Shown here: positions 1 to 64,000 of the stretch, piece by piece
Layout of the letters: the number at the start of each line of letters is the position of its first letter
How positions within the stretch are numbered: the first letter of the stretch is position 1
The notes under the pieces: generated by a model
The model's input: only the letters and a program-made list of their open reading frames with translations
The model's database searches: none
Told to the model about the DNA's origin: nothing
Position numbers and translations under genes: made by a program
NCBI GenBank assembly: GCA_035221665.1
Contig: CM069143.1
Location: 20,646,001 to 20,710,000 of the forward strand
Length of the DNA stretch: 64,000 bases
Reading direction: 5' to 3'
From: Okamejei kenojei
Taxonomy: Eukaryota

Positions 1-1371
1 TATTGTTTCAATGAAGGGCCATTGACTTGAAATGTTTATCCTGTTTTTGGATTCCACGGATGCTGTCTGAACCACTGAATATATTTCGCACTTTTGGTGT
101 ATATTCTTTGTATGCCGTGATCAGTGTCCATTCAGTGACCATTTGCTGTAACCGTAAGCATAATTAATTCAAACTTCCCTCCCGCTGGGAGCATAATAAC
201 ATAAAATTAATCTTACTGCATAACTAGAGACACACCAATCTATAAACTACCTTTTCAAATTGTATTAATAAAAATATCCTCAAGTTGTATTAAAAATAAT
301 CACCCACATACGGGACTTTGGCGAATTCATGCACCATAACGAAACTGTTGCACAATGAGTGATATTATTATGAAATGCTTGCATTTTTTTAAAATTAATG
401 ACAGACTGACGATGTATATCAGAGTGTGCATTGTAAATAAAGAGGAATCGGAAATTCAGAATACAGTATGGATATTTTAAAACGCTTCTCACAAACTGAC
501 AAAACATGTGCTATAATTTGATTTGCTTATGTGACAGGCTGCAACAATAATAGTGCTAATTAAAACACTGATGGCATGAGAGCTAGCACAAAGAATAGCG
601 TTGTTGAAGGGCTGGGGTGTGCTCAGACTGTGAAGCATTAAAGCAGATGTAGACTGCCATTTAAAGCGCAAAAGAAGTTGCATTTTTCAACACATCACCA
701 TCTCTAAATATGTTCCCACAATCTCTGCGATATTGGTAGTATATCATCCATCATAAATTTGATATCCATTACTTAAAGACAGGAAACACAAAATATGATC
801 TGGTGCCTGATAAAAAGTGTTCACTGTAAATAATGTTTTACTGAGTGGAGGCATATCCTATAAATGTTATACAAATCCTATAAATATTAAAAAGCCACAG
901 GGATCCTCCAATAAACAAAACAGTAACTGCATGCACTGGGAACACAACTTTATTTTAAGAAGCTACAACTCAAGCCTAAAAGGAAGAACCAGTACAGGCA
1001 ATGGTTTGGCATTACTTTGCACATGGCAATAAGTTGCGGGAGAAAGTGACTGAATGATACAAATGATTTGCTGATTTAGCATCTGGTAAAATTTTTCATT
1101 GAACTATTGCTCCTGAATATTATATTAACATGCAAAAATAAACTCGCTGGGATCTCATGAGATATTTTAAGGCTATTTGGAAACATCTCAGAAAGGTATC
1201 ATACTTGACAAAATTACATATTAACTTTGCATGTCAAGTATTTTACAGCCATTAGGATATTATTATGAAAAATATTTTAAAAAGAAATGAATTCATGTTA
1301 TTATGTTTATGTGGTTAAATGCTATGCTAAGATAGTTACTGTATGAGACTATATCCAAGATATCTAAGTGG

Positions 1372-1488
1372 GTAGGAAGGAACTGCAGATGCTGGTTTAA
1401 TCCAAAGATAGACACACAAGAGGGACAGGTAGCATCGCTGGAGAGAAGGAATGGGTGATGTTTTGGGTCGCAACCCTTCTTCAGACTA
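1372..1488. mobile_element. Penelope-derived short repeat with degenerate hammerhead-like core
   Basis: GAAGGAACTGCAGATGCTGG...GACACA...GGGTCGCAACCCTTCTTCAGACT. The minus strand gives CTGAAGA-stem-AAAAC. Related copies lie at 8161, 25508 and 48006. Confidence 0.6.
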
Positions 1489-3056
1489 GGAACCTCTAAG
1501 TGACGTTGCTGAGCCTTTCAGAACAGGCATAGTAGGCAGGTCAGTAAGAGAGACAGGGAAAAAATGTGTCCTAAGGGTCCTTTTCTTGATTAAGGGACAC
1601 TGTTACTTTTTTCCCCCCTGGTATGATCACTAAATGATTTAATGCTGAGAAAAACTGGCATTGCTTCATGGACAGCCAACATGCTTCCCTGATTAGCTGG
1701 GATTCATCATTCAAATCCCTGGTCGAAGTCTCAGGATTATCATTAAAATCTGAAAACTTACCGACCACAGTTTATGTCAAAACAGGCATGGTCTAATGAA
1801 TAGAAGCTTTAGAGTATTTTGGATATGAGAAGGTACTGAGAAACAGGATCAAGGTTAGTTTGTAATGAACCTTTGGAGGTGTGCAGCTACATCGAGAAAC
1901 CCTTATCAAATAATATCGTTCCCCTGGTGACAAAATGCCTCCATTGTGCAAACCGTGTTGTTTCCATGCAGTACCGACACACCTGGCATTGTCTAACTAA
2001 TGAAATCACATATCTTTTTCTTTTAAACTTCATTTTGAACTTTAATAATGTCACTGAGTAGTTTCCCTCTCAGGCCAATTTAGTGGGACTAGAACAAGCT
2101 CAAAAAAGCTTTTCATCCTTTTAAATGTTCCTTGTGAAATCAGGAATACTTTTCTTGGACCAGTAAGGAATGATTACACCTCCTCTGTTTTGAGTCTATA
2201 GTCACCTCTCCTGATCACAAGATTCTTCCCAAACCACAACTCAACACTGAAGACAGATCTCTAGAGTCTCTACTGGCTTCCTTCTGTTGCTTAAGGACCC
2301 AATTTCACCAAGGGCTGCTTTCACCTTTTCAGCAAATGGTGGGAGGCTGGGTGGGTGGGGGGTGTGATGCAGAGACTAAAAAGTCTCAGACCTCTTGATC
2401 CTGAGGTCTGATGTGTCATTGCCAGCACAAACTTTAGACCCAAATTAAGATTCAGGGCTGTGCCTTAACATTGATTGTTAACATTAGTCAAACATTTAAA
2501 GGAGACACTTGCTGCAGTAACCATTGCGTGTGTGAATATATTGCAAGGATATGTGTGCTAATAATTATAATTTTACTTCGGAGTCACGTGAGTGACTACG
2601 TGAAGAACCCGCCCCACGCTGGCAACGGCATTACGTCGACGCTGACGGCAGAAGCAGGAGCTGCAGTAAGGAGCAGCTCCTCGACAGCGGTAGGTTCAGA
2701 AACCGGCAGGTAAGTGCTGTTGAAAAACTTTTTAGGACTAGAAAACTCCGTGCCTGGTGGAAACCAGGATTTTAAAGGTTTTAAAAACTAACTAAAAGTT
2801 TAAATTAAACAGATATACTCTGTTAAAATAACGGAGTTTTTAAAAAAGAACGTCCCAGGGGAATACCTAGCGATCGGGACGAGAGATTAATTACGGGGCC
2901 GGTTCCGATACTGGTACCGTTTAAAATACGGTAGAAAGGTTTTAAATGCTCCACAATTTTGGCAGGATATTTTAAAAGTCAGAAAGACTGTATTTTTAAA
3001 AAAAGTTAATAAAATTCGCGATATGGAGAAAGTACTCCATAATATAAAAAGAGACT

Positions 3057-3172
3057 AGGGTCACAGTACCCAAACAGTTCCCCAAAAAAGACCCTGAGGG
3101 GCTTGAATGTATTAAAGACCAGGGTCACAGTACCCAAACAGTTCCCCAAAAAAGACCCTGAGGGGCTTGAAT
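3057..3172 (+). repeat. Tandem duplication (~64-bp period) inside DIRS copy 1 gag remnant
   Basis: AGGGTCACAGTACCCAAACAGTTCCCCAAAAAAGACCCTGAGGGGCTTGAAT occurs at 3057 and again at 3121. Confidence 0.9.
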
Positions 3173-5907
3173 ATACAAAATATGGCTATGTGCCAAATTG
3201 AAAAATAAAAACTCTGACCCTGGATAGGGTGGAGGAAGTCTCTTTGGATATAATTCCAAGAGGATCAGGGCTGCAAAAGACAGACCCTGCAAGTGGTGAT
3301 GTGAATTATGAATGCACACTACAAATAAAATAAAAATAAAAGTGAGGTCAGGTGTGCCTGAGATAGCAAAAGTTTTGCTATATCTAAAGGAAGTGGTGAG
3401 GCTATGGAAAAACCTAGCTACCTACATTATGTATATGGTATCTCACCAACTTCATGATTCTGTGATGATTGAAATATTAAAATTGCACAGCACAGGAAAT
3501 TGTGCCTCATTGGAAGAGCCTACGGTTTATCCGTTAATATGGGCATTCATGACTCCAAATATGAGAGCGTCAAATAGTGAGGTTTAAAAATCCTCACAAA
3601 ATTACTCTGCTGCTATTATGGCTTTTGGGCAGATGAAAGGAAAACATAAAATAAAGACGCTATTGTGCAATTTTTTCTATGAACTTTTGTATAAAATAAA
3701 TGGCTATTTGGCCCATTTTTCACCCAAGGTTGCATACCTGTGTCGAGCAAGTGGTGTTTAAGCTCTTGGTTATCTGTTTGGAATAATCTGCCTAACTTAT
3801 TGAAATTGGATGAAAAGCTAAAATATTTTAGCTGCATGAAACCTTCGTCTTTGGACGAAAAGGTATTTTCGCCCAGAAGGGGATTTGATATTGGAAATAG
3901 AGGCAGAAATATGTCAAGGAAGTTTTATTGTATTGCACAACCAAATACTTACCCGAATTCAGGGGATAAGGAGACCACCACGCTCATATGCAGAGGAATT
4001 AAAGACGTGTTCCCTGCTTAAAGAAACTGCGGATTAATCTCCAGTTAGAGGGAGATTACAAAAAGTTTATTAAAAACTGGCTTACTATTATTTTTGATCA
4101 GTATATTACGAGCAGTTTCATTAACTACTATTACTTTTAAAAAACAAGAGGTTAATCCTCCTGTACAGAATAAACCTGCTTATGTTTTCGTGTTTCTGCA
4201 TTGAAAAAGCAGAGTTTTATGTCCACATTGCCTAATTATCTAGAAAAGGGGTAATGGAAAAGATTTTGAACACGAGCATAAATTTGTCTTTAATGTTAGA
4301 AGGCATTACAGATGATGGTTGCAGAAGTATTCTGGACCTTACAGGTCTAAATAAGTTTGTAGAATACAAAAACATGTTCAAATGGAGTCATGGAATACTG
4401 CAAAATATTTAATTCAGCAGGTTGTTATATGGCTAAGATTGATGAAAAGACGCCTATTATTCTGTACCTATGTATCAGGTTTCGGTGATACTTAAATTTT
4501 AATTGGTTGTGACAATTATGGCAGTTAAGCTTTGCCAAATGGACTGAGTTCAGCTTTTTACTCTTTACGAAACTGTTTGAAACCAGTTTAGCCCAATTAG
4601 AGCACAAAATGCACATCATTATGGCTTATCTCAATGACATTTCTGGTCATTAGTGATTATCAGGAGTCAGCTGAGGACTCAGTTTCAGTTACTAAAGCTT
4701 TGTGGTAAGCTAAGGTTCTTAATTATCTAATTAAGCCCCAGCTGCAGCCAGCACAAACAATTTACTTTTGGGGTTTGTAATTAACTCAGTGACTATGTTA
4801 ATACCTTTACCAACAGTTAAAGTCGATGATATTTTGGTAACTTGTCATTATCTCATTCAAAACCTTATCCTTCCATCCGAGAAATGGTGACAACCATTGG
4901 TGAACTACTAGCAGCAGTTTCCTGCATTAGAATTTGGTTCATTACATTTATTGATATCTTCGAAGGTACAAGATACAAGCTCTCAAAGAGAAGGCAGGCC
5001 ATTTGACAGGCCTATGTAATTAACAAAAGAAGCTGTATTGGAATTTACAATGGTGGGTTAAAAAAGGAAAAATGTCCCACAAGCTGCTAAATAAATATTA
5101 TAATTAAACAGCCTGAAATGGTTTTACATACAGATGCTAGTGCTCTCGGATGGGGACCACAGATTTATCCTCCAGTTGTGGAGGTAGATGGAAAACTGAA
5201 GAACAAGTGTTTCTCCAAGAGTATGGTATTAACTATTGGGAGTTATTGGGGGCCTTTTATGGGCTTAAAGCATATTGTTGTGCTAAACAAGGTCTGCATG
5301 TGTTAATACAATTACACAATAAAACAGCTGTGGTTTACATTAATCACATGGGGAGAGTTGGATCAGTATCATGTGATTGTCTGGTCAATGAGATATGGCA
5401 ATGGTGTATTGGTCGGCAGATATGGATTGCAGTAAGCTATATACTCCAGGTAAAGACAATGTGGTAGCAGATGAAAGGTCAGGATTTTTAAAGATAATAC
5501 GAAATGGATGTTTAAGCCACCAATATTTAAGAATATTGTTTGACGATTTGGGTTGCCAGAAATTGATTTTGCATCCAGGCTTAATCATCATTTGCCTCAT
5601 TATGTGTCTTGGGAACACGATCCGGACGCAGTTGCAGTAGATGCATTTTTATTACACTGGGGAAAAATGTTCTTTTATGCTTTTCCACCATTTGCTCTGA
5701 TCCAGAGATGCTTGAAGAAATAGAGCAAGATTCAGCTTCCGGATTGTTGGTAGGGCCAAATTGGCCAACTCAACCTTGGTTCCCAGTTATGCTGAATATG
5801 ATTAAAGAACCGTATATGCAGATTCTTAACTGTAGTGATATCTTGACTAATCCAGTAACAAATGAAGATTATCCATTATATGCATATATGAATTTGTTAA
5901 TCTGCAG

Positions 5908-6884
5908 GTTTTGACCAGACCACTACAGGAACTGGGATTGTCGGACCAAACTTGACAGTTATTGGCACATCATGACGAGATAGCACACAGAAACAATATA
6001 TGACACATATTAAGAAATAGGAAGAATTTGCACACAGTCAAAATATTTCTGAGGATTATGTGAATGTTACTCATGTTTTGGAATTCCTTGCCAATTTGCG
6101 CTTTGGCCAACATTTAAGTTACAGTGCCATTAACACTGCACGCAGTGCCTTGTCGTCCTATTTAGGACTTATGACTGGTGAAAAATCAATTGGGTCGCAT
6201 CCATTAATATCACGATTCATGAAAGGAATTTTTCACATGAATCCGCCAAAACCTAGATATACAGAGATTTGGGATATGAGCATAGTACTTGCTCTACTTA
6301 GAGAATGGACGCCAATTGAAGGGTTGTCATTGGATAGGTTAACATTGAAATTGGTCATGTTAATGTCACTGGTCTCAGCCCAAAGAGTGCAAACTTTACA
6401 AATGTTGCGTTTAGACTGTATGCATGTGACTACAGATAACGTTGTATTCTATGTTTACGATCTGATCAAACAAAGTAGACCAGGGAGATCTGGAACAAAG
6501 GTAACCTTTCAAGCTTTTCATATTGAGCTTGCTTTGTGTGTGGTTAGACATTTGAACCAATGTATTAAAGTGACGGACACTTTTCGAGGAAACGAAAAGA
6601 CATTGCTGCTTACGCACAAAAAGCCACACACAAAAGCTTCAGTTCAAACTATCTCAAAATGGTTGAAACAGGTGTTGGTTTTAGCGGGAATAGACACTGA
6701 TGTCTTCAAATCTCACTCCACCAGGGCGGCAGCTACGTCCGCGACGAAGGGGCGGGACGTACCTCTTGAGCATATTTTTAAAAAAAAATCGCAGGGTGGA
6801 GTAAAGAAGAAACTTTTTCAAAGTTCTACAACAAACCTGTTCACACTATGACAAGCTTTGGACACGCGGTGTTGGGAGCACTAT
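5908..6884 (+). pseudogene. DIRS copy 1 tyrosine recombinase, disrupted
   Basis: ORF 6060-6851 has SAQRVQTL and HSTR motifs. There are upstream TGG-to-stop changes and a poly-A frameshift at ~6780 before the GW..FYNKP catalytic Tyr region. Confidence 0.88.
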
Positions 6885-8160
6885 AATCACCTGCTTTGTT
6901 TGCTATTAATTGCTATAATCAGTTGTGTAGTCACTGATATTTTTTGTCACTTATAATCATTTTTTCCCTCAAATATAAGGAGGGTATTATATGGTCTTTC
7001 AGCCATTAAAAAACTTGATTGTGAAAAGATCTAACATTTGTGTGCTTTCTCATGTATGTGTTTACTTAGCCGGATTGTCGTACGGATTAATTCTACGACA
7101 TAAAAAACACAGAAAGCTTTAAAACTCTTCACGTAGTCACTCACGTGACTCCGAAGTAAAATAGTAAGATTAAACGAGAACTCACCTGTTCGAAGTTTGA
7201 TCGTTATTTTACGAGGAGTTACGATGAGGGATTACGTGCCCTCCGCTCCCACCCTCGTAAAATAAATGATCAAATGGTGGTTCTAAGTCTTTTTATGAGC
7301 CTTACTATGTTACTCCGGCTTTGGTGTTCTGTGTTTTTCATGCCGTTGCTTTGAAGTATGCCGTTGCCAGCGTGGGGCGGGTTCTTCACGTAATCCCTCA
7401 TCGTAACTCCTCGTAAAATAACGATCAAACTTCGAACAGGTGAGTTCTCGTTTAATCTTACTATTATCTATAACAATCCACACAAGCAAACAACAATGAA
7501 ACACATGGAAACCTAGGATTGTTTATTGAAAGTGGGACATGATGTTAATTGATCAACATAAATGTAAAGGAGTACATCTGTATTAATGTTTTTTATGTGA
7601 ATAACTCTTGGTATTCAAGAGCATAGATATTGCAAAGCCCCAGTTGATATACTCGTTTGAATAATGTTCACATCAAACATACAAGTAATTGTAAGACAAT
7701 TAACAGAATAATTGATTTAATAATAACATCTCATTACAAGTGACCCAGTACCAGAGGTACACTACTCCGCTCAGGCATGACATATTCAGTTACTAAGCTT
7801 CGCCGGGAGACTATCAATATACTATTTTTTTCTAAATGACAATAAAAACATTACTTGCAGCCGACTGTTCTAGTGCTTTTGTGAACAGACACTGAACCAG
7901 GGAAGTTCATTATGCAGATGATGTGCCAGTTTTTAATCACGAGGACAGCCTTCCAGAGAGATGCTGAGTGGAGTTGAGCTGCCTCCTCTCAGAGGGAAGA
8001 ATACTTATGAGTTGTATTGGCTATTCTGCGGCCCTTTTGTAACCTACTTGCAGCACACCCACACAGCCAGGCTGGACAAACGGGAACATTGTACAACAGT
8101 AAGAGAAAATATTTGACAGTGACACACAAGGGAGATCAGATGGTGTGATCTGGAGCAAAA

Positions 8161-8300
8161 AACAAAGTGCTGGGGGAACTCAGCAGGCAGCATCTTTGGA
8201 GGGAAAAGAAATGACGCCGATTTGGGTCGGGACCCTTCTTCAGACCAATCTGAAGAAAGGTCCTGACCTGAAACATTATCTGTTCTTCTCCCCCCCACAG
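8161..8300. mobile_element. Penelope-derived fold-back repeat with two inverted hammerhead-like cores
   Basis: GGGTCGGGACCCTTCTTCAG is followed by CTGAAGAAAGGTCCTGACCTGAAAC (8250-8274). Confidence 0.6.
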
Positions 8301-8859
8301 AGAATATGTTTCAAATTATATTTGCATGCTGTTAATGCCAGAAGCGCTACTGAGTCTTTGCAATCTTGAAGCACTTACATTTCCTACTGCATAATAACTA
8401 GAACACTGCAAAGTTGAGAACAAATTGTGAGAAACTTTGTAATGAATATTGTCACCTTTAGTTGTATTTCGGGTGCATCTTCCTTCAATTCTCTTGAGGT
8501 TCGTGATTTAAAAAAAAATTACAATTGAGCGTGGATATTCATAACCTTTCTGAAAAGAGATCTGAATTATAGATACACTTCCCAAGCAGACACACTTTGG
8601 CTGTGCTGCATTGCTGTCATTATCATCAATGTCAGTTCTGCTCCACTATGATAGTGGTGAATACACTATGGGATCAGTAAATGCCAGTAAAATTAGTAAG
8701 CTTGTAGCGATGTCGAAAATAATATTTCGGGCCACAGGTTATGAATAATTTGAGACAAAATATGTACCAGACATTGTATACTTAGGAGATACAGATGAAT
8801 TTGAGAGCATAGTACTTCAAAAGCTCCATCACTGAGATCAAAATTTGTTTATGCAGAAT

Positions 8860-9050
8860 AGATAGGATATTAAATGCCTTGCCACAAGGAGTAATTGAAG
8901 CTGGTATCATTGCGACTTTAATGGAAACTTGGATACATTTATGAAAGACACAAAACTCCACGGAAAGTTTGTTTTTAATTAATTAAAGACAGAGCCATCA
9001 CAGATATATGTTGACTGAAGGGCCTCGTTCAGTACTATAAGGTTCAATTC
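8860..9050 (+). mobile_element. Old CR1 LINE 3' fragment
   Basis: Resembles the CR1 3' end (aatgccttgccacaaggagtaattgaagctgg...gactgaagggcct). Confidence 0.5.
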
Positions 9051-10751
9051 CTAAATGCTATTTGGGACTAATTGCTATAATTACCACAAACTCTGTCATT
9101 AATGCATTGATGTGCTTTGCAGAATTGGAGAAGATCAACCAGAATGAATGCTGTGCTTTACTGTCTGGCAAATCCTGTATTCTAATTTTGATAATGAAAT
9201 GAGTGTACAAATGTCAAGAAGAGATGACAAAAAGCCTCCATGATTACCTTACTCCATTCTTCCCACATCTTTAGGGCAGAGACAGACAGACAATTAATTG
9301 CATGACAGGTCAAATTCACTTTGAGTTTATTGATTTGTACTGGATTCGATTTGTCCCAGCATTGCTATTGAACCTTGGCCCTGAAAGAGTCGACTGGTTG
9401 AAAGATATCAAACCACTGTCTACTGCACATGCTGTGCTCTGCACCAGAGCTTAAAACCAATGGGAATTCACAGCATTCCTTTTCTGCATTATTGTGATTT
9501 GCGGTTTAGAAGTGCCAATAGGTGACAGGCAACACCGTGGCAATAGTGGATGAAAACAGTCTGCCAAATTTACACAAAGCTTTTAACTAAAAGTGACAAA
9601 TGCACCAGGGAGGTATGATGGAAATAGTAGAATATTTTATTCCAGAAGTAAGGCCAACTATGCAATTCATCTGTGATGAACGATGAGTACTTTACAAAGG
9701 TCAACCTCACAGCTCAAATAAAATGGTTAATCAATTGTATTTTCTGCTAACACCAGGGTAAAAAGTGAGGGGAGTGGGGAATGACCACTGCTGAGATTTA
9801 CAGCGCATCCACTTCATCACTTTTAGGCTTCAATCCTGCACAGATAGAAAGGAGGTTTCCCTTTCTCACGGCAATAATGAGTTCTTAAGTGTAACGTATT
9901 TAATAAAATGTGGTTCTAATTGAGCACAAGTTTACAACAGCACGGAATAGTTCTCAATCCAGCAATTAGTAATAGATTATGGAACTCATTCACAATGTCA
10001 ATGGTAAGTGGAAAAAATTGAATTAGTCACCCAATAGCCAGAGAATGAGGATGAGGTTCATTCAGAGAATGAGGTTAAGATATAGCAGAGAGTCCTGAAC
10101 TCTTTAACAACTGACCTCAAAATGGATGATTTGTACACAAAATGGGGAAATACATTTACCAGGCCGATTACTAGTTCAATAGATGCAGAATTATATCCTA
10201 CACTTCAAAACATAACATTAGAAATTCAGTGACCTAGAATTTCAAGTGCCAAGCACATGTATTTTATGTAGAATGCAAATGATCTAAAGTGTAAAATCGA
10301 TGGCAAAACAATCGGCATTGTGACGGGAAATACATTAATACCCTTTATTCCTGTGACTTCCCCAAGATGGAAGGTGTTGAATAAACCACCATGCCTTCAA
10401 CCGCACAAACGAGGCCTCAAAGAGAAGATGGAGTCCTGCTAAGGTGAGGAGCTGTTGGAGAACCTGTCACTGAAGCCAGTCATCTAATGTTCAGTTAAGG
10501 ACAAGAAACGTCTGTGGTCAATGTAAGGTATACCTGCTTGGTACTGGCTGAGGACCAACTCGACTGATGCTTCTCCTAAATGTCCATGTCTACCTCCACT
10601 ATACCTAGTTAACTGTCAGAACCATGGGCTGCCCACTCTTATCCCTATTCATTCTTGAAATTGGGATACTCCGATTCAAGAACACAAGTGAAGTTTTAAA
10701 AGCCATAGTGACATGCATATAGGTCTACACTTCTTGCAATTTGTATTTTGG

Positions 10752-11070
10752 GAGTCATACAGTATGGTAACAGCTCCTTAGCCCACCAGGTCAAGGCCAA
10801 CTATCAAGCATCCATATGCACATTTTAATTTTATTTTTTTGCCTCCATTCATTCCCAACAACTCTTCCCAGATTCTATCGCTCATCTACAAACAAGGAAC
10901 AATTTACAGTGATGTATTTACCAACCCACTTGCTTCTCTGTGGAATTTGGAAACAAACTGGAGCACTGGGAGGAAACCCAAATAATTACAGGGAGAATGT
11001 ATAAAAGTGCACACAGATAGCATTGGAGGTTGGGTTGTTGGAGCTGCGAGTTAACAGCTCTACATGCCAC
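10752..11070 (-). mobile_element. HE1/V-SINE, decayed
   Basis: Central V-domain-like text (tgtggaatttggaaacaaactggagcactgggaggaaaccca...cagggagaatgt) is shared with the 23252 copy, plus a CR1-like tail. Confidence 0.65.
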
Positions 11071-11230
11071 ATGGTTACTATATTATAGTACCAATGGTCA
11101 TGAATTAGTGCATGTTGCGCATAGTAAACCTACTATCCATCTATACCGAGGAACAGTGCCATTCCAGCCTGGATTGATATAATTGATACAATTGTTAGCC
11201 AAATAAAAATTTGGATAACAAAAGCATATA

Positions 11231-12839
11231 CAGTGGCTTGCAAAAGTTTTCATACCCCTTGAACTTTTCCACATTTTGTCACGTTACAACCATAAACATA
11301 ATTGTATTTTATTGGGATTTTATGTGATAGACCAACACAAAGTGGCGCATATTGTGAAGTGGAAGGAAAATGATACATGGTTTTTCAATTTTTTTTTACA
11401 AATAAAAAACTGAAAAGTGTGGCGTGCAAAAGTATTCATCCCCCTTTACTCTGATACCCCTAAATAAAATCCAGTGCAACCAATTGCCTTCAGAAGTCAC
11501 CTAATTAGTAAATAGAGTCCACTTGTGCGTAATCTAATCTCAGTATAAATACAGCTGTTCTGTGAAGGCCTCAGAGGTTGTTAGAGAACATTAGTGAACA
11601 AACACCATCATGAAGCCCAAGGAACACACCAGACAGGTCAGGGATAAAGTTGTGGAGATGTTTAAAGCAGGGTTAGGTTATAAAAAAATATCCCAAGTTT
11701 TGAACATCTCATGGAGCACTGTTCAATCCATCATCTGAAAACGGAAAGAGTATGGCACAACTGCAAACCTACCAAGACATAGCCGTCCACCTAATCTGAC
11801 AGGCCGGGCAAGGAGAGCATTGATCAGAGAAGCAGCTAAGAGGCCCATGGTAACTCTGGAGGAGCTGCAGAGATTCACAGCTCAGGTGGGAGAATCTGTT
11901 CACAGAACAACCATTAGTCGTGCACTCCACAAATCATGGAAGAGTGGCAAGAAGAAAGCCATTGTTGAAACAAAGCCATAAGAAGTCCCGTTTGCAATTT
12001 GCCACAAGCCATGTGGGGGACACAGCAAACATGTGGAGGAAGGTGCTCTGTTCTGATGAGACCAAAATTGAAGTTTTTGGCCTAAATGCAAAACGCTATG
12101 TGAGGCGGAAAACTAACACTGCACATCACCCTGAACACACCATCCCCACTGTGAAACATGGTGGTGGCAGCATCATGCTGTGGTGACGCTTTTCTTCGGC
12201 AGGGACAGGGAAGCTTGTCAGAGTTGATGGGAAGATGGATGGAGCCAAATACAGGGCAATCTTGGAAGAAAACCTGTTAGAGTCTGCAAAAGACTAGAGA
12301 CTGGATCGGAGGTTCACCTTCCAGCAGGACAACAACCCTAAACATACAGCCAGAACTACAATGGAATGGTTTAGATCAAAGCATATTCATGTGTTAGAAT
12401 GGCCCAGTCAAAGTCCAGACCTAAATCCAATTGAGAATCTCTGGCAAGATTTGAAAATTGCTGTTCACAGACGCTCTTCATCCAATCTGACTGAACTTGA
12501 GCTATTTTGCACAGAAGAATGGGCAAACATTTCAGTCTCTAGATGTGCAAAGCTGGTAAAGACATACCCCAAAAGACTTGCAGCTTTAATTTCAGCGAAA
12601 GGTGGTTCTACAAAGTATTGACTCAGGGGGGCTGAATACTTTTACACGCCACACTTTTCAGTTTTTTATTTGTAATAAAATTTGGAAACCATGTATCATT
12701 TTCCTTCCACTTCACAATTATGCACCACTTTGTGTTGGTCTATCACATAAAATCCCAATAAAATACATTTACATTTGTGGTTGTAACATGACAAAATGTG
12801 GAAAAGTTTAAGGGGTATGAAAACTTTTGCAAGCCACTG
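11231..12839 (+). mobile_element. Tc1 (DD34E) DNA transposon, full length, defective
   Basis: TA|CAGTGGCTTGCAAAAG...CTTTTGCAAGCCACTG|TA with ~200-bp inverted repeats and a TA target duplication. Confidence 0.96.
11610..12621 (+). pseudogene. Tc1 transposase pseudogene
   Basis: MKPKEHTRQVRDKVV...GRVARRKPLL...SDETKIE...QQDNNPKH...SQSPDLNPIE with 34 residues between D and E. Several in-frame stops and a small deletion. Confidence 0.93.
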
Positions 12840-14789
12840 TATGTATGTATGGTATCCTAAATGTTTATTGATGTGCATCTCCTAATATTAAAGATGCAAG
12901 GGACATAATTTTGTTGCTGGGTGTGGTGCACACATTTTCTTCCAAAGAAGGATCTGGAGCATGAAAGCCTACTTATAGCAATGGAATAAGCTCTGTCTGA
13001 GAAGATCATTCCTTACAGCAATAGTAGAAATCCTTCATTTAACTAAATTATCCCCTCTAATTTCTAGTCACTGGAACAGAAATAGGGTGCTTAGACCTTA
13101 AAGTGTATCTACTATTCATCCAACTAGTGTTTGCACTGCTATTCATCCAGATCATCATTGATCTGTAGCTTAACTACACTTGTCCACTAATCCAGTGGTT
13201 TTGTTTTGCTTAGATCACACGTGTAACATAGATCAATTAGTTTTGAAAGTTCCTGTTAAAATAACCCAGGCAATCATTTTTCCTGATTTCCATTTGCTTT
13301 TGCATGAAGAGCATGTCTTGACATCTACACTGAATGACCCACCTCTAAGTGTAATGTTGTCCCTTGTTCCCAATATTTTCACCAGAGGAAATAATTTATT
13401 TCAAGCTGCCCTAAGAAATTCATTTAGTCATCCACAGTACCCTGAGCTAGGTTGTTAAAATACTGAGCACTTCTCCAAGCAGAACATTCAAATGATATAA
13501 TACAAAACATCCTCTATTTATTTCACACTGCACTGAAAATTAAATAATCCACTGTCAAATTCCATCTAACAATAATTTGCAGATTCCACTCTCAAGTTTG
13601 AACGATTTTTAAGAGTTTAATCACATTGGTGTATAAACAGACATGTTTATTTCTCCCTGTTATTTTTTCAGAAGGCTGAAGGAGTCATTAAATGAGCTGT
13701 GTCGAGATAGATTTGGCAAGCTATCTTTTTACCTGGTGGTTGATAGAATTCATCGTTCAATCATACTTGATAAAAAAGCACAGTAATTTCAAACCAAGAT
13801 GACCATTTATTGTGATATGGCAAAGGTGTTAAAAACCATACGCTGAAACGGCTAAACGCTTCTTAATTGCTTTCATGTGGACATCCGTGACATCACTGCT
13901 TGAATACTAACAGCATCAACAGGAATGAGTGAATGTTAGAAGTAGCTGCAATGGGGCACCTCACACAGCAAGTGATGTCGACAGGGCTTCTCCCTTCACT
14001 ATTCACATTGCTTTAATTGTTTGCTGTAAATGTTTAGGTTTTGTTTTCAATTAGTAATGGCAAGCACTGTAAGTGCATTATTATTATTCCATCAGTCACT
14101 GGTCGCCTTCCTTTAAGCAAGATTTATATGTTAAAAATGATCAGCTTTGTTTCAAACAGGTTATGATCCTTTGTTTCCTGTCATTGTTGAGATGCCATAA
14201 GATCAGTCTGTGAGAAGCCGAGGAAACTCATCATCAAATGTACCATTACAGACAAGCAGAGCTGTCAATAAAGGGCTAAGGACTTGAAAGAGTGATCACA
14301 CATGTTCAAGAGGAAAATTTCATGAATTATGCATGCCCCTGAATGGGCAGCCAAAGCCTGGTCAATGCTATAACTTGCTAATGATGTTCTATCATTTCGG
14401 CCTGTTCCTTTACAATGGGAGAAGAAAAGCTGAGAATGTTAGCACTGATGATGTATTTAGAATGTTCTGTGTGTTCCACAATTACCTGGGATGAATTATG
14501 TTTTAAAATGAAGATTAAAATTTCCATTGCAAGTGCAATTGAACATCTTGCTTAATATAAACCAGTTATGTGGAAAATGTTGATGACACAAACTCACATT
14601 CAAAATGATTTAAATCCGCTCCAGCAAATGTTGCAGATTATTTTCTTTACATTGACTTAATGAGTTTGTAAAATATTAAAATAATTTGGATAGCAATATT
14701 CAGCACATGAGATTGGAATCTGGAGTTTTGTCAAATTGATGTACTTGGCTGCTCCTTGTGAGCCCTGGCATTATTTATCTGTTTCGCCT

Positions 14790-15150
14790 GTGGCTTAGTT
14801 GTGGCACTCCAACAGTTGGTTCAACTACCACTCCAGGGAGTTGTGCAGAAAATCTAAACTGACTCCACAGTGCAGTTCAGAGGGAGAGCTTCATTGCTAT
14901 TTTTGGCCTTAAATCGGAACACCCAGTTTCCTCCGAGGTGGAAACCCACAGCGCTAATGTAAAGATCAGCTGTTATTTTGTGTCAGAGCAATTATTTGTT
15001 CCTTGTCCAAAGTCAGTAAATAACTCTCTGGTCACTAGTGTCCATCTGTGGTTGCTCTGTGCAACAGTGACGCCACTTTGCAAGTATTAACTGTCAAATG
15101 CTTTCAGGCATCCTGCGTTTGTGTAGGTGGTAGGTAAATGTACGTACTTT
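14790..15150 (+). mobile_element. Ancient DeuSINE (SacSINE1/AmnSINE-like)
   Basis: gactccacagtgcagttcagagggagag...ctggtcac...aaatgctttcaggcatcctg...gtaaatgtacgtacttttt resembles the recalled Deu-domain SINE body and L2-type tail. Confidence 0.5.
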
Positions 15151-17511
15151 TTCTGCTCTATCGGAAAACAATTTTTTTTTTCAATTTCTAATATTTTTTA
15201 ATTTCTTGTTTAATGTCAACACCAATGCTCACCACATTGTGATGGCTATGGCCAGCAGCTCTGAAATAAATTGCCGGCGTTCAGGTGCTCTCTGTAAAAT
15301 GTGTCCTCAATTCAACACTGTACTGCATTAAGATCAATGGGAGCCGAGTGACAGATGTTAATATATCCATCTTGCTGCACCTTTACTAGACATCGTATGC
15401 AGTCCAGTGGCGGTATCTGTGTGTCGCACTGAGGAGTCTCCTCCTCGATCCCGAGCTAACCAGTCTTGCATTCCCCTCATTCTGATACTGACTCAATTCC
15501 TGACCCAGAGAACAGCTGTTTACCATGTTACGATTTTATATTATTTTTAAGGATTTTACCTATTGCATTAACTCCTTCGAAATTTGGCTCTGTTTAATTA
15601 TTGAAAGCAATTTTATTGGTTTTAAATGGTTCTGTATGCAAGCTAATTTTAAAAACTCTTCCAGAACCTCACAGGCTATGACAGAAGTTGAGGGTCTGCT
15701 AAGATTATTTATGCCTTTCTGCTGTTCTCATACATACAGTATTTGCAGGATGCACGGTCATATGTACAGGATGCACGGTCATGGGAAGAGCAGGTCTATG
15801 AGTCTGCCCGCAGGCTAAATTATACCGTTTGGTTCATTAGACCTGTCTACAGTACTGTGACAATTTTTTTTTTCATTTTGTACAGTGGGTTGCTTGTTCC
15901 TGTTTTAAAATCCTTCAGATACTTTGCACATCTTTCATTCTAATTGTGCGGCGCTTGTAAGACAAGATGGATGGGTTAACTTTTAATTTTTCGGCATTGC
16001 GGAAAATATAGTTACTGGTAATTAATCAGATACAAATTCTGACATAGATAGTATGTCAAACCTATCAGCATATAGCCTGTGGTACTGTGGTAAGATATTA
16101 TGGAAAAAAGTATTTTCAAATTAGAAGTGAATCGCAATTTTACTTCGGAGTCACGTGAATGATTCCGTGAAGAAGCCCCGCCAGAGTGCCTGCGCATCAT
16201 TACGTCTGACGCGTTTGGCGCACTGACAGGCTGGAGAGCGCAGCTCCACCAGCGGTAAGTAAAACACCGCAGGTAAGTATTTTAAACTTGCGGCAGTTTA
16301 CTAGGTCCCGTAAGGCTGGTTACAGGAGCCAGCAGGGACACTTCGAAAGGAAGAAAAAAATATTAAACAGTGAAAATGAGTCGAGTGTGTCGCCAATAAA
16401 GCAAAACTTACCCGGGCTGCGGTCAGTGGGTGTACGCCGGCTTTGAGACGCTAACTTCAGAGCCGCCGACAGTTCAGCCAGCGGCAGCAACTCCGGTACT
16501 TTAGAGCATTGTGGCCACTCCTGTCGGGAGGCAGGCCAAAATTGTCCAGGCCTGTCAACTCATCTGAGTGAGGCCAGAAAGACTTTCCCCCTTCCAAAAA
16601 TAAAGGTTGGGGACATTTGGACAATGTGGAACACCTCATAGATAAAATGCTCAACCAGGAGGTGTTCCAGCCAGGGTTTTATACCCCAGGGTTCCCAGCA
16701 GTTTTTAGCAACCTCTAGCAGAGGTCTGTATAGCAAAAGAGCTGCACACGTATGAAGGATAATATGCCTATGAGTCTGCATGTGGACCCATAACAGTAGC
16801 GCTTTTTTAAGGGCTGCATGATACCTTCCGTGAGCATGGGCCGGGAGAGATGGGGCAGTATGAATCTGACCCTGAAGTTTGGTGTCACTGCTTATATACA
16901 TACACCGAAGCACATGAGCTATGCTCCAGGTGTGCCGGATGTGACCAGCAAATGTGCCATACCGGCGGGAGCTGGTGAAGTCATGGATGACAATCTGGCC
17001 AGCAATTTAATTATATGGCAACTCACCAGCTTCAGGACTCCGTAATGGAGGAAACTTCAAAACAAGAGATATCTCCTCAAAATATCAGATGCCTGTTATC
17101 TGTGCATCGCTCTAAAGGGGCGCTTCATTAGGGAGCATGAGTTAAGGCTTCAAAAAGTCCTAAAAACTGGTTGGAGCAGGAATAATGGCGTTTGGGCAAA
17201 TGGTACAAGGGCACCACTATCAAAACACAGCAGGATATGGACCCTGCTGTGTAATGCCTATTTTTAACATTAATTATTCACAAAATAGCCATCAAGCCTA
17301 CGCTCAACCCATTGTTCACAGCCTTGCGCAGATCCTCTAATATCCAGGAAAAGACCTGGACGATGAGGCAAAAACAATCGGCCTCATCAAAACTCATCCC
17401 GAGACCAGGATGCCGCCTCAAAAACCATACCCTTTCAGAACGGGAAGGTGTAATTGAACTAGAGATGATGGTGCAGGTCAAGTACCAAGCTGGGCGACCT
17501 CAGCTACACGT

Positions 17512-17597
17512 ATCGCTCTTCGGGGTTTTTGGCTAAGATCAAGTGCATCATCTGTGCTTATCAGTTTAATATCTGATATGTCCCTTACTTAGGGACC
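17512..17597 (+). pseudogene. RNU2: U2 snRNA 5' fragment (~86 nt) inserted in DIRS copy 2
   Basis: ATCGCTCTTCGGGGTTTTTGGCTAAGATCAAGTGCATCATCTGTGCTTATCAGTTTAATATCTGATATGTCCCTTACTTAGGGACC matches the U2 5' end (stems I, IIa, IIb). The branch-recognition GTAGTA is mutated to GCATCA and there is no Sm site. Confidence 0.92.
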
Positions 17598-18982
17598 AAA
17601 ACATTGGCATGCTCTAAATGCACACCCCAAACAGGGCCAGGAGACTGAGGAATCCAGCAACCATGAAGTCCAGGATATATCCTCTAGAGGTCAGTCACCT
17701 GTCAGGGGTAGGTTGCAATTATTCTATGATACATGGTGCTGCATAACATCATATCTATTCATACTGGACTGTATCCGGTGGACTGGAATGGGGTTTATCT
17801 CGGAAGTACATCCACCCATACAAAGTACACCTAGTCGGGTATTGGGTTTTCAATACTAGAAACTCAACAGGTGAATGATGAAATTGGAATATTATTCCAA
17901 AAAAGGGATAATGGAAAGGACGGCATATCAGCCTCAACAATTTGTGTCCATTATTCCCCAGGCAAAAGAACGATGGTGGGTGTCGAGTCATTCTGGACCT
18001 AACCAGACTTCGACTCTTAGGTCCAGTATAAACATTTTTAAAACTGGAACTTTCAGTACTGCTAAGCAACTGGTATCAAAAGGGTGTTATATGGCAACCA
18101 TAGATCTGAAAGATGCATATTATTCAGTACCTATACCGTAGATACTTGAAATTTAGTTGGATGTGACAGCTGCAGCAATTTAAAGTTTTGCTCAATGGGT
18201 TAACCTCAGCCCTAGGTTATTTACAAAATTGTTGAAACCAGTATCAGGGTTACTCCGCGCTCAGAGTTGCATTGTAATGGCATACTTGGATGATGTTTCT
18301 GATCATAGGTAAACTCAGGAAGCAGCTGAGGAATTGTGTTCAGTTACCAAACCTGTTTGAGAGATTAGGTTCCTCACCCATCTAATTAAATCCAAATTAG
18401 TACCATCTAGAATGATTGGCTATTTGGGGTTCATCATTGATTTAACTAACATGTCAGTTACTTTGCCTATGGCCAAAACTGTAAAATATGAAGGCCTGTA
18501 GGAATCTGGATGATGAACAACAACCCTCCATCCGATGAGTAACCAGTGATATTGGTAAATTACTGGCGGGTTTTCCTTGCAGTACAGTTCGGACCTCTGC
18601 ACTATCAGAATGTGCAATGAGCTAAACAACAAGCACTAAAAGAACATGCAGGTCATTTCAATAGACCAATGCAGTTGTCAGCCGAAGCTATCGTCAAGTT
18701 GCGGTGGTGGATAACTAATGTCTCATGATGTACTAGAGACATTCTGACTCAATAACCTTCAGTTTACAAACTGATGTGAGTGCTTCGGGGTGGGGAGCCA
18801 GTGATACCAAGTCTAGTTGCGGCGGCAGATGGAATGTGGAAGGGGCATTAATCCTGCAGAGGCATGGGGTAAATTACGTAGAATTGCTGGGTGCATTCTA
18901 TGGCCTAAAAGCATTCTGCTCAACAATGCATGATTTGCATGTGCAGCTTCAGATTGACAAAACCACAGCTGTTGCATATCAA

Positions 18983-19563
18983 TGTTAGGTACTTCCCCCC
19001 CCCCCCCCCTCTGGTGAATGCTATGTACTTAACTCTTGTGTTTCTCTCCTGAGTGCAGGCCCCGTGGCTGGGAGTCAGGAATCAAGGGGTTAAGGGCTCC
19101 TGTACCCGATTGGCCAAGCTGCGTCAGGTGACGGTGACTCATCGGAAGCTTAAATACCAGAATCTCCCAGAATTCTCTCTCTCTTCGTCGACCCTGGCTC
19201 GGGAGCAGGTTGCTGGTGTGAGTTGCAGGAGGCCTGGCCACATGGCATAGAACTTTGTGTATTATTAGCTACATTTGTCAAGTAATATTGAATTGGGACA
19301 GATAAGGGCTGACCTGAGGATTTTTGTGTATTTTGTTTCAGGGTTATTTCCATTTAGGCAGGTTAGAGACTCTAGTTCGACGGCCCATTGCGAGGCTGGC
19401 TGGAGCACTGTTATCTTTGTTTATTAGTTTATTCTTGTCCTTGTCTGGGTTGTTTGAATCAGGTTTGAGTATTAATTAAATAAAAGACTATTTTCTTGAA
19501 CTTGAGCCTGGTTTTTGACTATGTTACGCAGCTCTGAAGTTCCTGCATTCGGGAGTCGTAACA
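18983..19563 (+). mobile_element. Solo LTR (581 bp) inserted in DIRS copy 2 RNase H
   Basis: TGTTA...TAACA termini, a perfect 5-bp TSD ATCAA on both sides and AATAAA near 19480. Removing it restores AYINHMGG. Confidence 0.92.
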
Positions 19564-22159
19564 ATCAATCACATGGGTGGAATTAGGTCATTATTATGTG
19601 ACAATCTGGCTAACCTCATCTGGCACTGGTGCATTACGAGAAACATCTAGTTCTCAGATATCTACCTACCAGGTAGAGATAACTTGGAAGTGGAAAACAC
19701 CAGGTCACGTAAATTCAATGACAACGCAGAAGGGATGCTGAATCCAAAAGTTTCAAAATGATTATCAGCTGGTATGGATAGCCAGGCATAGATCTGTTGC
19801 ATCCAGGTCAAATCACCAGTCACCTAAATACGTCTCATGGGAACTGGATCCAGGGGCAGTAGCGGTGGATGTATTCTCGCTACATTGGAGACGTACGTTC
19901 TTGCGCTTTTCCCCCATTCTGCCTCATCAGTGAATGTCTCACCAAAATAGAGCACGACTACGCTTTAGCCTTTTGGTAGTTCCTAACTGGTCCACACAGC
20001 CATGGTTCCCATTGGTTCTGAGACTGATGACACAGCCATTCATGACTATCCCCAAATGCAGCAACTTATTGATTCACCCTGGGACAAGAGAGAGTCACCA
20101 TTTACATGATTGTATTAATCTGTTGATTTGTATCTTCTGACCAGACTGTTCCAGGGACTCAGACTATCGAGTATGACCGTGGATGTGATTACGGTGGCCT
20201 GGCGAGATAGTACTAAAACACGATATATATCTCATATTAAGAAATGGCAGATGTTCTGTTTATAGTCAAATATATCTTATCATACTGCAGGCATACCTTG
20301 GGGTTCCTTGCTACATTCCATTTTGACGAGCAGTTAAGCAATAGTGCCATTAATAGTGCTCGAAGTGCTTTGTCCTCCTATTTCGGGCAAGGGTCCGGCC
20401 AACACTGTCGGATCTCATCTATTGGTGGCCCGATTCATGAGAGGTATTTTAACAAAAACCCTCCCAGACCTAGATATACGGAAATCTGGGATGTGAGCAT
20501 CATTCTCACACTGCTTCGGCAATGGGCGCCAATTACATATCTGCCTTTCCAGAAGTTAACGCTCAAAGTGGTCATGCTCATGGTGCTAGTGTCAGCGCAA
20601 TGGGTCCAGATATTGCAAAAGTTACAACTGGACAGCATGCATTCTTTTGTAGATAATATTACGTTTTATGCACATGATCTAATCAAACAAAGCAGGCCAG
20701 GGATGGCTGGAACCAAAATAAGCTTAAACTATACCCCATTGACCAGAGACTATGTGTAGTTATGCACCTGAGTCAATATATTAAGGTCATCAAGAGTCTC
20801 AGAGGCTCTGAAACAGCGATGCTCATCAGCCACAAAAAAACCTCATACAAAGGTGTCAGTACAAACTATTTCTAGATGGCCGAAACAGGTTTGTATTATG
20901 CTAGAGTAGACACTGATGTGTGTAAATCTCACTCCACCAGGGCGGCATCAACGTACGCAGCAAAGGCGCAGGACGTGCCTTTAGACCAAATCCTCGCCGC
21001 AGGATGGTCCAGTGAAGGAACCTTTTTCACCATTTATGATAAACCTGTCCTCGCAATGGAAGGATTTGGGCATGCTGTTTGGGTTCTGTTTGAGTTCTCC
21101 TTTGCAATTTCCCCTGCGAAAGAGGGGTTATTACCGTTATTTTATTGTTTAAGATGCTCATTGTATAGTTTAAACAATGTTCAATACATTATTTGTTTAT
21201 CCTGTGTCAACCGAAGCAGTGTGTCGTATGCAACTGGATCTACGGCATGAAATCACAGAGCTTTGAAATCTTCACGGAATTACTCACGTGACTCCGAAGT
21301 GAAATAGTAAGATTAAACGAGAACTTACCAGTTTGAAGTTTGATCTTTATTTTATGAGGAGTTACGATGAGGGATTACGTGCCCTCCGCTCCCGGCCCTC
21401 ATAATCGCAAAGATCATCTGGTAGTTCTAGTCTTCTGAGTCTTACTATATCACTTTGACTGTAGTTACTTTGATTTCATGCCACTGCTTTGAAGATTGAC
21501 GCGCAGGTGCTCTGGCGGGGCTTCTTCACGTAATCCCTCATCGTAACTCCTCATAAAATAAAGATCAAACTTCAAACTGGTAAGTTCTCGTTTAATCTTA
21601 CTATTAATTCTCAAGAAAAGTAAGTAGATTCAGCAGATCAAGACTATCTATTTTTGCATGTATTTACACATGCTTTCTCACTCTAATGTGATAAGAGTGT
21701 GGACATCAGAACATTGATTGCCCACAAAAAGAGAAGACTACACCATTCATACAAATTCTGTCAGGTTGTAAATTTAACTTCTCTTTTGCCAACTCTATTC
21801 AGGCCAAACGCCTCTCCTTCACTACATCAATGCCATGGTCTCCTTCCAATTCCTAAATAAACATTAATTCCCTCCTTTAGTCCCTACCCCCACTCATTCC
21901 ACCATCATGTCATTTTGAGAAAGGCAGCTAAAGTATGGGACTACTCTTTGCAGAGAACGATGCAAACAATTATTTATAGATCCGAATTTCCTGACAAAAA
22001 GGGAACAGCATGAACAGAATACCATTAAGTTTCAAACAGACCTATTCATATTCCCTGGAAGAGATGATTTCTGCTTAAAAAACACAACAGATCACTTGAC
22101 TATCAGATTTGTTCCTTAGAGATCAAAGCTAGCTATAGCACTTCCACGTTGCCCGAAAT

Positions 22160-23720
22160 GCATTGTACAAAATTCCTGTTAGAGTGAAGGGCAAGGCTGG
22201 CAACATTAGGGAACTATTATTGACATTGGATGTTAAGGGTCAAGTCAGGAAGGAGATATTGTCAGTAAAATCCAGCTTGGATAAAGCAACTTCCTTCAGA
22301 AGTATAAGGGATGTAGGAGTATACTCAACAAGGAAATTGGGAGATTTCCTTGATAAATAGGGTAAAGGGGAAATCTTCAAAATGTATATTAAACCAGAAA
22401 AATAGCTTGGGTGAGAATAGGTCTCCTTAAGGGTTAGTGGGGTTGGGTTGAAACCACATGGCCTTAAGTGAGGCCTAAATGAATACTTCATGCCTATATT
22501 TACTGTGGAAAAGCCATTGAGTTAAGGGGAGGAGTCAGTAACATCTTGGTGCATATCAACATTACAAGGGTGGAGAGCTTTGAGGTCTTGAAAAGCATTT
22601 GGGTGGATAAATCCATGGGGCCTGACCAGCTTTAACCAAGGGTGTTGTCAGAAGCAAAGGCGGGAGAATGCTGGAGCTTTGGCAGTGATTTGTGTATCTT
22701 TTTTTAACCACGGGTGAGGCACCAGAAGATTGGAGCATAACCAATGTAGTGCCTTTATTTAAGAAGGGAGGATGGACATGTCAGGAATCTGCAGGCAGGT
22801 CAATGGTGCAAATGTTATTGGATCTTACATTATGGATCTGTGCAGTCCATTGTTGTTTCTCAGCTACAAAACATTGGTTAGGCTACACTTGGGGAACTGT
22901 ATGTGTTTTTGGTTGCCATACCACAGGAAGAATGTAGTTAAGCTGCTGAGAGTGCTCAATAGATCTGTAAGGATGTTACCTAGAAATAGAGGGGTTGAGT
23001 TATCAGGAAAGATTTGATAGATTGGGTCTGTTTTTTCCTGGAGTGAAGGAAACTGAGAGAAGACCTCACAGAAGTATATCAATTTATAGGAGACATAGAT
23101 ATGGTGGAAATCCAGAGTCTGTTTCCCAAAGCAGGAGTGTCTGAAACTAAAGGGCTTTAGGTTAAAGGTGCAAGGAAGAAGATTTAAAGGTTATCTGAAG
23201 GGCATATTTTATAGAAGTGACATTGGTACCTGGAAAGAGCTAACAGAGGAGGTTTAGTTTAGTTTTGATATACAGTGTGGAAACAGACCCTCAGCACACC
23301 CAGTCTACACTGACCAGCGATCACTGATTCATACAGGTTCTATCCTACACACTAGGGAAAATGTAAATAAAACGATTAATCTACAAACTTACACATATTT
23401 GGAATGTGGGAGGAAACTTGAGTACCCGGAGAAATCCCGCATAGTCACAGGGAGAACATACAAACTCCATACAGACAGCAACCGAGGTCGGGATCAAACC
23501 CGGGTCTCTGGCACTGTAAGCCAACAACTCTCACGCTGTGAGACTGTGCCGGTGGTGGATGCAGGAACTGTAACAACATTTACAGGTAAGTGGCATCTTG
23601 ACAGCTAATTGAACAAGCATAGAGGGACATGGAATGAATGCAGGCAAGTGAAATTTATGTGGATAGACACAAGGGTCAACATACAGTAGATATGGTGGAC
23701 TGTACAATCCTATGACTGAC
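22160..23720 (+). mobile_element. Decayed, internally deleted CR1 LINE split by a SINE
   Basis: EDWSITNVVPLFKKG and YKTLVRLHL..FWLPYHRK motifs, with a CR1 3' tail near 23600-23720. Confidence 0.8.
23252..23550 (-). mobile_element. HE1/V-SINE
   Basis: On the minus strand: tRNA-like head (ggcacagtctcacagc...ccgggtttgatccc), V-domain and (TAAAC)n tail. Inserted into CR1. Confidence 0.85.
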
Positions 23721-24371
23721 TAAAAGGCTCCTTGTGTAATGAAACAAAGGGTTTTCTGATTAATATTTAAGACTGTGTGTGTCTAATCAGAAGCAGTATT
23801 GTAATATACCATTGAATACTCCAAAAATAGTAGGGCCATTTCTGGATCAATATAATGGATTAAAATACATTTTCGTCATTTGTTTTGAGATCAGTCTAAA
23901 TTGAAAAATGCCCTGTTCATTTACGTATTGACCGTAAAACAGATAATAGAAAATAATGATTCATGTTCAATGGGCAGATATGAATACTTCGAAAATGGAA
24001 AAGACTTGAATAAAAGACTGAAAAAATAACCCTTATGTTTAACTCATGTTTTATGTTTTACTATGTGTAACCTGTTACATTTCAGAGCAAAACGATGCTT
24101 TTTTAAAAATTCGGAGAGTTATTAAATGCAGCTCATGACTAGTATAAAGGGACTGACATTCAAATTGCAAAATCCTGTGGCGTTCTAAGGACGTTTCTTG
24201 TAAATGGAAATTATCTAAAGTAAGAGACACTCAAAGAAGATATGCATTTGCTAACCTACCCAAGGTATTTCATTTGTGCAAAACAAACATTTCCCATTTG
24301 TGGTGGGATTAATGACAGAACATATATCTATTTTGAGAAATTTGCTAGGCACATGTTACCAATGTAAAATT

Positions 24372-24557
24372 TTAGTCGTGAGACTTCATTTATTCTGTAC
24401 TTTCCCATATTGCAGCTTTATAAGACAAGAGACGGTGCTTAATTGTCTTATACACACGGAACTGAACTTCCGGGTGTATATGACAATTAAGCACCGTCTC
24501 TTGTCTTAAAAAGCTGCAATATGGGAAAGTACAGAATAAATGAAGTCTCACGACTAA
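24372..24557. mobile_element. 186-bp near-perfect fold-back MITE with AATT target duplication
   Basis: TTAGTCGTGAGACTTC...GAAGTCTCACGACTAA, with ~88-bp arms carrying few mismatches. AATT flanks both sides and the element interrupts a LINE-tail motif aatg-aaattcttacttgctgcagc. Confidence 0.85.
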
Positions 24558-25507
24558 AATTCTTACTTGCTGCAGCTTTACAGGCATATTAACACAGCAC
24601 CAGCTTACGTATGCCAGGCAACAATCCTGAATTTTATGTCATTGATAGAATTGGGAAATTTCTCAGCAAAAGCCGGCGATAATTCTTTTAGGAGTCGGCT
24701 TTAACGCATATAGTTCTGGATGGCTAGCTAAGCAAATTGTAAACTAACAAATTCCATTTTATGAGAACACAATGATGCAAATAATGGATTTCTGGTTTTA
24801 CATTTATTTTAGGTATAATGAGTTAAATTATGATTTTTAAAAAAATGTTGAATTATATCTAATAAATTCAAAGAAATATATTAAATATAAAATAATGGAA
24901 ATTCGCTTAAACCATTGTAAAATGAATGCTCATATTCCTAGAATGGGAAAGCTAAATATAAGAATAAAACATTCTTACAATATCATAGCAATAAACAGGA
25001 GCAGATTTTACAGTCAGCAATGAGCGGTCAGCCCGTAGTGAATTTTATAAAAGTAATACAATGTATAAAATAGAAAATGTTGGGAATACTCGAAAGGTCT
25101 GGCAACATCTATGGAATTAGAAACTGAATTACTGTTTCAGATAAACAACCATTCATTGGATCCAGGAAACGTTAGGGAGCAACATTGTTTAAAGATCCAA
25201 AGAAGAACGGGTGAAAATAATCGAGTAGAGTAGAGAACAAGAGTGAATGTCACCAGTAATGGTGGTGCTGGCTAAGGGAGGCACAAGGCTTCTTAATCAC
25301 AGGGAATCTGTCTGGAGCAGGTGGAAATAAATGAGAACAGGAGAGAGAAATAGGAAACAATAAAAACATGATAAAAAAGTGTAGTTACTGTAAATCTGAA
25401 ATGTGGGACAATACTGGAAATAATCAAAAAGCAGCTTCCAATTGAGAGAGAAAATTTGTAACAGAATTACTGTTACAAATGGATAACCTTCCATCCAAAT
25501 TGTTTAA

Positions 25508-25632
25508 GAAAGAACTGCAAATGCTAGAAAAATTGAAGGTAGACAAAAATGCTGGAGAAACTCAGCGGGTGAGCAGCATCTACGGAGTGAAGGAATAGGT
25601 GACGTTTTGGGTCGAGACCCTTCTGCAGACTG
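25508..25632. mobile_element. Penelope-derived short repeat
   Basis: GAACTGCAAATGCTAG...GCTGGAGAAACTCAGCGGGT...GTGACGTTTTGGGTCGAGACCCTTCTGCAGACT. Confidence 0.6.
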
Positions 25633-25804
25633 CAGCTGTCAAGGGGCGATTCTGGACTTTGCTGGAGTGTTGAAAGAAGTTAACTCGGTTTACCTCTTTG
25701 TAGGTGTGGCTGGCCTGCTGAGCATTGGAAGCTTTTATTGGTTTTAATTCAGATTTCGAGTACCTGCAGTTTGTTTACCAAAATATAACATGATATATAA
25801 CAAT

Positions 25805-25950
25805 ATACGAAAGGCATTTGGACAGGCTACTTTGATAGGAAAGGTTTAGAGGGATATGGGCTAAACGTGGACAGGTGAGACTAGTGTAGATGGAACATAT
25901 TGGTTGGCATGGGCAAGTTGGACCGATGGGCTGTATGAGCTATGATCTTA
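25805..25950 (+). mobile_element. CR1 LINE 3' tail
   Basis: aaggcatttggacagg...aaggtttagagggatatggg...ggcatgggcaagttggacc. The same tail occurs at ~45730 and ~62140. Confidence 0.7.
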
Positions 25951-26794
25951 CCTTTCACAATCTACCCATTGGCAACTTGCAGAACTGAAGGGAGGATTCT
26001 CCAGGGTGATGCATTTCTGACAATGTAAAGGACCATGTGTGGTGGCCAAACCTATTTCCACACACAAACTAAGAAAGCAATGACCACCAGTTAAGCCATG
26101 CCCTCAGACTGAGCTGCATTGTCAGCTTAAGTCTCCAAAAACATCTTGTATGGGTCTGGATGTAACTAGCAAAATTGTCATTCTTGAAAATCTATCTGAT
26201 TTGTTTGTATGCCAGATGCTCTTATGAAAAATCAGAATTTGCAATTTTCTTGTGATGTTATCCGGTAGCTCTCAAATTTCCTCCTTTATTGACGCAAGGA
26301 TACATGCCACATAGTCATGGATTTAATAGTCTTAGGAGTTCTGTCACATTACTGCAAAATGAGCAATATTACATATTCAGCACACGGAACTGCAAATGTT
26401 TCAGACAAATACAATAAATTAAAGCAAAACCTGAAAAATCATTAAAATTCTTCCACTCATTTTAAAATACTGTTACACAATAAAATACTCAATCCATTAG
26501 TGTAAAATCAAACTCATGGAAAGGTTTCAAAGAGTATTTTTAAATGAATACCTTAACTGAAAGACCTTTTAAATACCAAACACTAGCCTGTGGCTCTCAC
26601 AACTGTTCCCTTCCATCAAGATCAACCTGTGTGTACCTACTCCCTGGTTCATCTTGATGTATAAGTTGGATCATTAACTAATATTTCTGTTTTCTTATTG
26701 AACTCCCTTCTGAGTCTAGCACTGGAGCACAGTTTACTGCAAATCACTATTGTTAACTTTTGGAGTTACATATTTGTAAGAAATTGATATATCA

Positions 26795-27640
26795 AAGAGG
26801 TGGCATTCAGCCACCTGAATGCCATTCACTAAGGTTAGGGTTAAGCTGATCTTTTACCTCCGAAACATTTTTCTGTACTATCGCCATTGTTTCCTTTAAT
26901 ATCAAAATATCTTTCGATCTTTGCTTTGAATATGCTCAGCAATTGAACCTCACAGCCCTCTTGGGTGTCGAAGTTGCAAAGACTCACTGCCCACTGGATG
27001 AAGAAATGTCTCCTTCTCTGAGATTTGAACGGTTGATCCCTCATTTAAGGGCCCGTCCCACCAGCGTGCGACTCCATGCGGTGAGCGCGACCAAACCGGC
27101 AGCAGGAGCCGCGCGGAGGCCGGGCGAGTGGCGCAAAGTTGGAGCGAAGTCCGCGGTAAGTTTGCAAGGACAGAGGGACACACAGAGAGAGGCATGGAGG
27201 CACACAGAGAGAGGGCCACGGAGGCACACAGAGAGAGGGCCACGGAGGCACATATAGAGAGGGTCATGGAGGCACATATAGAGAGGGACACGGAGGCATG
27301 ATGTCGAGGCGGCTGCAGGCCGACAGGCCGTTGCCGCGCAGAATTTTTGAACACTGTCAGTTTTTCAGAGCCCCGCGCGATGTCGGGACCAGCTCCGCAC
27401 AACTCCATACGGCTCCGGCGATTGAAGTAGGACCGGCCCCGCGAGGCCAGACGGCTCAAGCGACCACGTTAGTTCCCGCTCACCGCATGGAGTCGCATGC
27501 TGATGGGACAGGCCCTTTAGTCACTACATTTCCAGACATTCCAATCTGTCATCAACCTGCCTTGTCAGGGCCTCCGATAATGTTGTTTCAATGAGTTTAC
27601 TCATATCTTCTAAATTTTGGAGAATTTAGGCCTGTGGGTT
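26795..27640 (-). mobile_element. CR1 LINE 3' fragment split by a Harbinger MITE
   Basis: Minus-strand RRHFFIQWAVSLCN..LSIFKAKIERYFD is a CR1 C-terminus. Confidence 0.7.
27048..27516. mobile_element. PIF/Harbinger MITE
   Basis: TTA|AGGGCCCGTCCCACCAGC...GCTGATGGGACAGGCCCT|TTA with ~35-bp TIRs, a 3-bp TTA TSD and an internal 24-bp tandem repeat (27175-27298). Confidence 0.9.
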
Positions 27641-28379
27641 TATTTCTTCCTCTCACTAATTCCCCACCCCCACAAACACACTGCCCCCATCCCAGTTATC
27701 AATCATCATAGTGCTCTCTCAATTCACATGCACAGGATAAAAAGCACAGTTGCTCTTTATTATGTGGGGCAACACTGAGAGTTTTGGCTTTCACATTCTT
27801 CCAAATCCAGCCCAATATCAGATAGAATCTAAAATGAATGAAAGAGTGACATTTTGAATGTTTAAATATTTTGAAATATTTAATGCATATTTTCTGCAGG
27901 CATTTTGTCATGACAGATTTAATTATGCGCTGTTCGGTTTCTGATGAACATGTAATACTGCTCACTTTGTAGTTTTATGGCAGAAATACCTCATAGGCTA
28001 GGCATGTTAATCCTGGCCAAATTGGAGAGGCTAGGACCCTAAAATTGAGTAAAGGCTTCAGGGCTGCTGGGCCATTTGATCAATTTAAAAGTGCTTTCTG
28101 TACAAATGAGATAAGCTGCAGAATTGCGCCAGTTTGTCTAGAGCCTAGATCAGAGCTGCAGGAAGAGAATGGGATCATCTGGAGACCCTGACAATTAGGT
28201 GCAAAATGCATAGAATGGATTGGATGAATGCAAACCAGACATACACATTGTAAATAATGTTCCAAAGCTTTACTTTGCTGGATGTTGATTGGATTAAGTA
28301 TTGAGCCATGTCTGGTTTTATTGCATATCAGGGCTCATGTTGCGATGTTCGTTTCCTCTGAGAAACACTGTTTGAATAC

Positions 28380-28736
28380 AATGTATTAGCTACTTTATTA
28401 TTGGGTTAGGGAAATGTATGGGGTTAATCGATATCTGTAATTGGATTGTAAAGAGACCACCCCCATGTGGTTTGGCCCCTCGAGGTCCGGGGACCTTAAA
28501 AGTCTGCTACCACGAGGTCCCACGTCGATCTTCTGAGGAAGCGCTTAGGACTGCTTGACCTTCTGGAGTGTCTCTGTTTGAGCGAGGCCAAGAGGACTTG
28601 ATCAGGCAGATACGAGGATCGAACCTGCAGTGGTTAGGTACAGTAGTGGGGAGTGTAATTGTGTTTTGTCAAAATAAAATTTAGATGGGCAAGTGCTTGA
28701 CTCAGCGATTTTGACTGAAACTAGACTGGGGGAAGC
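28380..28736 (+). mobile_element. Possible truncated LTR-like fragment
   Basis: TATA-like TTAAAAG (~28496) and downstream AATAAA (~28673) in an LTR-like layout. No clear termini or TSD were found. Confidence 0.3.
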
Positions 28737-30269
28737 TTAGAAGTCGGAGTCACGAGAGTGATTTTACTTCGGAGTCACGAGAGTGACTTTGTGAAGACCC
28801 CGCCAGCATGCATGCACGACATATCGTCGTACGTATTGCACAGCGATAGGCTGGGAGGAGCGTTGCTCCTCTACTGGCAAGTTTAAAAAAGGAACCCTCA
28901 GGTAAGTACCGCTAACCTAGAGTGGTTAGGGCACTCTGCTTTCCTATTTGTATTCCAGAGTACCCACTACCTTGAGCAATGGAAAAAATTTGAGGAAAGA
29001 AACGGGCCGCTACCCGACAGACTGCGGACCGCGGGACCGCAGGCAGTAAACAGTGGGCAACACCTGAGCTGGCCGTTGAGCATTCGGCAGCCCCCGACTT
29101 CCTGCCGCTACAGTCCGGAGGAACACCGCGGACTGGTGGTAAAGCCACCCGGAAGTCGGCCAGCCCCATTGACTCGGCTGAGTCCGGGCCTGACGACCTG
29201 CCGTTCGCGGGTAGCGACAGCGGTCAATTATCCCGCATGGAGCGGATTGTGGAGCAGGTCCTCCAACGTGACCTACTCCAGCAGGAGTCTGGTCACCGTG
29301 GGTCTCTTCGCAGACCCACGGCAGTCCCCTTTTCAGGGCTGCCCAATGTCTCACCCTCTTCGCAGGGGAGCATTAGGAGTCAGGGCTGGGCTGACTCTGA
29401 AGAGGGGTTGGCTGAAGAACCCAATATGCTTGGAGTGCAGAAAGAAGAGCTCCTGGGTATGGTATCGAAATTTGCAATACCATCCCAGAAGTGACAGCCG
29501 TTACAACCGCAGCTGGCGGAGAGCATTAATTACCTAACAACACACCAGCTGCAGGAGCAAGTTATCACTGATACCATGGCCAAATACCTTGCTCCAGAGA
29601 ACAGTGTGTCTCTCAATGTACCGGCAGTCAACAACCCCATCTGGGGGAACATTAGTCCCGGCATCAGGGCTCAAGAGATCAAGATGCAGAAGATATTAAA
29701 GTTGATAACTGTGGGAATTACAGCATTTGCCAGATCTATAGATGGCACTGATATGACGGATGAGCAACAGGACGCTTTGGCACTACTTTGCAACGTCCAG
29801 TTTGAAATTAACTGCTTCAGAAAAAGCACGATCCATCCTACACTCAACCCTAAATTCGCAGGGTTGTGTAAAACTAGTAGCACACCGCTGCCTACTCTGC
29901 TGTTCGGGGACAACATTCCGAAACAGGTTAAAGACCTTGATGAAGAAGCAAAAGCGGTGGGCATGATCAAGGCACCGACTATCATCAGGTCAACAGTCAG
30001 CTGGCGGCAGCACCCCTATGCAACCACCAACAGGGCCCGCTACCATAACGACAGGACAGCGGGTGAAACACCGAAGGCCGCACAACCCACACAAAGGTCT
30101 TTTATAGGCCGTCCCAGATTGGCCTTCCTGGAAAATGCGGCAACCCCACACCACAGCATCTCCACCTCCCAAGAACCAAGGATGGAAGAAGCTGACCCAG
30201 TGCCACCGGTAACCATGGAGGTAGGTGGGTCTGGTTGCCTTGGGAATATCGCATATGTAACTTCACAAA

Positions 30270-33200
30270 TAGGGGGTAGATTACACTTGTTTTGGGATGC
30301 ATGGAGATCTATAACTTCTGATCTCTTTATATTACACAGTAATGAGGGATACAAAATTGAATTAATTGACAAACTCCTCCTACCAGTTCAACATGTACCT
30401 AGCCAGAAATTTGTGCTTTCACAAAAAGAGAAAGTGGAAGGTCATGCGGAACTACTTAGATTGTATTCTAAAGCCCCTATCCCACTTAGGAAACCTGAAC
30501 GGAAACTTCTGGAGACCGTATGCCCCACCCAGGTTTCCATGAAGTTCCCAGAGGTTCCCGTGAGGTTCCCGGGGGTTCTGGTCATTCTCCACGAGTCACC
30601 AGAGGTTCTGGTCAATTGCCTGGAGAGCCTCAACCGAAGCGTGAGCTGCATCTTTGCTGCCGACCGGGCACACACACACAAACACATCGTGAAGGTGGGG
30701 GCCAGGGACAGCGGAGGAGCGCTCTCTGCGTGTTAAAGAAGAAAGTAAACGGCTGCCACAGAGCACGGTAAGTCCTTTAGAGAGCGCGGGAGGGAGGGAG
30801 AGAAGGACAGAGAAGGGGAGAGAAGGGGAGAGAATGGGGGGAGAAGGAGTGGAGACAGTTTAAATAAGTTTAATAAAGTTAGCGGGCATTTTACCTTCCG
30901 GCAGATCTTCCCACTTAGGAAACCTGAACGGAAACCTCTGGAGACCTTGCACCCCACCCAAGGTTTCCATGAGGTTCCCGGAGGTTCCTGTCACTCTCCC
31001 TAATTGTGGAAAGTGGTTTCCGCATATTCGCGGCTTCTGCTATGTTCCTGCGATTATTTCAAAAACCCCAAAACAGGCTGCAACTAAAAATAGGTTGCCG
31101 TTTTGTCGAACCCAGTGGTGGGGTCGCATTTTTACTTACAGCCAATCGAAGGCCTTCACTGACCGGCCAGTCTGATTGGCTCATTGGAGTTTTCAGCAAA
31201 TAAATCTTATTTGGTTTTCAGGACCTAGAAGATCCACCGGAAGGTAAAATGCCTGCTAACTTTATTAAACGTCCTAAAACTATCTCCACTCCTTCTCTCT
31301 CCCCTTCTCTCTCCCCTTCTCTCCCCTTCTCTCTCCCTTTCTCTGTCCTTCTCTCCCTCCCTCCCGTGCTCTCTGAAGGACTACCCGTGCTCTGTGGCAG
31401 CCGTTTACTTTCTTCTTCACACTCAGAAAATGCTCCTCCGCTGTCCCTGGCCCCCACCTTCGCGATGTGTTTGTGTTTGTGTGTGTGTTTGTGCGCGCGC
31501 GGTCGGCTTTGGTCAGTAGATGCAGCTCACGCTTCGGTTGAGGCTTTCCAGGCAATTGACCAGAACCTCTGGTGACTCATGGAAAATGACCGGAACCCCC
31601 GGGAACCTCACGGGAACCTCATGGAAACCTTGGGTGGGGCACACGGTCTCCAGAGGTTTCCGTTCAGGTTTCCTAAGTGGGACAGGGGCTTAAGGGAGTA
31701 ATAGAGAAAACAAAACATGAACCTCTTGAGTTTGTATCAAACATCTTCACCAAAACCAAAAAAGATGGTGGATGCCACATTATCATTGACTTGACACAAC
31801 TGAATACTTTCGTGCAATATACCCACTTCAAAATGGAAACATTTGTAACTGCTAGTTTCCAGAGGTTACTTTATGGCTTGCATCGACCTAAAAGATGCAT
31901 ACTCTTCAGTACCCATACATGAAGATCACTGCAGATATTTGAAATTTATCTGGATGGGGCAGCTATGGCAGTATATAGTGCTGCCTAATGGACTAACAAC
32001 AGCCCCCAGACTATTTACCAAAATACTGAAACCAGCATTGGCGTCTCTTCGGAAACAAAAGCATATTGTCATGGCGTATCTTGATGACATCCTAATTGTG
32101 GAGAAAACCTTGGACTGGCTAAATTGGCTGTAACAACCACCAAGCTTCTATTATAAAAACTGGGATTTATCATCCATCCAGACAAACCCAAGTTAAAGCC
32201 TTCTGTAATAATGGATTATCTGGGGTTCACGATCGACTCTGTTCATATGACTGTCACCTTGCCAAAAAGCAAGGCGACAGACTTAATAGAGGCTTGCAAT
32301 AGCCTTGTTTGCGCCAGTAAACCAACCATTCGACATGCTGCCAGGGTAATCGGGAAACTTGTGGCTGCATTTCCAGCCAGACAATATGGACAGTTACATT
32401 ACCAAAATTTACAAAGAGCCAAAATTTCAGCACTCAAATCTCACGCTGGTTATTTTGACAGGCCTATGCAGCTACCGGCCAAAGCAAAAATCGAATTGCG
32501 ATGGTGGATTAGCAATATTCGACATTGCTTTAATGCCATCACAATCACAAACCCTTCGGTTGTGTTACAAACTGACGCCAGCGCTCATGGCTGGGGAGCT
32601 ACAAATACCACCTCCAGTTGTGGTGGTAGATGGAATACACACAAATCTACCTTACTTCGGACACAAGGTATTAATTATTTGGAAATGTTGGGAGCGTTTT
32701 ATGGACTGCAGGCCTACTGTACAGATATGCACTCTCTGCATGTTCGCCTACAAATAGATAACACCACAGTGGTGGCATATAGTAATCATATGGGTGGTAT
32801 CAAGTCGATATCTTGTGATGAATTAGCAAATTCAATCTGGCACTGGTGCATAGAAAGAAACATTTGGATATCAGCTACCTACCTTCCAGGTAAGCTCAAC
32901 ACAGTGGCGGACACCACGTCACGCATATTCAATGACAACACCGAATGGATGATGAACCACCAGGTATTTACCAACATTATAGCTAGGTATGGAACGCCAG
33001 ATATCGACCTTTTTTCATCTAGACTTAACCATCAGATACCAACATATGTCGCATGGGAACCAGATCCTGGGGCAGTAGCGATGGATGCTTTCTCGCTACA
33101 CTGGGGGGATTTGTTTTTCTATGCATTTCCCCCTTTCTACCTCATCAGTTGGGTATTGCGGAAAATTCAATTAGACTCCGCATCAGGGATTCTGATAGTA

Positions 33201-33359
33201 CCCGACTGGCCTACGCAGCCATGGTTCCCTGTGGTCCTCGACATGGTGAAAGAACCATGTCTCCCGATTCCCAAATGCCCGAATCTCCTGGTACATCCCG
33301 TGACAGGGGAAAATCATCCGTGCCATGATTACATGAACCTGTTGGCTTGCAGATTCTGA
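30270..33359 (+). pseudogene. DIRS copy 3 pol (RT, RNase H, methyltransferase-like), disrupted
   Basis: Motifs GGRLHLF, IDLKDAY, YLDD, TDASAHGWG, INYLEM, DLFSSRLNHQ, YAFPPF and PDWPTQPW. Interrupted by a MITE and frameshifts; the C-terminal 382 aa are open. Confidence 0.92.
30472..31690. mobile_element. PIF/Harbinger MITE, long fold-back (1219 bp)
   Basis: TAA|AGCCCCTATCCCACTTAGG...CCTAAGTGGGACAGGGGCT|TAA with ~430-bp inverted arms and a third TIR copy at ~30910. Excision restores LYSKGVIEK. Confidence 0.93.
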
Positions 33360-34330
33360 ATAGACCTCTCCTGGAGTTCGGGCTGATGGACAGGACCATG
33401 AACATCATCACGGCGTCGTGCAGGGAGTCCACCAGGAGACAATACCTCACCTATGATAAAAAATGGGAGGTATTTTGTTCCAGGACTGGCACCACATACA
33501 ACTCTGCCACCGTTACGGACGTACTGGAATTCCTGGCTAGCCTTCATTACGTTGAGGGCCTCAGTTATAGTGCCATCAACTGCGTTAGGAGTGTTTTATC
33601 GTCCTACCTCGGGCTTGGGATAGAACACCTTGGAGTGGGATCCCATCCGCTGGTGTCTAAACTTATGAGGGGCATTTTTAATTATAATCCTCCCAGGACT
33701 CGATATTCTCAAACCTGGGATATTGGACTGGTCTTGTCCCTGCTTTGGGATTGGGCTCCAGTCATGTCACTCTCAGTGACCAAGCTCACCTACAAGGTAG
33801 TGATGCTGATGGTACTTGTTACTGCACAGTGGGTCCAGACCCTGCATAAATTAAAATTGGATACCATGGTATCGACTCCAAATAAGGTGACCTTTTATAT
33901 AAACAAGTTACTTAAACATAACCGACCTGGGTCATCTGGCCTAAAATTGGAGTTTCTGGCCAATCCATTAGACAGATGCCTTTGTATAACTACCCACATT
34001 CGGCATTACCTAGAGGTCACTAAAAATCTCAGGGGTATGGAAATGGGCCTTTTAATCAGTTTTAAATGCCCTCACCACAGGGTAACTGTACAGACCATTT
34101 CAAGGTGGCTCAGGGTGGTGTTAGGTGCAGCAGGGGTAGACACTGATGTTTTCAAATCGCATTCTACCAGGGTTGCATCTACATCAGCGGCGAGGATGAT
34201 GGAAGTTCCCATGGACCACATCCTCGCAACGGCGGGTTGGTCCAATGAGTCAACTTTTCAATGGTTTTATAACAAACCTGTGACCACACCTGCAACTTTT
34301 GCAGATACTATTTTAAGTTCTTTTTCTTAA
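33347..34330 (+). CDS. DIRS copy 3 tyrosine recombinase, full-length ORF but first catalytic Arg replaced by Trp
   Basis: 327-aa open frame with HSTR, AGW and FYNKP. TAQWVQ stands where copy 1 has SAQRVQ. Confidence 0.85.
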   Translation: MQILNRPLLEFGLMDRTMNIITASCRESTRRQYLTYDKKWEVFCSRTGTTYNSATVTDVLEFLASLHYVEGLSYSAINCVRSVLSSYLGLGIEHLGVGSHPLVSKLMRGIFNYNPPRTRYSQTWDIGLVLSLLWDWAPVMSLSVTKLTYKVVMLMVLVTAQWVQTLHKLKLDTMVSTPNKVTFYINKLLKHNRPGSSGLKLEFLANPLDRCLCITTHIRHYLEVTKNLRGMEMGLLISFKCPHHRVTVQTISRWLRVVLGAAGVDTDVFKSHSTRVASTSAARMMEVPMDHILATAGWSNESTFQWFYNKPVTTPATFADTILSSFS

Positions 34331-35179
34331 TTTCCCCGAAGTTAGGGGTTTATTATTTGTTGTTAATACATACATTATTGTTTTTCAGCTCTGTTCCAAG
34401 TCTGAAATATGTTAACATACTTCCTCCATTAGTCATTATGGCAGTGTGTGAGCATGGACTCGTTTTCAGGGCATGAAATCACAGAGCTTTGAAATCTTCA
34501 CGAAGTCACTCACGTGACTCCTAAGTAAAATTGTAAGATTAAACGAGAACTTACCAGTGATCCTTATTTTATGAGGAGTTACGATGAGGGATTTTGTGCC
34601 CTCCCAACCCTCTATTATAAGGTCAACTGGTATGTTAGTTCTCTTATCTGACTATCTTCAGTCAACTCTACTATCTGTGATTTCACACGGCTGCTTTGAA
34701 GAATGTCACGCATGCGTGCTGGCGGGGTCTTCACAAAATCCCTCATTGTAACTCCTCATAAAATAAGGATCAAACTTCGAATTAGTAAGTTCTCGTTTAA
34801 CTTACTATTAATTCTCAAGAAAAGTAAGTAGATTCAACACAACTGAAGATGTGTCTGATTGTTAGCAGAATTCACCTAGTGGTCATACCCAAGAATGTCA
34901 ATTGTAGTGAAATCTTAGGGATTGTAACATCCAGTCCTAATAATCAATTACTATTTACAGACACACCAATGATCTTTAAATCAAAGACCATCAAATCCTA
35001 GATCCTTGGGCAATTAAGGGAGGACATTTGAGGGGTACTGGATAGCATCACATGAAAATCATAAACCCTAATGGGATTTTATGAGCTTCTGAATACAAAC
35101 AAATCAAATAGATTTTCAAGGATAACAAATTTTCCAGCTACATACTCCATAGCCAATGATCAATTCTAAGTAAATAAAT

Positions 35180-36190
35180 ACTGAGTGGCTGCATCACGGC
35201 CTGGCTCAACATCATGAATACCCAGGAACAAAGGAGACGATTGAGAGTGGTGGAAAGCTTGCTTCATCACAGGTACTGACCTTCCCATCATCAAAGGTAT
35301 GTGTAGGAGACACTGCCTCAAAATGGCAACCAGTATCATCAAACATCCACACCACACAGGTCATGCTCTCATTTCGCTACTACCATTGGGAAGGAGGAAC
35401 AGGAGCCAGAAAATGGTGATCACCAGTATCAAGAGCAACTTTTTCCCAGCAACCATCAGGCTCCTGAACACTATACACATTAACCTCAGCAACTGCGATC
35501 TTCTACGGACTGTGTCTTTGATTTCATTTCAGATTTAGTATTGCATTATTCTGGTTACCTGGGTTATTTATTTATTATTATTATTAGTTATTAATATATT
35601 GTATTATTACCTATATAAGGTAGTTTTACTGGGCAATTTTAGTTCGTATTTTGATTGGTCAAAAAACGCGCAGTTTCCAGCGGGCAATATTACTTGGTAT
35701 TTTTCTTCTTCCGAGTTTCGCCATTGACTTTACGTAGAAAAACTGCGGTCAATCACAAAGATGAAATATTACGAACCCTGGGCGTACATCCGGGACACGA
35801 ACCCGGCCAAAGTTCACCGCGAAGAATCATGTCACGGCGCAGTGTAGTGCACTGTATGCAATACGTGCACGAGAAAATGCAGACGATCGTGTGAATCTTA
35901 GGAATTATTTTAATTTATGTGGGGATAGGTAATAATTATAATATTGACTGGCTTCTTTCGGGAGACACCAGGAAATATTGCTTCGACTTCGTCTTCGACT
36001 CGGGCAATATGATTTAAGTTTGGGCAATATTTCCTGGTGTATCCCTCAAGGCCAGTCAATATTATATAATTATTGATTATTATATATTTATCTGTGATAT
36101 ATTGCTTTTACAGGCTTGTTAAGCTGCAGCGAGTAAGAATTTAATCGTTCTGTTGCCAGTACATATGACAATTAAATATGCTTGACCATT
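35180..36190 (+). mobile_element. Rex1/Babar-type LINE 3' end split by a hairpin element
   Basis: LSGCITAW...LLPLGRRNRS...NFFPATIRLLN C-terminal motifs and a tail ending atatgacaattaaa. Confidence 0.7.
35613..36069 (+). mobile_element. Crypton-like non-autonomous element with 3' terminal hairpin
   Basis: CpG-rich 457-bp insert bounded by ATATAA direct repeats. A long hairpin at 35938-36065 (ATAATATTGACTGGC...GCCAGTCAATATTAT) has inner arms ACACCAGGAAATATTGC / GCAATATTTCCTGGTGT. Family assignment is by recalled resemblance only. Confidence 0.55.
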
Positions 36191-37258
36191 GAGTGGAATA
36201 TGCAAGGGGATTAAATCGGAGTTACAGTAATGTTGGGAATACAATTGATAAATTAGCTCCCCATGTTTTAAATTTGAAAGAATATATTTTGCAGATCGGC
36301 TATTTGAATTTAAGAAGGCTGAATTAATTCTACAGGTTTTTGGCTGCAACAGAGTTGAATAATTGGACAAAGTCGTACAAGCACAACCAATTTGCTGGTG
36401 AGAGTGAAATTATTGGAATAGAAAGATGCAGCAAAAGATGCCGGATGCACTAACCAAATGCTAAATAAACTTTAACATGGACAGGCTAAGGAAAGAATTA
36501 TCGATTTCAGTAAACAGAAAAATAAAAGGAAGCAATTAAAAAGAATTGCAGAGAATGTGAAAAGTTGGCTAGAGTTATGCTGAAACTTAATGAAGTGTTA
36601 ACCAGATCATAGTTATTGGCCATAAAAAGCACAGATGAATAAACCTTCAAAGAGAACTACAACAAAAGACAAGACAAACTTAATGGTTGCTGTTTGGAAA
36701 GGGATTAGTAGGGAGTTTTAAATTGCATTCTACAGTTATGGTAGAGCAGCAACAAATATTCATATAGAACTTCAAAATGTTGCAAATAAACACGATTTGA
36801 AACAGCTGCATATGGAGAAGTCAGGATTCATAAACAAAGAGGTGGGATTTAAGCACCACCTTGATGAAGGAAAGGCAGGTAAAGAGTCCAAGAGGAGCAG
36901 AGAAATGGAATATTATTTAAAGGAACGATTAAAGAATGGGATTAAAATACATGAAAATCTGTTAAAAATAAACGTTACAAAAAACATTAGGAAGAAATTC
37001 TATGAAAGACTGCTTGGAATATTTTTTCAGAAAGTGTATAATTATCCTTGTTGTTCAGTGCAATTTTACATTTGGCAATATCTGTAGATCTGTAAATTTT
37101 ACCCTGTACACCCATGTCTAAATCATTTGATTTTTATCAAGGACAGTAGTATTCTCCATGGTGACCCCTGAGAAATTACAATAAACATCATTGTAACGTC
37201 TGAAAAGGCTATTTTACTTCGGAGTCACTTGAGTGATTCCGTGAAGAAGCCCCACCAG

Positions 37259-37270
37259 TGCGCATGCGCA
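37259..37270. promoter_or_regulatory. NRF1-type palindrome in DIRS left ITR
   Basis: TGCGCATGCGCA, mirrored in the right ITR at ~45193-45203. Copies 1 and 2 also carry a TCACGTGA E-box at the left terminus. Function is inferred. Confidence 0.4.
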
Positions 37271-39959
37271 TCATTAGGTCAGACGCATGGCGCAGCGACG
37301 GGCTGGAGAGCGCAGCGCCACCAGCGGTAAGTTTAAAAACTCGCAGGTAAGTTGTAAACTACGCTGCGAATTTGCTTGAGTTCCATAAGGCTGGTTTCAG
37401 GAACAATGGAGAAATCGACTAAAAGTAAGGCGAGGTGTGCCGCCGACAAAAACAAAAGGACTGACCGCGGGGCCAGCGGGCGGGCGCTTATGCCAGCTCC
37501 AGAGCCGCCGGCAGTACAGCCAGCGGCAGCAACTCCGGTGCCTCAGAGCACCGATGACACTCCAGTCGGGAGGAAGGCCATGAGAAAATAACTAAGGCCT
37601 GTCAACTCTGATGAGTCAGGCCAAGAAGACTACCCTCCTACCAGCAAAAAGGTATGGGGACGTTTGGATAAAATAGATATCTCTTAGAGAAAATACTCAA
37701 ACATGAGGTGTTCCAGCCAGGGTTTTATACCTCCAGGGTTCCCCAGCAGCCCTCAGCAGCAACCTCCAGCAGAGGTCCTTATAGAGAAGAACTATACCTG
37801 CAGGAGGAACCACATGTCCATGAGTCTGCATGGGGACCCATACCAGCAGTGCCAGGTCAAGGGCTGCATGATACCTCCCTTATGCATGAGCAGGGAGAGC
37901 CAGGGCAGTATGACTCTGACCCTGAAGTTGGTGATATAGCGGAGGAGCATACACCAAAGCACACAAGCTTGGCTACAGGTGTGCCGGATGTGGCAAGTAA
38001 ATTCGCTATACCGGCTGGAGCCGGTGAGGAAATGGAAGAAAACCTGGCCAGGAACATCAATTATATGGCCTCTCACCAGCTCCAAGAATCCATAATGGAT
38101 GAAACTTCAAAAAAATATGAAACACCTGTAAACTGTGCATCGCTCAGAGTGCCCACAGTGAACCAGGTCATCTGGGGGCAAATGGGCGCATCCATGCGGT
38201 CGCATGAGTTAAGACTGCAAAAAGTCTTAAAATTAATTGGAGCAGGAATAACGGCTTTTGGGCGGACAGTTGAAGGGGCATCACTATCGAACACACAGCA
38301 GGATATGTTGGCCCTGCTGTGTAACGCCCATTTCAAAATCAATTGCCCAAGATAAACTGCCATCAAGCCTACGCTCAACCCAAGATTCGCAGCCTTATGC
38401 AGATCCTCCAATATTAAACCACCAAACTTACTGTTTGGGGAGGATCTAGCAAAACAAGTTAAGGACTTGGATGATGAGGCAAAGATGACCGGCCCCATCA
38501 AAACAAATCCCTCAGGCAAGATGCCGCCTCGTAGACCATACCCCTTCAGACGGGCCAAAGACGCTGATGCAGGGCAAGGACCAAACCGGGCTATTCCATC
38601 TCTATCGCCATTGGCATGCACCAGTGCATACCCCCAACAGAACTAGGGGACAGAGGAATCCAGCGATTATGGAGGTACGAGCAACTGGACCTGTCCAGGA
38701 CATATCCTTCAGAGATCAGTCACCAGTAGGGGGTAGGTTGCAATTGTTCTACAATGAATGGTGTTGCATAACATCAGATCAGTTTATACTGGACAGTATC
38801 CGGGGGTCTCAAATCGAGTTTATCTCTGAAGTACATCCACCCGTACAACATACACCAAGTCAGGTATTGTTTTTTTCAAAACCAGAAACTCTACAGGTTA
38901 ATGATGAAATTGAAATATTATTCAAAAAAGGGGTAATTGAAAGGACGGCTTATCAGCCTAAACAATTTGTGTCTAATATAGTCCCCAGGCAAAAGAAGGA
39001 TGGTGGGTGTTGAGTCATTCTGGACCTAACCCGACTGAACTCCTATGTCCAGTATAAACATTTAAAATGGAAACTTCCAGTACTGCTGAGCAACTGGTTT
39101 CCAAAAGATGTTATATGGCGAGTATAGATCTAAAAGATGCATATTATTCAGTACCAATTCATCACAAATACGGTAGATACTTAAAATTTAGTTGGATGAG
39201 ACAGCTGTGGAAATTTAAAACTTTGCTCAATGGGTTGACCTCAGCCCCTAGGTTATTTACAAAATTGTTGAATCCAGTATTAGGACTACTCCGGGCTCAG
39301 AATCACATTGTGATGGCATACTTGGATGATGTTCTGATCATAGGCAATACTCAGGAGGCAGCTGAATTGTCAGTTTCAGTTACCAAACACATGTTTGAGA
39401 GGTTAGGTTTCCTCATCCATCCAACTAAATCCAAATTAGTGCTGTCTAGAATCATTGACTATTTGGGGTTCATCATTGATTGAACTAACGTCAGTGACTC
39501 TGCCTACGGTCAAAACTTTAGAAATTATGGAGGCCTGCAGCAATCTGGTAGATGAACAGCAACCCTCCATCTGATGAATGGCCAGCGCTATTGGGAAATT
39601 AGTGGCGACTTTCCCTGGAGTGCAATTTGGGCCTCTACACTATCAGAATGTGCAACGAGGTAAGGAATAGGCACTCAAAAAACATGCAGGTAATTTCGAT
39701 AGACCAATGCAGTTGCCAGTCAAAGCTATCACCGAGTTGCAATGGTAGATAACTAATGTCTCACATTGTACTAGAAACATTCTGACTAAACAACCTTCAG
39801 TTATTTTACAGACTGATGTGAGTGCTTTGGGATGGGGAGCCACTGATACCAAGTCTAGCTGTGGCGGCAGATGGAGTATGCAAGAGGCATTGATCCTGCG
39901 GATGCATGGGATAAACTATTTAGAATTATTGGGGGCATTTTCTGGTTTTGAAAAAAACA

Positions 39960-42821
39960 ATACCTCTCAGGAAACAATACCTCACTATAGATCTTTTTAT
40001 TAAATTTTGTAGGGGATAAGAAAATCAGATCAATTTCAAATGGCAGACAATCCTCCTTTTCCATCTTTAACCAGTCTGGTTGTTGATCCATATCTTCCAA
40101 CCAGAAATTTAAGTTTTTGACATTGACTGCCCAGAAACAAAATAAGAAATTTTGGTAAGACTAATCCTCCATTCGTCTTAGATTTACATAAGTGTTTTTA
40201 CTTATTCTGTGATTCTTATAATTCCAAATAAAACTTGTTACAATTGAGTAAATTTTTTAAAAGAAATTTTTAGGGAGGTATATTGGAATTGATTGGAAGA
40301 TATATAGAAGTTGAGGAAGGAAAATCATTTTAATTGCATTAATTTTACCGAGCATTGAAATAGGAAGCGTTTTCCAATATTGAATATTCTTATCCAATTT
40401 AAAGGCACAAAATTTGATTTAAATAAAGAAGTATATTTCTTGGTCACTTAGATTCCTAACTATTTAAATTTTTCATTCATTATTTTAAAAGGTGATTGTT
40501 GCAATATATATACATTAGGTTCCATTATTGGCATAATCTCACTCTTCTTTCAGTTGATTCTATATCCCAAGAATAAACCAAATTGAGTTATAAGATTTAA
40601 CAGGTTAGGGATACTAATTTCTGGATTTGTAATATATAGTAGTACATCATCTGCATATAGAGAAATTTTATTAACTGTATTTTTAGTATTATACCCATAT
40701 ATTTCTGGATGAGCTCGAATTCTTTCTGCTAGTGGTTCTATAACAAGGGCGAATAGTAACGGTGATAACGGGCATCCTTATCTACAACCTTTAGATAAAT
40801 CAATTTTTTTATAACATTTGATTTGTCATTATTCTGGCTGTTGGATTGGTATATAAAAGCTTAACCCATGTACAAAACTTCTCACCTAATTGAAAAATTT
40901 TTCCATCACCGAAAATAAATAGGGCCATTCAATTTGATCGAATGCTTTCTCAGCGTCTAGTGAGATGACTGCTAAGTCTTCATTAGCTAGTCGATTTGAG
41001 TATATAATGTTGAATAATCGTCTCAGATTATAATATGAATAACGTTTTGGAATAAAGCCAGTTTGACCGGGGTGTATTAATTTATAAATCACTAAGCTTA
41101 ATCTGTGTGCTAAAATTTTGGTTAAAATTTTCTGATTGATGTTTAATAGAGCATATGCTCTATATGAACCTGGATCTTCAAGTTCCTTATCCGTTTTTGG
41201 AATAAGTATTATAGTTGATTCAATTAAAGTTTCTGGGAGTTTCTATTGCATGAATGCTTGAGTATATAATGTCTGTAGGCGTAGCGAGATCAAGTAATGA
41301 AATCTTTTATAAATTTCACTATTTAAACCATCTGGTCCAGCGGACTTTCCATTTTTTAAAGAATTAATAGATTCCTCAATATCTTTTACTGATATTTCGG
41401 CCCCTAATAATTCCCTCCCTTTCAAATCTAAACCAGTAAGGTCATAATTCTGTAAGAATAATTCCATTCCTACAGAACCCCCTGCCGTTTTGGTTGAATA
41501 AAGTGTTTGATAGCATTGAGAGAACCTGTCATTAATATCCTCGGGTAGTGTTAATATTTCTCCCATATCTGATTTAATTTTATATATTGTTTTTTCCCCC
41601 TTCCTGTTTCCGGAGTTGGCGTGTTAGTAATTTTTGTGGTATATCTCCAAATTTAAAGTGTACCTGTTTAGTCTTTTGATAAACTTTTATGAATTGGTCT
41701 GAGTATATTTGGTTTAACTTATATTTGAGTACAGCAATTTTATTATGTATTATTATAGAAGGCGCGATTGCATTTTCCATATCTAATTGCCTTATTTCCA
41801 TTTCCAATACCAGTTGTTTGGCGCGGTTCTCTTTATTACGAAAGGCGGAGTATTAAGTAGTGCGGAGGTTAATGCTCCTCGCATAAATGCTTTAAATGTT
41901 TCCCAAAGAAGGGAAGCAGAAATTTCAGGGCAGTCATTTGTCTCAAAAAACATATTTATCTGTTTGATAAGATATTCATAGCATGCTTTATCATTTAAAA
42001 TTTGAGGATTAGGTCTCCATTGTGTCTGCTTATCAGTCATACCACTTAGTTTGATCATGAATGTTAAAGGAGCATGATCCGAAATTATAATATTATGATA
42101 TTTCGAATTATAAGTAAATGGGATGAGTTTAGAATCTACTAAAAAGTAGTCTATCCTTGAATAATTTTATGTACTGAAGAGTAAAACGAGCATTCCCTTC
42201 CGGATGGATTTTCAATTCTCCAAACATCCTTGATATTGGTGGTATTAATATATGAGTTTAATAATTCACTTGATTTGGATTTTGCTTTTCTTTGTCTTGT
42301 TGATCTATCGAGATAGGAATCTAATGTACAATTTAAAACTCCGCCAATTATCAAATTATGTTGTGTGAGCTCCGGAATAGTATTAAGTATATTCTTAAAA
42401 AACATTGGATTATCAAAATTTGGTCCATAAACATTGAGAAATTCACTTTTTTTTAATATAATTCACCCACTTGTATAATATATCTACCATTGATGTCCGC
42501 TATAGTTGATATGTGTTTAAAAGATATACCTTTACGAATTAAAATTGTGACACCTCTGGCCTTATGGGAAAATGAAGAGTGATATGTTTCAGTGGTCCAT
42601 TTTGCTTTCAATCTATGTTGTGCCTCTTTTTTAAGGTGAATCTCTTGAAGGAACGTTATATCTGCTTTGAGTGATTTTAAGTGTGCTAATACGTTGGTTG
42701 GCTCATTAACTCCCTTGACATTCCAACTACAGTTTAAGTGTGCTAATACTCTTGATTGGCTCATTAACTCCCTTGACATTCCAACTACAAAACGTAATTC
42801 CTTGACCCCCGTTTTTTCCAT
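39960..42821 (-). pseudogene. L1 ORF2p (EN-RT), fragmented
   Basis: ORF fragments 42453-42821, 42151-42405, 41243-41566 and 40886-41092 carry APE and RT motifs. A ~56-bp tandem duplication lies at ~42677-42789. Confidence 0.88.
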
Positions 42822-43584
42822 TTACGTCTTGCATCTTGCTTTTTAGGGTGGTCTATAAAAGAGCAGATAGGTCAGCACCGTAGACCCGACCTTCCACCCG
42901 AACACTGGACAGACGAGTTGTAAATATAATTCATATAAATCCTCCTCACGGACACATCTCCACAAATAATATTTGTAAATAAATTCAAGCTTAATATAAT
43001 AATTAGGTAGGAAATCCAAAAAGTAAAAAAATAGAAAATTAATTAAATGAGAAAAGAAAGAAGAAACTACATCTAAATTTAGTGTAGTTAGTGCTAGCCA
43101 CACTAATGTGGCTGTCCATCTAAAGACTTCCGTAGATTTAAAAAAAAAATGTATTCCTAGCTCCATGCTTACAAGAAAAATTTGAATATGAGTAATTTAC
43201 GGGATTATATTAAAACTATTTTGGACCAGAGTATTGGTAATCATATAGTGAGGGACTATTATTCTCTTAGTTAGTTAGTCTAATGTAGATAAAGGGTGAA
43301 CATCACAAATTCCAATTAATAAGATATCTAAATTATAACTTTTTATTTGTTGGTTTTTTATATTTAACATATCATGTTTTTAACTAATTGCTCCAATAAT
43401 AATAACAAGTGTTTTTGATGATTAGTAATTGTTAGTAAAAATTAGTATTAAATATTTAACAAATAATATGTCCCTAACAGGGGGATCAGCACGATTGTCG
43501 TTATCAGCTTTCAATAGTCCTTGAATATAACGGATTAAAGTTCCATTTGTTCTCAGCAAGATGATGGTATTATATGTAAATTAT

Positions 43585-44697
43585 TCAACCCTCTCTCGAA
43601 CCCACAATCTTCTGGGCATATGCCAGTGCTTTCTTGTGATCAGTGAAAAAATGTTCCTTCTTCAGATAAGTGACTCGCAGTCTTGCGGGGTACAGCAATC
43701 CATATTTCAAGTTGTCTATCTTCTTTAGAATCCCTCTTGTCTCGTTGAATAACGCTCTCCTTCTGACCACCTCTGCAGGGTAATCTCGAAATATGCTTAT
43801 TTTGTCTCCATCAAACATAAGATTTCTTGTGCCAGCAAATTTTTTCATGATATCCTCCAACACATGATCATATTGGACCTTCACTATCAGCTGCCTGGGG
43901 TGGGGGGGGGGGGGGGGCGTTCTGGTACAAGCGACGTCCAAGAACTCTATGTGCCTGCCCTAATAAAGGCTTTTGGTCTAAATTCAAGACTGTTTTTAAT
44001 AAGTCTGCAGCAAAGTCATGGAGATCTTTATTTCCTTCTTTACCCTCATGAATGCCCACGATTCTCAGATTCTGTCTTCTCTGACGGCCCGAATGCATTT
44101 TTCAGTTACTTTAAGCAGTAAATCTGATAAACGCTTGTTCTCGGCAAGGAGTGTCTCTGTTGTTACTTCCAGATGAGTTATGGCGTCAGCCTGTTTCTCC
44201 ATTTGTTGCTGCATTGTTGTGAAGGTCGCATCCAGATTATCATGAGTGTTAGTTTCATTCGACTTAATTTTCTCGTATACTTCATTAATTTGTAAGTCGA
44301 AATTTGCTGACATTTCCTTCATGTTAGTCACTTTCGTATGCACAAGATTAGTCATTTTATTTTCAAACTCTAAGAAATCTTCTTTACTCTCTGTTTTGAG
44401 ACTTTTCAAAATTTCTTTAATATTCAATTCATTTTTAAAACTTATCAATTCTTCTTTTATACTTGCAATTTCAATTGTAATGCTGTTGCAAAGTTCATCC
44501 ATTTCTCTTTTCTTTATGTATATCTTCTGGGCCACTGAAACGTCCTCCTGGGACGATGTTAAAACTGAGCCCGAGGCTTCAGACCGGCCTACTTCCTCCT
44601 TCGTTTGTTTTCCTCTTGTAGTCTTTCTAGTCGGTTCCTTTATGGGGGAGTGCTTTACCGACATTAGGACTTCAGTCGCGGTCTGATGATGTCCCAC
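43585..44697 (-). pseudogene. L1 ORF1p, frameshifted
   Basis: Coiled coil, RRQNLRIVGIHEGKEG, and IFRDYPAEVVRRR..YGLLYPARLRV split across three frames. Confidence 0.88.
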
Positions 44698-45309
44698 AGG
44701 CTGCCGGAACGATTTCTGCAGGTCAGTTCCATATTTAGTTCCTGTTTTTTTTTCGGTCTTTTCGCGTGGAGCTAGTTGGCACTCACCCTACTCCACCATT
44801 AGCGCCACCGGAAGTCCGCTATTACTGTTCTTTTGTTACTAAAAACATTCATTTGTATAATTCAAACAATGTTCAATACATTATTTGTTTATCCTGTGTC
44901 AACCGAAGCAGTGTGTCGTATGGAACTGGATCTACGGCATGAAATCACAGAGCTTTGAAATCTTCACGGAATCACTCACGTGACTCAGAAGTAAAATAGT
45001 AAGATTAAACATGAACTTACCAGTTTGAAGTTTGATCTTTATTTTATGAGGAGTTACGGTGAGCAATTACGTGCCCTCCACTCCCGGCCCTCATAATCGC
45101 AAAGATCATCTGCTAGTTCTAGTCTTTTGAGTCTTACTATATCACTTCGACTGTAGTTACTGTGATTTCATGCCACTGCTTTGAAGATTGACGCGCATGC
45201 GCACTGGCGGGGCTTCTTCACGTAATCGCTCACCGTAACTCCTCATAAAATAAAGATCAAACTTCAAACTGGTAAGTTCTCATTTAATCTTACTATTATT
45301 TACCACTGT

Positions 45310-45383
45310 TTTCTCCCTCCCTGAATTATGTGCGGTTACCATGACATTTCTCCCTCCCTGAATTATGTGCGGTTACCATGACA
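45310..45383 (+). repeat. Perfect 37-bp tandem duplication
   Basis: TTTCTCCCTCCCTGAATTATGTGCGGTTACCATGACA x2, 12 bp beyond the DIRS copy 4 right end. Confidence 0.95.
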
Positions 45384-45669
45384 AAATATGATTGCACTGC
45401 TTACATGCAACATTTGAGTCGAACAGTTTTGGGGACCAACCATGCGAACTGGTATATTGATAGGATAGTATAACAGTAAATTTTACCCAAAGTTACACAG
45501 ATGCAGTCAGAAACTGAAACTTATCCTGTTTTCTTGCATGCATTTCACTGTTAACCGGTTGCACTGGGCAGTCCTGCACATTTTACACACAGCCTGGATT
45601 TCCTAACCAGTGATGTGTGAAACAGACAGAATATCTACTGTGCCTAACCAGTTAAAACCAATAATATTT

Positions 45670-45835
45670 CATGAGACATGGCTGGGTGGAGCTGTGGAAA
45701 GCACTAGTGGAATAAAGAATACTCAGACAGGTACATGGATAGGAAAAGCTTAGAGGGACTGGGTAAACATGGGCAAATGGCTTCGGTGAGATTTTTGCCA
45801 GGCATGGACGAGTTTGGCCTCTTTTTGTGCATGAT
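45670..45835 (+). mobile_element. CR1 LINE 3' tail
   Basis: agacaggtacatggataggaaaagcttagaggg...ggcatggacgagttt. Confidence 0.6.
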
Positions 45836-47458
45836 AGCTGTAACCAATTGCCCCACTATATCTTAATCCCTTTGCTTTTCCACACAAACTAATGGTTCAT
45901 CTTCACTCCTCTAAGTAGATCCAAAACTATTCCATACTTGTATTGATGCTGTATTTAATTCTCTGGATGTGCAGTAGAACTCATGGCCATAAAAGCAATT
46001 GTAAACTCACTGGAAATAAAACAATGGGACAAAGTCCATGTTGTTTTACTGAAAGTAAAACCTTTTTTGTATATGTTTTTTGAAGGGAGCAACATGCTGC
46101 AAAATACCGGACATCTGGCACATTTAAGCTGATGCAGTCACAGCACATCTCTCTGAGAGTCATTGCCTGTAGTCTTCAGCGGTGTACTGACAGGTAAAAC
46201 ACTGCCACTGGCTGTACATAGTTACCTATTAGCTATGCCTGGCATCATGTAAAAACAGAGCAATCTCCAAAATGTTTTGTTTGTTTTATTTTTGTACAAC
46301 ACACAGCTGCATGTCCTTCCAGGTTAGTACAGTGCTAATCACGATTGAGCAAAGCAACCTTGGTGTTGATATTTAATTCAATCTGAACTCATCCCAAGGC
46401 CACCGAGACTGAAGCCAGACCTGAACCACAAAAGCACTATCCAAATCAATAGTAATAGTACAAGAGGAATCCTGGCTGAGTTCCAGGCTGCTCTATTTCC
46501 GAGAAGTCTGCTTTCCTCCAACTCTAACCTCTTAAGTATCCTTGACTTCCTACGCCTCACTATTGGGGAATGTGCCTACAGCTGTCTAAATTCCAGGCTT
46601 TATTATTCCATAGATCGCTCCATTCCTTTACATTGCTGCTTAAAACCACTCCTAAACTAATGGATATGATTGTGCTTTGACAAGCCACCCCCTGCACTTG
46701 CTCTCCATGTTGTTCCCCCTGTCCACAATTACATTTTACCACGGGTTTAATTAGCTGAGACTTGCTGCTGCAGTGGACCTACAAACAGACCGCAAGCAAC
46801 GACTTGACCTCAGGGAATGGATCCAGAGGTCTTGCTGCCAGGCCACTCCAATGATCCTTCTGACTTCTTACTGCTTTTAAAAGCATTTGAATGCGTTCTA
46901 TATATCTGATGATCTAATACATTTAAAACAGTATAAAGGAATTAATAATTTAAGAAAACAACTTTAGAAAGGAGAAAAATAATTTAACTTAAAACACATT
47001 TGAAGTCTTCAAATTAATTATGTTAAGATTAAATAAAATAAGGAGAATAATACACTTCTTCAATCAAACATTTTCAGCCCAATTCAAATGACACAGAGCG
47101 CATTACAAACGACAGCAATAACTAGGATACAGGTGAGGTGCCGGATGTAAAAGTGCATCCAGCCTTTCAGCTCAGAACATTTGCGCTGCGCCTTCAGGTA
47201 ATGCAGTGTCCAATGGCAGAGTGGACGGTTAGATATGCCGGCACCAGCCTCCAGCTTGTCTTTGCCATCTGCGTCATATTGCAGAGGCACAAAGCTCGGT
47301 AGTGAGCTGACCCACTGTGAGGAGGCAGCAAACAGGTCTCCACAGAGCTGCTGGCATGCTTGAGACAATGCACATTTCCTTGACCTGTTTTTTCTCTTTG
47401 ATTGTTCTTGGGCATTTTATTATACCAAGAGAAAGTTGGTGCTACTGTTGATGCCTTT

Positions 47459-47981
47459 AGGGCCTGTCCCACATGGGCGACCTAATCCGCGTGTTCTGGC
47501 GAGTTTGCCCTCGACTCGTACTCACAGCATGGTTGACACGAGGTCGTAGGAAGTCTTTGTAACTCTCCTTCATGCTCGAGAGTGGTCTTCGTGAACTCGA
47601 GGCCTCAGCTAGATCGTGGCGTTTTAAAAAATGTTAAAAAATGCCTGTGAGTAAAAAAAGGTCGCCATGGAAAAAATCAATACTTTTTTTACTCGTAGCT
47701 TGTGTAGGTCAGCATGGTAGTCATAGGTAATCGAGGGTAGTCGAAGGTCGTCGTAGATAGTCTTCACCATAGTTGAAGGGAGGTCGAAGTAGATCGAAGG
47801 AGGTTGTCTTCACTCTCCACTATTCGGTGTCCAATTTTCCTGAAGTTAGTTGTATCTAGTCGTAGCTGGTCTTCAAAATAGTCGAAGGTGGTCTTCAACA
47901 TAGTCGAAGGAGGTCTTCAACATGTCATTTTTTCAAACTCTTCTAAATTCGCCAATTAGGTCACCCAAGTGGGATAGCCCT
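47459..47981. mobile_element. PIF/Harbinger MITE
   Basis: AGGGCCTGTCCCACATGGGCGACCTAAT...ATTAGGTCACCCAAGTGGGATAGCCCT, an imperfect TTN TSD and internal GTCGAAGG/GTCTTCA repeats. Confidence 0.85.
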
Positions 47982-48005
47982 TTGAGCCTTCCAAAAACTT
48001 AAGTG

Positions 48006-48165
48006 TGTAGGAAGGAACTACAGATGCTGTTTCACACCGAAGATAGACACAGAATGCTGGAGTAATTGAATGGGACAGGCAACAACTCTGGATAGAAGGG
48101 ATGGGTGACGGTTTGTGTCGAGATGAAACGTTACCCATTCCTTCTATCCAGAAGATGCTGCCTGT
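48006..48165. mobile_element. Penelope-derived fold-back repeat
   Basis: GTAGGAAGGAACTACAGATGCTG...ATAGAAGGGATGGGTGACG / CGTTACCCATTCCTTCTAT inverted arms. Confidence 0.6.
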
Positions 48166-48854
48166 TTCAAAAACTCAAGTCAAGATTGATAGTAATTCAT
48201 TTGTCATTTACCTGTTTTATCTAACTGGAATCCCGTAATTTAGGTGAGATTTGATTTCTGGCCCAAATAACATGCGTACTTTTGTTGTTGCCACTGCATT
48301 TGTGACCTTGGCCATCCATTGTTAATGGTTATGCTTTATGGAGTTATTCGTAATATCTCACCAGTGACTGTGACTTGCTTCATTTCAGGAATTTTAATAT
48401 TTCCCAGTGAGTTTATTTATTCCTGCGAAGAATGAGATGATCCCACCCTGGGGATTCACTGTCAGCATGGTGCTTTGACTCGGCAAATATGAATTTCAAT
48501 TCAAATTCTAATTCTAAAGATAGCGTTAGTGAATTCTGTTAGCTGAGATATGCCAAGGAAAACAGTCGAAGATCAGTTAAAGGAGACGATATCCCTCATG
48601 AATAGCTTATTTCAGATATTTGTTTTATAATGCTCTAATCTCTTGTGCCACAATGAATTGGTCATGAAGTGCACTGCCTTGTGTGTGAAATAAGCCAATG
48701 ACACCAAGGTTGTTCCAGTTGATGTTTAATTAAGTGAGGAGGTTATAATGACGTCCATGCATTCGGAGGGAAACTCCAGGTTGTAGAAATGAACACTGGT
48801 TTTGTCTTGCTGTTCAAGTCCTGAAAATAAACCTATATAAAAATGACCTGTTAA

Positions 48855-49950
48855 TGGTTGCAGGGGAGATTTACTGGCATGTAGCCTGGATAGAATGTTT
48901 AAGCTATGAGAAGATACTGGAGAGGTGTTTGTTTTCCTTGGTGTGAAGGAGGTTGAGTCGGGGACCTGATATGAGTTTCATCACGAGAGGCTTAGATGGA
49001 GTGGATAGGAAACAACCTTTCACCATAACGGAGATGTCTAAAACCAGAGGGAATAGGTTTAAGGTGAGGAGTATGAAGGTTAAGGGCCTGTCTCACTAAC
49101 GTGACCTTTCAGTGACTGTTTTCGACCTTCAAGCTCGAGGGCACTTGCCTGAAAAACAGCGAGTTGGATCAAGCAACCGCACACACAAACACATTGCAAA
49201 GGCGGGGGCCAGGGAAAGCGGTGGAGCGCTGTCTGAAATTCACACCCACGATGAAGAGGTAGGTAAAAGATTGCTGCACAGTTACGGGGGGGGGGGGGGG
49301 AGAGAGAAGGGGGGGAGAAGGAGTAGAGACACGTTTAAGAAGTCAGACAACGTTTAATCAAGTTTAGCGGCCATTTTACATTACCGGTCAGTTTTCCTTG
49401 GTCCTGAAAACGCCAATGAGCCAATTAAAATGCCCAGCCAGAGAAGGAGAATGCCTACGGCTGCCCTCGACAGCCTGTAACTGCATAGCGGCCCCACTCC
49501 ACTACGAGTTCAAAAGAACCATGCCAACCAATTTTTACTCGCTGAAAATTTTTCAACATGCAAAAAAGAATTTCTGTGATCTAGCTGAGGCCGTGAGTAG
49601 GCGGGAACTTCCCTCGAGCATAAAGGAGAGTTCTAGTGACCTCCTAGGACCACGTGTCGACAATGCTGTGAGTTTGAGTCAAGGGCAAACTCTTCTAAAC
49701 TCACAGATTAGGTCGCTGCAGTGGGACAGCCCCTTTAGAGAGGTTCTGACGATATATCTTTTCACCCAGAAGGTGACTGCATTCTGGAGCCCAGTGTCTG
49801 AGAAGGTGGTGTGGGAAAGTACTCTCACACAGTTGAAAAGTTTCAGGATGAGCACTTCATTTGTCAAGGTGTAAATGGATTATTTCAAATGGGTGCTTGA
49901 TGCCAGTATGGATATTGTGGGCCAAAGAGCCTCTGTGCTGCATGATGCAA
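48855..49950 (+). mobile_element. Decayed CR1 LINE 3' part split by a MITE
   Basis: CR1 RT C-terminal and tail text lies on both sides of 49083-49734. Confidence 0.7.
49083..49734. mobile_element. PIF/Harbinger MITE
   Basis: TTA|AGGGCCTGTCTCACT...AGTGGGACAGCCCCT|TTA. Confidence 0.9.
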
Positions 49951-51367
49951 TGACACTAATTGCGATCTCTTTGTTTGAGCATTTGCATGTTAGCCTCCAG
50001 TATATATACATGTGGGATTTTCAATCTTTCACTGATGCTCTGATTATACTAACTAAATGGCTCTTCGTGGCTCTGTTGCAACACGTGACAGATCTTTGAA
50101 GAGAGAGAAATACCATGAAAATGAGTCAGATAAACATTTTTATTTAGTAGTATTACGAGATGGGAGGGCGGCACCGGCACTAAAAACTAGTTTTAATTGG
50201 ATCACAATTTTAAGCAGATATAATAATTATATTTGTTTAATGGATCTGGCAGGCATGCTGGATGCTGTACATATGTGGCATCCTCAGGAACCTGATCAGG
50301 GAGAAGCACTGCCAGGTGTCAGAGCTGGCAGCTTTCAGTAATGGATCCATAGAAAAGCACAGCTCAAATTGAGGACGAGTAACAGACTGAAGACTATTGA
50401 CCATTGGCCATATCATAGAATATCACAGCACAGAAGGGGACCATTTGGATCATTTGCACAAGAGCAGCTTTTTAAAAGCATTGACTGTCATTTTGACTGT
50501 CATTTTGCAATACTGTCATTGCCCTTTCTCTATAATCCTGTAAATACATATCCAATTCAATACTGGATGTAGCTGCCAAATCTATCAACACCCTCTCAGT
50601 AGAGCACCTGGACAAAGACAACGAGAAAAATATGCTCCATTTCGTCTCTGATTATTTTGCTTTTTAACTTAAATCCACCATTGTCCACTTATTTCTTCAA
50701 CTCATCAGTGAAAAGTTTAGCCTTGTTACATTCCCCAAATTACCTAGATTTTAATTGTTGGTTGTATATCTTTTCCTGTCCTTCATTGTCTGATACAGAC
50801 CATTTGCAGTTTCTCAAGTAACGTCTCTAGTCCCACATATTCGTTATCATGCCTGTAACTGCCTCTGCAAACTTGCCAAGGCCTTGCCGTCCTTTCTAGA
50901 ATGTTAGACAGTTACAATTGAAATAATACTTTCAAGAGTAAGCTTGCATTTTAGCCGATTGTTTAATGATATTCTTAATAATAAATGAAAATGACATACA
51001 CAATAATTGAAAATAGTTTTATAACTGCTCAACAATTTAAGCAGATGTAATAATAATTTTTTATAAAAAAAATTTCAGTTTCCATAAGCAAAATCGCCAG
51101 ACAAGTCAACTATAACACTGACCCCACCACAGTTATTCTGGTCTCATCCCATCAAGCATCTTGGTGCACATACTGTACAGAGTACAACAAAATCAGCTTA
51201 ACTTTAACTACTCCATTGAGAGAGCTGGGATCTATTTCCATTTAATGGTACAGTATTTACACAGCTTTCACCTTGAATTAAACAATACTGTATCTCAAAA
51301 GATCTGTGGGCAGGAGGCTGAATTAAACACAAAATGAAGATTTGCTGTTCACTATTTTAACCTCCAT

Positions 51368-52035
51368 AATGCATGTAGATAGGGTGGTAAAGAAAGCCTT
51401 TGGTGTGCTGGCCTTTATAAATCAGAGCATTGAATATAGGAGTAGGGAAGTAATGTTAAAATTGTACAAGGCATTGGTAAGACCAATTCTGGAGTATGGT
51501 GTACAATTTTGGTCGCCTAGTTATAGGAAGGATGTCAACAAAATAGAGAGAGTACAGAGGAGATTTACTGGAATGTTGCCAGGGTTCCAGCAACTATGTT
51601 ACAGAGAAAGGTTGAACAAGTTAGGTCTTTATTCTTTGGAGCGCAGAAGGTTAAGGGGGGACTTGATTGAGGTCTTTAAAATGATGAAAGGGATAGACAG
51701 AGTTGACGTGGATACGTTTTTCCCATTGAGGGTAGGGAAGATTCAAACAAGAGGGCATGACATGAGAATTAACGGACAGAGGTTTCGGGGTAACGTGAGG
51801 GGGAACTTCTTTACTCAGAGGGTGGTGGCTGTGTGGAATGAGCTTCCAGCAGAAGTGGTGGAGGCAGGATCGATTTTAACATTTAAGAGTAAAGTGGATA
51901 GGTATATGGACGTGAAGGGAATGGAGGGGTATGGTCTGAGTGCAGGTAGATGGGACTAGGGGAAAACAAATGGTCGGCACGGACTGGAAGGGTCGAGAGG
52001 GCCTGTTTCCGTGCTGTAATTGTTATATGGTTATA
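51368..52035 (+). mobile_element. Young 5'-truncated CR1 LINE
   Basis: Open frame to 51959 (LYKALVRPILEYGVQFWSP..LERRRLRGDLIEVFK..FFTQRVVAVWNELP) followed by the CR1 3' UTR and tail. Confidence 0.93.
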
Positions 52036-52724
52036 GTATTTCTCCTAACTTTTTGTAATGTACTGAACACCTCTGGCCATCAACAAATTGCCAGCTCAGA
52101 TTAACAAAGCTAAATTACTTTCAGAATACCTCCCTTCTTTGTGAGCTCTGTCACCAATGCCAAAAGTCATCATGTAAGCATCCATCATGTAATTCCCCAT
52201 TTTGTGTCACAAGTAATGTTACTATGAGCACAGAGTGATGTACTGGATTAATAGCTGTCTCTCTCTCCTAACACCATGATGCCAGCAACATTTGGTTAAG
52301 GAGTCAGCAAATCAAAGAGAAGACACAGTGCCACCCTCCTACTGGTATCAATCTTCTTCTTGCATATGGTGTGCACAGCCTAAAATTGTAGGACAACTTG
52401 TTCTATTTGATCGTGCATGCCAGGTTGATTGCATTTGTTGTAAGAGGGCGGACCACGTGAAGGTTGCAATCTACCACCCCCTGGTATCAATGAGTACGTC
52501 AAAGAAGGAGCACAGCTAGTGTTACCCAAATGCACGGTGGCACAGTGATAGAATTGCTGCCTCATGGTGCCAGAGGCCTGAGTTCGATCCTGACTATGCT
52601 ACTGTCTGTATGGAGTTTGTTCATTCTCCCATGATCTGCGTAAGTTTTCTCCGGGATCGCCGGATTTCTCCCACACTGCAAAGACGTACAGGTTTGTATG
52701 CTAATTGGCTTGGTAAAATTGAAA

Positions 52725-53942
52725 ATTTGATTTGATTTGATTTTATTACTTGTCATTCAAACCTCAGAGAGGCTCGAACGAAACTCCGTTTCTACAAACC
52801 ATACAAACAAACAAACAGAACAATTCATAAAAAAACACGAAACAATTAAATTCACACAAACATCCATCACAGTGGATCTCCTCCTCACTGTGATGGAAGG
52901 CAAAGTTCTTCTCTCTCCCCCGCACCATCTCTCTCCCGATGTCGAAGCCCCAGGCGGGCGGTGTTAAGTCCCATGTCCATTGAGGCCGCGCCGGGCGATG
53001 TACGGCCCCGTTCCAGGCCCAAAGTCACAAAGTTGGAGCCCCCAGCGGGAGCTGGAATGTCCCGCAGCCATTAAAGCCGCGCCGGGCGATGCTCGGCCCC
53101 GCTCCGGGTCGTTCCAACCCCGCGACACGGGCTGGAGATGTTGTGTTGCGGAGCTCCGGAGAGCGGTCTCCCACCCGGACCCGCGAGCTCCCGACACCCC
53201 AACAGTCCACCGTCAGCAATTCGCAGCTGGAGACGGAGCTGGAGCCCCGGAGTCGGGCCGCAGCTGGAGCCGGAGCCGGAGCCTCAGAGTCAGGCCGGAG
53301 CTGAAGCCGGAGCTGGAGCCCCGGAGTCGGGCCGGAGTTGGAGCTGGAGCCCCGGAGTCGGGCCGGAGTTGGAGCTGGAGCCCCGGAGTCGGGCCGGCGC
53401 TGAAGCCGGAGCTGGAGCCCCGGAGTCGGGCCGGAGCTGGAGCCGGAGTTGGAGCTGGAGCCCCGGAGTCGGGCCGGAGCTGGAGCCCTGGAGTCGGGCC
53501 GCAACTGAAACCGGAGCCGGAGCCCCGTAGTGGGGCCGGAGCTGGAGCTCCGGAGCCGGGCTGGAGCCGGAGCTGGAGCTGGAGTTGGAGCTGGAGCCCC
53601 GGAGTCAGGCCGGAGCTGGAGCCCCGGAGTTGGGCCGGAGCTGGAGCCAGAGCTGGAGCTCCGGAGTCGCCCCGGAGTCGAGCTGGAGCCGGAGCTGGAG
53701 CCCTGGAGTCGGGCTGGAGCTGGAGCCCCGGAGTCGGGCCGCACCGGCCATCCACCACCGCTCCCCACGCTCCGAGGCCGGCCAGCCCCACGACGGTAAG
53801 CTCTCAGCTCCGCGACTGGAGCCCCCAGGTCGTCCCGGTCGGAGGCCGCTCCACAGCACCAGGCCCCAACGACAACGGAGACCTGACAGGGAAAAAGTCA
53901 GGTCTCCCGTGCAGGGAAGAGATTAAAAATGTTTCCCCCCTT

Positions 53943-53974
<32 letters not shown>

Positions 53975-54109
53975 ACCCCCCACATATACACAGTTAGAAA
54001 ACAATACAAAAAAAACACAAACAACTACATTTAACTAGACAAAAAACAAAAAAAGACAGACAGGCTGTAGGGGCCGCTGCAACGTGAGTCGCGCTCGCCC
54101 TTGGCACCC
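52725..54109 (-). mobile_element. Non-autonomous LINE-derived retroelement with internal minisatellite
   Basis: Minus-strand tail gacaagtaataaaa(TCAAA)n and a CpG-rich body with no recognisable protein. Nested in a SINE. Confidence 0.65.
53225..53742. repeat. GC-rich minisatellite (GGAGCY hexamers; ~24-bp GGAGCTGGAGCCCCGGAGTCGGGCC unit)
   Basis: Directly visible tandem array. Confidence 0.95.
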
Positions 54110-54833
54110 GTCCATTGTGTGGGTAAGATAGTGTTAGTGTGTAGGGATCACTGGTCGGCGCGGACTCAGTGGGCTGAAGAGCCTGATTCCACGCTGTATC
54201 TCTAAACTAAACTAAAACACACGAGAACAAATATGACAATCTAAAGGCAAGGATTTGTTGGTAACTGATTCAGTGATATTCACAGTTAAAATGTACACAC
54301 TGTCAAAATGAAATTATAATATGAGAGAAACAGCAAAAACAGGCGTCTTATGAAATAATTATCGTTTCAAACAACAAAATAACAAGAATACTGTATGACT
54401 TGGAAACCATCACTTAAAACAAAAGATGGATTAACGCATTAAAGTTTTGAATGTAAAAATTGGTTTTAAATGATTCCCAACAAAATTGTTGATTTGAATT
54501 TGAAGAACATGATAAGCATGCTGTGAAATGCATTAGCAGTCGATATGCAAAGTTGTCTAATTTGAATAATCTGTTGATTCAAATTTGAAAATTGCAAAGA
54601 ATGCCTCCTGTGACAATATTACTTAATTTGAACCAATACATAATTCAACATTTGAAGCTTGAAATGACTGAATTAATTAGTGATTTTGTATATATGAGCC
54701 AACATCATAATTAGTTTGAATAGCCATTTTACAATTTGGAATTGATCTAACAAATGAACGATACAATATATAACGCCATTGGTCTTATCAGACCTTTATT
54801 AAGATCTTAGTTGCATTATCGTAATCATCTTAC

Positions 54834-55006
54834 CTTGTTCAGGAACCTGGGAACCGGTAGAATTGAGAGTTGTATTCAATACTTCATTGATTGCTGTGTC
54901 ACAGCACAGACCCCTGTGTGCATCGTGTTCGCTGTCAGTCTGGTCACTCTCCTCATGTCCGCTGTCCTTGAGACTGTTCCTCTCCAGATCCTTGAATGTG
55001 GAACTA
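54834..55006 (-). CDS. PCDH19: Protocadherin-19 internal coding exon (CM1-motif exon, equivalent to human exon 5)
   Basis: Minus strand reads ttcag|T AGT TCC ACA TTC AAG ... CCT GAA CAA G|gtaaga. It is 173 bp and stop-free, translating (S)[72 protein letters not shown] is the PCDH19 form of the delta-2 protocadherin CM1 motif. Length and phases match human exon 5 as recalled. Confidence 0.93.
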
Positions 55007-56082
55007 CTGAAGCGTGAAGCAATACTGATTTATTGTCATGCCTAGCAGTATCAGATAATGCTCTCCTTATGGAAAATAAATGTATTCCAATACATATTGC
55101 TTCACATTGAAGTCCATCAAAATTATATTGCCAGATATTACATTTTGTTTCAAAATATATCAAAGTGGTTATATCACTTTACTCCACCCCCCCTCCACCC
55201 GCAACCTCATAAAGGTTGCAAAGCAAATTTAGTTATATATTTCCATTCCAATTCTTTCCTTTTCTGCCTCTGTTGAAATTGCCCTCTCTGTATTTCTGAC
55301 AAATTCTTGTCAATTTCAGCTCAATACTGCTTTCTCAGTATTGTTCATCAAGTGACCTCTTATGCACCTGAGCTGGTTTGAATTGAAACCCACTGTTGCT
55401 GGATTATTGCTGCAGGATATCGATTACATTTAAATAGAAAGAAATGGCAATTTAGAAAACAAATCTTTTAATTTACTTTATTTTCATATAAAATTGTTTA
55501 GAAACAGGGATGCTTCCAGATTGAAAGTAACAAAAATGCCACATTCTTGTATATTTTACTGTATATTTGTACTCTAGTACATTAAGAAATGGCATTTTTT
55601 TTTTAACAACAAGGTCCACAATAAAGGGCCGATTCCAAGTATGTGCTTTTTAGGGAGGCAGGAATGTAAGACACTGTGGGTATACTCAGCCCATTAACTC
55701 CTTCCTTAATAATGACACCTTTCCCTATCTATTCCCTAATGCAATTCCTAATTCAATTTCACATGAAGTAATTTTTATGGCTAGCAATGTACTGTGTAGT
55801 TGTTCGATCTTTCCTCATTGTAATTTGTTAATGGGAGTTTAATCACAAGATGGCCAAATTTGAAGTCGGAGAATGCAGGTGACCCTGTCAGATATTGAGC
55901 GGGTTGTGTTAGGAGCTGTATAAATCAGCCACTTGTTGAGTTACACATCTAATTTTATGTTACATTAATTCAAATTGACTGATATATAGCTGGAAGTGAG
56001 CAAGGAATTTGCCTGAAATCTCTGTAATTTAAGAAAGTACCTGGGAACCTGAGGACTTTGCGATACATATTACCACCCAGGG

Positions 56083-56450
56083 GCATCTGATTCACCTTAC
56101 ACCAGGGGACCAGTCATAGGCATCTGACATCGGAGAAACATTTGTAATCATCTGATGCCCGGGAACTGATTGCGGCCATCTAATGTCAGGGGAATAGGGA
56201 GGAGGTCCATTGGCCATCTATGGGCATATAATGCCCAGAAACAGTCTGTGCTCATTTGACCCGGGGGATTGCTGAGGTCTGTCTGAGACTGCGTGGCCAC
56301 CCATGGCTATCTGATATCAGAGGTGCATCAAAGGGGATCTAACATTGCTGGAACATCCATAGTCGTCTGATGTCAGGAGACTACCTCTGGTCTTATGACA
56401 CTGAGCTGCTGCCTGACATCCATGGAGCATCTATAGCCATCTGATATTGG
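56083..56450. repeat. Degenerate 28-bp-period minisatellite with CATCTGA-like core
   Basis: Cores at 56121, 56149, 56177, 56225, 56253, 56280, 56308, 56336, 56364, 56392 and 56438, mostly 28 bp apart. Confidence 0.7.
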
Positions 56451-56454
56451 GAAA

Positions 56455-56670
56455 GAGGGGCAGGTTTTTCATGGAGAGTAGTGGGTATATAGAACACACT
56501 GCCAGAGGAGGTGATAAAGCCTGGTACAAAGCATTTAAAAAGGTACATGGGTAGAAAAGAGTGATATGGGCCAAATGCAGGAAAATGGGATCAGTGAGGC
56601 TAGGCATTTTATCCAGCATGATCGAGTCAGACTGAAGGGTCTGTTTCCATGCAGTACAGCTCCACGACTC
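56455..56670 (+). mobile_element. CR1 LINE 3' tail
   Basis: gagagtagtgggtatatagaacacactgccagaggagg...ctgaagggtctgtttcc. Confidence 0.7.
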
Positions 56671-58811
56671 TTGAAATGGTAGTCTGAGAATAAGGAAAAC
56701 AGTTTTAATGCTATTGGAGTGAAATCAACAGCTTAAGTAATGCTATTTATTTCATAGCTGATGTAATTCAGAATCTTGGTATTTAATCCTTGTGTAGAAT
56801 TGAGATCCTTAATTGTCTGTGCATTTGTGTGAAACCACATGCAGCACACAGTGAAGGAAATGGCCGAAGGATTTCATAGTGCTATCTATCCACCCTTTTT
56901 GCAGAAAGAAATTACAGCTGCATGAGAAAGCAGACAGTTAATTACATTAGACTGAGATTCAGAAAAAGTCCCAGTTAACTAGCAACGACATTTTGATGTC
57001 CAAGTGCTCAGGAAAGATTCCAGCACCAAAATAAATGATATGACTCATTACAGGCTTTATTTTATTTCAGTTTATTCAGATAACGTCCTGAATTCAATAA
57101 TGTTCAGAGCTGGTTTTCTCTGCACAGTATTAAGATGGGCATTATCATTCTACGTAGAAAATTTGGGTGAGATTAAGCCATAATTGGCAGCAGCACATCC
57201 AAAAATTCCTTCACATTCAACAAATAAATTATGATGCTAGAAGAAAGCAAATTTGTTCCTTCTATTAAAAAAAATGTATTCCTTTTGAATTATATTACTT
57301 TAAACATTGCCTAGTATAAAATAAATTATTGAGGGACAGAACCGAGGTGAGATGAAACATTTCAATCTCCTCTCCGAATTTAATAACAAACATAGCTAAT
57401 GATCCTACATTATACTGTGGTACTGAGGCACACACCCTATTAAATCCCCTTTAATTCTACCATGTCTTTATTCACCCTATCTAGCTATCAGCAAATGGAG
57501 GGTACCACTGGCCTTAGTAACCATGCACCATTTCATGGCAGTACGGTATTCTCAGACATGCATGAGAGTTTTTTTCAGAGGCTGAGAACCAAGTTGTGCT
57601 TGTCTGCACAGTCAAACAGCTCACTCCCTGGACTTGCTTATTAGAAATAGTGAGTTACAAAAGATCTGTCACTTCAACTGGAGCTGAACTCACTGCAACA
57701 AGAAGCAGAGAGTAGGAAGACACAACTGGGAATGGAAAGACATTTGAAAAAGCTGTTAAAATGTTTGGATTGGTGAAAATGATTTGCGTGTATGTGATGC
57801 CAAACCACTATATGAATTTATACCTTTTAATGAAACGAGCTGCACAAATGATTTCCCAAAAGGATGGAAGGGTGGAGGTGAGCTGTAACTTTTATTACTT
57901 GCGCCATGGAGCTTAAGATAACAGAGGATATTTCAATACCCTGCAACTTTGTGGGGTGCAACTGCTTCTTCCTTTCTCCAAAACTATTTGCATTTATTAT
58001 TGATGCATGTTTCTGCGTACAGTATATTAACATGTGGAAAGAATGAACAAATAGCATCTAAAGGTTGTTTATCCTCCATCGTTTTAAATATTTATTGTAA
58101 TTGAAAACCATTATTATAGTCCACTACTGTGGACAGAGCATAGTCATATATTTTCATTAACTGGAGCTATGAACCCAATTTAAAACAGCAAAACTGTACA
58201 ATTTATCTTGAATAAACATTTTTTTCTTTAAGACATAGTAAAGGACCTGACACCGATATCTACAGATCTAATCATTTTTTGCTTTCCTTTGTTGTATGTA
58301 TTATATTAATGTTGTATGTATTATATTAATGAAAGGTCACGTCATCCTTCCTTGACTCCCAACTTCCCTGCTGCTAAAAGATCAGAGCATCGGTTGACAT
58401 GGAGTTTATGCAAAGCAGCCTAAATCTCCTTCCCCCATCCTCATCAATAATACTCATCAGTTTCATCTGAACATATGCAAGCCACAAGACCACCAGTGTT
58501 TAAAATTCAATGTGCTCTAGCACATGCTGCAGGGTATTGGTATCCACTTCCACCATTAGCAAGAAGAGAATGTTGGTTCATGTGTATAATGCTTATTACA
58601 GTAACATATCAGCATCATCAGATGGTGTGTGGGTCTTTACACTTGGTGTCGAGGGCAGAAATGTCACTATTTCACAATCTACTTGTTAAAAAGTAATGGG
58701 TGTGGTCTGATCAAATGATAATGTCAGGATTTCCATCGACTAAAGGTCCATAAAAAGGGGAAAAAAAGCATGGGTAAAGTAAGATTGTCAGATGGAAATT
58801 GAACGAAAGAG

Positions 58812-59120
58812 AGCACAGGTGGCACAGCTAGTACAGCCTCTGCCTCGCGGCGCCTGAGACCTGGGTTCAATCTGCTTTTGTGGAGTTATTCCAGTGAACA
58901 TGAGTACTTCCATTGAGTCCTCCAGCTAACCAAAGAAGATTGCTAGGTTAATTGTTCCTCATGTGTAAGTGAGTAGTGGAATCTGTGGAGAGTTGTTGAG
59001 AATGTCGGGAAAATAATACAAATGGGATTAATGTAAGATTAGTGAAAATACATGGTTGATGGTCAGTGTAGATAGAATCAGTGAGCTGACAGGCTTGTAT
59101 CCATACTACAGTTTACTATA
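58812..59120 (+). mobile_element. HE1/V-SINE, decayed
   Basis: gcacaggtggcacagctag...gagacctgggttcaatc head and a CR1-like tail. Confidence 0.65.
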
Positions 59121-59159
59121 ATTCTGGGTCAAGGTAGGACATGTCAAAGCAGATCACAC

Positions 59160-60265
59160 GGCATTTGATAAGGTCCCACATAGGAGATTAATGGGCAATA
59201 TTAGGGCACATGGTTTTGGGGGTCGAGTGCTGATATGGATAGAAAATTGGTTGGCTGACAGGAAATAAAGAGTAGGGTTTAACAGGTCCCTTTCAGAATG
59301 GCAGGCAGTGACTTGTGGGATGATGCAAGGCTCGGTTCTGGATCCTCAGCTATTTACAATATACATCAATGATTCAGATGAAAGGATTCAAAGTAACATT
59401 AGCAAATTTGCAGATGACACAAAGCTGGGTGGCAGTGTGAACTGTGAGGAGGATGCTATGAGAATGCAGGGTGACTTGGACATGTAGGGTGAGTGGGTAG
59501 ATGCATGGCAGATGCAGTTTAATGTGGATAAATGTGAGGTTCTCGACTTTGGTAGCAAATACAGGAAGGTACATTATTATCCAAATGGTGTCAAGTTGGG
59601 AAAAGGGGAAGTACAACGGGATCTGGTGGTCCCTGTTCATCAGTCAATGAAACTAACCATGCAAGTACAGCAGGCAGTGAAGAAAGCGAATAGCATGTTG
59701 GCCTTCATAACAAGAGGAGTTGAGTACAGGAGCAAAAAGGTCCTTCTACAGTTGTATTAGGCCCTCCTAGTGAGACCACACCTGGAGTATTGTGTGCAGT
59801 TTTGGTCCCCTAATTTGAGGAAGGACATTCTTGCTATCGAGGGAGTACAGCGTAGGTTCACAAGGTTAATCCCCGGGATGGCGGGACTGTCATATGCTGA
59901 GAGAATGGAGCGGCTGGGCTTGTATACTCTGGAATTTCAAAGGATGAGAGGGTATCTAATTGAAATATATAAGATTATTAAGGGTTTGGTCACGCTAGAG
60001 GCAGGAAACATGTTCCCGATGTTGGGGGAGTCCAGAACCAGAGGCCACAGTTTAAGAATAAGGGATAAGGCATTTAGAACGGAGCTGAGGAAACACATTT
60101 TCACACAGAGTTGTGAGTCTGTGGAATTTCTGCCTCAGAGGGCAATGAAGGCCGGTTCTCTGGATACTTTCAAGAGAGAGCTTGATAGGGTTCTAAAAAA
60201 TAGTGGAGTCAGGGGATTGGCGAGAAGGCAGGAACGGGGTACTGATTGTGGATGATCAGCCATGG
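59160..60265 (+). mobile_element. CR1 LINE RT 3' half
   Basis: AFDKVPH, QGSVLDP, KFADDTK and RPHLEYCVQFWSP motifs with stops. Confidence 0.93.
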
Positions 60266-60574
60266 TCTCGAAGGGATATTGTCTATTGGCAAGGCAAAGG
60301 TGAGGATAGGATAGGGCTTCTCGGCAGGGCACAATCGAGGCAAAGCAGGGGTAAAAACAGGGAATGGGTAATGAAGAATACTAAGTAGAGGGAAGGTTGA
60401 GTCAACAAAGAACATGTGCCAAGCAAGACATGGTCCCAAGTTACAGTGGGCATGAGATTTGTGTTTCAAAGTGGGATCTTCAAAAGGCAGTGTACTGGGC
60501 ACAGCGTGGATGGCAAAATTGCAAGCATGTGCAGGACATAGCAAGGCAGTAAAGATGCTGCACCCCAACACCAT

Positions 60575-60858
60575 TTTATTGGGAGGGTCTATTTAAACAT
60601 AGTGCCTATACACGGCGTGGGGGGGTCTGCCGTGAAGGAGGGGGAAGAACAATGGACAATGGATGTCCTGGCGTGGGGGGATTGCCATGAGGGAAGAACA
60701 AAGGGGGAACTGGTGCGGGGGGTGGGGGGATGAATTTGTAACTTGGTAAGTGCCTTTTATGAGCGGCTACTTGCATACCTTGTGTATGCAGGCAAAGAAT
60801 TTAACTCTGACGTCACATGTGACAATAAAGTATTTAATTCAATAAAGTATTCAATTCA
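60575..60858 (+). mobile_element. LINE/SINE 3' tail fragment
   Basis: Ends cacatgtgacaataaagtatt...caattcaa, typical of Rex1/L2-type tails. Confidence 0.45.
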
Positions 60859-62002
60859 AAAACCCTGGTTGCATGATGCCTTGGTGAAGCATCATTAATT
60901 CACCCTCCTGCTCGCTGCCCACAGCCTCCCCACAGGTTACAGAATGCAGTCAAATTGCTTGCCTGCAACTAATGGGTCAATTGATTGACCAATTGGAAGC
61001 AACAGGATTTGTTTAAATGGACTCATTCTTTTCAAGGACAAATGTTCGGGGTAGAAAAGAAAAAAAAATCTAGGACAGTAAGTATCCCGAAAAAACATAT
61101 TTAATTTTAAAATATTGAACGATCTTCTGCCAACTAATTTAAATCGGCATGACTCCGAGCTTCAAGCCTGTTATTTCTGTTCACCACCCTTGGATTTAAT
61201 TCCCTGAGTTACACACTTTACAATTTTCTTTGCTGCCCCTACCAGATTTTACTCCATTAGCACTGGTGAAGATTGGCAGGGAGTGTTCTAATTTATTTCT
61301 TTCAGTATATCTTCCCTATCATACTTTCTCAAACTCCCTTTCGATATGTGTTTTTTCATAGTAAGTTTCACTCGAATATCCAGACCAGAGGAAGCCTCTT
61401 TCAAAAAATATTTTTGTTCCCTTCAGGATGATGCTTTAGAATCTTGGAATTTTTTTATCCTTCGATGAGCCAACCAAAAATGTGAGAGAAATTAGCAATC
61501 AAATTCTGCAACGTCAGGATTATAGCAAAACAATAATGAAAAGTGTGACTTGCCTTTTAATAAGATGTTGTCTGCTGTTTACGTAACTTGACTCGATGGA
61601 GTAATTTTCTGACTGAAGATAAAAAAGAGTGGCATAAAAATAATATCATTCCACTTGGAGATCATGCTTACAATCAGCAGGACATTTTACGTCCATCATA
61701 GCATTCAAAGAAAATATATCCTCTTTCCTTGATGAAGCACTACAGATAAAATTCACCTGGTGCTTAATCCCTTCAGTTCATCTTCAATGGAATGCCAGTG
61801 CGATTTTATACTTTCAGATAAGCTCTTTGAGGTCAGCAAACTTGTGGTTCATTTCTAGTGTCGGAAGAAATTTGTATGCAGCACAATGTTCTCTAAAAGT
61901 TGATTTTTGCTTAGGCACTTATTGTGATATCGAAACAACTTCAGTATACACCAGCATGTCAGATGCACACCTACACACCGTGGGTTTCACAAATGGAGGA
62001 AT

Positions 62003-62255
62003 TTGGGTTTAAGCTGAAAGGGGAAAGATTTAATAGGAACCCGAGGAGTACCATTTGCACACATGGTTGGCTCTATGGAACAAGCTGCTAGAGTAGGTAG
62101 TTGAGACGAGTACTATAACAACATTTAAAAGACATTAGAGACAGGTACATGAATAGGAAATGTTTAGAGGGATATGGGTGGTGGGGGTACTAGTGTAGAT
62201 GGGGCATCTTGGTCAAGTTGGGCAGAAGGGCCTGTTTCCCAGCTATATGAGTCTC
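62003..62255 (+). mobile_element. CR1 LINE 3' end
   Basis: aaggggaaagatttaataggaacc...gacaggtacatgaataggaaa...gaagggcctgtttcc. Confidence 0.75.
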
Positions 62256-63325
62256 TCAGAAAACAACCCGAAACATTAATCTATTTTCCTTACAAGCATT
62301 TCTTGACCTGGTGAACATTTATATTTTATAGCATTTATATTCTCAGCCTATTTTATGTTTTACTTTCCTAAATATGAATCTATATTCTGTTTATCTTTCT
62401 AAATATGTATTTTGATATTGATCTCTGGTGTATAATCATGACATTCAGAAAACATATTGGAAGTAAAAATTAGAATCACAGTTGTAAAAAAAGCATGGGG
62501 GAGGTTGGGGAAATTCATGTCCGGGGTATCTAGCTCCCAGCTGAAAAAAGCTGATGCTGAGGCATTACTTCCTGCTTCACTCTCCAGATTAAGGAGCAAT
62601 TGAGTCAACGTCAGCACGAATCACATTCCTAACCATGTACAGTGCAATTGCCCAATTTGCTAAGATGGGAGTAAGTTAAAGGCAACAACCAGTTATAATA
62701 CACGTAATACATCACACACTTTCTGTTGAGGCACAAAGGGTTAGGAGCACTTGGACCATCTAAGCCATTCACAAAAATCATTAACTGGAGGAGGAAGAAA
62801 AATAATGGGGAAAATAATTAACCTGAAATATCTGTTTACTGATCAGATGTCACTTTACTGCACCCAGCAGAGATGCCCATTGTCCCTGAGCTCTTCGGCA
62901 AGAATGCTAACAGCATTCTGCAGCAAATAACTTAATTTCCCTTTGCATACACCCATTACCTTAGGTATTCCCACATTCTCATTCTTGCACATCCTCCCAT
63001 TATCCATTGTGCAGTTTTTCTGCATTCATTCTGCCTCAAACCTGATTTGCTTATTTGCTGCTATCCTCCCCATGCACAATTGTATTTTCACTACTGTCTA
63101 GTTCAGGGATTGAAGCAGCCTTCTTTCCTAAGGTGTTAAAAATTGCTTCTCCCAACCGCTGGGAGTCTCCACACTTTTCCCTCCTCTGTTGCTGATTCCC
63201 CCAAAGAAATGCCAGGTAAGCTAACATCATTTGAAGTTCCTCATTTTAATGTTTATGTCATTTAATGACATATTAAGCTTCTGCATGATATTAATTCTTA
63301 ATAAAGCTGATTTTGTGATATTTCT

Positions 63326-63367
63326 TCTATATATTACTAAAACTCTCATCTTGTTTTTTTCTATGCA

Positions 63368-63398
<31 letters not shown>

Positions 63399-63859
63399 AC
63401 ATATCTGCCCATGTGATCCCGGAACTACGCCAAAACGATACATGGCAGCACTACAATTTTTGGACCACCTTACTCACAATTGTCCTGTGGTCTGGTGTAT
63501 CAAGTTTTGTTCAGATTGGTGTTTTAGTTTGCAAGTTATTCACATTTTCAACTTTACAAAACCCCACTTTATGAAAAATGACTTGAAGTTGCAGTGGCAG
63601 TTAATGATATGACATCACAATAGGATCTCATTTACATAAACTGCCCAGCAGCAATGCTCCTGCACAGTTGGGGGCTATGGGTAAGTGGTGGAATATTGCG
63701 TTGGGGGAACGAGTTGCATTGGGGGAACAGGTGAGTGATGGAAATGGGTTGCGTTAGGGGCTATGGGTGAGTGGTGGAATATTCCGTTGTGGGAACGGGT
63801 TGCGTTGGGGGACCAGATCTCCCGTCTGACAGGGACCCAACGGGTCCCACTTGGTCTAG
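63326..63859 (+). mobile_element. Non-autonomous Helitron
   Basis: 5' TCTATATATTACTAAAAC and 3' hairpin GGGACCC-AAC-GGGTCCC (63832-63848), then CTAG|T. No TSD. Contains (TG)n at 63368-63394 and short internal repeats. Confidence 0.85.
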
Positions 63860-64000
63860 TTATATTTTAATAATGTTCTTTACTCAAACATTTTAGAATT
63901 CAAAAGAAAAGGATATATTCAATAATGTACAATTTTCTGCTGTACACCCATTTTATGATTGTAATGGTAATGCAATGGAGAATGTTGATGTGACTATTAG

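Follow-up and report, generated by a model that had tools for sequence, protein, structure and literature searches.

A flank shared by two DIRS elements probably reflects copying from a distant element end at the 5' junction of a LINE insertion

Extra nucleotides templated from flanking DNA have been described at LINE 5' junctions in the accessible text of several records (PMC4245944; PMC4760211; bioRxiv 2024.08.27.596794). In the zebrafish elements ZfL2-1, ZfL2-2 and Nimb-2 and in human L1, such 5' extra nucleotides (EX) lie, like those considered here, between the upstream TSD and the 5'-truncated LINE, and they are ascribed, as we propose for our locus, to synthesis from an exposed 3' overhang on genomic DNA (PMC4245944; PMC4760211, as far as the accessible portions go). 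The same portions place the EX template in the flank of the insert itself, whereas here it appears to be a paralogous junction 13.2 kb off, reached via a shared transposon end; the present case also differs in concerning an RLE-type element in the germline of a natural lineage. Somatic L1 templated insertions likewise duplicate a short genomic segment into a retrotransposon insert, and the available text of these records proposes SDSA-like copying and describes ectopic distal DNA at L1 sites (bioRxiv 10.1101/2024.08.27.596794; PMC11702581; later version 10.1101/2024.12.14.628481). Their templates typically lie within 15 bp of the site, according to the part of the account that is accessible, and the cDNA end is proposed to switch (bioRxiv 2024.08.27.596794); unlike in those cases as there described, the anatomy at our locus points to an upstream genomic end that primed on a homologous repeat far away. 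Templated insertions by Pol theta, in the accessible text of PMC12426944, resemble the present one in being mostly below 25 bp and sometimes longer and in involving annealing, release and rejoining; as a rule the two sides of the break serve as their template, and here the enzyme is a candidate. DIRS1-like YR retrotransposons, as far as the accessible parts of PMC3266345 and PMC7192593 describe them, carry ATT at both ends, as here, with an ICR that joins the termini at a 3-bp junction and no carry-over of flanking DNA, and both DIRS copies treated below fit this model at their right ends once a LINE insertion is set aside. Our literature search, whose scope left out most subscription journals and bioRxiv supplements, found no title or abstract in which a LINE 5' junction had drawn on a far-off donor by way of repeat homology.

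The original prediction had drawn attention to the 27-mer AATTCTCAAGAAAAGTAAGTAGATTCA, which occurs identically at 21606-21632 and 34810-34836 of the window (the whole stretch of 64,000 nucleotides analysed), each time straight after the terminal ATT of a DIRS element, and had described the flanks of DIRS copies 1 and 4 as unrelated; both observations hold. The features concerned are collected in Table 1. A third match is absent from the window even with up to seven mismatches allowed, and genome-wide (2.76 Gb) these two sites are the only ones at zero or two mismatches, reversed-pattern controls giving none. The complete exact tract is 36 bp long (21597-21632 = 34801-34836). A segmental duplication linking copies 2 and 3 was rejected because identity ends at 36 bp, and membership of the 27-mer in a repeat family because it has two genomic occurrences and its native flank runs into single-copy DNA.

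Table 1. Features at the donor and recipient junctions (window coordinates).
Feature	Position	Strand	Remarks
DIRS copy 2 (donor side)	16137..21605	+	ATT at start and end
Putative donor tract	21597..21632	+	final 9 bp of copy 2 with its native right flank of 27 bp (21606-21632)
Solo LTR, interrupted by DIRS copy 3 close to its 3' end	28005..28742	+	TG start; family about 760 bp
Scar at left junction of copy 3	28743..28760	+	GT plus 16-bp duplicate of 28770-28785
DIRS copy 3 (recipient)	28761..34809	+	YR-like ORF 33329-34330; ICR near 34495-34593
TTACTATT, left target-duplication copy = DIRS right terminus	34802..34809	+	
27-mer, extra sequence at LINE 5' junction	34810..34836	+	identical to 21606-21632
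Final 112 bp of young 5'-truncated non-LTR retrotransposon	34837..34948	+	
TTACTATT, right copy; original right junction of copy 3	34948..34955	+	first T common to LINE tail
Last bases of solo LTR and beyond	34956..34963	+	TACA, then GACA

The right end of copy 3 reads, in order, TTACTATT, the 27-mer, a 112-bp LINE piece, TTACTATT again, and the TACA of the solo LTR. The 27-mer had been taken for copy 3's own flank, and this it is not: it sits within a TSD-bounded insertion, and the true flank, beginning TACA, lies 146 bp further right. After the LINE tail, TACTATT followed by TACA corresponds to the DIRS end plus the LTR end found in most other copies of that LTR. The LINE piece abuts the 27-mer, since 18 of its 19 best genomic hits begin at 34837 and the remaining one at 34839, and other copies of the element have LINE sequence upstream of this point and no 27-mer; a 30-mer of the element has 241 exact genomic matches. 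The extra bases thus sit between the upstream copy of an 8-bp TSD and the truncated 5' end. Judged from this arrangement, the 27-mer at copy 3 is part of a later insertion and marks no shared landing site.

Among the long copies of the LINE, RVT_1 was detected in two, and the reverse transcriptase matches L1 ORF2p and R2 proteins in the PDB; its Atlas matches are unnamed or zf-RVT clusters only. In copy L141, the reverse transcriptase is followed by CPLC..H....C and RPD..LTV.WEE..YERK, a CCHC and an endonuclease motif that we take to mark an RLE-type element, and a further motif, GRYTWRHN, presumably resembles HERO. Pfam and PDB searches with C-terminal fragments gave no match. By these motifs, 34837-34948 is assigned to an RLE-type non-LTR retrotransposon.

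The ATT at which copy 3 had integrated lies four bases short of the solo LTR's end. Among 29 other copies of this LTR that were fetched, 27 align through 28742, and 26 of those 27 end in TTAGAA, the sequence found at 28737, which is the end region of this high-copy solo LTR. Other members of the family have 4-bp TSDs (11 of 25 perfect, 6 of 25 matching at three of four positions), and here GACA beyond the LTR end matches GGCA before its start (28001-28004) at three of four positions, as the LTR's own 4-bp TSD. The prediction that TTAGAAGT lies upstream of both left ends, at 16121 and 28737, is correct as to its presence, but the match is coincidental as to a meaning shared by the two; a shared target marked by TTAGAAGT was rejected because the match at 28737 is LTR sequence, and at 16121 two relatives read TTAGAAGA. 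Copies 2 and 3 therefore occupy two unrelated ATT sites, one in unique DNA and the other at a solo LTR end, as their anatomy shows. Where copy 3 carries the scar at its left junction, other LTR copies have six other bases instead; this scar is a separate local event.

All four DIRS copies in the window have ATT at their ends (eight of eight), and each ICR consists of the left end and the right end joined at AAT/ATT, a 3-bp junction; in copy 2 the right terminus and the ICR arm at 21303-21381 agree at 79 of 79 positions. Their reading frames are broken: copy 3 gave a Phage_integrase match (E 2.9e-4) below the curated cut-off, copy 4 an RVT_1 match (E 3.7e-20), and RH and MT domains were not detected. 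No host-gene exon was recognised in the 18 of 44 window ORFs that were scanned.

The prediction had also proposed inspecting the orthologous sites in relatives, and this shows that the flank of copy 2 is native. Organisms C and D have an empty copy-2 site with a single ATT and with the flank present from 21608 on, so that the direction of transfer was from copy 2 to copy 3. In both A (sample S2) and B a single contig contains the occupied copy-2 junction, and the copy-2 contigs continue unbroken across the 36-bp shared tract. The first two bases of the 27-mer (AA) have the state of A and B, unlike that of C and D. C and D also have one extra A after 21631; had the donor retained it, donor and LINE would share 1 nt of microhomology. 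On the recipient side, contigs of organism B (34894-35510) bridge the right TTACTATT junction, as does X5, where 29 letters reach into the LINE; X5 is near-identical to the window and may itself stem from its source. In organism C, the alignment of one contig extends from 35219 back to 34953, beyond which come 55 unaligned letters; this implies, from the record coordinates, that no DIRS end stands beside TACA there. The junction of DIRS3 end, 27-mer and LINE was listed in no X5 or X6 contig, but contigs lose short connectors of this kind, so that this is no sign of absence; the assembly is the source of junctions 34809/34810 and 34836/34837, which bound the second 27-mer. The event behind the second 27-mer is ancient and germline.

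Overall, it is probable that the second 27-mer was copied from the copy 2 junction while the LINE insertion's 5' end was being repaired. An RLE-type LINE would have nicked the right terminus of copy 3 near 34801/34802 via established TPRT, and its reverse transcription would have covered only about 112 nt. The free upstream 3' end, whose last bases are DIRS terminal sequence, would then have annealed to copy 2's terminus, which is near-identical and lies 13.2 kb upstream on that chromosome, and have been extended through ATT into 27 nt of the copy 2 flank, so that 27-36 nt would have been copied in all. Finally the extended end would have come free and been joined to the cDNA, 0-1 nt of microhomology marking the joint. 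As the source of this synthesis, either Pol theta or an aborted reaction of the SDSA type would fit, and what looks like an 8-bp TSD may have been remade by the copying. An earlier suggestion that copying primed from the homologous terminus ran into the flank comes close to this explanation; what it had overlooked is the cause, namely the LINE insertion together with the duplication of the DIRS end.

The extra bases map to a single genomic template that is preceded by homology to the end of the putative primer: the donor tract opens with nine exact bases of the shared DIRS terminus, or 26 apart from one deletion. This rare 1-bp deletion, in copy 3 between 34800 and 34801, is no more than 2 bp from where the cut is inferred. 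The terminus of copy 3 matches that of copy 2 marginally best (72 of 81 positions, versus 70 and 69 for the other neighbours). The deletion variant has 10 exact matches in the genome, versus 24,598 for the usual form of the terminal 26-mer, ICRs included; the possible donor ends number roughly 12,000, and the donor lies 13.2 kb away despite this abundance. A nearer potential donor, copy 4 at 10.5 kb, was not used.

To look for a second example, 125 LINE loci were surveyed, made up of 100 listed among the 241 pattern matches plus the best genomic hits; seven without a 3' end match and 27 sharing a 3' flank were dropped, and one more had no bracketed 5' end. Eleven of the 27 have an extension in common with L132 and probably represent insertions of their own. 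The 92 distinct copies measured have a common 3' end and variable 5' truncation (108-3963 bp to the tail core). A DIRS right end stands at the LINE 5' junction in 1 of the 91 surveyed copies, the window's own. An 8-bp TSD score was reached in 11 of the 91, by shuffled flank pairs in 4.25% of 400 trials, and within 30 nt of the 5' end in 1.25% of 400 shuffled trials; scores of at least 10 occurred in 7 of 91 copies versus 0 of 400 shuffled pairs. The 8-bp TSD is thus modest evidence by itself. No second case of an extra that could be traced to a donor was found among the 91. Four candidates were rejected: a 60-nt extra with no other genomic match (L144), an extra that is mostly LINE sequence (L191), a TA run (L099), and 8 nt that repeat the adjacent LINE bases (L052).

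The junction product would be the same for a DNA or an RNA template, and for repair in the same event or later, so that the sequence cannot tell these apart. An unlikely alternative is that the LINE, perhaps longer at the time, inserted first and that a later break in it was cut back as far as the DIRS terminus, which then invaded copy 2, was extended by 27 nt and became rejoined within the LINE; this predicts the same junctions because the homology with copy 2 ends exactly at the terminal ATT, and the 112-bp piece is the shortest of the 92 measured copies. It needs a second break in a short stretch where LINE integration already gives a free 3' end, however, and LINE copies of 122-150 bp without such extras exist. 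Somewhat more improbable is a template jump of the reverse transcriptase from the LINE RNA to the 3' end of a copy 2 read-through RNA ending at 21632, with the flank copied into the DIRS terminus and the product annealed to copy 3. The 0-1 nt of microhomology at the joint of LINE and 27-mer would suit such a jump, an 'extra template' class exists among R2 5' junctions, and R2 proteins are reported to jump between templates (PMC11331408, in its accessible text), but the jump requires the chance choice of an RNA ending 27 nt beyond copy 2, and by eye the sole AATAAA near the copy 2 end lies about 70 nt upstream of 21632. That assembly or polishing placed the copy 2 flank after copy 3 is very improbable: although junctions 34809/34810 and 34836/34837 are absent from the contigs listed for independent runs, copy 3 has retained a terminus of its own, with the rare deletion 9 bp before its end; what follows the LINE, a duplicate of the DIRS end and then the LTR end, is as expected of a natural insertion and is bridged in organism B; and polishing would have had to overwrite 27 non-matching bases. 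The idea that two subfamilies met the same extended YR target, copy 3 later moving with its flanks, can be dismissed almost with certainty, for although sampled DIRS ends L083 and L084 share a 30-bp flank and T at +2 after ATT in 16 of 20 rows suggests that target bias may extend past ATT, the site of copy 3 itself is flanked on either side by LTR end, TTAGAA is LTR sequence, the genome-wide search that had been proposed found the 27-mer at no other site, and in a sample of 20 DIRS right flanks agreement with it reaches only 4-11 of 27 positions.

With the repair copying that we favour, an apparent breach of the DIRS integration model is removed, neither an extended target nor carry-over of flanks being needed. 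The case is unusually legible in that primer, donor, direction and order of events can be read. It suggests that, in finding a homologous template, the upstream end of a LINE 5' junction can have a reach of 13 kb and is not confined to the usual few bases. As one case in one family, this repeat-guided copying over 13 kb is a single event and establishes no pathway. It is possible, if doubtful, that the upstream end at a non-LTR cut within a multi-copy element regularly searches for homology in cis, invades a paralogue tens of kb away and copies its flank before being joined to the cDNA; equally tentatively, a recurrent germline route of this kind would forge false shared flanks and false TSDs and would record, genome-wide, the contacts between repeats during repair. 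The case also serves as a warning that flanks shared by repeats can be scars of repair.

Each of the four DIRS-like copies in the window begins and ends with ATT and carries an internal complementary region (ICR) in which both termini are fused at this trinucleotide. In this respect they resemble DIRS1-like elements, for which the accessible portions of two sources describe the same end trinucleotide and an ICR made of the termini joined there (PMC3266345; PMC7192593). A DIRS terminal 26-mer has 24,598 exact matches in the genome, right ends and ICRs pooled, and halving this number gives our own estimate of roughly 12,000 elements. From the same count the genome average is roughly one DIRS element per 200 kb; positions 2570-45297 of the window hold four in 43 kb, all on the + strand.

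Coordinates of the DIRS-like copies and other features of the window
Feature	Position	Strand	Basis or remark
DIRS-like copy 1	2570-7465	+	window self-comparison
Inverted-repeat element with Tc3-type transposase fragment	11202-12869		
DIRS-like copy 2	16137-21605	+	window self-comparison
U2 snRNA 5' fragment	17512-17630	+	within copy 2; Rfam RF00004, 67 bits, E 3.9e-13
Palindromic element	24364-24566		203 bp
Left junction of copy 3	28743-28760		GT plus a 16-bp duplicate of copy 3's own start; second repair-like scar
DIRS-like copy 3	28761-34809	+	window self-comparison
Long inverted-arm element (arms 83% over 478 bp)	30468-31694		splits copy 3; absent from paralogous contigs
DIRS-like copy 4	37211-45297	+	window self-comparison
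Tandem array	53222-53743		

The original observation that copies 2 and 3 are followed by the same 27 bp was correct: the 27-mer lies directly 3' of the terminal ATT in both (21606-21632 and 34810-34836) and is exact at both. Allowing up to 7 mismatches gives no third match within the window, and a search of the whole genome found the 27-mer in only two places, at 0 or 2 mismatches. Once the last 9 element bases are counted, the exact shared tract is 36 bp, an identity far beyond chance.

The left flank of copy 3 is a high-copy repeat starting at 28005, other copies of which are about 760 bp long and bear 4-bp target site duplications (TSDs); it is a solo LTR. Other LTR copies read TTAGAA, then six bases, then ATT and then TACA. 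Because they run through TTAGAA, the TTAGAA at 28737, previously regarded as a motif shared with the region upstream of copy 2, is simply LTR sequence, and because they read ATT followed by TACA, TACA is what should come after a standard DIRS insertion at that ATT. A second repeat begins exactly at 34837, to the right of the 27-mer: a non-LTR element truncated at its 5' end (the LINE), of which the final 112 bp are present. Behind the LINE tail stand, in order, TACTATT, which is the DIRS end again, TACA, which is the LTR end, and GACA, a 3/4 match to the GGCA preceding the LTR start. The right junction of copy 3 is thus an ordinary one, at 34955/34956; the 27-mer is not this copy's own right flank, as had been proposed, but part of an insertion flanked on both sides by TTACTATT.

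The order of events was taken from public contigs of four organisms, A to D. The copy 2 site is empty in C and D, which are about 7% diverged at the locus (in C, 17 of 255 bases differ); there ATT connects the left flank with the right flank, which is present from 21608 on, and the 27-mer is therefore native to the copy 2 site. The occupied copy 2 junction is present in single contigs of A (sample S2) and B (14 differences in 415 bases). The first two flank bases at this junction, AA, differ from those in C and D, and AA is also found in the copy at 34810. In organism B, contigs 34894-35510 of runs X6 and X7 carry the join between the LINE tail and TACTATT-TACA. In organism C, TACA appears to lack an abutting DIRS end, since its contig, judged from record coordinates, aligns only as far as 34953 and leaves 55 letters unaligned. 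On this evidence the LINE and the two DIRS copies probably inserted later than the divergence from C but earlier than that of A and B. At that age the 27-bp identity is unremarkable, about 1-2 differences being expected by our estimate from those rates. Independent contigs, which show presence and not absence, did not display the junctions flanking the second 27-mer; a path of this kind, in which a short unique stretch links two high-copy repeats, is one that assemblers prune.

An extended tyrosine recombinase target common to both sites had also been put forward and is rejected: 20 distinct right flanks from the first 30 loci, including one that is probably an ICR (L073+), agree with the 27-mer at 4-11 positions out of 27. 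In the contig comparison, about 13-17 flank bases, with mismatches, are shared by a few further DIRS ends, as we estimate would be expected by chance given the DIRS copy number. At the second position past the terminal ATT, 16 of the 20 rows (loci L059-L088) have T, as does the circle junction, possibly a mild target bias. Two right ends about 19 kb apart (L083 and L084, on G000:C1) have a common 30-bp flank: either they lie at the same ATT within a host repeat or a duplication occurred locally.

Long copies of the LINE encode a reverse transcriptase that matches L1 and R2 proteins, followed by a CCHC finger and endonuclease motifs that we take to be RLE-type. Among 91 copies with a bracketed 5' end, the window copy included, TSD scores of at least 8 were found in 11, versus 4.25% of 400 shuffled pairs, and scores of at least 10 in 7, versus none of the 400. 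Clear TSDs span 17 to about 135 bp, and most copies are without one. Two loci have long target duplications, of about 135 and about 97 bp (L190 and L172). Taken alone, the 8-bp TSD in the window is modest; its weight comes from its coincidence with the DIRS end and TACA. A few other copies have 5' extras, for which no distant donor was traced, among them L144, with a 20-bp TSD and 60 extra bases that match nowhere else in the genome. Of the 91, the window copy alone has its 5' junction at a DIRS right end. Twelve LINE loci have one sequence behind the tail in common with each other, representing either a lineage that carries a 3' transduction or a subfamily whose 3' end is longer.

In target-primed reverse transcription of non-LTR elements, the upstream genomic end has a 3'-OH to be joined to the cDNA, and at copy 3 this end finishes in DIRS terminal sequence. 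The anatomy itself is observed; the annealing, the polymerase step and their timing we infer. In the simplest account, the upstream end would have annealed to the terminus of copy 2, 13,204 bp upstream, been extended across ATT as well as 27 nt of the copy 2 flank, and then been released and joined to the 112-nt cDNA. Consistent with this account, the copied tract begins inside sequence homologous to the primer end, the donor lies close by although thousands of DIRS ends exist, and no more than 2 bp separate the inferred cut from a rare 1-bp deletion (10 matches). The LINE joint has no microhomology in the present sequence, and would have 1 nt if the donor kept the extra A of C and D. Since TTACTATT would be re-formed by the copying, the length copied is 27-36 nt and the TSD need not mean a staggered cut. 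Repair later than the LINE insertion would give an identical product, and we regard it as unlikely to have made the 27-mer junctions. An RNA rather than a DNA template for the 27-mer, again with an identical product, is about as unlikely.

Templated insertion at the LINE junction has precedents, as far as the available parts of these sources go: extra nucleotides at LINE 5' junctions templated by flanking DNA (PMC4245944; PMC4760211), somatic L1 insertions with templates typically within 15 bp (bioRxiv 2024.08.27.596794), both templated insertions and insertions of distal genomic DNA at sites of L1 (PMC11702581 with its later version), R2 junction classes that include annealed, joined and extra-template (PMC11331408), and short templated insertions as the signature of Pol theta (PMC12426944). 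A search of PMC13580325 yielded nothing further. Our literature search, which lay outside most subscription journals, found no title or abstract describing a LINE 5' junction whose donor was kilobases away and guided by a repeat. Overall, the sequence identity is real, but the DIRS anomaly that had been proposed is not. The best reading is of one templated insertion at the 5' junction of a LINE, its donor unusually distant and chosen by homology.
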